Made by a program: the position numbers and the translations under genes. Below the pieces are notes generated by a model. That model saw nothing but the letters and a program-made list of their open reading frames with translations, did not search any database and was not told the origin of the DNA. 52,405 nt of DNA from a virus. Lineage: Duplodnaviria; Caudoviricetes. This document shows positions 1 to 52,405 of the stretch, piece by piece. The stretch covers positions 1 through 52,405 of IMG/VR virus record IMGVR_UViG_3300033153_004539; one strand, 5' to 3'. Positions within the stretch are counted from its first letter, which is position 1. The number at the start of each line of letters is the position of its first letter.

Positions 1-49
1 TCTTTACCTAATTTATCTAACCTGTCATCAATATGTTTGTAAAAGTTAT

Positions 50-391
50 TCATTTCATAACCTGTAAATACATGTGCCAGTTGGCAGGTTTGAATAGTTT
101 CTTATATTCCAGTTCGGTCACGGCGGATAGTACCCAGATTCCGACTCCCTTGGACGACCATTCGGGAAAGGTCTCAAGCTGTGCTGGGGTAAATTTATAC
201 CCAGTCGGCATTTTCATTTCTATCCACCGTGTACCGAACCGTAAGTGGTAAGCATATAAATCAGGGAACCCACTCTGATATATGTTACCGCTAGTCTCCT
301 TGACTCCCCAGTCTCTAGCTTTTAGGAACCTTATCATCGCTTTTTGTAGTATTGTTTCTGGTTTTCGTTTTCCTCCCCGTATTTGCCTCAT
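50..391 (-). CDS. VRR-NUC family (PD-(D/E)xK) nuclease / Holliday junction resolvase-like
   Basis: E-x-x-L-Q N-terminal helix, G-F-P-D-L, W-I-E-M-K and T-P-A-Q motifs; lies downstream of PolA. Confidence 0.8.
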   Translation of the reverse strand: MRQIRGGKRKPETILQKAMIRFLKARDWGVKETSGNIYQSGFPDLYAYHLRFGTRWIEMKMPTGYKFTPAQLETFPEWSSKGVGIWVLSAVTELEYKKLFKPANWHMYLQVMK

Positions 392-626
392 TATTTTTGT
401 ACCTGCAAAGAGTTAGTAAGAGTGTAGCTTCCGATAGATTCTCTTCATACTGTCTAACAGGCACTCTATTTAGTAACTGTATCTCTCTTAATAATTCTAT
501 AGCCTTCTGAAGCCAGTAATCAGAATTATCTGCCTCCAATAACAATTGTCTTGAGATAGATAAATCCTTACTCCTCGGATTTATCAATGACTTGTTGACT
601 ATCTGCTTTAACTCTGTGAACTTCAT
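315..626 (-). CDS. hypothetical protein
   Basis: 103-aa ORF in the operon, GAGG upstream of ATG. Confidence 0.55.
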   Translation of the reverse strand: MKFTELKQIVNKSLINPRSKDLSISRQLLLEADNSDYWLQKAIELLREIQLLNRVPVRQYEENLSEATLLLTLCRYKNNEANTGRKTKTRNNTTKSDDKVPKS

Positions 627-939
627 TATTAATAGCCTCCACTAAAGTAACCTTATTCATATCACAGTAATACTTAATGTTTAAAAACTTACATATCGCC
701 CTTAATTTTCTTACTCCTAACTGTTGGAATGGCTCTAGCTTCTCCCTACGTTTCTTAATAAATCTTTTGAAAAACTCATGGTCACCTGCCATTAGTGCTA
801 TTTGTATATCTTTTTTATCCTGGACGCTGGCTTTCTCATATACAAATTTAAAGTCAGCACTGTCTATATGGTAGTATAAGCTACGCCATTTTTTATACTC
901 ACACTCAGCTTTTTCACGCAATTTGTGAAGTGCGATCAT
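568..939 (-). CDS. hypothetical protein (C-terminal Rho-N/HeH-like helix pair possible)
   Basis: 123-aa ORF overlapping the polA stop (ATGA-type coupling); 'LGVRKLRAICKFLNIKYYCDMNKVTLVEAI'. Confidence 0.6.
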   Translation of the reverse strand: MIALHKLREKAECEYKKWRSLYYHIDSADFKFVYEKASVQDKKDIQIALMAGDHEFFKRFIKKRREKLEPFQQLGVRKLRAICKFLNIKYYCDMNKVTLVEAINNEVHRVKADSQQVIDKSEE

Positions 940-3122
940 TTATCAGCCCAACTTTTGAGGTCTCTATTCCACTCTATATCTAGTAGTGGTACTTTATCTT
1001 TAAAACTATTAACTGTATCGTATACTACTTTTTCTACTTTCTCAGCCATACATGGTTTCGTTGGACACATAATTTCATCGTGAATATTCATGGGTTGTAC
1101 TAACCACTGGCTTATACCATGTGGCTGTAAGTCCCAAATTTTCCTCTGTACTTCCTTTGTGATCTGTGCTCCCGACGATTGAATAACATGGTTACCAGCC
1201 GCTCGCATATTAGCACTTTGCAACGCAAATGCTGCGGCGTAGATTGCCGTTTGCGTAGCACCGGCGGCTGTCTGAGTTCTATCCTCTTTCCTGTTAACTT
1301 TAACATTTTTCTTGTGCCAGTCTTTAGGTATGCTATGGGCTAACTTAAACAACGCCTTACAGATATTGTTTTCTAGTGTAAAATCCCGTTCAAAACCTAA
1401 GAGTGAAGCAATACGGTTATCTGGTTCATGCCATTCTACTTTTGTACCTATACCACCTGGCTGTCTCATTGAGCAAAATCTGTCAGTAATAGTTTGACGT
1501 GCTAATGCTACACCAGGATACAATTTCATAAATTTTTGGTAGGCTTCTTCAGCTATCTCTTCAGGTACACCTAATCTAGTTTTAAGTGTGTATGCCTGAC
1601 CACCATAAATCATAGCAAACACAGCACTTTTTGATCTAGTATATTTCTCCTTATCTGCAATAATTTGTTCATATGTCATATTGGGATATACACACGTACC
1701 AAATACAGCATGTATACTTCTACCATTCTGTAAGTCTTTTCTTAACCTATCATCATGGTAAACTGCATCAGCTAAAACTACCTCGAAAGATACAAAGTCA
1801 CCACCACAAAGAACATAGCCGGGATCAGACAGTGGAAAGCACTCTCTGATATATTTCGATCTTTTGATCCCTTGGGGATTAAGTTTATCAGCCCCAGCCA
1901 TACGACTGCTAAGAGTGCCAATGACAACAAAACTAGCGTGAAACCTGCCGGCTCTAAGTAATTTAGTGAGTAAGTCGTATTCATTTTTTGCTTGTCTCGC
2001 TTCTAAAATCTCTTTAGCTACCTCTTGAGCAGGATGCTCGTCCCATTCATCACTATAAGCTATCCCCTCTAAAATTATACGCTTAGTTGAATTTTTTAGT
2101 ATTGCTAATTCTAATTCATCCATAACTTGTGACAGAGCTACCATAGCTTGTTTGGGTGCCATAGGCTTACCCTCATATTTTTTCTTAGCTTTATCTTTTA
2201 ATACTTCAATACTCTCTACATCTATAGCATAACCTTTCCATCTACAAGCTGCTACCATGCAGGCTAATTCTGAATCTGTATCACCTGGTTCTGGGCTACC
2301 TAAGTGTTTCCACAGTGCACGAGTATTTATTACATCATCCTCTGCGTACTGCCTAGCAATTTTATTATGGCTCCAATGTGATACGTGCATTTTTAACACA
2401 TCTTGCCACGGCTTGTTCTTATTGGCATCAGCAAAAGGAGCATAACCTAATTCTTCAGGGTACGCTCCTTTAGGTAAGTCATTCGCTGCCTCACTGTACT
2501 TAATAACTTCTTTACCTAGTGCATGTTTTACTAAGTTCTTAAGCGATGTTGATGCTCTAAATTTTAAGACTACATCTTTAAACGCTTTATCTTCCTCGTT
2601 ATCAAAAACTTTCCATTTAGGTAAATTTTGTTTCTTTCTATTAGCAAAATAAATATCATCTAACGGTATTCTTTTCTCCAGTTCCTCAGCAAGCTCGTAA
2701 GCCAGTACCCAGGGTACTTTACGTATACGAACGTCACTTCTATCCATAGTGCTTTGATACTTGCCTTTACGGGCGATTAGCATCAAATCACATGCAGCTT
2801 TAGGTTTCAAGCAAGGTCCGAACCTTGCCTCTCTTTCTACTTTAACCAGCTCCTTAATAATACTTGGCAAGCCTGCTGGGTACTCCCTGTCCTCTTTACT
2901 TAGGAGCCGCATCATAGTATAAATCTTACAAAATTGAAACATATCAAAAGCTAAATTGAAACCACACACCTCTTGATCCATCATCCATTCAATAAGTTCT
3001 AATGTTTTATTTGCTGTCTCGTCCCATATTGAGTATAGAGTAACAGGTCCATCATCGACTGCGTACTGGATTAACACAGGAACAGAGTACAAACCGCATG
3101 TCTCAGAATCTACTGTTAACAT
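936..3122 (-). CDS. polA: DNA polymerase family A with 3'-5' exonuclease domain
   Basis: ExoI DSET, ExoII FNLAFD, ExoIII YAEDD; motif A GGDFVSFE, motif B KSAVFAMIYG, motif C IHDE. Confidence 0.95.
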   Translation of the reverse strand: MLTVDSETCGLYSVPVLIQYAVDDGPVTLYSIWDETANKTLELIEWMMDQEVCGFNLAFDMFQFCKIYTMMRLLSKEDREYPAGLPSIIKELVKVEREARFGPCLKPKAACDLMLIARKGKYQSTMDRSDVRIRKVPWVLAYELAEELEKRIPLDDIYFANRKKQNLPKWKVFDNEEDKAFKDVVLKFRASTSLKNLVKHALGKEVIKYSEAANDLPKGAYPEELGYAPFADANKNKPWQDVLKMHVSHWSHNKIARQYAEDDVINTRALWKHLGSPEPGDTDSELACMVAACRWKGYAIDVESIEVLKDKAKKKYEGKPMAPKQAMVALSQVMDELELAILKNSTKRIILEGIAYSDEWDEHPAQEVAKEILEARQAKNEYDLLTKLLRAGRFHASFVVIGTLSSRMAGADKLNPQGIKRSKYIRECFPLSDPGYVLCGGDFVSFEVVLADAVYHDDRLRKDLQNGRSIHAVFGTCVYPNMTYEQIIADKEKYTRSKSAVFAMIYGGQAYTLKTRLGVPEEIAEEAYQKFMKLYPGVALARQTITDRFCSMRQPGGIGTKVEWHEPDNRIASLLGFERDFTLENNICKALFKLAHSIPKDWHKKNVKVNRKEDRTQTAAGATQTAIYAAAFALQSANMRAAGNHVIQSSGAQITKEVQRKIWDLQPHGISQWLVQPMNIHDEIMCPTKPCMAEKVEKVVYDTVNSFKDKVPLLDIEWNRDLKSWADK

Positions 3123-3124
3123 TT

Positions 3125-3316
3125 TTAATCTTTATTAGCGTTAATTTTTTCTATAATTTCGTCAAAAGTATCTGTAACATCTGCATAATCATTATCACCA
3201 TATTTTATTGTACGCCATTCACCCCCTTCAAGCACACTTATTATAAGATTGCTATCAATAGCTATCCTATTATTATTATTAGTAAGCGTGAAAGTTACTA
3301 GTTCAAATAATACCAT
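3125..3316 (-). CDS. small FlbD-like fold protein
   Basis: Pattern LVTFTL..IAIDSNLIISV..TIKY..VTDTFDEIIEKI resembles the FlbD family; GGAGG precedes the ATG at 3316. Confidence 0.5.
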   Translation of the reverse strand: MVLFELVTFTLTNNNNRIAIDSNLIISVLEGGEWRTIKYGDNDYADVTDTFDEIIEKINANKD

Positions 3317-3518
3317 TTTTAATTGACCTCCTACGTGCATTTGCACTAGTTCTTAATACATCAGCATGTGGATTAACAGTAACGAGACGTAGTTTTCTTT
3401 CTCTTTTGTTCCAGGTTTTTCGTATCTTTAAGCACTCTTCTTTAATTTTTTCTTGTGAAGGTATATAAGCACCTTCATCTGTTCTATGTTCCCTTAATGT
3501 TACTGGGTAGTATGTCAT
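3303..3518 (-). CDS. small basic hypothetical protein
   Basis: PSQEKIKEECLKIRKTWNKRERKLR motif; coupled to the ParB gene by ATGA. Confidence 0.6.
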   Translation of the reverse strand: MTYYPVTLREHRTDEGAYIPSQEKIKEECLKIRKTWNKRERKLRLVTVNPHADVLRTSANARRRSIKNGII

Positions 3519-4330
3519 ATTTTTGTGTCTTCATCTGGTTTTGTATAGTGTAGTCCAGCCTTATTGGCTATTTCAACTATATCATTAAAAATTTCTATAT
3601 CAGGTATTTCACCTGCCGCCCAAGCCAGTGTACGTGTACCAAAGTTATTACCTATATTCTTTTGGATATGGTTCATCATCTCCATTACTTCAGGTGTATT
3701 ACGTTGCTTGGTCTTAAACAACTTTCTCTTTTGTTTTTTAATATGTGGTACTTTTTCACCACGTACCTTAGCATGTTTAATTTTTGCTGCTAATTGTAGC
3801 TGCTCCTGCTTGTCTTTAATCCTAAAGAGATCACGTATTTGATTCTGTTTAATATATCCTGCGGCAGCAGCTTCTTGAATTTCTTCAGGTAATTGTAATA
3901 GTTCGTAACGCATACGAACCCACGTATTACTCTTACCTAAAGCCATAGCTACAGCATCAACAGAGAATCCTTTCTCTTTAAGTCTGTCTAATGCCTTAGC
4001 CTCTTGTAAAATATTTAATTGTTTACGGTGGATATTTTCTGCTAGATTTGATACTAACGCTCTACCTTCATCGACATCTTCTTTAACAATAGCTGGGATA
4101 GTTTCTCTCTTAAGCACCTCGTGTGCTTTAAGTCTTCTGTGCCCTGCTATAGTTTTATAATTATATTTACCATTTTGATACCTTTGAACAATAATAGGCT
4201 GCATAAGCCCATTACGTTCTATATCTCTAGCTAACTCCACTACATCTATAGGAGCAATAGCACCCCTGCAATTGAAAAATGGGTCAGAAAATATCTTTTT
4301 GATAGGTAGCAGTTCTATAGTATCAACCAT
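3515..4330 (-). CDS. ParB/Spo0J-family protein (ParB-N + HTH)
   Basis: GLMQPIIV, IAGHRRLKA (CTP-binding box), ENIHRKQL, HTH AVAMALGKSNTWV. Confidence 0.9.
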   Translation of the reverse strand: MVDTIELLPIKKIFSDPFFNCRGAIAPIDVVELARDIERNGLMQPIIVQRYQNGKYNYKTIAGHRRLKAHEVLKRETIPAIVKEDVDEGRALVSNLAENIHRKQLNILQEAKALDRLKEKGFSVDAVAMALGKSNTWVRMRYELLQLPEEIQEAAAAGYIKQNQIRDLFRIKDKQEQLQLAAKIKHAKVRGEKVPHIKKQKRKLFKTKQRNTPEVMEMMNHIQKNIGNNFGTRTLAWAAGEIPDIEIFNDIVEIANKAGLHYTKPDEDTKI

Positions 4331-4373
4331 TAAATCTCTCCAGTAAGCAGAATCCAGTACACATGGTACTAGA

Positions 4374-4988
4374 TCAATCTATAGTTACGTACTTTTTCCA
4401 AGTTAAATCTACAAAGTAAATTGTTCCCGTACCTATTTTATACTCCTTATTTTTATAGCCTGGTATCTTGTGATTATAACTTACTATTTTACATGCTCCT
4501 AATTTAGGAACCAGCTCACCCATAAGCTCATCACCTAAGTACATAGTAACTATTGTTGCTTTATTTAATATATACTTTGTAGCATCACCAGTATATATTT
4601 TTTGTATTAGCCCTGCTTGTACCATTCTACGTCTAGCAAGTTCAGCGACCTCTGGTCTAATTTCTATACCGTGTACATAACAGCCAAACACTCTTCTAGC
4701 TTCAATAAGTACACGCCCATCACCACAACCTAAATCATAAAGTATGTCTTTCTTAGTTGGTTGTACTATTTCTAACATACGCCTTACTACTTCCATAGGC
4801 GTAGAATCTATTACTATAGCATGTAGAGCCTCGTGATGGTCTATCAATTGTTGTGACCCCATACCTGTAGTATCTACACTGTGACCTACACGTAAATGAT
4901 TACGATTACACATATCACAGTAGTAATCAGGACACCACCTACCATCACCATGTGCTAAAATAATAGCGGCTAAGATTAAAGTTTTCAT
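4374..4988 (-). CDS. class I SAM-dependent methyltransferase with N-terminal signal peptide and Cys/His-rich segment
   Basis: Motif I LYDLGCGDGR, GIEI, GDA, ATIVTMYL; N-terminus MKTLILAAIILA then CxxxxCxxC..H..H..HH..H. Confidence 0.85.
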   Translation of the reverse strand: MKTLILAAIILAHGDGRWCPDYYCDMCNRNHLRVGHSVDTTGMGSQQLIDHHEALHAIVIDSTPMEVVRRMLEIVQPTKKDILYDLGCGDGRVLIEARRVFGCYVHGIEIRPEVAELARRRMVQAGLIQKIYTGDATKYILNKATIVTMYLGDELMGELVPKLGACKIVSYNHKIPGYKNKEYKIGTGTIYFVDLTWKKYVTID

Positions 4989-5305
4989 TTCTTTACTTTT
5001 TTCAGTTTCTCAATGAACTCTTCGGCTTCTTTAAGATCTTCCTCAGTCATAATACCTTTATTGATAAAATTAGCATCACCTAAGGCATTAAGCTCTTGAG
5101 CTAACACTAGAGTAAACTGTGACATTGCTGCTGCAACAGTTTGATTATTAATTAACCACTTCCAAAAGGTTTGTACATTGGCACCATCCATATCCGAATA
5201 AACAGCTACAGGTGTTATACTAGCAATGACTTTACCGTTCTCGGTTAAGTGTACGCCACCAACAATGAAACCATAATCTTTATTATTCGTCATCAAGCAC
5301 ATCAC
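4985..5305 (-). CDS. hypothetical protein
   Basis: 106-aa ORF coupled to neighbours; true start uncertain. Confidence 0.55.
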   Translation of the reverse strand: MMCLMTNNKDYGFIVGGVHLTENGKVIASITPVAVYSDMDGANVQTFWKWLINNQTVAAAMSQFTLVLAQELNALGDANFINKGIMTEEDLKEAEEFIEKLKKVKK

Positions 5306-5570
5306 TTTCTACTGGGGTAAAGGAATAACTAGTTTTAATTTTTGGGTTAGAAACACAATTCTTACATTTCAGGCCGCTAACAAATTTCTTAGCATCAACT
5401 AACTGTCTCTCTGGTGTAGCTTTTGCTACAGAGTATCTAGCCCAGATTGACTCGGCTTTACTTTCGTCAGTAAGAATGCTGCTACCACAAGCTGGACATT
5501 TAATATCCAACAGCTCTTGGGCTTGATTGACTCTGATTACCATTACTTTACTCCTAAACATTTTGGACAA
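5283..5570 (-). CDS. small zinc-ribbon protein
   Basis: CPAC...CKNC; the likely start is near 5543 (AGGAG upstream). Confidence 0.55.
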   Translation of the reverse strand: MSKMFRSKVMVIRVNQAQELLDIKCPACGSSILTDESKAESIWARYSVAKATPERQLVDAKKFVSGLKCKNCVSNPKIKTSYSFTPVESDVLDDE

Positions 5571-5926
5571 ACTTCGTACAATTTATCTTTCGCACTAGTT
5601 AACTTCATACCCCAATTATCTAATCCAGTACACATAATCCAGTACGCTTCAGCCTTGTAATCAGTATTTAATAATTTCTTATTACATCTTTTACATTTAA
5701 GCATACGTAAGTGTGCTACAGCATGATGTTTGGGGCATAGCATTATTATGTCATTAACATGTTCTTTATTAAAACGTACATAAGTTAGATGGTGTGCATG
5801 TAACTCATAATGTATTGTACACCTAGTTTTTCTATTTAATTTAGGATAGACTACTGGATTATATATGAACTCACATCTACTCTTAGCTAATACCATTCTC
5901 CGTCTTCTTGTAGATTGTCTTACCAT
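5543..5926 (-). CDS. HNH-like endonuclease with C-terminal zinc finger
   Basis: LHAHHLTY..LCPKHHAVAH followed by CKRC..CPKC. Confidence 0.7.
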   Translation of the reverse strand: MVRQSTRRRRMVLAKSRCEFIYNPVVYPKLNRKTRCTIHYELHAHHLTYVRFNKEHVNDIIMLCPKHHAVAHLRMLKCKRCNKKLLNTDYKAEAYWIMCTGLDNWGMKLTSAKDKLYEVCPKCLGVK

Positions 5927-5932
5927 TTATTT

Positions 5933-7786
5933 TTACATATGTTCCTTGAGCTTACCTAATGATAAATTTTGCAAGTCTATTTTATTGTCTAAGTTATCCA
6001 GTATATACTCGTCCACTGGTAAATGTATTACATCAATAACTTTAGCACCTAAATTTAAATCCATACCCGGTCTATGAATACGAGCCATAATTTGTATACG
6101 GTCTTCAGCATTAAAAGTATTGCTCCAGCAAAATAAGCTAGGAGAAGCAGTAAGCGTAATACCCATACCAGCGGCACCTGGTTGACCTACAAAAGCTATT
6201 TTGCGGTTAACATCTTTATTCTGGAAAGTGTTAAGCATCTCTTCAGGTGTTACAGGTTGTTCAAAAGTACCATCACCAGTAAGGTACATCCAACCTCTAC
6301 CGTCAACACGTACTACGTCCCATTTATATTTTAATGCTACCTTGCAAACCCTATCGACAGACGCTCTAAAGCCAGCATATACAACAAAACGCCCAATAGA
6401 TTCATGCTCATCAAGAAGATCAGCAAGCAACCTTTCTTTAGGGCAATCAACCTCGACTGTTTTACGTATTTCTTTTGGTATTTTACCAGTTGCTTTACAA
6501 TTAGGGCAGTCAATAATCAACTCTCTTTTAATCTTATTGTCTTCAAGTTCGTATTCTTTAGCTTTACCTGTTCCTTCACATCTAGTACATTTTACTGTCT
6601 CTTCATCTGATACAGTATCAATATATTGAAAGCCATCACTAAGTTCACGTATTAATATTAGAGCTGTTATAGTTCTACTGGCTTGTGATTTGATTAGACT
6701 CAGCTTACGTAGTGTAGATTTGCTGGGTTCTAATGTGTGCCGCACATAGTGCATTTCTGGTAAATCTAAACAGTCTTTCTTAAACTGTGTTATTACCAGA
6801 CCCTCCATACGGCCATATAAATCTTTAACTTCGTTAATTGAAGGAGTCCAAGCATGTTGACTAACTAATGGATCAGTATGTTCCTCTGGTACTTGACCAC
6901 AGATATTACATTTACGTTCATCATCCAACCAAGTTACTAACTCTGGAAAAGTCTTACCACTACTTGGGCTTTCTCTTTCAACTGTTATACTTAGCCTACG
7001 TCTGAATTTAAAATATTCACCCTCTTTAATGAAACCAGGACAAGCTACTTCTAGTTGATGCCACCAGTCACCTGGATTGCGTGGAGCAGGGGAACCTGTC
7101 ATAAGAATAATATAACAATTTGTTCCATACTTCTTACGCATTTCTTCAACAACTATAGAAGCTGCTTGTGATCTCTGTGCTGTATGTGTTTTAATCTTGG
7201 AAGATTCATCAAAAATTATACCCTTAGGTATCCATACATCATCAGCTTGTACGGCATTACGAAGACCTTCATAAGTCATTAAAATGGGTTGTACTTTGCA
7301 GCCCCACTTTGACATTTCTATCCGAGCAGCAGCTAACGCACTTCTTGGTCCTATCCATAACCAGTCGGTTGTGCCTGAATTCTCCATTACCTCTATAGCA
7401 GCAAGTGTTTTACCTAGACCCATTTCACAAGCAAACATACACTGTTTACGTGTAAGACCAAACTGTACCATTACTTTCTGGTTATCAAACAACGGCCTAC
7501 CAGTAGGTGGTAGATCTATTAAAGATTCCTCGTATCTTTTGTACGGGTCTTTACCCATAAGATACTGTATTTGAAACCAGTTACGTATACAATTCTTAGC
7601 TGACCATATTTTCTTAGGGTTAACATCATCATAGCCATGATACTTATGGCCCGCCATTTGTTTTATTTCATCTTTAAGCTTCAAGTTAAAGGGAAAATCA
7701 AATCTAATACGTCTATCGTCAACTTCCATGGTTACTGGAACCATTAAGTTACCGCCACGCATTTTTGTTCTATAAATCTTACTCAC
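5933..7786 (-). CDS. SNF2-like SF2 helicase with inserted zinc-finger modules
   Basis: Walker A CEMGLGKT, Walker B IIFDESS, MTGSP, GMGITLT, QIMARIHRPG. Confidence 0.9.
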   Translation of the reverse strand: MSKIYRTKMRGGNLMVPVTMEVDDRRIRFDFPFNLKLKDEIKQMAGHKYHGYDDVNPKKIWSAKNCIRNWFQIQYLMGKDPYKRYEESLIDLPPTGRPLFDNQKVMVQFGLTRKQCMFACEMGLGKTLAAIEVMENSGTTDWLWIGPRSALAAARIEMSKWGCKVQPILMTYEGLRNAVQADDVWIPKGIIFDESSKIKTHTAQRSQAASIVVEEMRKKYGTNCYIILMTGSPAPRNPGDWWHQLEVACPGFIKEGEYFKFRRRLSITVERESPSSGKTFPELVTWLDDERKCNICGQVPEEHTDPLVSQHAWTPSINEVKDLYGRMEGLVITQFKKDCLDLPEMHYVRHTLEPSKSTLRKLSLIKSQASRTITALILIRELSDGFQYIDTVSDEETVKCTRCEGTGKAKEYELEDNKIKRELIIDCPNCKATGKIPKEIRKTVEVDCPKERLLADLLDEHESIGRFVVYAGFRASVDRVCKVALKYKWDVVRVDGRGWMYLTGDGTFEQPVTPEEMLNTFQNKDVNRKIAFVGQPGAAGMGITLTASPSLFCWSNTFNAEDRIQIMARIHRPGMDLNLGAKVIDVIHLPVDEYILDNLDNKIDLQNLSLGKLKEHM

Positions 7787-7958
7787 CTTTGTTTACCCCT
7801 GTACTGCGTATATAAGTTTTTAATAAATCCATCGCTTCTGCTTCTTTGAAACCTTCTGCTATTAATCCTTTATATATTCTCCACCACATCGGAGGAAAAG
7901 CCTCTGCAATAAGGGCACTGGCTTGATCTAAGTTTGCTTTATCTCTGTCATTTAACAT
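7779..7958 (-). CDS. small hypothetical protein, 59 aa, absent from the ORF track
   Basis: Manual translation MLNDRDKANLDQASALIAEAFPPMWWRIYKGLIAEGFKEAEAMDLLKTYIRSTGVNKGE*; fills the gap exactly and overlaps the helicase start. Confidence 0.7.
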   Translation of the reverse strand: MLNDRDKANLDQASALIAEAFPPMWWRIYKGLIAEGFKEAEAMDLLKTYIRSTGVNKGE

Positions 7959-8141
7959 TTAATTATCCTGTGTATTGGGTTTGAGTGCTCCGCGTACTGG
8001 ATTTTTATTCATTTTAATAATTTCATCAACACACTTTCTTGTTGATTGATCTTTATCAGTTATTGTTAATATTAGTGCATCAATAATAAACTGATCCTTA
8101 GGTATTAAGGACTCATAAGCTTTTAATACTTCTTGGTTCAT
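7959..8141 (-). CDS. hypothetical protein
   Basis: 60-aa ORF, GAGG RBS, ATGA overlap. Confidence 0.5.
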   Translation of the reverse strand: MNQEVLKAYESLIPKDQFIIDALILTITDKDQSTRKCVDEIIKMNKNPVRGALKPNTQDN

Positions 8142-8677
8142 TTCTTTACCTCTAGTTTGAAGCTATCATCACCCATATCAATCTTAACCCAACGGTCAAA
8201 AATATTACCTAAGCCTTTTTTCTCAAACCATAACATAACTTTATTAAAAATTAGTCTGGTTTCTCTGTCGTTAACTTGCGACGAGCAGTGTGTTATCGCA
8301 GTGTGCCAAGACTGTAGATGTGCAGACATAATGCCTACATTAAAGTCTTTAGCTTCTGTTTGTAATATATCTAATTGAGTATATGCCTGTAATATTTGTA
8401 GTGTCTCTTTAGACGCTACAACAAGGAACGCATAACTTAAATATTGACCAACAAAAGGTAAGCATGACCTTAACACATTAAGCGGATCACTAGGCATAGC
8501 TCTAATAGAGTATAGAGCTACAAGAGCTTGAGCTGGTTCTTCCAAATCTATTGATGATAGGTCAGAAGCAGCTGTTAACTTTTTACCAGCTAACTCGTTA
8601 AAGTTATCTAGTAAATCATGCCAATGAATATTTGGCTCAATAATCGGTATTATTTCTGGGACCATTCGACTGTCCAT
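8138..8677 (-). CDS. hypothetical protein
   Basis: 179-aa ORF in the operon. Confidence 0.65.
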   Translation of the reverse strand: MDSRMVPEIIPIIEPNIHWHDLLDNFNELAGKKLTAASDLSSIDLEEPAQALVALYSIRAMPSDPLNVLRSCLPFVGQYLSYAFLVVASKETLQILQAYTQLDILQTEAKDFNVGIMSAHLQSWHTAITHCSSQVNDRETRLIFNKVMLWFEKKGLGNIFDRWVKIDMGDDSFKLEVKK

Positions 8678-8892
8678 CCTGAGTTAGGTAACTCAATAGC
8701 ACTTTCTAATCTTTGGTGACCATTAATTAATTTAAATGTACATTCAATAAGTACAGTACCAAATGTATCAGATAATCTCATAATTGTTGGATCAGGTACT
8801 ATTAGCTTCTTAGGCTGTACTATAGTATGGAACCCACCAGGGCATAGAGCTAATCCAGTAAGCAGTTTTAATGTGTCTCTACGACTTACCAT
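8650..8892 (-). CDS. small protein with twin-arginine (Tat)-like leader
   Basis: SRRDTLKLLTGLAL. Confidence 0.6.
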   Translation of the reverse strand: MVSRRDTLKLLTGLALCPGGFHTIVQPKKLIVPDPTIMRLSDTFGTVLIECTFKLINGHQRLESAIELPNSGWTVEWSQK

Positions 8893-9098
8893 ATTGCTAA
8901 TATATCCTTAGAAGGTTCTGGTTCCCAACTCTTAATAAATTTTAATCTAATTATACCATCAACTAAATAATAATGAAACTCTCTACCAACACCATTTTTA
9001 ATATGTACCATCATAAATGCAGGTACTATGAGCTTTGGCTGTATGATAGTATGGAACCCACCAGGGCATAGAGCTAATCCAGTAAGCAGTTTTAATGT
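8822..9098. repeat. 53-bp perfect direct repeat (8822-8874 and 9046-9098)
   Basis: atagtatggaacccaccagggcatagagctaatccagtaagcagttttaatgt occurs twice. Confidence 0.95.
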
Positions 9099-9116
9099 AT
9101 TACGTCTACTTATCAT
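8886..9116 (-). CDS. small protein with twin-arginine (Tat)-like leader, paralogous N-terminus
   Basis: SRRNTLKLLTGLAL; AGGAG RBS. Confidence 0.6.
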   Translation of the reverse strand: MISRRNTLKLLTGLALCPGGFHTIIQPKLIVPAFMMVHIKNGVGREFHYYLVDGIIRLKFIKSWEPEPSKDILAIW

Positions 9117-9381
9117 TATATCTCCTAAACAATTTTAACAGTGCTTGCCTAAGAGATACATCTTCGTGAACCCAGAAGGTTATATCTAAGTCATCAACAC
9201 GCATGTACTCTTTTTTATAAATATGTATTTTGTGTGTAAGATCAGCGGGTACTGGCTTACTAAATATACCAATATGGACACCAGGTTCTTCAAGAACTTC
9301 TAATATATCATACGTACATTCTATTCTTTTACCATCGGCGGGTCCACCGATACAAACATATGTGTTATTTATCATACCCAA
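9106..9381 (-). CDS. hypothetical phage protein (GGPxDG motif)
   Basis: CIGGPADG N-terminal motif, common in small phage proteins. Confidence 0.6.
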   Translation of the reverse strand: MGMINNTYVCIGGPADGKRIECTYDILEVLEEPGVHIGIFSKPVPADLTHKIHIYKKEYMRVDDLDITFWVHEDVSLRQALLKLFRRYNDK

Positions 9382-9662
9382 TAACTTTCTGCTATATGTT
9401 TGGCTTCACGTTCGAGAGACGCCCAAGCTATCTCAACAGTTGCACCTAAGCCATTAATCCAGTTATCCTGATACTCGTCATCAAAAGGATTCATGTCTTC
9501 ATGTATAACTATATTACCTGGGAACGACCAACCCATACGTAACTCTATAATTCCTCCATGTAACCTGGCCCATATGTCAGTAGTAGAATGTAAGGGCCTC
9601 CACGAATGACCCTCAGCAATTTTAACGTATACATCTTTCTCTAATTGTTCTAATAAGGTCAT
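9372..9662 (-). CDS. hypothetical protein
   Basis: 96-aa ORF, ATGA coupling. Confidence 0.55.
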   Translation of the reverse strand: MTLLEQLEKDVYVKIAEGHSWRPLHSTTDIWARLHGGIIELRMGWSFPGNIVIHEDMNPFDDEYQDNWINGLGATVEIAWASLEREAKHIAESYWV

Positions 9663-10672
9663 GGAAGCCTGTCTCTTCTTGGGTATGTATCATTAATTAT
9701 TTGTTGTATCCATACTGTACCTACTACATCCATATCAATAGGTGGGCAGAGATCATTACAACATACTTCCAACCTATAAGGTGCGTAACCTGGACCAGTA
9801 TCTTCGGCTACAGCATAAATATCTGGAACACCGACCAATTCACCAAATTCATCTACAGTGCCCTCATGGATAGGGTCGCCATATGTTTTATATGATCCAT
9901 TATAATGTGGGTCTTCGACTCTTATCTTCCAAGTTTTTTGTTCAGAGTATAGTGAGTCAATAAAGAATGGTGGTTGTTGTGCATCTGGTGGAAATATTCT
10001 AGCCAAGAAATATACTACGTAAGCAGTATTACATCCGGAGGCAACACAATTACTTACAGGTACAACAAATTGTATTGATGCTCTTTGTATTTGATTACTG
10101 TAACGCCACATATCGTGGCCAACCACAAACTCTGGTATAGTTAAATCGTGTTCCCAATCTACTAAGTCAACACCATCAGTTAAATAATTCGTGTATGAGT
10201 TTTCTACAATATAGAACCATTTTTGACCACCAGGATACTCAATAGGGTCAAGATCCTCACTATGAAGTGTTTGACCTCTTGCTAATTTACCTCTAATAGG
10301 TGTTATTACTTCTTGCCCTGCATTTCGACCTGTTACTGAACCATTAGGTACAAAACCCTCATAGACACCTGATGTACTATAAATACCTTCAGTAGTACCA
10401 AAACCACTTATTAGTAATTGACCTAAAGGTGCATTTGGCAACAATCTACGAGGTGAGGCCATATAACCATACTCAGCTAAAGACCCATCTACACCACGGC
10501 AACCTCCATTATATGTATATCTATCACATATTATTGCATCACCTTTATGCCATACTAAAAAATTACCTTCTGGGTCTTTTTCTGGGTCAGTGAAACCATG
10601 TCTAGGTTCTACATCACTATCTTTCCATGATGCACCTAAATCATTACGCCCAATATTAGAGTCGAAACCCAT
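9659..10672 (-). CDS. acidic hypothetical protein
   Basis: 337-aa ORF, TAATG coupling. Confidence 0.7.
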   Translation of the reverse strand: MGFDSNIGRNDLGASWKDSDVEPRHGFTDPEKDPEGNFLVWHKGDAIICDRYTYNGGCRGVDGSLAEYGYMASPRRLLPNAPLGQLLISGFGTTEGIYSTSGVYEGFVPNGSVTGRNAGQEVITPIRGKLARGQTLHSEDLDPIEYPGGQKWFYIVENSYTNYLTDGVDLVDWEHDLTIPEFVVGHDMWRYSNQIQRASIQFVVPVSNCVASGCNTAYVVYFLARIFPPDAQQPPFFIDSLYSEQKTWKIRVEDPHYNGSYKTYGDPIHEGTVDEFGELVGVPDIYAVAEDTGPGYAPYRLEVCCNDLCPPIDMDVVGTVWIQQIINDTYPRRDRLP

Positions 10673-10851
10673 TACTTTTTACCTTTAGTAAACTGAGTTT
10701 CTAAAAGTCTTAATGATGTTAACATTATTGCCCCAGCCGCTAAGCCAGCAGCGGATTTGACAAATTCATCACCACTAAGTACATTAGAAAAAATCCACAT
10801 AGGAGCTAACACAACAATAGCTAAGATAAGACACTTAAGTACGTCAGTCAT
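10672..10851 (-). CDS. small two-TM membrane protein
   Basis: MTDVLKCLILAIVVLAPMWIF...; AAGGAG RBS upstream of the ATG at 10851. Confidence 0.6.
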   Translation of the reverse strand: MTDVLKCLILAIVVLAPMWIFSNVLSGDEFVKSAAGLAAGAIMLTSLRLLETQFTKGKK

Positions 10852-10861
10852 TTTGTTCTCC

Positions 10862-10988
10862 TTAATCCAGTACACAGTGATATTGGTGTGGAATCCAAGG
10901 TTATGTTACCTTTTATTACCAATTGGGCTGGGAAATTTTAGCATCTACCGTATGTTAATATAAGCCTAGATACTATGTACTGGATTAA
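10862..10988. repeat. 13-bp perfect inverted repeat flanking 101 bp
   Basis: TTAATCCAGTACA (10862-10874) / TGTACTGGATTAA (10976-10988). Confidence 0.85.
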
Positions 10989-11040
10989 AAAGAACCACCC
11001 TGGGTGGGTTATCTCCCTGGGTGGGAGCCCAGGGTGGCTC
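10987..11040 (-). terminator. intrinsic terminator downstream of the SSB-like gene
   Basis: GAGCCACCCTGGG...CCCAGGGTGGTTC stem followed by TTTTT on the minus strand. Confidence 0.75.
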
Positions 11041-11047
11041 GAAATAT

Positions 11048-11710
11048 CTACCTCTTTCTCTCTTCTTCTTCAGCCAACTCCACCTTAGAGTCTTCAGGAC
11101 TGTTGAATTTTTCTAACTCTTTCTTAATATCCTCAGTATCTGGTAAATTACCCATAGGGGTAGTGCAAGGCATAACAGTTGCCCCGTGCCAGCTATAGCC
11201 AGCCTTCGATTTTATAAATCTAATTTTAAGTGTTGCAGCCTTACCAATTAAGGCTTTAACCTTTTCAGACTCTCTACGTAGAGTTGGATTACCCATTAGT
11301 AATAGAGCAAACTTAGATACACTAGGTATCCAGGTTAAATACTCAAGGCCACAAAGAAAGCCTTGATTCTGTTTGCTCATGGCTTTTGCCTGAACTTCTT
11401 TAAATTCAGGTGTTGAGGTATCGTAGAAATTTACTGGTGTATCACCACCAATAATACACGCTCTAGGTCTTGCGTAAATAACTAAACAATCAAATTGTTC
11501 AGTTAAATCCACCAGGTTATCTTTTGAAAAGTATAACCCAAAGTGTCCCATGGGGAACTCTCCAGCTTTTACTACATCATTAGATGCACCATAGACACGA
11601 ATTTGTGGTAAATATGCTGAAGTACGTGTTAATACTTCAATATCACCACCATCAAGAGGTTTCAGACCTAGCCCCTCAATCGGAATTAGATAACCATTTT
11701 CATCTGACAT
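11048..11710 (-). CDS. putative ssDNA-binding protein
   Basis: Beta-rich 220-aa protein with acidic C-terminus, co-transcribed with ParB2 in the replication module; function inferred. Confidence 0.5.
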   Translation of the reverse strand: MSDENGYLIPIEGLGLKPLDGGDIEVLTRTSAYLPQIRVYGASNDVVKAGEFPMGHFGLYFSKDNLVDLTEQFDCLVIYARPRACIIGGDTPVNFYDTSTPEFKEVQAKAMSKQNQGFLCGLEYLTWIPSVSKFALLLMGNPTLRRESEKVKALIGKAATLKIRFIKSKAGYSWHGATVMPCTTPMGNLPDTEDIKKELEKFNSPEDSKVELAEEEERKR

Positions 11711-11742
11711 TGAAATAGTCTCCAGTGTTTAGAATTTTTAAT

Positions 11743-12723
11743 TTACTTCATCGCCGCTTCAACTTCTTTTGCTTCAACTTGAAGCTTTGCAGCTTTTTCG
11801 GCTGCTTCTTTAGCAGCACGACGCTTACGTTCCAAAGTGTTCTCTTCCTTACGCTTCTTAAGGTCAGCCCTACGTTCCTCGTCCTTAGCTTTCTGGATCT
11901 CAATAGAATTGGGATCTAGATTCAAAGCCCACTTAACAGCTAAAGCAAAAGCTTGCTCAATATTTTTGGGCTTATTCGTGGAACAGAGAAGTTTACCGAT
12001 TTCAGGCTTTTCCATTTCTTCCGTCAACTCTTTACGAGTACGGAGGATAGCAATAGCCTGAAATTCCGCTGGCTTGGCATCACGACCTTGACGCTTAGCT
12101 TCACGAAGTTCCTTGACACGAGCGTTAACCGTTGCAGCAAACTGCTGTGGCGGCATAGCAATAGCTCGGTCAACAAACTCTGTCTGCTCCTCTTGAGGCA
12201 ACCTTGCCATAGCGTAAGCATTAGATAGGCCGATCTTATCATCATCGACCAATTTACCAATTGCTTCAACCAACTTAAGAAGACCAAGACGCTCACTAAT
12301 CCAAGCAGAAGTTTTACATAATTTTGCCGCCAATTCACTTCTTGCGAGAAGCGGGTTGTCCTGCAATAACTTCAGCAAAGCCTTTGAATACTCAACCGGC
12401 TTAGTCTCAATCTTGTGGACATTTGCCAGAATTTGAGTTTCAATCATCTCTCCGTCTTCGACGGAGATAACCTGGGCCGGTATAGTATCTTTCCCAGCGT
12501 CCTTACTTGCTTCAAAACGATGTAGCCCATCCACTAACCCATAAATAGTTTCACCAGACTCAGGATCCTTAATTTCCCTAACATTAATAGGGTTAAGAAT
12601 GCCCTTAGCTTTGACGGAATCAACAAGACCTTCATACCTTTCGTCTTCTTTATCCACCTGCCGAAGCTTTTCATCTGGCTCGATAATTTTATCGAGTGGG
12701 ATGTGTAATAACTGGGTCGCCAT
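11743..12723 (-). CDS. second ParB/Spo0J-family protein with long charged C-terminal coiled coil
   Basis: GILNPINV, VDGLHRFEA, HTH ELAAKLCKTSAWIS; likely start MATQ at 12723 with GGAG RBS. Confidence 0.9.
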   Translation of the reverse strand: MATQLLHIPLDKIIEPDEKLRQVDKEDERYEGLVDSVKAKGILNPINVREIKDPESGETIYGLVDGLHRFEASKDAGKDTIPAQVISVEDGEMIETQILANVHKIETKPVEYSKALLKLLQDNPLLARSELAAKLCKTSAWISERLGLLKLVEAIGKLVDDDKIGLSNAYAMARLPQEEQTEFVDRAIAMPPQQFAATVNARVKELREAKRQGRDAKPAEFQAIAILRTRKELTEEMEKPEIGKLLCSTNKPKNIEQAFALAVKWALNLDPNSIEIQKAKDEERRADLKKRKEENTLERKRRAAKEAAEKAAKLQVEAKEVEAAMK

Positions 12724-13069
12724 AGAAAAAATCTCCAAACAATAGTCAAACAAAAAATAGGTCAACGATAACTAAATCCGATAAATTTATCACCTCCCCT
12801 CTAAAACTCCATTTATCGGAACGATTCTATCTCCCGTATACTTATACTCTACGGGAGAGGTCCAAAAATCCACTTATTGCTTAGGGCTGAGTTTCCCTTC
12901 CCCTATATATAAAATATACTTATACTTATACTTATACATTATGACGAATTAGAGAACTGATACTTTTTGGTTAGTGGAAAATTTTGCCGCTCAGGGTAAT
13001 ATACTAGTGTAGGATATGTTCGTATGTATCCGATAAATGATCTTTTAGTGGAGGAACGATAAATTTATC
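12724..13069. promoter_or_regulatory. divergent promoter / possible replication origin region
   Basis: Only divergent intergenic gap in the window; GATAAATTTATC palindromes at 12780-12791 and 13058-13069; 9-bp IR 12830-12858; TACTTA tandem near 12917-12937. Confidence 0.7.
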
Positions 13070-14341
13070 ATGTTCACTAGAACGGAAGCAATCAAGCGTT
13101 TTCTATCAACAGAGACAATTAGTGATCTTGCAGAATTATACAGTTTTGATATGGAGGTCCAAGTAAATGTATTACAAGGTGATGGTGAACCTACTCAAGG
13201 TGAATATAAAGGCCGTATTTGGCGTGGTTACACTAATAATCTAATAACATGGAAAACTTTTCGTATACCGTATAATGCTAAAACTGATCCATCTTATGAG
13301 GATAAGCCTATATCTTTTCCTCTCGAAACATATGCCGAAGGTATAGGCATGACTGGTTGGGATTGGAACAATAGGCAAAGTCTTTGGGTTGCATATGATT
13401 TTGACTCAATAATGGGTCACAAGCAATCTGGGTTAAGTAGTGAAGAACTTGAGAAAGTTCAACAAGCCTCCACTAGTGTTGATTGGGTTACTGTTAGAAA
13501 ATCTACTTCTGGTAATGGGTTACATCTGTACGTTTTCTTCGCTAACGCAATACCCACTGAAAACCATACAGAACATGCAGCTCTAGGTAGGTATGTACTT
13601 GGTGTATTATCAGCGAAAACTGGATTTGACTTTTCTAATAAAGTTGACATTTGTGGTGGTAATATGTGGGTCTGGCATCGTAAGATGAAAGACACAGATG
13701 GATTATCATTGATAAAGCAAGGAAGTAAATTACCAGAAGTACACGATACTTGGCGTGATCATATCGAAGTCTGTAAGGGTCGTAGGGACAGAGTTTTACC
13801 AAAAGCTATTTTAGAACAAAATGATACTGATGACACAGAGAGGTTGTATAATGAATTAACAGGTCAATATGTTAAAGAGCCTATTGATACAGAGCATAAA
13901 AGGTTACTGGGTTATCTGGAAGCTAACGGTTGTTTCTGGTATTGGAATCAAGATGGTAACATGTTAATTACACATACCTACCATCTTAAGGAAGCTCACG
14001 AAGCGTTAAATTTAAAGGGATTCTATGATACATTAGCTACGGGGGCACAATGGGGTAACGATCATAATTGTTTTTGCTACCCAATACGCAAAGGCTCTTG
14101 GGTGGTAAGACGTTTCAGTGTTGGTTGTACTGAGCATGATTCTTGGGATATTGATGGTTCAGGGTGGACACGTTGCTATTACAATATTGATCCTGATTTA
14201 CGTAGCGTTGCTACAGCTTTTGAAGGTGTAGAAGATTCTGATGGTGGTTATGTTTTTACTCAAGCTGAAAGAGCTGAACAGACTTTATTAAAATTAGGTG
14301 CTACGATAAATTTACCGGCTTGGTCTCGCTCAGGTTGCTAG
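13070..14341 (+). CDS. primase-helicase, N-terminal (AEP/prim-pol-like) part
   Basis: YDFD, STSGNGLHLY and KVD motifs typical of AEP-like primases. Confidence 0.75.
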   Translation: MFTRTEAIKRFLSTETISDLAELYSFDMEVQVNVLQGDGEPTQGEYKGRIWRGYTNNLITWKTFRIPYNAKTDPSYEDKPISFPLETYAEGIGMTGWDWNNRQSLWVAYDFDSIMGHKQSGLSSEELEKVQQASTSVDWVTVRKSTSGNGLHLYVFFANAIPTENHTEHAALGRYVLGVLSAKTGFDFSNKVDICGGNMWVWHRKMKDTDGLSLIKQGSKLPEVHDTWRDHIEVCKGRRDRVLPKAILEQNDTDDTERLYNELTGQYVKEPIDTEHKRLLGYLEANGCFWYWNQDGNMLITHTYHLKEAHEALNLKGFYDTLATGAQWGNDHNCFCYPIRKGSWVVRRFSVGCTEHDSWDIDGSGWTRCYYNIDPDLRSVATAFEGVEDSDGGYVFTQAERAEQTLLKLGATINLPAWSRSGC

Positions 14342-15710
14342 AGAGGGAACTGATAATCCTAATGATATGCCAAAGTGGATAGAAAATAATAAAACTTGGA
14401 GACGAATATTTAAAATTACAACAAAAACTGCAACAACTACTGAGACGCAAAATTTTGATGATTTAATACGACATATAGTTACTGAGAATCATCAAGATGC
14501 AGGGTGGGTAATTCAAACAGATGGTCACTGGACAGAGGAACCATTAGGTCATATAAAAATGGCTCTTAAATCTATGGGTCACTCAGCTAAAATGGTTGAA
14601 GAAATTATGGGTGAATCAGTATTTCGTAAGTGGACACTAGTGAACAAACCATTTCAGCCTGAGTATCCTGGAGATCGTCAATGGAATAAAGACGCTTGTC
14701 AGTTGAGACATTTTCCGTCGAAATCTGATAACTTAAGTTTTCCAACATGGAACAAGATTCTAAATCATGTCGGGGCTGGTCTTGATGATGTAATTCAGGG
14801 GGATCAATGGTGCTTAAAAAATGGAATTCTTTCTGGTGGAGATTATTTAAAGTGCTGGGTCGCTTCTTTGTTCCAATACCCAGAGAGATCTTTGCCATAT
14901 CTATTCCTTTATGGTCCAGAGAAAAGTGGCAAATCAATACTACACGAAGCTCTATCTGAACTCATTACAAACAAAGGTTACCAAAGGGCTGATACAGCCT
15001 TACTCAGTGCTCAAGGATTTAATAATGAGTTGCGTCATGCTGTCTTATGTGTTATTGAAGAAGTTAATCTTTCAACTAAAAATCGCATAGCACATAATAG
15101 AATTAAAGACTGGGTAACTAGCCCAATGTTTCAAATCCACCCAAAGGGTGGTGATCCTTATATGGTTATTAATACCATGAAATTTATGCAATGTTCTAAT
15201 TATAAGAATCATTGTCCTATATTTGTAGGGGATACAAGAGTTACTATGATAAATGTTTTGCCACCTAAAGAGCTAGAAGATAGATTAGAATTAATAGCAA
15301 GATGCAAAAAAGAAGCCCCAGATTTTCTCGGAAGAATGTTTTCAATGGAATTACCTAAGTCACCAGATAAAAGACTTAACATGCCAATTATTGAAACAGT
15401 AGCTAAGGAACAATTACAAATAGAAAATAGAAGTTCACTTGAAACTTTTATTGAGGAAAAATGTTTTCATGTGCCAGGTGAATGTATTGAGTTCGCTGAG
15501 TTTTACGATGAATTTACCCGTTGGCTCGATCCTAATGAAATATATGATTGGTCTAAAGTTAAAGTTGGTAGAAATATCCCTGACAAATACCCTAAAGGTC
15601 GTAGAGAATCAGACAATCATCTCTGCTTAGGTAACATGGCATGGGAAAAAATGGAATCAACGAAAAAGCCATTAATTTTTAGGAAGAATAAATTAGTTAG
15701 ACAAATGTAA
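14310..15710 (+). CDS. primase-helicase, C-terminal P-loop (SF3/D5-like) part; frame open from 14310
   Basis: Walker A GPEKSGKS, Walker B VIEE, motif C CSN; no well-spaced RBS before ATG 14367. Confidence 0.8.
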   Translation: MYRLGLAQVAREGTDNPNDMPKWIENNKTWRRIFKITTKTATTTETQNFDDLIRHIVTENHQDAGWVIQTDGHWTEEPLGHIKMALKSMGHSAKMVEEIMGESVFRKWTLVNKPFQPEYPGDRQWNKDACQLRHFPSKSDNLSFPTWNKILNHVGAGLDDVIQGDQWCLKNGILSGGDYLKCWVASLFQYPERSLPYLFLYGPEKSGKSILHEALSELITNKGYQRADTALLSAQGFNNELRHAVLCVIEEVNLSTKNRIAHNRIKDWVTSPMFQIHPKGGDPYMVINTMKFMQCSNYKNHCPIFVGDTRVTMINVLPPKELEDRLELIARCKKEAPDFLGRMFSMELPKSPDKRLNMPIIETVAKEQLQIENRSSLETFIEEKCFHVPGECIEFAEFYDEFTRWLDPNEIYDWSKVKVGRNIPDKYPKGRRESDNHLCLGNMAWEKMESTKKPLIFRKNKLVRQM

Positions 15711-16290
15711 GTAACTCTTTGTATACTTCACCTGTAACAACACAATCCCCCAAAGCCGTGTGAGCACGGTCATGGGGGATTTTTAATTGACTAGCAATAT
15801 ATGACAAATTTACCTTAGGGAAAGGTATACTCTGTAACTTATGGTCAGCTCTATCATTAATGTATTGGGCAACAGCCATTGAGTCTCTATATCGTCCATC
15901 AATATGGAACTCAAATGTTTTTGGCCCAAGCCATGCTTTAATGAAATTACAATCAAAATTCCAATTATGTGCAAGAGGCAAGATACGTTTGTTTTCTGCT
16001 AATCTTAATTTGTCGAACCAATCGACAAATAAATCAGCAGCTTCATACTTATCCATGCCTTCACTAAGTAACTTCATAAAATCGACTTGATTAACTTTAA
16101 GAGCACCAGGCTCTATATCATCAAGATTCTCTGGTTTGATTTTTACATCAAAAAAGGGAACATCCTTACGTGGGTTAAGATTAAAATCTAAAGGTAAAAA
16201 AGCTACCTCAATAACTTCATTGACGCTAGGGTCCAGACCAGTTGTTTCACAATCGATAACACAAATCTGATGACCATTTAAATGAATCAT
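15697..16290 (-). CDS. DEDDh 3'-5' exonuclease (DnaQ-like)
   Basis: DCETTG, AHNWNFD, HTALGD; AGGAGA RBS before the ATG at 16290. Confidence 0.9.
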   Translation of the reverse strand: MIHLNGHQICVIDCETTGLDPSVNEVIEVAFLPLDFNLNPRKDVPFFDVKIKPENLDDIEPGALKVNQVDFMKLLSEGMDKYEAADLFVDWFDKLRLAENKRILPLAHNWNFDCNFIKAWLGPKTFEFHIDGRYRDSMAVAQYINDRADHKLQSIPFPKVNLSYIASQLKIPHDRAHTALGDCVVTGEVYKELLTFV

Positions 16291-16300
16291 AATTTCTCCT

Positions 16301-18931
16301 TTATAACCAAACTGGAATTTGCATAGTGTACTGATAGTAAGATACTGTATTATCTGCATTTGGTTTTTCTAATAACGAACCTTCTAGTATTGAATCTGGG
16401 TCTGCAATATTTAATTCATTTTTAGCTACTAAACACCATGTATCTTCTGGTATCCTTTCATCTTCATCAATTTGTAATTGTGTAACTGGTATACCTACTA
16501 CTGGGTCACTTTGTAAGCCATTCTCGTATACATTACAATAATAGAAACCATACTCTTCATTATAATCTGTTACCACAGCTGGATAACTGAAAGAGCTACC
16601 TTCATCCTCTTCTCCACCATCTTCCCCAGTTATATCTTCATAATCAAGATAAAGATAAATCCAAATTTGTACATTAGAATCAGGTGCCGACTCACCCTCG
16701 AAACCAGGTTCTGGTTTTTCATCATCCTTATCAGATGGTGTCTGTTCACCGTACTGTCTATTATTTCTTTTAGATTGTATACTACCTGTTCCTGTTGTTG
16801 CCTCAAAATTACTTTTTATTTCTTCATCCCCAATAGTAAATCCTCCAGTAATTTCAACAGTATTACCACCAGCATATCCCTGTTCGATTTCTTCATCTGT
16901 TGGAAATAAATGACTGGGATCAATTTGTGAGGGCCAACCAAATATATAAGACTCCATTGTGCCAAATTTAACTGGAGTCCATACATCAAAAATAAGAGTC
17001 CTATCATCTGATTGATATTTTAAATCTGTAACAAGACCATTAACAGCCTCATTAGAAATAAAGTTCATTTCATTAAAATTTAATGATATTGTATCAAATG
17101 TTTCTAAATTTAATAAATTAAGTGATGATTCAAAATGTAATAATTTCCACACATTAGATAATCTTATTACCCAAAAAGTAGCACTCTTAAGAACTAATTC
17201 ATTTATATTATAAATATAGAAATCAACAACTCTTTCCCTGCTACCATATTTTTTAACATTATGTCTTAAGATAAGTTTGTGGGGATCTTCAAGTGCATAA
17301 TTATCTGTCCAATTTACAACTAATTTAGTAACTATTTCTTCAGTGTCTGTTCCATGTATTTGTAGTGTGCTTAAATCTATATCACTTTCAGATACTGAGG
17401 CATTTGCTGCCAACTCTTCAGAAAGATATTTTAAATAGACAGTGTTGTTATTAACCCATATAGCACATCTTGCTTGAAAAGCCATTTCCTCAAGCATTTC
17501 TAATAAATTCTTTTGCTCAAGCATAGCAAAATGTGATGGATAGTTATCTATCATATTTCTTACATAATTAAATGTAGTAGTATCATAAGATAAATCACTA
17601 AATGTTTCAATAAGCCAAATCATCTCGTCAACAGTATTTGGCCCAATAGGTGATTCCATTGTTACATAAATATTATCCTCATATTCCTCATTAATAGAAC
17701 TAAGTGGAGTATCAAATGTTATAGCAGTTACAGTTAAATCACCTAAATTGACATGATCAACAGTATAATAATTAGATGGTATATTAAATAAAGATGTAAC
17801 ACTGCCTATCCTCCTATAAGCTTGTATATATTGAACTTCTGAAGGTATAATGTTAGCTACATAAGTTATAGATTTTTCAGACTTAAGGCGTACTACAGAA
17901 CCAGCATTAATCCAAATATTACCATATGGTGATGATATATCACCATCCCATTCAGGAATAATCCTTTCAGATACTGTAAAAATGTTACCATTAAATGATC
18001 CATGAAATTCTACACCATTAATATCTAAAACTAATGTTCTACCTTGAGGTATATTTTTTACATCAACAACTTCTAGCTGATCTAATTGTGCTTCCTCTTG
18101 TTCATTACGTATAATACTTAATTCACTTATTTCATTTTCAACTTGCCCTATTTGTTGTGCTATTGATGCTACTGTACTTTCAGCTGACTGCTGCAACGAA
18201 CAAGCTTCTTGACTACCACTAAAATCACAACCAAAAGCAGCACCACCAGCTATCATAACCCAATAGTAAAATAATTCCCATAAAGACTCTAACTTTGTAG
18301 CTAACTCAGCTAGTTTTGGGCCCAAAGAAGGATCGACAACATTAGTAGCTACAGATAATTGTGTAGTTGGTACCTCTTGTAATGCTACTGCTGGTACATT
18401 CTGGACTAAGCCAAAAGCCATAGGCCAAGGCTTACCAACTAAATGATCTGGTATATTATTAAAATCACCATCTTCAGGACTAAAGCCTACCTCTTTGTCT
18501 TCAAGCTTTGATATTACATCAAAACTTAATGTTTTATCTCCTTCACTCCAAACAATTGGTGAAGATAATTCACCTTCAAAAAGCTTGAATCTGTCACTCC
18601 AGGATATACCTGGGAACCATTGTGTAACTCTACATACACTACCATGTATATCAACATTATCAAAAATACTCTTAAGCACATGATCAGTATCACTTAATTG
18701 TACTGATATACTTTGCGTTACACTTTGTGAATCTAACTTAAGAACACTCTCAAGATTAGATATATCCATTACTTTACCAGCTACTGTGGTAGAACCTAAG
18801 TCTAACTCCTTATCAGCATAAAGTAAAAAGTTACCACCTTCTTTATTCCACTGTATTTCTACAATGTTGATAGGTTCACTACCAAATCGTTCAGCTATTT
18901 TATGCAGTACAGCAGCAGTTAGATTACGCAT
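16301..18931 (-). CDS. tail tip / baseplate hub protein
   Basis: 876 aa, downstream of TMP and Dit-like genes; KPWPMAFGLVQNVP motif typical of tail-tip proteins. Confidence 0.7.
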   Translation of the reverse strand: MRNLTAAVLHKIAERFGSEPINIVEIQWNKEGGNFLLYADKELDLGSTTVAGKVMDISNLESVLKLDSQSVTQSISVQLSDTDHVLKSIFDNVDIHGSVCRVTQWFPGISWSDRFKLFEGELSSPIVWSEGDKTLSFDVISKLEDKEVGFSPEDGDFNNIPDHLVGKPWPMAFGLVQNVPAVALQEVPTTQLSVATNVVDPSLGPKLAELATKLESLWELFYYWVMIAGGAAFGCDFSGSQEACSLQQSAESTVASIAQQIGQVENEISELSIIRNEQEEAQLDQLEVVDVKNIPQGRTLVLDINGVEFHGSFNGNIFTVSERIIPEWDGDISSPYGNIWINAGSVVRLKSEKSITYVANIIPSEVQYIQAYRRIGSVTSLFNIPSNYYTVDHVNLGDLTVTAITFDTPLSSINEEYEDNIYVTMESPIGPNTVDEMIWLIETFSDLSYDTTTFNYVRNMIDNYPSHFAMLEQKNLLEMLEEMAFQARCAIWVNNNTVYLKYLSEELAANASVSESDIDLSTLQIHGTDTEEIVTKLVVNWTDNYALEDPHKLILRHNVKKYGSRERVVDFYIYNINELVLKSATFWVIRLSNVWKLLHFESSLNLLNLETFDTISLNFNEMNFISNEAVNGLVTDLKYQSDDRTLIFDVWTPVKFGTMESYIFGWPSQIDPSHLFPTDEEIEQGYAGGNTVEITGGFTIGDEEIKSNFEATTGTGSIQSKRNNRQYGEQTPSDKDDEKPEPGFEGESAPDSNVQIWIYLYLDYEDITGEDGGEEDEGSSFSYPAVVTDYNEEYGFYYCNVYENGLQSDPVVGIPVTQLQIDEDERIPEDTWCLVAKNELNIADPDSILEGSLLEKPNADNTVSYYQYTMQIPVWL

Positions 18932-18933
18932 AA

Positions 18934-19686
18934 TTATTCCACATGTGTAGCTTCATCTGAAGAACCAAATTTGTCAATTTGATAATGGAAATCTAGCTCT
19001 AGTAAATAAGCATCTAAAGACGTGAACGTATCATTAGCATGACTACTGTTACGTCTTAACTCACCTATAATCATTATAGATACGTCACCTATATCTGTAT
19101 AAGTTGACATATCAATACTATCAATATCACTGTAATTATGTACATTAAGTGCAGCATTAGCTACATCAGCTGTTATATTTATATTGGCACCAAAAGCCGA
19201 ACCTATCTCAGCAATATTGTAAGTTAACGACCAGCGGACATTACCTACTGTAGCATCTTCACCTACCCAGTGAACATGAGCCTCTAAATCTGTCCCCATT
19301 TTATAGTTGTGAGGTAACTGAGCAGAGAAATAGATTTTCTCCTCATTACCCTCTACAGCTTGATCACTAAAAGCTAATACCTGAGCACTCTTGTATGCTG
19401 TCCAAGTGGGGTTATTAGATGATGGTATTTTAAGACTACTAACTGGGAAACGCATATCATCCCATACGGGAGTGACTAACTTAATATCATCTTCGCCCGT
19501 TCTTGTGAACAAGGCTCTTAAGTGATCCTGCATAGCAAGCAGTTCACAAGCTAACCTTTTATAGTCACTATCATCTGGTGTATCAATGACGTGTGTACTA
19601 GTGTGATTCTCAGTAAGCCCATCCCACTGTGCATCTGGGAAATAAGCCAAAGGGTAACCTGGCTTAGCTAATTTAGTTCCGGTCAT
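18934..19686 (-). CDS. virion/tail accessory protein (paralogue A)
   Basis: N-terminus nearly identical to the neighbouring gene; WDDMRFP..QLPHNYK..HVHW beta-sandwich pattern. Confidence 0.65.
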   Translation of the reverse strand: MTGTKLAKPGYPLAYFPDAQWDGLTENHTSTHVIDTPDDSDYKRLACELLAMQDHLRALFTRTGEDDIKLVTPVWDDMRFPVSSLKIPSSNNPTWTAYKSAQVLAFSDQAVEGNEEKIYFSAQLPHNYKMGTDLEAHVHWVGEDATVGNVRWSLTYNIAEIGSAFGANINITADVANAALNVHNYSDIDSIDMSTYTDIGDVSIMIIGELRRNSSHANDTFTSLDAYLLELDFHYQIDKFGSSDEATHVE

Positions 19687-19692
19687 ATTAAA

Positions 19693-20622
19693 TTACACTT
19701 CCTGCAAGTCAGCTGTTACTAATCCAGAACTAGTTACATCAGCAGTAAATTGTTTGTCAACATTTAGAGCTGCTGTTACTAATCCAGAACTAGTTACATC
19801 AGAAGTTAAAAAGCCCTTACTAAGTAAAGCAGCCGTCACTAAGCCAGAAGAAGTTACAGCAACAGAAAATCGTTTAACAATTGTAGATATATTTTCTAAT
19901 GAAGAGAAGCCAAATTTATCTGCTTCATAAGTAAAGCCCAGTTCCATTAAATAGGCATCTTTATTAGTTAATGTATCAAGAGCATCAGTGCTATTGCGTC
20001 TTAACTCACCAATAAATAATATTGACCTATCTTCATCAGTATAATCTGACATATCAATAACACCTAATTCATTATAATTATGTATATTCACACCATAATT
20101 TTCAGTAGCTGCATTTATAGACGCATTATTACTAAATGTAACACCTGATTCAGCAATATTATATGTAAGTTGCCAGTAAACATTACCCTCTGTGGCATCT
20201 TCAGCTACCCAGTGAATATGTACTCTAACATTAGTACCCTTCTTATGGTCATTAGGTAATCTTAAAGTAAAAAATACACGTTCCTCATTAACAGCTTGAT
20301 CCTCAAAAGCTAATACTTCTGAACTTTTATATGTTGTCCATTCAGGACCATTAGATGCTGGTACTCTTAAATTATTTATAGTGAATCTAAAATCCTTATA
20401 CACTGTATTAACTAACTCTATATTATCATTATCACTTCTCGTTAAGAGAGCATTAAGGTGATTTTGTACAGCTATTAGTTCTGAGGCTAAACGCTTATAA
20501 TCACTGTCATTAGATGTAACAACAACATGTGTACTGCTATGATTAGGTGTAAGCCCATTCCACTGCTCATTTGGAAAATAAGCTAAAGGGTAACCTGGCT
20601 TAGCTAAATTAGTTCCTGTCAC
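19693..20622 (-). CDS. virion/tail accessory protein (paralogue B) with three C-terminal VTSSGLVTA repeats
   Basis: Paralogous to 18934-19686 along its length, plus a repeat tail. Confidence 0.65.
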   Translation of the reverse strand: MTGTNLAKPGYPLAYFPNEQWNGLTPNHSSTHVVVTSNDSDYKRLASELIAVQNHLNALLTRSDNDNIELVNTVYKDFRFTINNLRVPASNGPEWTTYKSSEVLAFEDQAVNEERVFFTLRLPNDHKKGTNVRVHIHWVAEDATEGNVYWQLTYNIAESGVTFSNNASINAATENYGVNIHNYNELGVIDMSDYTDEDRSILFIGELRRNSTDALDTLTNKDAYLMELGFTYEADKFGFSSLENISTIVKRFSVAVTSSGLVTAALLSKGFLTSDVTSSGLVTAALNVDKQFTADVTSSGLVTADLQEV

Positions 20623-21890
20623 ACTAACACTCCTGTCATTAATCCAGTACCCAGAATCGAAGACTCAAACTGATGTGAACCTGCAATACTACCTTCAAAA
20701 TTAATACTTACTGAATACTGGCACTCACGTCCTGTATTAGCCTTAACCCTAGCTGAGGGTGTTAAGATAATACCCTTCCACTGCCTACCCTCATGGTCCA
20801 GTAAGCCTATCTCTTTACCTATGCTTATGTTTAAAAATCTTAATAAGCTATCAGTTACAGCATGAGTTAAATTAGTAAATTTCATATCTAGCCTCTCAGC
20901 AATAGGCCAGTACACCTGTCTATGTATTACTAAATCACCACCACGTGTACGTCTGTTGATACGTCTAAATTCAAAATCTTCCGAGTTATCAAACTCTGGT
21001 GCTCTTAAGATAATAGTATAATCTGGATCATAGAAAGGATATGTTAAAGTTACGTTACCTTCAGTAATAGTATGTGGGCTGAATAACGAAGTATAAGTAT
21101 CTTCTATATTAGGTACTGCATATTGCGTCAGCAATAATGTATTACTTAAGCTTCTATTGAATTCTGCATCAGCTTCTACTGTTTGTATTAACTCTAACGT
21201 ACTCTCTATAAGAGTTGATTTTTCATAGGCTAATGTCTGTGTTAAAGATAAATTACTAATTACTACTTCATAAGCTGCTACCGTTAATACTTCATGAGTG
21301 AAATTTATATGGTTGCCAACTTGCACAACCAATACTTTAGCTGACTCTTGCGTCAGCTGAAGGTAACTCGTTATAGATATATTTGTGATAGATCGCTGAA
21401 CTTCGACACTTTGTCTCAGTCCGCGATCAGCACAAAGAGCAGCTAACTCTTCAATAGTTAATGTAGATAATTCTTCAATAGTGTGCCAACACATACTTAA
21501 ATCGTGATTAAGCGATAAGTATGTTGGTACTTTAACTTCAACTTCTTGTGTTAACTCTAGTACAGACTCTACATCACGGTAATGTAAGCTAGAAGCTAAC
21601 GCTTGTGTTAACTCTAATTCACTTGTTACAGATAAGGGTATTGCCGTAAGGTAACTTACGTCTTGAGTAAAAGTTAATTCACTCGCTAGAGACTCAATAT
21701 AAGCTGGTTGTAGTAAAGATTGACTTAAGCCTACAGTATGCTCAATAGTTTTTATAACTGTTCCAGGTTCTAAGTCTTGACCTAACGTATCAAATATCGA
21801 CGTTAGATAAAATCTTCTAACCCAATTAACATCTGCTGTAGATGTTAAGGTTAGAAGATTAGAAACATCTTCGCGATATTTTTTAGCCAT
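20619..21890 (-). CDS. distal-tail-like protein with N-terminal SxLxLTQ repeats
   Basis: Repeats S-x-L-(E/T)-LTQ; C-terminal domain LDHEGRQWKGII similar to the C-terminus of 39962-41296. Confidence 0.6.
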   Translation of the reverse strand: MAKKYREDVSNLLTLTSTADVNWVRRFYLTSIFDTLGQDLEPGTVIKTIEHTVGLSQSLLQPAYIESLASELTFTQDVSYLTAIPLSVTSELELTQALASSLHYRDVESVLELTQEVEVKVPTYLSLNHDLSMCWHTIEELSTLTIEELAALCADRGLRQSVEVQRSITNISITSYLQLTQESAKVLVVQVGNHINFTHEVLTVAAYEVVISNLSLTQTLAYEKSTLIESTLELIQTVEADAEFNRSLSNTLLLTQYAVPNIEDTYTSLFSPHTITEGNVTLTYPFYDPDYTIILRAPEFDNSEDFEFRRINRRTRGGDLVIHRQVYWPIAERLDMKFTNLTHAVTDSLLRFLNISIGKEIGLLDHEGRQWKGIILTPSARVKANTGRECQYSVSINFEGSIAGSHQFESSILGTGLMTGVLV

Positions 21891-21928
21891 TACAAGCCAC
21901 TACGTAACAGAGGACTCTGGACTCTGGA

Positions 21929-22464
21929 TTAAGCACTAACTGTATAAGTAATCTTCAACTGATCACCATTTGATACTGGTACAGCAGCAGCAAACAGAGC
22001 AGTCGCAATACACCATTAACAGTAGCAGAACCAGTAATATTAAATGTAGCAGCAGTACCATTAGTAGTGCTTTGAGAGGCAGCAACAGCACTACCCCAAG
22101 CTACACGTGTACCTTCACTATAGGTTGTAAATTCATTCCAACCAGAGGCACTTGACATAGTGTCAGTATCATTTAGACCAGTATAACCACTGGAGTCAAT
22201 AAGACCAATGAACCAACTATTGTTAGCTGTCTGAACACCATCATTAAACATGTCATCGAGGATTTTGTCTTTGCCCTCATTGACAATACCGTTAGGCATA
22301 GAGTAACGGCCTTTAATTCTACCGTCTTTATCTAAGTGCTCAATATCAAATCGACCTTTAGGTTCTAACTGATTCTTTGCACCTTGGATCTTTTCGACCT
22401 TGCCACTTGCCTTAACAAGTTCCACACCAACATTACTTTTAAAAGCAGCTTTTGTACCAGCCAT
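21929..22464 (-). pseudogene. small fibre-subunit-type virion protein, frameshifted near 22007
   Basis: The ORF ends in implausible residues; another frame reads ATALFAAAVPVSNGDQLKITYTVSA* to 21929, a typical C-terminus for this protein type. Confidence 0.7.
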
Positions 22465-22476
22465 ACTTAATTTCTC

Positions 22477-25400
22477 CTAATTTAATCTAAGAGTACCACG
22501 CTTCAATTCCCGTCTTATGGCTTCGCCAATTTTACGGGCTGTAACATCAGGTGTTGAGCCACTCTCAACAGCTACATTAATGTCACCAAAATTAGAATTG
22601 ACCACTTCCCCAGCAGCAGCTCTAGGTGTTTTTACACCTGAGTTAATTGCAGTAAGTAAAGGTAAAAATGCCCTAGTAGCACTAGCATTTGTAATAAATT
22701 CTTTAGGGCTAAATTGACCAAATACTGTATCATTACCAATTGATGCAGTACCACCACCAGCAAACCTGCCACCTGCTGACGAATTAGCAGCAGCTTTACC
22801 TGCTTCTATTTCTCGTCTTATCGCAGCAGCTTCAGCAGCTAAACTACGTAATTGTGCTACTTGTGAAGCAAGCACTGATACAGTTTGTTGGGCAAGGGCT
22901 TGCAATTGGTACTGAGCAGCCATTTGTTGGTTACCAATTTCACTAGCAGAATATACAAATTCTTGAGTAGTGCTTATCATATTTTGAATAATACTATTCA
23001 TATTTTGTGCTGCTTGAAGTATACCTTCAGTATTTAAATTAGCAGCTGCCTGTTTTAATAAATTAAGACTTTGTGCTATACTAGACAATTTGTTAGGTAA
23101 TTCAGGATTATTAACAGTTACTAAAGAAATATTTTGTAAACTGTGAGCTAAAGCATCTAAATTAGAACTTGCAACTTCTGTACCTAAAGACGTTACAGAT
23201 TCTCTAATGCGTGACATTAACGAGCTTACATGTTCTCCATAAAGATTTTCTAGTTCCGTAATTCTCTCTAATGCTGCCCTAACTGGTTCTGTGTTTATTT
23301 CTGACTCTTGCCCAGGTACAGGTGTATTAGAAGGTACAGGTTCTACACCTTTTCTACCAGAAATAAGTTCTTCAGTTATTTCCTCCATCTCCGTTTTTAA
23401 GTTTTTAAGTGTCTCTAATTTAGCATCAAGCTCTTCCTCTATTCTCTGTAAATCAGATTTTAATGTAGCTGTCTCTTCTTCTGATATGCCACTTAAGTCA
23501 TTCTTTAAATCTTCACGAAGTTTCATTAATCCTTGTTGTTCTAAGTATAATCCCTTTATTTGTGATGAAATTTCTTTAAGTCTGGTATCAGCTTCTATTG
23601 TTTTCTTTAAAAATTCTTCTTCTGTTTTTAATGCTTTGGTTATTTCAGCAGCAGCTTCTTTTTGAACAGCTCCAAGATCTGCTGCACCTTCCATGGCACC
23701 TAATAACCCTTGTATACCTTGTAATGCCTCAGCAGGCTTTACATCCTTTTGCCTCATTATTTCTACTAAATCAAGATATCTTTCTGATATATCTTGTAAT
23801 GCAAATGAAGCTATTGGACCCTCATTTGCTATACCCCGTAATGCTGTTTTTATACCCTCAAACTGATCAAAACCCAAAGCCGAACCAGTAGCATCTGTAA
23901 CTTTTCTTATATTACTTAAGGAATTAGCTATTGAGATATTAGAGTCTTGTATACCCCAACTAGCTTGCCTCAATGCAGATTCATAAGCTATGACCTCTTG
24001 AGTTGGTGCTTCATATATTTTTGCTTTTTGTGTAATACCTAATGCTTTATCTAATAAATCTTGACTTTTCTTTTGTTCTATAACAATTTCTTTTGCATCT
24101 TCCTTAGATTTTTTCATTGCTTTTTCATCAATATTTAACCAACTTCCAACACCTTCTTTTTGTTGTCTTGTAATTGGTATATCTAAAGATTTTTGAAGCT
24201 CAGGTACCTCTTTTTGAGCATCCTTTACAGCTTCATTAAATTTTTCTAATTCTTCTTTAGCTTTACGTATACCAGCTGCTAATAATGTAAATGCCTTAGT
24301 TAAAATAGTAGAATCAGTACCTAAATCAGTAAGTAAATTAAGGGTATTTTCTAAGACATTAATTAAAAGTGGTAATGATTTTTGTATTTGCTGTTGACCT
24401 ACTCTTATAGCATTATTAAGCCTGTCCATATTTTCACTGGCGTTAACCATAACTTCTATATTTTTTAAATGTACCCTTTCAAATTCTGCTATAGCATCTA
24501 ATTGCTCTTGATTACCACCTGCAAGTGCCCTAGCAGAAGCTACAATATCTTTAAAAGTTTTTGCAAATTTTTCTGGGTTAAAGTGTTCTAAATTATTTAG
24601 TTGGTTATTGAGAGAAGCTACAGCATTGTCGAAATTTTTAAGATCTTGTATAGCCCCACTACTAATACCTGTTTCTGCGGCTGCCGCAGCATCACCCATT
24701 CTTAATAAGGCTCTAGTAAGGAAACCAAGACCTAATGTTTCCTTCTCAAGAAGAGGTAAATGTATTTTTATTTTTTCACCAGCTTCACCTAACTTACCAC
24801 CAAACTCTGTTTGTTGATATGTTAAATATTTAATAGTTTCACCAATAAGTCTTACTTGATTTTTAAAATCTTCAGCTAATTGTACAATTTCATTACCACG
24901 AGTTCTAACTTCAACTTCTTTACCAGATCTTTTTTCTATTGATTCATCGGCAAGAGTTTGAAATACATCATTAAGAGACTCCATTAATTTATCAGCATCT
25001 AATGTTGCTTTTTGAAGGTTTCTACTTAAATCTTTTATTATACCAGGTTCACCCATTTTCTTAAGTAATATTCTTGGGCCATCATTTGCTGGCAAAAGCA
25101 TATCTTCAAATTCTTTACTTAGTCTATCATAAACAGATTTTATTTCATTATATAATTCTAGTGCGGCTTCCTTATCTCCTTGTAAAAGTAAAGCATTAAG
25201 TTCTTGGACCTTCATCCTTGCCCAGCCCATAAATCTCTGTACAGCTTCCCTAGCATTACCTTGTTCTATAGCTATCTCTATTGCTAATTTTTCAACACCT
25301 TCTATACCACGTATTTCAGCTAAAAATCTATTCCATATAGAATTTATAGCTGCTAAATCTTGAAATATCTTTCTCTTTACTCTTTCAAAACTTTCAGAAA

Positions 25401-27105
25401 ATGCTCTATCTAATAAAAATAACTCATCTGAGATAATATTTCTTGCTTCAGCTGCCGCCTTAGCTATTTGATCAAGCTGTTCCTGTGAGTATTTTGCAAA
25501 ATCAGAGAACACCTCTCTCATAGCATCCCGATACGCATAAGCAGCTAGCGTACCTGCAACAAATATTGCAGCTAAAACAGCACCAGCTGGTCCACCAGCA
25601 AGAGCTAAAAGGGCACCTAAAGCTTTTGTAGCTAAAGCTAATGCTTTAGGGAATAAAGTAACACTTACAAGAACTTTTTCTGCACCAACTGCCCATAACC
25701 CGAAACCATACACAATAGAAGTTAACCTGGTTACAAATCCAGCTAGCAATACAGCACCTAAAACTAGACCTAATCCTTTTAATGCAACAGCAAGATATTC
25801 TATAACAGTAGATAATTTAACTATTTTTTCACTAAATGCAGCTACTGTATTAACAATACCCTCACCAAAATCGAATAAAAAGAAATTCTTTATACGTGTA
25901 AATTCTTCTTGTAATATACGTCCCGCTGTTCTAACTTCATCTTGAGCCGCCGCAGCATCATAAGCAGCATCACTAATTTTATCAAAAGATTCTGCAAATT
26001 TATCAGCATCAAGACCAGCCGCACCCATGATGGCTCTAATACGACCAAATAATTCCCCCAATTCTCCTAAAGGATCATTAGTTGCATTAATATGTTGTTG
26101 TAATTTTTTTAGAAATCCACCGAAACCATATGTCTCAACAGCAGCAGTAGCAGATGAAACACCTAATTCGTGGAAAAATGCAGTCATAGCCTTAGTTGGC
26201 CTGACCATTTTTAATAACACATTACGCAAGAATGTTTGTGATTGTGATACCTGAACACCTTGAATAGATAACGTAGCAATAGCTGCCTCAAGCTCTTGGA
26301 ATGAGACACCTACCTTAGACGCAATAATAGCTACATTACCAATAGTTTCAGCTATTTGATCTAATCTTAATCTACCTAACTCAATAGTCTTAAATAATGA
26401 AGCAGACACTCTGTCTGCTGCTTCTGCTTCAAGACCATAAGCATTAAGAATACCAGTTAATGCTTGAACGGCTGTAGAAGCATCTGTTACTGTAATACGT
26501 GCTAATTGAAGTGCCTCACGTAAAAAGATTATTGCTTCTGCACCATGAGCCACCTGATTAGATAATGTTTGATAAGCTGCCTCAGCTATATCTATAGCTG
26601 GTTTGCCGAATTCATCTGATAATGCTCTTAATTCTTTAGACCATGTTGCTGTTGCTGTAGCAGCTTCTTGGTTAATGGTCTTAAGCTCGCCAATTTTAAC
26701 ACTAAATTCTTGAGCTTCTTTTACGGCTTGCTGGAAACCTCTTACAAGATCAGTAGTGAACCTAGATATAATAGTTCCTACTAAAACTCTACCAACACTC
26801 CTCCAAGAAACTAATACTGATTGTGTGCTAGTATTTATTTTCTTTGTGGCAGTATCGACTCGTTTTAATTGATCCCTTAATCTTTTAGCCTCAGCTTGAC
26901 TTTTATTTAATTGTGCTTTTAATTTAGCAGCTGCCGAAGCTGCACGTTTCATACCTGTTGAACTTGAACTAGCACCCATCTGCCTGCCAAGCTCAATATG
27001 TTTTTCTAATAATTTATTAGCACCATGTACAGATGCTAAAAATTTCTTTACTGCTGGATCAATAACAGCAGATAACCTTAATTCTGTGTGTTTTTCATCA
27101 GCCAT
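22477..27105 (-). CDS. tail tape measure protein (TP901-like core)
   Basis: 1542 aa, Ala-rich helical, central hydrophobic segment, C-terminal FAGGG..DTV..EFI motif. Confidence 0.92.
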   Translation of the reverse strand: MADEKHTELRLSAVIDPAVKKFLASVHGANKLLEKHIELGRQMGASSSSTGMKRAASAAAKLKAQLNKSQAEAKRLRDQLKRVDTATKKINTSTQSVLVSWRSVGRVLVGTIISRFTTDLVRGFQQAVKEAQEFSVKIGELKTINQEAATATATWSKELRALSDEFGKPAIDIAEAAYQTLSNQVAHGAEAIIFLREALQLARITVTDASTAVQALTGILNAYGLEAEAADRVSASLFKTIELGRLRLDQIAETIGNVAIIASKVGVSFQELEAAIATLSIQGVQVSQSQTFLRNVLLKMVRPTKAMTAFFHELGVSSATAAVETYGFGGFLKKLQQHINATNDPLGELGELFGRIRAIMGAAGLDADKFAESFDKISDAAYDAAAAQDEVRTAGRILQEEFTRIKNFFLFDFGEGIVNTVAAFSEKIVKLSTVIEYLAVALKGLGLVLGAVLLAGFVTRLTSIVYGFGLWAVGAEKVLVSVTLFPKALALATKALGALLALAGGPAGAVLAAIFVAGTLAAYAYRDAMREVFSDFAKYSQEQLDQIAKAAAEARNIISDELFLLDRAFSESFERVKRKIFQDLAAINSIWNRFLAEIRGIEGVEKLAIEIAIEQGNAREAVQRFMGWARMKVQELNALLLQGDKEAALELYNEIKSVYDRLSKEFEDMLLPANDGPRILLKKMGEPGIIKDLSRNLQKATLDADKLMESLNDVFQTLADESIEKRSGKEVEVRTRGNEIVQLAEDFKNQVRLIGETIKYLTYQQTEFGGKLGEAGEKIKIHLPLLEKETLGLGFLTRALLRMGDAAAAAETGISSGAIQDLKNFDNAVASLNNQLNNLEHFNPEKFAKTFKDIVASARALAGGNQEQLDAIAEFERVHLKNIEVMVNASENMDRLNNAIRVGQQQIQKSLPLLINVLENTLNLLTDLGTDSTILTKAFTLLAAGIRKAKEELEKFNEAVKDAQKEVPELQKSLDIPITRQQKEGVGSWLNIDEKAMKKSKEDAKEIVIEQKKSQDLLDKALGITQKAKIYEAPTQEVIAYESALRQASWGIQDSNISIANSLSNIRKVTDATGSALGFDQFEGIKTALRGIANEGPIASFALQDISERYLDLVEIMRQKDVKPAEALQGIQGLLGAMEGAADLGAVQKEAAAEITKALKTEEEFLKKTIEADTRLKEISSQIKGLYLEQQGLMKLREDLKNDLSGISEEETATLKSDLQRIEEELDAKLETLKNLKTEMEEITEELISGRKGVEPVPSNTPVPGQESEINTEPVRAALERITELENLYGEHVSSLMSRIRESVTSLGTEVASSNLDALAHSLQNISLVTVNNPELPNKLSSIAQSLNLLKQAAANLNTEGILQAAQNMNSIIQNMISTTQEFVYSASEIGNQQMAAQYQLQALAQQTVSVLASQVAQLRSLAAEAAAIRREIEAGKAAANSSAGGRFAGGGTASIGNDTVFGQFSPKEFITNASATRAFLPLLTAINSGVKTPRAAAGEVVNSNFGDINVAVESGSTPDVTARKIGEAIRRELKRGTLRLN

Positions 27106-27680
27106 TACGAAAGTCTCACAGTTTTAGTCACAACTCTTAAATCCCTATGCAAAGCTTTATAGAACTCTCTTTTTGGCATATCAAATTTTAAATAAGTCTT
27201 GAAAGCCCTTTTACCTGCATCAAAAGCTGCCCAAGGTGGATTACTTGGTAATGTAATCCACTTTGGTGCAGGTGAAATATCATTCCATAATACATAAGGC
27301 AATTTTTCATCAAAAATAAAAGTATACATAGGGTAGTTATAACGTAATTCATATTCAGCATAGTTATTTGAACCTGATCCAACACTAAATCTTTCACCTT
27401 GGATTATTATATAACCTTTCTTTAATTTTGCTTGTCTTTGCCTTTCAAATTTTGAATCATAATAACTTACGCCTTTACCTACAGCTACTTTTAATTCTCT
27501 ACCAAGTGGCTTAAATGTACCTCTAGCGGTACCCGTATATTCTGGTACTTTAAGTAAAACTGCTTTTAGCCACTCCCTTGTAGCATTACGTAATTGTCTC
27601 TGAAAAAATTTATCTAATTCATTGTGACCTTTAAGACCATCAACTTTCATTAATTGTACAGTTGATTTTAATTTTAACAT
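27105..27680 (-). CDS. HK97 gp10-like / tail completion protein
   Basis: Basic protein with KVPEYTGTARG motif (P-x-x-TG-x-xR). Confidence 0.55.
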   Translation of the reverse strand: MLKLKSTVQLMKVDGLKGHNELDKFFQRQLRNATREWLKAVLLKVPEYTGTARGTFKPLGRELKVAVGKGVSYYDSKFERQRQAKLKKGYIIIQGERFSVGSGSNNYAEYELRYNYPMYTFIFDEKLPYVLWNDISPAPKWITLPSNPPWAAFDAGKRAFKTYLKFDMPKREFYKALHRDLRVVTKTVRLS

Positions 27681-27910
27681 TACTTTAACTTAGCTCCAGA
27701 TATTGCTTCAAGCTCATAACCACGTTCAACCTGCCTTATTTGCTCATAAGCAAACATCTTAGCTTGCGACCATGGACTATTATCCTCAAATTTTTCTTCA
27801 ATACCTGGTGGTCTAAGTCTAAATCTTTCACATATTCGATATATTAAATATTCTATAGTTCTACCTTTCGGTATTATTTCGCGTTTTTCAGAGACTGACC
27901 TTGTAAAAAA
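27680..27910 (-). CDS. -1 frameshift extension of the tail assembly chaperone (gpGT equivalent), absent from the ORF track
   Basis: Slippery T TTT TTA at 27910-27904; -1 frame open for about 75 codons to TAA at 27680-27682, which overlaps the next ATG. Confidence 0.85.
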   Translation of the reverse strand, partial: FFTRSVSEKREIIPKGRTIEYLIYRICERFRLRPPGIEEKFEDNSPWSQAKMFAYEQIRQVERGYELEAISGAKLK

Positions 27911-28347
27911 GATTTCTTAGCCTCTTTGAGCATTTCATCATCAAGAGAATTAGCTCGCATAACACCTTGTAATAGTCTAAACATTTCTATTTCAGTAAAT
28001 CCAGATTCTTTAAGCTCTTCTTGATATTTATCCCAAGTGGAAGGTTTTTCCATATCAACCTTTTCCCACTCTAAATCTTTACTATTTTCTAAAGATTTTA
28101 ATACAGTGTAATGGGTACGTAAGGTAGCCCAAGCTTCTAATTGTTCTTTATACTCTGGGTTTTCAGTATCCTCCTTCCTAACACCACCAGGATACAATCT
28201 CTCTGGTGGCTTAGGAGGAGGACACAATTCATTAAATTCATCATAATCTGGTATGGCTTCACAGAAGAATGGAATATCTTCTTCAGGCCGTGGTATTACA
28301 ACTACTTCAATATTACGACCTTCTATCTTTTTTCCTTTAATCTTCAT
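27874..28347 (-). CDS. tail assembly chaperone (gpG equivalent)
   Basis: Lies between tail tube and TMP; AAGGAG RBS before ATG 28347; ends after KKSFL at the slippery site. Confidence 0.8.
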   Translation of the reverse strand: MKIKGKKIEGRNIEVVVIPRPEEDIPFFCEAIPDYDEFNELCPPPKPPERLYPGGVRKEDTENPEYKEQLEAWATLRTHYTVLKSLENSKDLEWEKVDMEKPSTWDKYQEELKESGFTEIEMFRLLQGVMRANSLDDEMLKEAKKSFLQGQSLKNAK

Positions 28348-28372
28348 AAATATCTCCTTGGGTTGGGTAAAC

Positions 28373-29176
28373 TTAAGCACGCCGTGCAAGAGTAGCATAA
28401 TTACGATTAGCACGACCAGAGACAGCAACAGTACCATCACGTAAGTCATGGTCTAACGATTCCCAGTAAAATTCTTCGATAGTGATAATTTCATTATCGG
28501 CAGAACCACAATCTGGGTTATTAAGCACTTCTAAGTCAACCGAATAAGGTTGACATGGATCAGTAGAACTACTAATCCAAGCAGCAGCAAGACCAGTCTT
28601 CTTCATAGCTTCTTCAAGAGTAGGAACACTGTCACCAGAAGCTGAAGACAGAAAATCCCAAGTAAAGTCCATAGATACATCCATTGGCTCTTCATCCGCA
28701 AGCCTAACAGTATCAATAAGACCTCTGTCGAGCGTAAACTCAATAGGTCGTTTTTCACTATAAGTAATATTACCTTCACCAATGGTGACGGTCATACTAT
28801 TTTGACCTAAAAGAGTCTGCTCAGCAAGAGCTTCAACAATACCAGTGCCAGCAGTCTCAAGAGCAACAGTAACTAATGCAGCAGCATCAGAGTCAGCATC
28901 AATAGCTGTCTTAAGTAAAGCTGCTGTAGTTTCAATAGCACTACCAGTACCAGTGGCAAGGCTAACATCAATATCTTCATTATCAACTGTGATCGTAAGA
29001 GACTGTGAAGCACTCCCAGGATCAGTAAAAGTAATAGTAACAGGCTTACTACCATGATGTGTACTAACAGTAGTGAAAATTAAATCACTATCAGAATTAG
29101 TGCTATCCATGGTAGTAACAGAGGGTGTACCGTCCCAAATTTTAATGGTACATTCCTTGATGTCGATTTGAGCCAT
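28373..29176 (-). CDS. major tail tube protein with an inserted ~100-aa domain
   Basis: Position; IGEGNITYSE, DRGLID; Thr/Ala-rich insertion near the N-terminus. Confidence 0.75.
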   Translation of the reverse strand: MAQIDIKECTIKIWDGTPSVTTMDSTNSDSDLIFTTVSTHHGSKPVTITFTDPGSASQSLTITVDNEDIDVSLATGTGSAIETTAALLKTAIDADSDAAALVTVALETAGTGIVEALAEQTLLGQNSMTVTIGEGNITYSEKRPIEFTLDRGLIDTVRLADEEPMDVSMDFTWDFLSSASGDSVPTLEEAMKKTGLAAAWISSSTDPCQPYSVDLEVLNNPDCGSADNEIITIEEFYWESLDHDLRDGTVAVSGRANRNYATLARRA

Positions 29177-29188
29177 TATTTATGCTCC

Positions 29189-29731
29189 TTATGGAGTGAC
29201 AGTTAAATCTGCTGTAACTGAAGCAGACGAAGTAACATTGACAGAGCATAAAACTAAATCTAATACTAATCTATAATGGCCTTCTGCTGTATTTTGTACT
29301 ATTCTCACATCTTGTTGAATTATACCGTACTGGTTAATTTCTATTTGTTGATCTAACTCTCTTCTTAATTTTAAGCAACCTATTTTAGATCCATCATCTT
29401 GTGATTCATCACCTAATTTATATATAGGTATTGTTAAAGTGAAACCTGATGCTAATGCACCAATTACTTCTTGTGGTCTATATAAACTCCTACTTTGTGT
29501 TACCGAAGCTAAAACATTAATATCTACATATTCATATCGCTCACCCTTCGCAGGTATAACGGTCCAAGGACCATCCATTCTATATTCTACATATTCAGGT
29601 AAATCATGAGTATTACGATTATCACCTTCAATATAAAAAGGAATATTTTTACGGTTAGCTACAGCTTTAAAGTGCTTAGCACCTGAAGCATATAACCATC
29701 GTACAATATTACCGTTAATTAAGTAATTCAT
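29189..29731 (-). CDS. tail terminator-like protein with a C-terminal beta-strand tag
   Basis: Immediately upstream of the tail tube gene; ends VNVTSSASVTADLTVTP. Confidence 0.6.
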   Translation of the reverse strand: MNYLINGNIVRWLYASGAKHFKAVANRKNIPFYIEGDNRNTHDLPEYVEYRMDGPWTVIPAKGERYEYVDINVLASVTQSRSLYRPQEVIGALASGFTLTIPIYKLGDESQDDGSKIGCLKLRRELDQQIEINQYGIIQQDVRIVQNTAEGHYRLVLDLVLCSVNVTSSASVTADLTVTP

Positions 29732-30216
29732 TAAGCTTCCCTTTCTACAGTTTGACTTAATGACATAACAGAAATAACGGTAGTCATGTGCGTAAGCACT
29801 TGACCCTGAGTTTCTCTACATACACAGACTATAGCTGAATTATTTTCATACTCCTGTAAAGATTTAATATCGTATCTTTTATTCTTAATCATGAAAAACT
29901 GATTTAGATTTAAGTCACCCCAATCTCTTGGGATGTCTCTTTTTCTATCAACAACCACAATACGATCTGATGGATCAAAAAACCCTCCCATTGTAAAATC
30001 TTTGTTTGCAGATATATAAGCAAGATCATAAACAAAACTACGCATTTCTCTAGTAGGCTCAACTAAAGCCTTTCTAATATTAGTAACAGTAAATGTTTCA
30101 GTTATAGTACCAGTATCAATATCAGTAACGCTAATATATTTATATAAAGACACAGGGATACCATAAGACCTTTTGAGTCTGTACAGTGTCCTATTAATGA
30201 ATCTTAATTTGTGCAT
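29731..30216 (-). CDS. head closure / head-tail joining protein
   Basis: Position after MCP; GGAGG RBS before ATG 30216; IKNKRYDIKSL beta-barrel pattern. Confidence 0.6.
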   Translation of the reverse strand: MHKLRFINRTLYRLKRSYGIPVSLYKYISVTDIDTGTITETFTVTNIRKALVEPTREMRSFVYDLAYISANKDFTMGGFFDPSDRIVVVDRKRDIPRDWGDLNLNQFFMIKNKRYDIKSLQEYENNSAIVCVCRETQGQVLTHMTTVISVMSLSQTVEREA

Positions 30217-30234
30217 GTGCAAACCTCCCCATAA

Positions 30235-30260
30235 CCTGGCCCACATGGTTGTGGGCCAGG
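30235..30260 (-). terminator. GC-rich hairpin after the major capsid gene (terminator or stabiliser)
   Basis: cctggcccaca-tggt-tgtgggccagg, 11-bp stem; weak U-tract. Confidence 0.6.
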
Positions 30261-30273
30261 ACAGTTAAGGGGA

Positions 30274-31689
30274 TTAACCAATTAATGCTGCACCGTAAGC
30301 AGTGTTAAGAACCTTAACACCTAACAGAACATCAACTGTCACAAGAACACCCTGCGAGGAACCATTATAAGTAATGGTGATACGGATACCAACACCACCC
30401 ATATTAGCTGTGGAACTAATAGCAAGACCAGCAGGAGCCGGAGCTAATGGTCGACTGACAAGAGCAATAGCATTCTTATGGAATGCAAAGTTAACGTCAG
30501 CAGGAGGACTGAACAGAACCACATCATTATCAGTAACAGCAACATCTAACGAACGATTAAGAGTGATACCAGTCGTGTTAGTTGCGGTATCAGTAACAGC
30601 AATAACACTGTAAACACCACTCAAGATAACATTAGGTGTGCCAACAGTGGCAAAACTAACTAAAGTACCTACTGGAATAGAACCAACGATACCGTCTACA
30701 GTCATTTCCTTATTATAACCGACAGCATAATCGTCACTATCATCAATAAGACCTGTATCACCAATGGTAACAACATCATCATCAGCAATAGCAACCCGTA
30801 ATCCAGGACTGATAGTAACATCAATATCCTGAGTAGCTAATGTACCAAGAGTAGTAACCTGGTGAAGGACACCACCAATAGTAATCCACTGACCAACAGC
30901 AAATTGATCACCAGCAGTATCACAGTGAATAACTGTGTCACCAATATCATAACCAGCAGTAAGATCAACAAGTGCTGTAACAGCAGTAACAGGTACTCCA
31001 GTAGAACTAGGAGCATTCTGGCACATAAACATATTAAACTGCAACTTACGTCCTAAGGACGCTTCACGCATTGCAGTACCTTCATCACCAATCTTATCAG
31101 CACTAATGAACAAGTCAAGATTAAGTGCAGTAGATTCAGTCGTAGGACTAAGAATTAAGTTACGACCTGCCTCTGGGCACTTATTGATATTCATCCTCTT
31201 ACGAGTTTCAAGGATGTACTGCTTAATGTTAGCAGAGGTTAATCCACCAGCAATACCTTCCTGGTTGGCAGTAAATTGATACGCACAACCTAAGATAATC
31301 TTATCAACAGCCTGAGCGATTGAAAGAACAGCAGGCTCAAGATACTCGTCACGCAACTGCTTGAAAGACTTACTCTCTTCACCATCCTTAATCATAAAGG
31401 ACGTATGAAGATGCTGATCCAGAGGAATCTGAATATCAGTTGCATCTGCATCCTGAACAGTAACAGCATCAGCATTAGTCTTACGCTTAGCAGTAAATTC
31501 TGCTGGTTGACGTGTATGGACAATATCGCCAAAATTGGCAACCAGTGGCGAAAAATCCTTATGAACAAGGTTACCAACAACCATGTTTTCAGTAAGGATA
31601 GCTACAGACTCATTCGCCCATAATTCAGGAATATAGGCGTCAAGACTATTAGCATACACTAACTTAAAAGGCTTAGAAAACTTTAACAT
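30274..31689 (-). CDS. major capsid protein, P22 coat-like HK97 fold with insertion domains
   Basis: YIPELWANE, FGDIVHTRQP, AFHKNAIALVSRPL, DVLLGVKVL; follows the scaffold gene. Confidence 0.9.
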   Translation of the reverse strand: MLKFSKPFKLVYANSLDAYIPELWANESVAILTENMVVGNLVHKDFSPLVANFGDIVHTRQPAEFTAKRKTNADAVTVQDADATDIQIPLDQHLHTSFMIKDGEESKSFKQLRDEYLEPAVLSIAQAVDKIILGCAYQFTANQEGIAGGLTSANIKQYILETRKRMNINKCPEAGRNLILSPTTESTALNLDLFISADKIGDEGTAMREASLGRKLQFNMFMCQNAPSSTGVPVTAVTALVDLTAGYDIGDTVIHCDTAGDQFAVGQWITIGGVLHQVTTLGTLATQDIDVTISPGLRVAIADDDVVTIGDTGLIDDSDDYAVGYNKEMTVDGIVGSIPVGTLVSFATVGTPNVILSGVYSVIAVTDTATNTTGITLNRSLDVAVTDNDVVLFSPPADVNFAFHKNAIALVSRPLAPAPAGLAISSTANMGGVGIRITITYNGSSQGVLVTVDVLLGVKVLNTAYGAALIG

Positions 31690-31690
31690 T

Positions 31691-32515
31691 TTACTTCCTC
31701 AATTTACTAAAGTCCAAATCCGGATTCTTCTTACGCCACTCAGCGTAAGCAACAGGGTCATTCATAATAGCTGACAAAGCAGCTTGTGGTGTGCTATCAC
31801 CACCCCTGCTACTATTAGCATTTAACCCACTAGTAGCAGTAGATTCAAATAAGTGACCATATTTATCGGTCAACTCCGCCATTCTTTTTAATACACCTTC
31901 AGGTGGTAAGTCTAAAGTTACAGGGTTACCGTCTTCATCTGAATCAGAAAACTTAACTCTTACTTCATAATTACCATTAGGCTGACCATCCACTAGCGAC
32001 TGTGCTAAGTGTGTTTTCCCACCCAACATATCAACAATAACATCTGGGTTAATTGATTTTGCACCAACAGCAGCATCAAGTAATTCCCTACTTATCCTTG
32101 ATTGAGTGTATCTATTCTTCCAAGAATCTGCTTCCTTAGTAACCTTTTCGAGAAGCTTCACATGTTCTTTCTTATTTTTCTCTTGTTCTCGTTTTGATAA
32201 CTCTTCTTTAGTTAAAAATTGATTTTGTAATTGTTCAATCTGTGCTTCAAGCTCTTCTTTCTGTTGAGCTGTGCCAGAGAACTGATCTTTAATAGTTGTT
32301 AACTGACCCATTAACTCTTGATTCTGAGTAGTTAATTTTTTTCTATTATCAGACATCATCTTATTAAGTTCATCTTGGGCACCAGGTGTACCTTTAATAT
32401 AATCAGATAATGTTTTTGGCTCTTTAGGTGGTGGTGGATCACCAGGAGGTGGATCACCAGGAGGTGGATCACCTTCATACGCTAAACGCCATGCTTTAAT
32501 ACTTTTCTTTAACAT
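31691..32515 (-). CDS. capsid scaffolding protein
   Basis: Coiled coil, GHLFES..G motif, directly upstream of MCP; N-terminal (GDPPP)x3. Confidence 0.8.
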   Translation of the reverse strand: MLKKSIKAWRLAYEGDPPPGDPPPGDPPPPKEPKTLSDYIKGTPGAQDELNKMMSDNRKKLTTQNQELMGQLTTIKDQFSGTAQQKEELEAQIEQLQNQFLTKEELSKREQEKNKKEHVKLLEKVTKEADSWKNRYTQSRISRELLDAAVGAKSINPDVIVDMLGGKTHLAQSLVDGQPNGNYEVRVKFSDSDEDGNPVTLDLPPEGVLKRMAELTDKYGHLFESTATSGLNANSSRGGDSTPQAALSAIMNDPVAYAEWRKKNPDLDFSKLRK

Positions 32516-32524
32516 TAGAAACTC

Positions 32525-33292
32525 CTAAGAAACCCTACTTAATTCAATAGCCTGAGGATCACACAAATAAGGCTTTAAATGTATCCAAGCTTCCGCACTA
32601 GGTATACCAGCCCTAATATACTCAGCCACAAAGGACGCATCGTAGGTAGAATGTGTCCCTAGATATTTGTTTTGAGTAATACCAATTGATTCGATTTCGT
32701 CCTGCATATCCACATCATCAAGATACTTTAAAGAACATTCGTATGCTGCAAGTTCTAAGTCGAGTGGAACAACAGTATCAACACCCCGTGGAAATTGTAA
32801 AGACTGATCTTCATCGGTTTTTACCCCTGCAAAATTTAATCGATCAATAGCACGGGTAGCCATGATCAATGCTTTTTGCCTATCGTTAGCTAATGCTACC
32901 TCCCATGGGTCAGAGTTAAGACGTTGACTACCAAAATACAAATTAGCTCCAGTTATTGATCCATAGTAAGATATACTTCCTACTATACTACTTACACCAG
33001 TTATATAACTATAATCTGGATCATCAACTGTGGCAATTGTAAATTGTGCTGGTACTGCTTCTATATGTGTAAACAGTAATCCTATAATATCCCCATCCAT
33101 CTCAGCAGATGTTAAAGCAATTGACCATTGACCATTACCTTCATGTACTGCTGAATTAGTTAATGATTGTTGAACACCACCGTCAATAGTCACAAAGCCA
33201 TTAACAGTACCATTAAGTATAGCCGACCCATCCGACCTACTTATTAAGGCAAAAGTGAAACCATTAACAGATTTACCTTTTTCAAAACTCAT
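32525..33292 (-). CDS. head-tail adaptor (DnaT-like) fused to an N-terminal Ig/BppU-like domain
   Basis: C-terminal half YGSITGANLYF..W..KALIMATRAID..QSLQFPR; N-terminal ~90-aa beta domain GNGQWSIALTSAEMD. Confidence 0.7.
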   Translation of the reverse strand: MSFEKGKSVNGFTFALISRSDGSAILNGTVNGFVTIDGGVQQSLTNSAVHEGNGQWSIALTSAEMDGDIIGLLFTHIEAVPAQFTIATVDDPDYSYITGVSSIVGSISYYGSITGANLYFGSQRLNSDPWEVALANDRQKALIMATRAIDRLNFAGVKTDEDQSLQFPRGVDTVVPLDLELAAYECSLKYLDDVDMQDEIESIGITQNKYLGTHSTYDASFVAEYIRAGIPSAEAWIHLKPYLCDPQAIELSRVS

Positions 33293-36200
33293 TGTTCTTG
33301 CTCACCAGTTACGAGTCTGTTTAAGTCCTTAGCGTAACTTGCTTTCCAACCAGGTATAACTTCATCAGTTATACTACCTGACATGTTAGCAGAGGATCCA
33401 AAAGATACACTTAAGCCTCTAGTTATTTTTGTTGCTAATGTAACTGTTCCAGTACCATCGAAACCAGTTGTAAAAGCTTTATCGATATTTACAAAAGATG
33501 TAACGGTAGCTGTACTAACAAAAGCAGCAGCGAGAGACTGACTGAAACCTAAATTAGCTGTTAATGTACCTGTGCTATTTATTGCAATATTAAGTGGCTT
33601 ACTACCACTTAACCTTGCTGTCATAGTTCCGAAGGAACTTACAGCAAAAGATAATTGTTTATTTACTCTTAAATCTGCTGCCATACTGCCAGAGGCAGTT
33701 ATACTAGCAAAGAAACCTTCACTTGTTTTTAAAGCAGCTGTTACTGTAGCAGTTGACGTTATTGCAGCAACTAATGCTTTAGTAGCTGTAATATTAAAAT
33801 CAGCTGTTATAGTAGCAGAAGCAACTATACTTGTAGATAAAGCGGCTTTGTTTAATACTAATTCTGCCGTCATATTAGCGGCAGCAATGATAAACGCACC
33901 TAAAGGTTGCGTGGCACCTGATCTAACCCAAGCTGTCACAGTACCAGTAGAAATTATATCTGTTGATAAGGCGGCTTTATTATAATTTAAGGAACCAGTT
34001 AATATTCCGCTAGAAGTTATAGAAACATTAAAGTATTTAAAATTACCTGCATCTAACGATGCTACCATTACACCAGTAGCATTTATAGCAGCAGTTAATC
34101 CTCTAGTTCTATTTAAGTCCCCCGTCAAGGAACCAGTAGAAATTATAGCAGCAACTAACTGATGTGTTTCACCCTTAGTAACATCAGCCGTTAAGAAACC
34201 AGTAGAACTTATAGCAGCAGTTAGGCCCCTAGTTCTTTCTAAATCTGCCGTCAGAGTACCAGTTGAAGTTATAGCAGCAGTAAGTGTTTGCGTACCACCT
34301 GTAGTTATATCTCCCGTAAGGGAACCAGTAGAAGTTATATCAGCAGCAAACTGCTTTACTCTGTTAAGGCTACCAGTTAACAAACCACTTGAAGTTATAT
34401 TAGCAGATAAGGCTGCTTTATTAAGTGTAAGGTCACCAGTTAATAAGCCATTAGAAGTTACATGGAGATTGAAATTTTTAGAATTACCAGCATCAAGGTC
34501 TGCTGTCATAGTACCAGAGGCAACTATGTCAGCAGCAAACTGTTCTGTTTTACTTAAAGTACCTGTTAAAGTACCACTGGAAACTATAGCAGATGTAAAT
34601 GTTTTCTCTACATCTAAGTTACCAGTTAAAGTACCAGTAGAAGTTATATCAACAGATAATGACTGTATACCACCTGTAGTAATATCTGCTACTAAAGTAC
34701 CAGTGGAAGTTATATCAGTAGTAAATTGTTTTATTCTGTTAAGATTACCAGTTAATAAGCCACTGGAAACTATAACAGATGTTAATCCCCTAGTTCTTTC
34801 AATATCAGCAGTTAAAGTACCAGTAGAAGTTATATCAGCAGCAAGTGCTTTAGATGCTGTTGTAGTAATATCTGCTACTAAAGTACCAGTAGAAGTTATA
34901 TCAGCAGCAAACTGCTTTATACGGTTAAGGCTACCAGTTAATAAGCCATTGGAAATTATATCAGCAGATAGGGCTGCTTTATTAAGTATTAAGTCCCCAG
35001 TTAATAAGCCACTGGAAGTTATATGTAGATTAAAGTTTTTAGAATTACCAGCATCAAGATCAGCTACTAATGTACCAGTAGCATTTATTGCAGCAGCTAA
35101 TTGTCTAGTTCTAGTTAAATCCCCAGTTAATAATCCACTAGAAACTATGGCAGATGCAAATGTTTTCTCTACATTTAAAATACCAGTTAAAGTACCAGTA
35201 GAAGTTATATCAGCAGCAAGTGCTTTAGCTGCACCTTTAGTTACATCTCCCGTCAAGGTTCCAGTTGAAGTTATATCAGTAGCAAACTGTCTAGTTCTAT
35301 ATAAATCCCCAGTTAATAAGCCACTAGAAGTTATAGCAGATGATAAAGCTGCTTTATTATAATTTAAATCAGCAGTTAAAGTTCCACTGGAAGTTATATC
35401 AGTAGTAAGTGCTTCTATAACAGCAGCAATAGTGACATCAGCTGTCATTAAGCCACTAGAAACTATACTTGTTATAAAGAATTTTCTAGGATCAACATAT
35501 ATAACCTCGACACCTAATTGAGTTACTCTTGCTTTAGGCGTACCGTAGTCTAAGCGTATGACTTCGACCGCTTGTTGAGTGACTCTGGCCTTAGGTGTAC
35601 CAACATTTAAATATACTACTTCAGAACCTTGTTGTGTTAAGCGAGCCTTAGCTACACTATCTCTACTTAAATCTCCTGTTAGTAAGCCTGAACCAGTAAA
35701 ATCAGCAGCTAATTGATGTGTTGCATTTTCCCACAGATTAGCAGTTACTACACCTGAGCCAGTAAAATCAACAGAAAGAGCCTCTATAACCTGACCCTGT
35801 TTTTGTAGATCAGCTGTTACTAACGCTGAACCAGTTATAGCAACAATTAATGGTTCATAATTAGGTATATGAATAACTTCAAGATATTGACCAGTGACTC
35901 TGGCAGTAGTTGTTTCTGTTACTGTATAAATAACTTCAAGGGGTAAGTGCGTTACCCTAAGGTGATTACTCTCAGCAATAAATTTTGTAATATCAGCAGT
36001 TACTAAGGCGGTTGAAGTTATAGCAGCAGATAGTGCTACTTCATAATTTAGATTCCCCGTCAGGGAGGCGGTTGAAATTATATCAGATGTAAGACCTCTA
36101 GTTCTTTTGTAATCAGCCGTCATAGTGCCAGAGGCAGTTATATCAGCTGATAACGATTCTGTAGAACCTGTTGAAAGATCACCCGTTAATAAAACACTGG

Positions 36201-37404
36201 AAGTTATATCAGCAGTTAATTGTCTTTCTCTAGTTACGTCAGCCGTTAAAGTACCAGAGGCAACTATAGCAACTGATAATGATCTAGTTCTTTTTACATC
36301 ACCCGTTAATAAGGCACTGGAAGTTATATTAGAAGTTAATGTTTTAGTTGCACCTGCATTAATATCAGCAGTTACTAAAACATTTGAAGTTATATCTGAA
36401 GTTAAATACCTAATTCTTTTAGAATCAGCTGTTAAAGTACCAGAAGCAACTATAGCAGTAGTTAAGCCTTTATATCTTTTTACATCAGCTGTCATAGTTC
36501 CTGAAGAAACTATATCAACTAAAAGGTACTCTGTTATTATCTCTGATAGGTCAGCCGTTACAGTAGCAGTAGATGTTATATCAGAAGCTAATTGTCTTTC
36601 CCTATACAATAAAGCTGCCATATTACCACTGGCAACTATGTCAGATGTGAACTGACATTTTCTACCAATGTTGGCTACCATTAAGACATTAGAAGTTATA
36701 TCAGTTGTTACACCTCTGATTCTTTTTACATCTGCTGTTACTAAGCCTGAACCAGTTACAGCAGCAACTAATTGCTCTGTTACTGGTTCATCTGCTTCCT
36801 TAAATGATATACCAATTAAGCCCCAGTCATCAGCAGAAATATTAAAGCCTACGGCTTTGCTACCTGCTGTACCACCATCTAAATCATACTCAGTGCCCCA
36901 TACCTGATTACCGGCATCATAAGTATGGACTAATGTATAATTTGTACCCGCCGTAGGCGGAGTACGGTAGCCATGGCCTAATCCACCATATATAAGAGCA
37001 TTATCAACAACCGTCAGGTTAAGTGTTGGGTTAGCTGTAGTACCTGTGGCACTATTAGAATTATCATAAGCTGCTGTTTTTAATGTAGCTACATCAAAAG
37101 AAGTAATACTTGCTTGAATATTGAGTAAGCCTGTGTTAGGTATACTTAATGTATTTGAACCAGTTGATGGCTCAATAACATACCATACCTCAACACCTGC
37201 TTCAATTGATACTTGGAAACCTTGGCCACTATCGACCATTGGTAAAGAGTTATAGGTGGGAGCCCCACCTGCACGTGCTACAGCATTACGGATAAAAATA
37301 GTCAATACAAGTAGCTTACAACTGCTACCACACGAATGTGTGGTATCATTTGGGTTAGCAGCACCATAAGTGCCCTGCGTACTTGTATCAACAGTAAAAG
37401 CCAT
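33289..37404 (-). CDS. long repetitive fibre scaffold protein (N-terminal ~200-aa globular domain + about 45 repeats of 21-24 aa)
   Basis: Repeat (L/F)xxxITS(S/T)GxLT(A/G)xL across most of 1371 aa; repeat count estimated by eye. Confidence 0.75.
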   Translation of the reverse strand: MAFTVDTSTQGTYGAANPNDTTHSCGSSCKLLVLTIFIRNAVARAGGAPTYNSLPMVDSGQGFQVSIEAGVEVWYVIEPSTGSNTLSIPNTGLLNIQASITSFDVATLKTAAYDNSNSATGTTANPTLNLTVVDNALIYGGLGHGYRTPPTAGTNYTLVHTYDAGNQVWGTEYDLDGGTAGSKAVGFNISADDWGLIGISFKEADEPVTEQLVAAVTGSGLVTADVKRIRGVTTDITSNVLMVANIGRKCQFTSDIVASGNMAALLYRERQLASDITSTATVTADLSEIITEYLLVDIVSSGTMTADVKRYKGLTTAIVASGTLTADSKRIRYLTSDITSNVLVTADINAGATKTLTSNITSSALLTGDVKRTRSLSVAIVASGTLTADVTRERQLTADITSSVLLTGDLSTGSTESLSADITASGTMTADYKRTRGLTSDIISTASLTGNLNYEVALSAAITSTALVTADITKFIAESNHLRVTHLPLEVIYTVTETTTARVTGQYLEVIHIPNYEPLIVAITGSALVTADLQKQGQVIEALSVDFTGSGVVTANLWENATHQLAADFTGSGLLTGDLSRDSVAKARLTQQGSEVVYLNVGTPKARVTQQAVEVIRLDYGTPKARVTQLGVEVIYVDPRKFFITSIVSSGLMTADVTIAAVIEALTTDITSSGTLTADLNYNKAALSSAITSSGLLTGDLYRTRQFATDITSTGTLTGDVTKGAAKALAADITSTGTLTGILNVEKTFASAIVSSGLLTGDLTRTRQLAAAINATGTLVADLDAGNSKNFNLHITSSGLLTGDLILNKAALSADIISNGLLTGSLNRIKQFAADITSTGTLVADITTTASKALAADITSTGTLTADIERTRGLTSVIVSSGLLTGNLNRIKQFTTDITSTGTLVADITTGGIQSLSVDITSTGTLTGNLDVEKTFTSAIVSSGTLTGTLSKTEQFAADIVASGTMTADLDAGNSKNFNLHVTSNGLLTGDLTLNKAALSANITSSGLLTGSLNRVKQFAADITSTGSLTGDITTGGTQTLTAAITSTGTLTADLERTRGLTAAISSTGFLTADVTKGETHQLVAAIISTGSLTGDLNRTRGLTAAINATGVMVASLDAGNFKYFNVSITSSGILTGSLNYNKAALSTDIISTGTVTAWVRSGATQPLGAFIIAAANMTAELVLNKAALSTSIVASATITADFNITATKALVAAITSTATVTAALKTSEGFFASITASGSMAADLRVNKQLSFAVSSFGTMTARLSGSKPLNIAINSTGTLTANLGFSQSLAAAFVSTATVTSFVNIDKAFTTGFDGTGTVTLATKITRGLSVSFGSSANMSGSITDEVIPGWKASYAKDLNRLVTGEQEQ

Positions 37405-38273
37405 TACACTAAGATTGCTCTCTTAGTTGTTAATTCGTAATCAAACTCTTCCATCATCTCACTATGGTCTTCCTCGATTTTAGTCACTTGCTCCTTAGTT
37501 AATATGTCTTTCCATTGATTAGCTTTGCCAACTCTAAAGAATTTACCACTTGCACTATTTTCACTTAACTCTGCGAAACCATTCTCTTCCTCATGTTTAC
37601 GTAAGTTCTTAAAAGTGTTTTCTTTAATAGCAAAATCTAATCTATCTTGGTCAACTGGCATAGTTAAGAATTGTATTACTTTTGTAAATTCTTCATGTGG
37701 CTTATCTAATAAGTCTTCAAATTTTAATACTAATGTTTTAATATTTTCATTAAGTTTGGTCCATGTCTTAACATGCTCTGACCAAGTTAAAAGTATGTGA
37801 TGTAAGTTATCTTTATTTTTAAGTGCAAATTTTATGTTACACATATGGGCAATAGCTTCATCAATATCTTCACCCAAATGATCAGCAAAACTAACAGCAA
37901 TATCTCTTGGGTCTCTGACAAGATATACTGCCCCTCTACTCAACTGAAATGGGCAAACAGGAATATCATTGACAGCTATTTTCGCATGATGTGTTTTTAA
38001 TACTATATCTCTTGTAGCATAGACATTAAGGAAATTAAGTAAGGTCGCTGGTCTATAATATGATTGCTCTTCAAATGTCATCCGATCTAACGGTCTGGCA
38101 CAAGTTATTTGTACAACCTGTGAAGTTAAATCGTTATATGCAAACTGGAAAGCACTATTAATGTCAATAGGGAAACCAGACACATAAGAATTAATAAACA
38201 TACGCAACCAAGTATTACCACTTTTAGGGTAACTAGCGAACCACCATATTTTTCTTTCTGACGGATGGATCAT
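37404..38273 (-). CDS. PAPS-dependent sulfotransferase
   Basis: 5'-PSB SYPKSGNTW, KTHH, 3'-PB RDPRDIAVS, FFRVGKANQWK. Confidence 0.92.
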   Translation of the reverse strand: MIHPSERKIWWFASYPKSGNTWLRMFINSYVSGFPIDINSAFQFAYNDLTSQVVQITCARPLDRMTFEEQSYYRPATLLNFLNVYATRDIVLKTHHAKIAVNDIPVCPFQLSRGAVYLVRDPRDIAVSFADHLGEDIDEAIAHMCNIKFALKNKDNLHHILLTWSEHVKTWTKLNENIKTLVLKFEDLLDKPHEEFTKVIQFLTMPVDQDRLDFAIKENTFKNLRKHEEENGFAELSENSASGKFFRVGKANQWKDILTKEQVTKIEEDHSEMMEEFDYELTTKRAILV

Positions 38274-39049
38274 AAATACTTACAACCTTTCATTGTTTTA
38301 CCGTGATGTTCCTCAATAAGCTTAGTTTGTTTCTTTGTTAGATACTTTTTCCATTGATTCGCCTCACCCATTCTAAAGAAATTACATGCCCCGCCTCTCT
38401 CGGTGAAACCATTTTCTATTTCTAATTTTTTAAGATTATTGAAACTAGCTTCTTTAATAGCAAATTTTACTCTTTCTTCACTATGTCGCGGTAAATATAA
38501 TACTTTTATTATGGCTTTAAAAGCCGCTTCTGTATGCTCTAGTAAGTCTTCATATTTAAAGCCTTTCAGATTTGTGTTCCACCAAGAGTCTACATGTGTT
38601 GACCAACTACTTAGTACATGACCCATGTTATTAACTTTTGATGATATAAAACACGATTCATCATTCATAAAGTCTATTGCTTCATCTATCTCTATACTAT
38701 AATGTTTAGATAAGCTTATAACTACGTCTCTTGGGTCTCTTATTACGTAAATACCACCATTAGTTTTACTTAAAGGTATTAATCTTTTATCCTTGACTTT
38801 AACATTAGCGTTATGTGTTTTTATACATATGTTTTCTAGCTTACTTATGGACTCATTATAATTACCTAAGTATTCATAAAGATCTTTAGCTTTAGGATGT
38901 AAATCAGGTTGTATATCACTTATTACAAATTGTTTATCGGTATTTATGTCTATTTTCTCACCTGTTAGGTAAGCTAATAGAAACATTCTTACCCAGGTGT
39001 TACCGCTTTTTGGGTAGCTTGCGAGCCACCATATGTTACCAAGTTTCAT
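38270..39049 (-). CDS. PAPS-dependent sulfotransferase (paralogue)
   Basis: SYPKSGNTW, KTHN, RDPRDVVIS, FFRMGEANQWK. Confidence 0.92.
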   Translation of the reverse strand: MKLGNIWWLASYPKSGNTWVRMFLLAYLTGEKIDINTDKQFVISDIQPDLHPKAKDLYEYLGNYNESISKLENICIKTHNANVKVKDKRLIPLSKTNGGIYVIRDPRDVVISLSKHYSIEIDEAIDFMNDESCFISSKVNNMGHVLSSWSTHVDSWWNTNLKGFKYEDLLEHTEAAFKAIIKVLYLPRHSEERVKFAIKEASFNNLKKLEIENGFTERGGACNFFRMGEANQWKKYLTKKQTKLIEEHHGKTMKGCKYL

Positions 39050-39098
39050 ATCAATAACCTAATATCCCTTATTATATTTTTAAATACTGGATACTGGA

Positions 39099-39536
39099 CT
39101 AGGCTAATGTTACAGTAATAGCACCAGTAGTAAATTCAGCAGTGTCACCACTGTCAATAGCTTTACCCGTATCAACAGTAGAGTAGAACCACATTTCACC
39201 AGTATTATAAGTAGCATTATCAACGATAGCACAACTACCTACAGTACCCCAAGAACCAGTAGCTTGCGGATATGTAATAGCGGTAGCATTATCCGTTTGA
39301 CCATCACCACCAGCTGTAGCAGTCCAATTAGCATCAAGTGGAGCTAATGCCTGACGAGCATAGGTATCAGTGGTAACGACTTCAACACCAGTACCAGTAG
39401 TAAAGATAGCGGTATCGCCGTCAATTGGTGTCGTAGTGCACAGTGCTATTGCCACTACTGAAGGCTTTGCGAATGTTGCCGTCCTGAACAGATGGCCGAT
39501 CAATGTGTCTTCCAAATAATCTGACATTTCCGACAT
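39099..39536 (-). CDS. small phage fibre subunit protein
   Basis: MSDYLE..L.HLFR, YARQ, N..AI.YP.ATGSWGTV, GDT..F..GAITVTL pattern widespread in phage fibre loci; AAGGAG RBS. Confidence 0.75.
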   Translation of the reverse strand: MSEMSDYLEDTLIGHLFRTATFAKPSVVAIALCTTTPIDGDTAIFTTGTGVEVVTTDTYARQALAPLDANWTATAGGDGQTDNATAITYPQATGSWGTVGSCAIVDNATYNTGEMWFYSTVDTGKAIDSGDTAEFTTGAITVTLA

Positions 39537-39969
39537 TTGTAATCTCCTTCTCAGAGTTTTCAGGGTGTTGGTCTAAAACAAAATCGGGACTCAATTTACC
39601 AAGCTCGATGGCTGCTTTGGCCCGTTTTACAAAAGTTTGTATTGTCACCCCATACAACCAAACTCTTATAGGTTCGACCGTAGCATCAACATAAATTTTT
39701 CTTTTATCACCCACTGGTTCACCAATAAGCAAACTAGCATGTGCATATCTGAGAATATGTGATTTAAACATCTCCTCTTCAGTGACATCCATTTTACCAT
39801 GTATGACATGTGTCCCATCAGTATAAAAAGTTATTTTTTTACCTAATATTCTACAAGTAGCCAATACATTTGCTTTACTACCTTCAGAAACATCACCTTG
39901 ATGTCTTAATAACCTCTTCATCATTAAGGAAGGCTTCATATGTGCTACAAATTGTTTTACTTTAGCCAC
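39421..39969 (-). CDS. hypothetical basic protein
   Basis: 182-aa ORF with AAGGAG RBS; 116-nt overlap with the downstream gene. Confidence 0.55.
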   Translation of the reverse strand: MAKVKQFVAHMKPSLMMKRLLRHQGDVSEGSKANVLATCRILGKKITFYTDGTHVIHGKMDVTEEEMFKSHILRYAHASLLIGEPVGDKRKIYVDATVEPIRVWLYGVTIQTFVKRAKAAIELGKLSPDFVLDQHPENSEKEITNVGNVRLFGRHIDRPSVQDGNIRKAFSSGNSTVHYDTN

Positions 39970-41296
39970 TTAATTGTACTCCTTCAAATTCTAAGTCTAT
40001 TTCTACTTGAGGTCCACAAACTGCACCTCTTCTTGGTTGGTTGAAACTTAATGGATTAGTTATTAAGAACACTCTCCAAATTTCACCCTCCCAAGTTGTA
40101 AGTTTCATACTATGGCCATTATGTTGTTTTAAGAAGTATTCAAACTCAAGCCCTTTGTTTCTAGTCATACTGAAAGTGTAAGTCAACCTACGACTAGTAT
40201 TATATTTTATATATGTTCTCTTAACACCATTCATGCTTTTCTTTAATAATAAATCTGATACAATATTTTCTGTATTACCAACTAAAGGCTTAGGTAAAGT
40301 TATTACGTGTTCTGGTCCCTCAAAAGGTGACTGAAGAGTCATGTACTCATTCAGTAATGTGCCTATTGCAACCTGGTTAAAAGTTAATAGACTAGTTGCA
40401 CTTCTATCACCTTGCGTAGTAAGCAAAACATCTAAAGTACCTGTACCAGTAAAACTTACAGAAAAATTAGAATCAGCAGTATACGTTACATCTTGGGTGA
40501 GATTTAAAGTATTACTTGCTACACCTGGTAAATAATCTACTGAACCTTCTGCTAGGTGGGTGAAATTTAAAACACTGAATACTGGTCGTGAAGGATCAAC
40601 ATCCTGTAATAAAACTAAAGTATTGTCAGCTACTTTATTATATAACTTACCGCCTACAGCTAACTGACTAAGAAGTAATACATTAGATGCACTTACATCA
40701 GTTGCTCTACCTACAGATACTTCATCACTAAGTGATAGAGTATTTGAAGGTGTAACATTAAATACATTCTCTGTTGTTACATCTTGTGTAAGCTGTAGTA
40801 AGTTACCTGGGTACTGTTCAGGTACTAATATTGCTTGTAAATTACCTGTACCTACAAAGTCTACTGCGAACTGTACAGCACCTGCTCTTGATAAATTAGC
40901 AGTAACTACCGCATTAGAATAAAAACCTACAATAAAACTACCAGTCAAATCCTCTGTAGAATGTATAACCTCAATATATTGACCAGTGACTCTGGCTGTA
41001 GAATCTATGTTATATGTATAAATTACCTCAAGAGGTAAATGAGTTACACGTAAGTGGTGACCTTCAGTTAAAGTTAAATCTGCTGTTAAAAAAGCTGTAG
41101 CATTAATATTTGCTACTAAGCCTTTACGGCTATCTACATATATTACTTCAGTACCTAGTTGTGTTACTCTTGCTTTAGGTGTACCACTCCTTAAAAGTAT
41201 AACCTCATTACCTTGTTGAGTAAGGCGAGCATTAGGGGTGCCGGTATCTAAATAGATAACCTCTACACCCTGTTGTGTAAGACGTGCTGTCGCCAT
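39962..41296 (-). CDS. repeat scaffold protein carrying three repeat classes plus a distal-tail-like C-terminal domain
   Basis: ARLTQQGVEVIY-type x5, ITS/GTG-type and SNTLxLTQ-type repeats; C-terminal TTWEGEIWRV domain. Confidence 0.7.
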   Translation of the reverse strand: MATARLTQQGVEVIYLDTGTPNARLTQQGNEVILLRSGTPKARVTQLGTEVIYVDSRKGLVANINATAFLTADLTLTEGHHLRVTHLPLEVIYTYNIDSTARVTGQYIEVIHSTEDLTGSFIVGFYSNAVVTANLSRAGAVQFAVDFVGTGNLQAILVPEQYPGNLLQLTQDVTTENVFNVTPSNTLSLSDEVSVGRATDVSASNVLLLSQLAVGGKLYNKVADNTLVLLQDVDPSRPVFSVLNFTHLAEGSVDYLPGVASNTLNLTQDVTYTADSNFSVSFTGTGTLDVLLTTQGDRSATSLLTFNQVAIGTLLNEYMTLQSPFEGPEHVITLPKPLVGNTENIVSDLLLKKSMNGVKRTYIKYNTSRRLTYTFSMTRNKGLEFEYFLKQHNGHSMKLTTWEGEIWRVFLITNPLSFNQPRRGAVCGPQVEIDLEFEGVQLSG

Positions 41297-41304
41297 TCCA
41301 GACC

Positions 41305-42348
41305 TTACGCAGTTATCTCAATACCAAACTCAGCAGCATTAACATCAGATTCAGTCCACGCAACAGCTGTATCGGGGTTAAGTTCCCACATACTAGTTAA
41401 AAATTGATATTCAGCATCAGAAGGTATTAAAGTATCACCCTGGTAATTTGTACTACTTATTCTTGTTAAAGCCTTAAATTCTCTTGTACCAGGGACATCT
41501 TTTTTAACTGTAGAGACAACCTGTACACCTGCTACTGAAGATATAGTACCTGTAAGTGCTTCATAATTAAATAAGTCAACATCAGATATATTATCTGATT
41601 CTACATAAGTTGTATCACCATCATTAGGCTCTTCATCAACTAATAGATAATTATCAACACTATTACCATCTGACCCAGAAAAATCACTAGTAGTTCCATT
41701 GCTGTCAGGCATTATTGTTTCAATATTCAACATACCTATAAAATCAGACCATGTGCCTGATCCAGTATCATCCCAAATAACTAAAGAATCTAAATAAGTA
41801 TAAGTACCGTGACCATTATAGGTGAAACTGTGAATAATACCTGCTGATGCACCGTAATTAGTGTCTTCACCAGCTATTAAATCTAACCATATTTCACCAT
41901 CAATTTTAACTACACAGTCACCTGTTGAACAAGAATCGGTACTAGTACCCTTTATTTCAAAATGGTGCCAAGTATTTAATGTTAAGCTTTTTATAGAGGA
42001 ACTACCAAGTTGAGCATCAGTATAAGTACTCCAATGAATTTGCCCACTATCTTCTAAAAATAATTTAAAGTAGTATTGACCAGTTGATGATGTTTTAAAC
42101 AAACATAACACATTATCAGTTAAAACAGCGGACCTATACCACCAAAAAGACACAAATAAAGAACCGGTAAATGATGTTGTAAGATATGTGTATGTAACTT
42201 GTTCATTAGTTATAAATCTAATACTAGCCCTACCATTTTTTACAATAGTTGTTTCTATATCAGGTGAAGCAACATAACCCAAACCTCTTTTATTTAAATC
42301 ACTAATAATATCATAAAAGTCAAAGCTATCAGCCAGTAAGAAAGCCAT
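41305..42348 (-). CDS. LamG/concanavalin-like virion protein (paralogue 1)
   Basis: WHHFEIK..KIDG..YLDSLVIWD; C-terminus AWTESDVNAAEFGI. Confidence 0.7.
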   Translation of the reverse strand: MAFLLADSFDFYDIISDLNKRGLGYVASPDIETTIVKNGRASIRFITNEQVTYTYLTTSFTGSLFVSFWWYRSAVLTDNVLCLFKTSSTGQYYFKLFLEDSGQIHWSTYTDAQLGSSSIKSLTLNTWHHFEIKGTSTDSCSTGDCVVKIDGEIWLDLIAGEDTNYGASAGIIHSFTYNGHGTYTYLDSLVIWDDTGSGTWSDFIGMLNIETIMPDSNGTTSDFSGSDGNSVDNYLLVDEEPNDGDTTYVESDNISDVDLFNYEALTGTISSVAGVQVVSTVKKDVPGTREFKALTRISSTNYQGDTLIPSDAEYQFLTSMWELNPDTAVAWTESDVNAAEFGIEITA

Positions 42349-42358
42349 CTTATTCCCC

Positions 42359-43399
42359 TTAAGTTTTCACTTTAATGCCGAATTCCGCAGCATTAACTTC
42401 GGATGGTGTCCAAGCTGTAGCTGTGGCAGGTGATTCTGTCCAAATCTTTTGCATTGCTCTATATGTATCTTGTGCTGAGTTAGCAAGGTCATGATCGTAA
42501 TCTGCTGCACTGATACGTGTTACAGGTACTATTGTTCTGTAATTAATACCTGTTGACCTTCTAGCGACAGTGTTAACACATACAGCATCAATAGTATTGA
42601 CAGAGGCATGTAAATCTTCAAAAGTGTACAAGTCTTTATTGTTTAAGGTACTAGTGCTAACATAAGATGTATCATCATCATATTCTACTTCATCAACCAT
42701 CTCATAATTAGCAGCACCACCTGATCTGGTCCACTGGCTACTGTTGCCTGCTCCATTAACCTTTAATGTGCTAATGTATCTTGGACCCATGAAATCATTC
42801 CATGTTGATCCTTCTGTATCATAAACAATTACATCATCAAAATACATTTGCTGACTTATATTAGCAGCAAGTTGAAAATTATCAAAATATGGACCACCAG
42901 AGTACGCTGTATCAGTTGTAGCTGGTACATTTATAACTTCATTACCATCTACCCTAACGATACAATCATCAGTAGCTATTGAGTCTTTTAAAGTAACTTT
43001 AACTTCAATATAATACCATTTACCATCAGTCATGATCCCTGGGACAGAACTACCTAATGTTGTGTAATTACCACTTACAAAAGATAAAGATCCATCATTA
43101 AAATTAAATTTTAACATCATTTGTATTGTGTCTTTTTGTAGCATTCTACAAAAATAGGTATTAATAACAGGAGAAGTAATAATATATGCCCAAAAAGCAA
43201 TATACGCTGTTTCTTCATAGAATGTATATTTTGGAAGAGCTATTCTATTATTACTGGTTAATTTAACACTTTGTCTACTATGTACACTACATACTACACT
43301 TTCTTCTAAAACTGGCGTCCCAAATGCTGTCATATCACTTTCACTTATATCATCAGCATTAAGAAAATAATCAAAGCCTGTAGCGTAAAGTATGCTCAT
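42359..43399 (-). CDS. LamG/concanavalin-like virion protein (paralogue 2)
   Basis: WYYIEVK..RVDG..YFDDVIVYD; C-terminus AWTPSEVNAAEFGI. Confidence 0.7.
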   Translation of the reverse strand: MSILYATGFDYFLNADDISESDMTAFGTPVLEESVVCSVHSRQSVKLTSNNRIALPKYTFYEETAYIAFWAYIITSPVINTYFCRMLQKDTIQMMLKFNFNDGSLSFVSGNYTTLGSSVPGIMTDGKWYYIEVKVTLKDSIATDDCIVRVDGNEVINVPATTDTAYSGGPYFDNFQLAANISQQMYFDDVIVYDTEGSTWNDFMGPRYISTLKVNGAGNSSQWTRSGGAANYEMVDEVEYDDDTSYVSTSTLNNKDLYTFEDLHASVNTIDAVCVNTVARRSTGINYRTIVPVTRISAADYDHDLANSAQDTYRAMQKIWTESPATATAWTPSEVNAAEFGIKVKT

Positions 43400-44433
43400 A
43401 CTTCTATTTTCACTCCAAACTCAGCCGCATCAAATTCAGACTGTGTCCAAGCTACTGAGGTAGCTGGTGATTCATCCCAAATTTTATTTTCATACCAAGA
43501 CCATGTTGTATTCGTTTCAGTTATAGCTGGCCCGTCATAATTAGTAGAACCTATTCTTGCAAAATGTCTAAAATCTCTTTGATTTGCGAATGACGTACTT
43601 CTTGTTCTTGATTTTAAATTAACACCTAAAATAGTAACAGATGATTCACTTATATCTTCATATTCATAAGAGTCTCTTTCATCAACGATACCTGATTCAA
43701 CATATGTTGTATCATTATCTACGTTGCCTATATCATCAACCATTAAATAATTTGTACCACCTGATGTACTAAATTCACTATAATTACCTGACGCATTAGG
43801 TACTCGCATTTCAACAAAAGCTTCCCCTGCAAGGGAATCATTATACCCACTTTGATTATCCATCATTATGATATTATCATAATATAACCTAGTGTATGTG
43901 CCAGCGTGGTGAAATCTTACATAACGCAATGTTTCATCAGCAGAATCAGCAGTATCAGTTGTAGCAGCTAAATTAAGTACCTCATTACCATCTACTTTAA
44001 TAATACAATCATTAGTGCTTATAGAATTAGATATAGTCATTTCTATTTCTATATAATGCCATACATCCTCATCTATTTTAAAATCTGATGTACCTAATAT
44101 TGTCGAACCTCTTTTAAATTGTAATTGTCTCTTACCAGTTATAGTCCATGAAGATTGTAATACATTTGAAATATTATAAAATGATATAAGATCATTATTA
44201 ATATGTCTATAATCAAAATACACATGAAATTGAATAAATATTTTACTATTAGCTATAGCTGAACCTTTATCATATACACCATAATAAGTATCAGATGATG
44301 AAGCTATACCAGAATATGTTCCAGTTTTCACCTCTGTAACACTTGAAGTTATAGATGTTCCAGAATAAGTAGACCAAGTCCTATTACTAAATGCACCACC
44401 TATATCAAAACTTTGTGTGAAAAGCAAAGACAT
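43396..44433 (-). CDS. LamG/concanavalin-like virion protein (paralogue 3)
   Basis: WHYIEIE..KVDG..YYDNIIMMD; C-terminus AWTQSEFDAAEFGV. Confidence 0.7.
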   Translation of the reverse strand: MSLLFTQSFDIGGAFSNRTWSTYSGTSITSSVTEVKTGTYSGIASSSDTYYGVYDKGSAIANSKIFIQFHVYFDYRHINNDLISFYNISNVLQSSWTITGKRQLQFKRGSTILGTSDFKIDEDVWHYIEIEMTISNSISTNDCIIKVDGNEVLNLAATTDTADSADETLRYVRFHHAGTYTRLYYDNIIMMDNQSGYNDSLAGEAFVEMRVPNASGNYSEFSTSGGTNYLMVDDIGNVDNDTTYVESGIVDERDSYEYEDISESSVTILGVNLKSRTRSTSFANQRDFRHFARIGSTNYDGPAITETNTTWSWYENKIWDESPATSVAWTQSEFDAAEFGVKIEV

Positions 44434-46254
44434 TTACTTACCCTCCCCACGGGAATCATCTTGTGGGACGATGCCTTTCATCTGACTATCATCTTTTTCA
44501 CTTCTTGAGGCATTGGATATTCCTCCGAGTTCCGGAGTGCCGCGAGCTTGAGATTGTGATTCCGCAATACGCTTAATTCGGTCAGCATGATCTGTTTTGG
44601 CTTTTTCAACTTCATCGTCTGGATACGTCTTTGCCTGGCTTGCTGAGTCAAGGCTAATTAATCCTTGTTCTATGTCTTTGGATAATGTGTCAGAGTCAGA
44701 AAATACAATTTTAGCAGCATCAATCTCTTTGTTAATTTCTTCTAATGTCTCATTAGATACATCTGAGCCTATGCTAAGCTCTACAGCTTTTTTAAGTGCT
44801 TCCTTCTTATAAGTTATTGAGGGAACTACTTCAGCAGTTTCTAAAAGCTTACTTGCCTCTTCTCTCTTATCCTTATCCGTTTTTATATGGTATTTCTTTG
44901 GGTAAACAATAGTGGGTAACTTGCCACTTTTATCTTTGTACCAAGTCCAATATTTAGCTATGCTTCTTTCACCATGCTCTAATTCAATACCAATATAGCT
45001 CAATCCTGCCTCTAGTGAGCGTTCGTCATACCCTTTACTCTCAGCTGAAGCCATTTTAGGCTGAATATTTGTTACTGCTAAGTTAATAAGTAGACGTATG
45101 TCTTTTTTGATATCTTCCTGTTTCTTCATTGAAGCCAGTAAAGGCTCAGGAGATGGATGTATAAAAACTGGATAATCGAGATCTTTTGGTACTCTCCGAC
45201 CGGAGACTACACCAAGTGTTATCTCTTTATTTTCACCTACAGCAGCCTGTTCAGCAGAACCAGGTCTGACTATAGACACACCGTCACTTTGTGTTGTATT
45301 ACCTGGTGTAGCTGTACGAGCCCAGACATTATCTACTCTTGGGTCATATTTTTCAGCATAAAAAGCATAATTACTCTTTAATGAATAAGCCACATCACTT
45401 GATGACATATTCATAAGAGCAATTTGGTAGTTTGAGACATCAGCTAACAAACTTTCTGTTATCTCAAACTGAACAAAAGGTATTGACGGTAGATTTAAGG
45501 TTATTATATCTATACCTAGCTCACCGAACCTATCTATAGGCTTTGACTCTTCATCAAAAAACTGAACTAAAGTTACACCGTCTTTAACCCACATTAAGCG
45601 GTACCGCTCAACATAAGCTGTAGGTAAGAAGCAATTTTCGTTAGTTTTATACGTGTGGTCCCTTAGTAAAAGGGCTTTAAACTCTGCACCATCTGCTGTT
45701 GTATCTGTGGCCCAGTTTAAAATGTCTTCAGCCGGGTAAGAGTATAAATATGGCCTAGCAAGTGACGCATCTTTAATTGTGGATCCACGTAGCATAGGCA
45801 TATCTACAAATACGCCTATTTTCTGCATAGCTAATAACTCAGGTAGGATTATACGTCCTACATAGCTATTCATAGTGCTACCAATAAGGTCTACACCACC
45901 ACTCTTACCTAAAATAGCCTCTTGGTAACTATCTACACCACCTAATCTTGTAACATCCGGTACACGTTGGAAAATAGAGTTTTTAATATCACTTAACCCT
46001 GCTTTAGCAAAAGCAGTAGAGTAAGTCATAGCCTTACGACTGGCAAAATCATCATCGCTTTCACGTTTGCTGAATTTTTCCAGATATTGATCAATAAAAT
46101 CGTCACCACTCTTTTTTACTGCCCGCCACTTGTACCAATTATCTACGTTAGCCTCATACTCAGGGTGGAGCATAGTGCTTATGTCATTATTACATGACTC
46201 TAACACTTGATCTACATCAAACGCACCTAAAGTGCGAAGTTCGTCTACTGCCAT
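44434..46254 (-). CDS. portal protein
   Basis: 606 aa directly after TerL; HPEY, RPYLYSYPAEDILNW, IPFV motifs (DUF4055/SPP1-like portals). Confidence 0.85.
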   Translation of the reverse strand: MAVDELRTLGAFDVDQVLESCNNDISTMLHPEYEANVDNWYKWRAVKKSGDDFIDQYLEKFSKRESDDDFASRKAMTYSTAFAKAGLSDIKNSIFQRVPDVTRLGGVDSYQEAILGKSGGVDLIGSTMNSYVGRIILPELLAMQKIGVFVDMPMLRGSTIKDASLARPYLYSYPAEDILNWATDTTADGAEFKALLLRDHTYKTNENCFLPTAYVERYRLMWVKDGVTLVQFFDEESKPIDRFGELGIDIITLNLPSIPFVQFEITESLLADVSNYQIALMNMSSSDVAYSLKSNYAFYAEKYDPRVDNVWARTATPGNTTQSDGVSIVRPGSAEQAAVGENKEITLGVVSGRRVPKDLDYPVFIHPSPEPLLASMKKQEDIKKDIRLLINLAVTNIQPKMASAESKGYDERSLEAGLSYIGIELEHGERSIAKYWTWYKDKSGKLPTIVYPKKYHIKTDKDKREEASKLLETAEVVPSITYKKEALKKAVELSIGSDVSNETLEEINKEIDAAKIVFSDSDTLSKDIEQGLISLDSASQAKTYPDDEVEKAKTDHADRIKRIAESQSQARGTPELGGISNASRSEKDDSQMKGIVPQDDSRGEGK

Positions 46255-46315
46255 GGCTCTACCTCAAAGTACACAACTTATTGTACTTAATTATGCGTAC
46301 TGGACTCTTTCTTCT

Positions 46316-47971
46316 TTATACTGGACTCTGGATTGTTTCAGACTTGCCAACACTAACAGTAAGTGGTAATGCTATCTCAGAATAGGTACGGGCATGTGCT
46401 AAATGGTCGTTAGATGACCCTGCTTTCACGTACTTGCCTACTGGGTTACCGTCAGCGTCTTTTTCATACACTCTAACAGGGGATTTGATGTGTTCTTTAT
46501 ATTCCATACTTAAATCAACTGGTAGACTTATCATTTTATTTCTAAAACGACCTAACGACAAATCTAACCAACTTGTTCTGTCGACTGTTAAAGTTAATTC
46601 GTCCTCAGAGTGGATATTTATATTTTTACCTTGAATTCCACGACCATAAAAGCACATTCTTACTCTACCCCAGAACTTTTGGGCAAATTCATACGCTTTA
46701 CGCCTCTCAGGTTGTATGTCTATTACACACCCTTGCACCTGATAACGGTACATAAGGTCTTCAAGCTCTTCAAAAGTGGCAACTTTACCTTCAGCTATCA
46801 ATTGACACTTACTTTCAGTGTTTACATCAATAGCATTAGGATGTATATGCCACTTGTCTATTTCATAATGTAACCAAGTGCCAACATCCACACCCATTGT
46901 TACAAGACCACTGTCATTCTCGGCAAATTTACCATAACTACCGATACATTGATTAATATCTTTATCAGTTACTCGTGCCCCCTCTACTACATGGGGCAAA
47001 CCAAGCTTGGAATTGTAAAACTCTTGCTCGTCCGCTGGGTTGACCCTGGCTTTAAAGTATAATTCTATAAAAGTACCAGGTGAGACTGTGGGAGAATACA
47101 TCTGATTGATGTGAAAACCGCGAATATTGCGGCTTTTATGTGCGGGAACCCATTCTGCTGAAGCTAACCACTCATGTTTTGTCTCATGATCTAGTTTCAT
47201 GTTACATTTATGACATTTTATATATGATTTATGTATACTTATATCATTAATGTCTTCGCCAACAATTTCAAAGTTATCTGGGAACTTTAATTGTATTTGT
47301 CTTGAACAATGTGGGCAAGGGAAAAAGAACTCTTCTTGTGTACTTTGATTAAAAGTCTCATTAATACCCCAACCATCAACAGTTGGTGTACTTATCTCCC
47401 ATGTCTTCTTAATAACTTGCCCTGATTGACGTTCTCTGGCTAAGGGTACATTTTCTTGATTCATTTCATCTTTTTCATCAAGAATAAGTACACCAACCGG
47501 CACAGATTTTAAGCCAGCTCTACTTTTTGATCCACGAATATACAAATTCGTGTTACCTGCTCGCTTATGCCCTACATTTTTCACGTCGGAAAATAGTTTT
47601 TCCAAATGTGGTGACATATCGATAGCGGGATCAAAACGAGCAGCACTAAAATCACTAGCATCGGGGGTTTTTGCGGGTAGTACATAAAGGCAGTCCAGAC
47701 CATGTACGTCTATATAAAAGAATACTATATTTAGGACACACTCAGTGAAACCCATCTGAGCTGCTTTTTGTCCTACATTATAGTCTGTTGCCGAATCGTG
47801 CATCCCCCTTAACCAAGGATGATATTTAAATCTCCACGGTCCAGGAAAAGGTTGTCCCATTTTCCTGTAATTCTCTGCCCACTTACTTGGTTGTGTAATA
47901 GTTTTACGTATTAAGCCAGAGCTTAAACTCTCATTAAATAGTCGGATAAGTTCATGATTATAATCAATCAT
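46316..47971 (-). CDS. terL: terminase large subunit, lambda gpA-like
   Basis: QKAAQMGFTE Walker A, LILDEKDEM Walker B, ISTPT, CPHC..CHKC zinc module, GVDVG nuclease motif. Confidence 0.93.
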   Translation of the reverse strand: MIDYNHELIRLFNESLSSGLIRKTITQPSKWAENYRKMGQPFPGPWRFKYHPWLRGMHDSATDYNVGQKAAQMGFTECVLNIVFFYIDVHGLDCLYVLPAKTPDASDFSAARFDPAIDMSPHLEKLFSDVKNVGHKRAGNTNLYIRGSKSRAGLKSVPVGVLILDEKDEMNQENVPLARERQSGQVIKKTWEISTPTVDGWGINETFNQSTQEEFFFPCPHCSRQIQLKFPDNFEIVGEDINDISIHKSYIKCHKCNMKLDHETKHEWLASAEWVPAHKSRNIRGFHINQMYSPTVSPGTFIELYFKARVNPADEQEFYNSKLGLPHVVEGARVTDKDINQCIGSYGKFAENDSGLVTMGVDVGTWLHYEIDKWHIHPNAIDVNTESKCQLIAEGKVATFEELEDLMYRYQVQGCVIDIQPERRKAYEFAQKFWGRVRMCFYGRGIQGKNINIHSEDELTLTVDRTSWLDLSLGRFRNKMISLPVDLSMEYKEHIKSPVRVYEKDADGNPVGKYVKAGSSNDHLAHARTYSEIALPLTVSVGKSETIQSPV

Positions 47972-48318
47972 TATTCCTCATTTTCATCATATAACAATGA
48001 ATCTTTGGCTTTATCTGTATTCTTCATCACTGCCTCTTCATCATTCTTTGCCAAACCATTAATACCACCTAAAGCATAATAAAATGCTTTATGTCCATGC
48101 GTTGCATGTTTTGTTAAATCTTCCATAATACGTATTTGATGTTCTGTTGATTCTTTAAGTGCTTCAGCAAGTATTATTTGCGAATCAAACCATTTTTTTG
48201 CTGAATCTCCAGCTACAGAACAGATATTTTTCATCAATTTATAAATTACAAACAGGATCCCAACTGTCACTGCAATTGGGAAACCTACTGTAGCTATAAA
48301 GTGTTCAAGGTCTGCCAT
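47971..48318 (-). CDS. holin-like single-TM protein
   Basis: IATVGFPIAVTVGILFVIY followed by a coiled coil (YvrJ/BhlA-like pattern). Confidence 0.55.
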   Translation of the reverse strand: MADLEHFIATVGFPIAVTVGILFVIYKLMKNICSVAGDSAKKWFDSQIILAEALKESTEHQIRIMEDLTKHATHGHKAFYYALGGINGLAKNDEEAVMKNTDKAKDSLLYDENEE

Positions 48319-48319
48319 T

Positions 48320-48871
48320 TTAATCTACTTTAACTTCAATCACAGCTGTAGCCTTGACCATTTCAACGCTAATAGCTTCAATCACATCTGGTTCACTGAC
48401 ATGCTCATTAATAATTTCAACATATCTTTGTGCAAGATACAAAATACTATTTTTATCTAATAATAACCCCATTCTATTTTCTAATTTGTCACAAGATACT
48501 ACTAACTTCTCAATTTTCATCACTAAATCAGAAATACGTTGTGAATAAAGTATTAACTCCATTGAGTCGCTACACGACTCTAACATAGTCTCTAATGTTA
48601 ATCTTAAAATACCTATTTCATCACGAAGTGACTTAATCCCTGGCGAATCTGCGAACTCTCCTACCCTGTTCTTCCATTTAGCTAACCTATAATTACGTAA
48701 CCGTTCAGTCTTTTGTGCTATTAAAGAACTATTAGCTCCATGTCGTGGGCAATAATTTGTACTTGCTACCTTACAGTATGGACACTGGGCATCTTTACCA
48801 GTGGCCTCACATCTTTCACTCGGGTGATGTATTTTTACGTCCCATCTTACAAAATTTGAGTCTACTATCAT
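48320..48871 (-). CDS. probable terminase small subunit (Cys/His zinc module + helical domain)
   Basis: CEA..QC..CPRHGA then SLRDEIGILR; upstream of terL. Confidence 0.6.
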   Translation of the reverse strand: MIVDSNFVRWDVKIHHPSERCEATGKDAQCPYCKVASTNYCPRHGANSSLIAQKTERLRNYRLAKWKNRVGEFADSPGIKSLRDEIGILRLTLETMLESCSDSMELILYSQRISDLVMKIEKLVVSCDKLENRMGLLLDKNSILYLAQRYVEIINEHVSEPDVIEAISVEMVKATAVIEVKVD

Positions 48872-48887
48872 AATTTTTATTTAATTT

Positions 48888-48930
48888 CCTGGGTGCGGGT
48901 TCTCTCGTAAAGAGAAAAACCCGCCCCAGG
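48888..48930. terminator. GC-rich hairpin between the lysis-like cassette and terS
   Basis: cctgggtgcgggtt.ctctc...gaga..aacccgccccagg, interrupted stem. Confidence 0.5.
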
Positions 48931-48958
48931 CCCACCCAAGGAGATAAATTAACTTAAC

Positions 48959-49171
48959 TTAACGACAGCAACGTACTCTACGTACTCTGTGTACTCTGTT
49001 TACTCTGTATACACGGGTACTACGTACTCTGCGTACTGGCCTAATACGGATACTGCGTACTGGACTAACATAGGTGCTACTAACACAAGTAGTCTGTACG
49101 CACATATCACATGCTGCTGGTGGTGCTGGCGAGCTACAACTCAACACACAAAAAAGTATTAACGAACCCAT
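48959..49171 (-). CDS. small secreted Cys-rich, Arg-rich peptide
   Basis: Hydrophobic N-terminus, CxxC, (RVx)n tail encoded by 9-bp repeats; GAGG RBS. Confidence 0.55.
   Translation of the reverse strand: MGSLILFCVLSCSSPAPPAACDMCVQTTCVSSTYVSPVRSIRIRPVRRVRSTRVYRVNRVHRVRRVRCCR

Positions 49172-52405: not shown

Follow-up and report, generated by a model that had tools for sequence, protein, structure and literature searches.

The chain-like tail fibres solved so far share a podophage tail context. In the Pseudomonas podophage A1002, according to the part of the report available to us (PMC13730344), each bead dimer and a fibre-dock domain of the rope form one augmented beta-sheet; 11 dimers occupy rope residues 243-468 plus 42 more (~268 residues), giving ~22-24 residues per dimer, and two bead types share one rope, the nozzle-rope gp39 carrying dimers of gp40 and gp41. 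Fiber I of the Ralstonia podophage GP4 (PDB 8JOU) is described as five gp80 dimers on a separately encoded rope. Sugar-binding modules can also be displayed from the tail by covalent means: 'evolved' Dit proteins, such as that of Lactobacillus phage J-1 with its inserted CBM2 (PDB 5ly8), show sugar-binding jelly rolls from the Dit ring.

The window analysed here (the whole 52,405-nucleotide stretch of IMG/VR record IMGVR_UViG_3300033153_004539) does not share the podophage context. Because it encodes a 1542-aa tape measure protein, which matches 15 PHROG tape-measure families in a profile search, we read the contig as a long-tailed phage (siphophage); major capsid protein, scaffold, adaptor, portal and TerL are encoded together with the tape measure on the minus strand. 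An initial annotation of this DNA had described three classes of short repeat, A, B and C, reused across five virion proteins. We ran strict patterns for the three classes over the six-frame ORFs of at least 100 aa (54 ORFs in the contig listing) and found matches in five ORFs only, whereas 200 shuffles of each protein yielded a mean of at most 0.01 matches; the repeats occur where they had been described, far beyond chance. We consider it reasonably probable (about 0.6) that the locus is a modular fibre system assembled by peptide docking, in which class A units bind a bead protein (bead 1), class C motifs bind LamG-family heads and class B units bind a second bead protein (bead 2). The five repeat proteins and bead 1 are as follows.

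33289-37404, minus strand: rope protein (1371 aa), with an N-terminal 210-aa domain, ~50 class A units, inserted class C motifs and a C-terminal tail.
39962-41296, minus strand: scaffold p444 (444 aa), with five class C motifs, three to four class A units, ~six class B units (~40367-40804) and a C-terminal Dit-like tube-fold domain (39965-40345).
20619-21890, minus strand: Dit-like p423 (423 aa), in which an N-terminal arm made up of ~nine class B units is followed by a tube-fold domain and, at the very end, by a single degenerate class A unit.
29189-29731, minus strand: neck-region protein (180 aa), with one class A unit at its C-terminal end (~29192-29254).
19693-20622, minus strand: 309-aa protein, whose N-terminal domain is globular and whose C-terminus carries three class A units (19696-19872).
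39099-39536, minus strand: bead protein 1 (145 aa), Gp80 family, the probable class A partner.

Class A units, of 20-22 residues, cover ~77% of the rope and are the bulk of that protein, as had been proposed. A loose pattern finds 46 of them at a spacing of 20-24 residues; one further, degenerate unit was recognised by eye in each of four gaps of 40-43 residues, which brings the number to ~50. They form three blocks (residues 216-475, 523-585 and 647-1350), and the rope DNA has periods of 63, 126 and 186 nt (TRF). Strict matches number 39 in the rope, three in 19693-20622 and one each in 29189-29731 and 39962-41296. As a correction to the initial annotation, class A tags also occur on the 180-aa, 309-aa and 423-aa proteins, so that four virion proteins besides the rope (these three and p444) carry them. 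Among neck-region homologues the tag varies, with one unit in the window, two in the related locus L003 and none in L004 and L005; a paralogue of the 309-aa protein (18934-19686) is likewise without class A units.

Bead 1 belongs to the Gp80 family over the full profile (PF23140, E = 9.9e-30; 103.9 bits, cut-off 27) and matches PDB 8jou_a (E = 2.3e-5). An ORF with a 20-21-residue period lies within 10 kb in nine of the 11 loci that carry a bead relative, both misses being contigs that end just past the bead gene. Docking of the 145-aa protein by class A units, as first suggested from sequence, is thus backed by homology with solved fibres through Gp80 membership, a unit period like that of A1002 and the nearby periodic ORF, and remains a predicted interaction; in sequence, the rope resembles none of the solved chains. 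Fibre shafts often contain beta repeats rich in Thr, Ser and Gly, and the repeat proteins might instead be ordinary self-assembling shafts (trimeric beta-helices or beta-solenoids), the small proteins being chaperones or unrelated minor virion proteins. We regard this as very improbable: the 145-aa protein is a full-length member of a bead family, the rope period equals the A1002 bead spacing, periodic ORF and bead co-occur in the nine loci just mentioned, and a self-folding shaft leaves unexplained why single class A units sit as terminal tags on globular proteins.

The bead-on-rope part of the locus is an already published fibre design, here in a siphophage and with a much longer rope. As in A1002, there are two beads (~147 and ~171 aa in A1002), and the rope would lie N-terminal to a domain joining a tail ring; the unit period is 20-22 residues in the window rope versus ~22-24 per bead dimer. 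The ring domain differs, being a split nozzle in A1002 and a Dit-like tube-fold domain in the window, and so does the number of docking sites, 11 in A1002 versus ~50 on the rope and ~6-9 on the arms in the window. With GP4 the locus shares a Gp80 bead and a separate rope gene, and its beads would likewise be threaded along an extended, repetitive chain, but the podophage fibre has five dimers and the siphophage ~50 units on its single rope. The locus goes beyond GP4 in tagging four further virion proteins, in having two types of bead and in a third class of tag, proposed for LamG heads. No lectin heads docked through a third motif are described for A1002 in PMC13730344, unlike the proposal made here. 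As to a possible ring anchor, the arms of p444 and p423 end in the Dit-like domain; the rope, whose N-terminal domain is variable and not conserved in the related loci L003-L006, has only a conserved C-terminal tail of ~40 residues (its last 41 residues are 44% identical to those of the L003 rope), by the adjoining adaptor gene.

The candidate partners of class C are encoded by three consecutive genes.

43396-44433, minus strand: head paralogue 1 (345 aa), a ConA/LamG-like jelly roll at the N-terminus followed by a conserved beta domain at the C-terminus, the latter being the predicted class C socket (phrog_6368, phrog_2448).
42359-43399, minus strand: head paralogue 2 (346 aa), two-domain LamG family.
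41305-42348, minus strand: head paralogue 3 (347 aa), phrog_2448 (E = 2.9e-22); Laminin_G_3 at 18.3 bits (cut-off 27.6).

The trio had been recognised before as paralogous LamG-like proteins of ~346 aa, and this assignment holds. Their identity is 23-24% in the N-terminal and 34-36% in the C-terminal domain. The below-cut-off Laminin_G_3 match is the only one among them, and the fold was assigned in one model, that of the 346-aa paralogue (AF2; pLDDT 90.4, pTM 0.89), in which residues 1-210 form a ConA/LamG jelly roll with VIA Z-scores of 17.8-13 to lectins, CBMs and polysaccharide lyases. Full-length twins of this protein occur in many phage proteomes (BFVD).

The class C motif, R-[LVI]-T-Q-x3-E-V-[ILV], recurs every 17-19 residues and has five strict matches each in p444 (40964-41284) and the rope. 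In both proteins the set comprises three motifs of the TQQG/TQQA/TQLG type, one THLP and one TGQY, and the sharing of the same five motifs in three flavours between the two proteins is confirmed; the order differs, THLP and TGQY lying at 35872-35958 and the three TQQG-type motifs at 35500-35643 in the rope gene. In phage phiCbK, the 69-aa gp316 consists of three class C motifs and is encoded directly upstream of gp315 (362 aa, phrog_2448), a homologue of the window heads (30% identity, E = 2e-20), at the end of the tail module. gp316 defines phrog_13560 (E = 1.2e-46, 69/69 positions), which p444 residues 2-52 match with E = 2.1e-6. phiCbK has a free, peptide-sized carrier with one flavour and one head gene, whereas the window has five motifs of three flavours on two large scaffolds and three heads. 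A literature search found no paper on the gp316/gp315 pair.

A tblastn search with p444 residues 1-58 against 50,697 phage records matched 11 records, all phiCbK-like gp316. We also scanned IMG/VR without regard to gene neighbourhood for two in-frame TQx3EV motifs 57 nt apart, which gave 20 loci, 14 of them open-frame motif tandems and six chance-like. A head-family HMM match was adjacent in 12 of the 14 tandems and in none of ten controls (0/6 chance-like loci and 0/4 loci from a 58-nt out-of-frame scan), in line with the co-occurrence across phages that the initial annotation had named as a check. In addition, four class C motifs adjoin two head paralogues in an uncultured 595-kb phage, and looser motifs were seen by eye next to head genes in a Mesorhizobium phage, TvV S20 and Brevundimonas phage Kikimora; VPv81 has a head gene, and no class C motif was found in its examined DNA. 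The carriers are very diverse and include 69-93-aa peptides, GTA-g13-like hubs, Dit-like proteins, an adaptor-like protein and repeat proteins.

To model the interaction, three chains were folded as an ESMFold2 complex, namely p444 with the 345-aa and 346-aa paralogues. The complex scored 0.68 against 0.48 for the best of three controls. Of 80 solved complexes, 58 attained the score mark, as did 2 of 110 mismatched pairs; these counts are a rough guide only, given our own alignments and the three chains. The pass is marginal, exactly 0.20 above that best control, which retained one true paralogue; partner-swap controls scored 0.00, and at least 93% of contacts are common to the runs. Since no solved homologue was found by sequence search, the pass does not reflect memory of a similar complex. 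p444 has a pLDDT of at least 47, its own fold being uncertain (47-49), and makes contact only through residues 79-115. In the model, residues 3-11, 202-212 and 221-343 of the 345-aa paralogue touch p444 residues 83-88 (the THLP motif), and the 346-aa paralogue touches residues 109-111 (the TGQY motif) through an equivalent site; the three TQQG-type motifs are left unbound. The model supports predicted binding of class C by the heads, with two paralogues on two different flavours.

Alternatively, the class C motifs might serve their carriers in anchoring or oligomerisation, for instance as strands zipping them together or to the tail; head genes would then lie nearby only through common membership in host-recognition modules. 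A joint attachment site would fit the same motif set on p444 and the rope, and also the identical 35-residue N-terminus shared by the p444 homologue and the rope of L003. Within the head C-terminal domain, conservation is no higher at the predicted contacts than at the other residues (p = 0.62), and motif and head-gene numbers often disagree. That flavour number should track head number had been suggested as a check; in the lineage of the window the counts do co-vary (3 heads, 5 motifs and 3 flavours in the window, 2/2 in L003, no free heads and no motifs in L004), but elsewhere they often differ, with three identical motifs beside a single head gene in phiCbK, L030 and L034, and four to seven motifs (by eye) in L029, L033 and L036, which have one or two head genes. 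We nevertheless find the anchoring explanation unlikely, as the head gene is the one constant neighbour of very different carriers (12 of 14 loci) and the complex model sets two paralogues on two motifs, with partner-swap controls at 0.00. Docking of LamG-family heads by class C is thus supported, as a modelled interaction, by the complex and by co-occurrence across unrelated phages. The proposed matching of each flavour to one paralogue is borne out only in part: in the model THLP is occupied by the 345-aa paralogue and TGQY by the 346-aa one, but L003 is without both the 347-aa orthologue and the THLP flavour, a gene loss that would pair THLP with the 347-aa paralogue, so a strict one-per-paralogue mapping is inconsistent.

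Class B brings in a further protein.

21955-22464, minus strand: bead protein 2, Gp80 family, most like A1002 gp41; ORF of 169 aa, frame broken.

Two small subunits had been proposed, the 145-aa protein and one of ~178 aa at 21929. Both are Gp80-family members, but the second has no continuous reading frame: comparison with two intact homologues shows a 46-nt deletion that shifts the frame at ~22006. An intact homologue (L043:1471-2040) matches PF23140 (E = 1.6e-6, 28.9 bits against the cut-off of 27) and the 171-aa chain of PDB 26la_U/44nx (E = 1.8e-10). Class B was found in both proteins to which it had been assigned, with four strict matches in 39962-41296 and one in 20619-21890, where ~nine looser units are seen by eye; the spacing is ~19-21 residues (by eye). 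p423 and p444 are paralogous across class B plus the C-terminal domain (E = 3e-8). By sequence the Dit-like tube-fold domain has no Pfam or PDB match; the p444 domain model (pLDDT 83.6) has a tail-tube-like fold (Foldseek E = 1.8e-4) and resembles, with moderate VIA values, the phiCD508 needle (Z = 10.9, rmsd 4.0, 119 aligned), lambda gpM (8iyk_M; Z = 9.3, 4.0, 105/109), p2 Dit (9.2) and T5 pb9 (7.8).

Just downstream of the tape measure the gene order is tape measure, bead 2, p423, the same as in L043 and L044; p444 is encoded elsewhere, between the portal and adaptor genes. In 17 of 21 related loci, several of them near-duplicates, the gene after bead 2 is Dit-like. From this gene order, class B is a likely docking site of bead 2, and the proposed link to that protein goes as far as the order does. 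It is also quite possible, though tentative, that class B could fold by itself into an arm or stalk that is intrinsic to the Dit-like proteins and binds no bead, with bead 2 docking elsewhere, for example on class A-like units. Among the 126 listed family members that reach 300 aa, 92 have at least three class-B-like matches along with the Dit-like domain; class B-rich p444 is encoded next to bead 1, and bead 2 is broken in the window; some bead-2 loci (L053-L063) have a bare Dit-like protein of 128-143 aa or arms with few class B matches. Against such an arm, class B spacing equals that of dock units, in most loci the very next gene after bead 2 encodes a Dit-like protein with an arm, and A1002 (PMC13730344) strings two bead types on one rope.

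Other genes in and around the fibre block are the following.

37404-39049, minus strand: two PAPS-type sulfotransferase genes (259 and 289 aa) within the fibre block (PF00685, E = 3e-24 and 7.5e-25).
39421-39969, minus strand: conserved ORF without assigned function (182 aa); an ORF 40-55% identical lies at the same place in L003-L006.
32525-33292, minus strand: head-tail adaptor, Ad1-like (phrog_477, E = 1.2e-10; PF20557).

The sulfotransferases are enzymes predicted from sequence (88.2 and 86.3 bits against a PF00685 cut-off of 22), and a single copy is kept in each of L003-L006. The 182-aa ORF overlaps the bead 1 gene by 116 nt and has no match to any Pfam or PHROG family. The adaptor has an additional N-terminal domain of ~100 aa, is conserved at full length in L003-L006, and its gene overlaps the end of the rope gene.

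From the repeats, family memberships, folds and co-occurrences found in this locus we infer binding, stoichiometry and virion position as follows. Long, largely unfolded scaffold segments would carry three kinds of ~20-residue unit, each recruiting a different folded subunit; this part of the earlier proposal is backed by homology for class A and by co-occurrence and the complex model for class C, and by gene order for class B. Class A units would bind dimers of the 145-aa bead in the fashion of GP4 and A1002, and with ~50 sites the rope would form a bead chain far longer than the solved ones of 5 or 11 dimers. Class C motifs would insert into a head socket made of the conserved C-terminal beta domain and an N-terminal strand, so that p444 and the rope would each display several carbohydrate-binding or carbohydrate-cleaving heads, and motif variants may bias which paralogue binds where. 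In chaperone-usher pili, donor-strand complementation likewise uses a short strand from one polypeptide to complete or augment the beta sandwich of another; those proteins are unrelated and polymerise head to tail, whereas many different sockets would be arrayed here along one multi-tag scaffold. Two Dit-like ring proteins, p444 and, right behind the tape measure, p423, would have an arm made of class B units, and their ring domains would fasten these arms to the tail axis. Motif order may then program module position along the fibre, as had been suggested.

Compared with J-1 Dit, in which the module is covalently inserted, the head would be made separately and attach to a peptide tag on a Dit-like arm; the CBM2 of J-1 is a structural neighbour of the head. 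The lineage of the window itself holds the covalent alternative, since the p444 homologue of L004 includes two fused LamG-like domains, and L004 has neither class C motifs nor free head genes. The putative head-recruiting tag of class C appears to be undescribed and recurs in many other phages.

The window, an entire IMG/VR viral record (52,405 bases) with an estimated completeness of 56% and a GC content of ~36%, carries nearly all of its genes on the minus strand. Gene order was read from PHROG and Pfam matches, between which the fibre and tail proteins considered here are interspersed.

Features of the window, in gene order; nearly all window genes lie on the minus strand
46316-47971, TerL
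44434-46254, portal
43396-44433, LamG-like head paralogue of 345 aa
42359-43399, LamG-like head paralogue of 346 aa
41305-42348, LamG-like head paralogue of 347 aa
39962-41296, 444-aa scaffold protein (p444)
39099-39536, small fibre protein of 145 aa (bead 1)
33289-37404, 1371-aa repeat protein (rope)
32525-33292, Ad1-type adaptor
30274-31689, scaffold and major capsid protein
beyond the capsid gene, head-completion protein (weak match), then neck-region protein p180 (29189-29731) and more tail genes
22477-27105, tape measure of 1542 aa, with distal tail genes beyond
21955-22464, second small protein (bead 2)
20619-21890, Dit-like protein p423
19693-20622, p309
18934-19686, p250, paralogue of p309

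This order, including the 1542-aa tape measure, is that of a long-tailed phage, with an 11-kb fibre block placed between the portal and adaptor genes; four further loci (L003-L006) are syntenic with the window. Pfam and PHROGs returned nothing for the rope or its N-terminal domain, p423, p309, p250, p876, p180 and the 182-aa ORF at 39421-39969, except for a weak match to phrog_7114 (E = 0.003). The 182-aa ORF overlaps the bead 1 gene by 116 nt, belongs to no known family and recurs in L003-L006 with the same overlap and 40-55% identity; it may be an assembly factor. The fibre block also contains two sulfotransferase genes (PF00685; 37404-39049), of which each of L003-L006 has one copy, and in an unrelated 595-kb uncultured phage a PF03567 sulfotransferase directly follows both head paralogues (L002:17256-18065), which hints that fibre parts or a host glycan are sulfated. 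L006 has additional genes between bead and rope (10438-16046), including a right-handed β-helix protein (PF13229) and a CEMIP β-helix/G8 protein, possible depolymerases.

The initial annotation had described three classes of short repeat (A, B and C) reused across five virion proteins, and these are real: strict patterns match five ORFs only, the mean number of matches after shuffling these is ≤0.01, and TRF finds DNA periods of 63, 126 and 186 nt. The accompanying idea, that each repeat docks a cognate subunit onto an extended scaffold, appears largely right. It agrees with a known design for class A, is supported by co-occurrence and by a complex model for class C, and has about even odds for class B.

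With a loose pattern, the rope contains 46 class A units spaced 20-24 residues apart. Four gaps of 40-43 residues each hold one degenerate unit recognised by eye, bringing the total to ~50, and two longer gaps contain class C inserts. Bead 1 belongs to PF23140 ('Podophage GP4 fiber I protein gp80'; E = 9.9e-30) over its full length and matches PDB 8jou_a. In 9 of 11 IMG/VR loci encoding a bead relative, an ORF with 20-21-residue periodicity lies within 10 kb of the bead gene, the other two being contigs that end just past it. PDB sequence searches with the rope gave no relevant solved relative. According to PMC13730344, each dimer of the chain-like fibres of podophages forms an augmented β-sheet with a segment of the rope-like fibre dock; GP4 has five dimers and a separately encoded rope, and in A1002 ~268 rope residues carry eleven dimers, built from two proteins (147 and 171 aa), or one dimer for every ~22-24 residues. 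The repeat period of the window rope is the same as this A1002 spacing. By sequence, the class A bead-on-rope is therefore a known design and not new to the literature. What differs is the siphophage context, the number of sites (~50 against the 5 and 11 dimers of GP4 and A1002) and the tagging of other proteins with one to three units. This carries the design beyond podophages, which have 5-11 dimers, into a siphophage; with every site filled and the extension seen in A1002 (~300 Å per 11 dimers), its chain would be longer than 100 nm.

As for the tags, p309 ends in three class A units, p180 in one and p423 in one degenerate unit; the p180 tag has two units in L003 and none in L004 and L005. 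This suggests that a single class A unit may act as an end tag on virion proteins that are ordinary in other respects. p250 and p309 are tandem paralogues with a common N-terminal domain of ~240 aa, and since p250 is without class A units they look like a natural untagged/tagged pair; a search of the ESM Atlas with p309 returned only unnamed viral clusters. At the ends of the rope itself, the globular domain of residues 1-212 is conserved in none of L003-L006, its place being taken there by other domains or by class C motifs, and L003 shares the last 41 residues in conserved form. This pattern of sequence conservation points to a distal tip that varies and a proximal anchor that is fixed. The adaptor, whose gene overlaps the end of the rope gene, has an additional N-terminal domain of ~100 residues kept in L003-L006 and is a candidate site at which the conserved C-terminal tail of the rope would dock.

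The bead 2 ORF loses frame, and its expected C-terminus runs on in another frame. Compared with both intact homologues, from the related records L043 (189 aa) and L044 (187 aa), the window gene has a 46-nt internal deletion (junction at ~22006/22007; ~15 residues lost), which could be a real defect, i.e. a pseudogene, or an assembly error. The intact homologues match PF23140 (28.9 bits against a cut-off of 27) and the 171-aa chain of PDB 44NX/26LA (E = 1.8e-10), which, judged by its length and the entry, is the second bead of A1002. Bead 1 showed no similarity to the broken bead 2 in BLAST, the relation between the two being visible only via the intact homologues.

The class B carriers p444 and p423 are paralogues across the class B region and the C-terminal domain (E = 3e-8). 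A model of the latter built from 31 sequences (pLDDT 83.6) has a tail-tube or Dit-like fold, with VIA Z-scores of 10.9 to a phiCD508 needle chain, 9.3 to lambda gpM and 9.2 to the p2 Dit, and a Foldseek E-value of 1.8e-4; the Z-scores are moderate but the neighbours are uniformly tube, Dit and baseplate proteins. PDB sequence searches with p444 and with the Dit-like alignment found no relevant solved relative, and the complete 444-aa protein had no tblastn match in phages. The Dit-like family comprises 2,897 cluster representatives at E ≤0.001, the domain being almost always C-terminal. At least three class-B-like matches occur in 92 of the 126 listed members of ≥300 aa, and at least 14 of these 126 open with class C motifs. 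Among 21 loci, some of them near-duplicates, 17 have a Dit-like gene following the bead 2 gene. Class B may be the docking site of bead 2 or simply the Dit-like protein's own arm; both readings fit equally well, and we put the odds at about even.

The presumed partners of class C are the three head paralogues. In the model of the 346-aa paralogue (pLDDT 90.4, pTM 0.89), residues 1-210 form a ConA/LamG jelly roll whose structural neighbours, at Z-scores of 17.8-13, are lectins, CBMs and polysaccharide lyases, phage receptor-binding modules among them, and residues 211-346 form a second β domain. Conservation across the family is higher in the C-terminal half (2.20 versus 1.65 bits per column). 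Many phage proteomes contain structural twins of the full-length protein, and a single phage often has several paralogues. The related-locus search with the 346-aa paralogue alone found no relative, and PDB sequence searches with the head alignment and with phiCbK gp316 gave no relevant solved relative, the sole match being a LamG domain (9b6m_B). Clostridial neurotoxin binding domains, the top Foldseek PDB hits for the head, have TM ~0.35 and rmsd 17-19 Å, which we take for a generic jelly-roll resemblance and not a relationship. The lectin-like fibre foot of roseophage R4C described in PMC10276861 is a different one, from outside this head family.

Class C motifs and head genes recur together. 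In phiCbK, gp316 (69 aa), which defines phrog_13560, consists of three class C motifs and lies directly upstream of the head homologue gp315; in the 595-kb phage a small four-motif ORF adjoins two head paralogues. Looser versions, recognised by eye, are found next to head genes in a 103-aa protein of a Mesorhizobium phage, in the N-terminal part of a GTA-g13-like hub of TvV S20 and at the C-terminus of a Gly-rich protein of Brevundimonas phage Kikimora. Podophage VPv81 has a head and no class C motif in the DNA examined. A tblastn search with p444 residues 1-58 against 50,697 phage records matched 11 phiCbK-like gp316 genes only. We then scanned IMG/VR with a degenerate DNA pattern for two in-frame T-Q-x3-E-V words 57 nt apart, which yielded 20 loci, 14 of them open-frame motif tandems and 6 chance-like. 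A head-family gene (HMM of the head alignment, E ≤0.001) adjoins the motif in 12 of the 14 tandem loci, compared with none of the 6 chance-like loci and none of the 4 found in an out-of-frame control scan with 58-nt spacing. Of the two exceptions, L040 is a contig that begins with the motif, the head gene being present in its twin L036, and L031 is covered for no more than ~0.8 kb downstream.

The carriers are very diverse, namely, peptides of 77-93 aa, hubs, Dit- or tail-like, repeat and adaptor-like proteins, and a giant protein that has LamG-like domains in its interior; what stays constant is the head gene. In several phages (L015:6955-8454, L032 and L039), GTA-g13-like hubs, which we take, by eye, to be DUF2163/BR0599-like, have an N-terminus made of class C-like motifs, and GTA-like siphophages may therefore use the tag at their tail tip as well. 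In the window's lineage, three heads accompany five motifs of three flavours in the window itself, and two heads accompany two motifs, borne by the p444 homologue and the rope alike, in L003; L006 has one head and approximately three degenerate motifs. L004 lacks both free head and motif, and its 792-aa p444 homologue (L004:7209-9587) carries two N-terminally fused LamG-like domains, by its sequence a covalent alternative to docking.

To model the docking, we predicted with ESMFold2 the complex of the 346-aa and 345-aa heads, each with a custom alignment, and p444 residues 1-135, leaving out the 347-aa paralogue. The complex scored 0.68 (runs of 0.69, 0.63 and 0.68), with ≥93% of contacts shared between runs and partner pLDDT ≥47. 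Both partner-swap controls scored 0.00, and the best of the three controls, 0.48, was that in which chain 1 alone was replaced and the other true paralogue kept. Solved complexes attained the score mark in 58 of 80 cases and mismatched pairs in 2 of 110, counts that are only roughly valid for three chains with custom alignments. The complex passes marginally, and its score reflects model confidence rather than a measurement. In the model the p444 interface is limited to residues 79-115; the 345-aa head holds R83-P88 (THLP flavour) and the 346-aa head E109-I111 (TGQY flavour) at equivalent sites made of the N-terminal strand, inter-domain linker and C-terminal domain, and the three TQQG-type motifs remain unbound. 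Conservation of the predicted socket contacts is not higher than that of the rest of the C-terminal domain (p = 0.62).

The initial annotation had further assigned one flavour to each paralogue, and the placement of two heads on two flavours in the model agrees with this. In L003, however, the 347-aa orthologue and the THLP flavour are both gone, and this joint loss would pair the 347-aa paralogue with THLP, contrary to the model. Within the window's lineage the numbers of heads and motifs vary together; across phages, motif and head-gene numbers often differ. Thus, 'one flavour, one paralogue' is at best a tendency. Three identical motifs accompany a single head gene in phiCbK, L030 and L034, which suggests three copies of one head per carrier.

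Docking of heads on class C motifs is newly supported and apparently undescribed; our literature search turned up no account of gp315/gp316, nor of LamG-type heads being recruited by a peptide tag. The broadest reading, to which we assign a probability of roughly 0.35, is a combinatorial tag code in which at least three orthogonal pairs (class A with bead 1, class B with bead 2, class C with the head C-terminal domain) would bolt exchangeable beads and heads onto almost any virion protein. Class C and the head would then constitute an undescribed, widespread plug-and-socket, occurring on free peptides as well as on hubs, Dit arms, adaptors and ropes, in phages as different as phiCbK and those of 595 kb, with motif variants choosing the position of each paralogue and three identical motifs assembling three copies of one head. 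The main interest lies in this plug-and-socket and in its occurrence in a cultured model phage, phiCbK, where gp316/gp315 would make the idea directly testable. If true, phrog_13560 and phrog_2448/6368, two PHROG families that have had no known function, would gain one, and there would be a simple handle with which to engineer the host range of phages in laboratory strains. If class C is indeed a portable tag of ~12 residues recruiting a lectin-type head, it would explain how host-recognition modules are swapped among very different phages without re-engineering of the tail.
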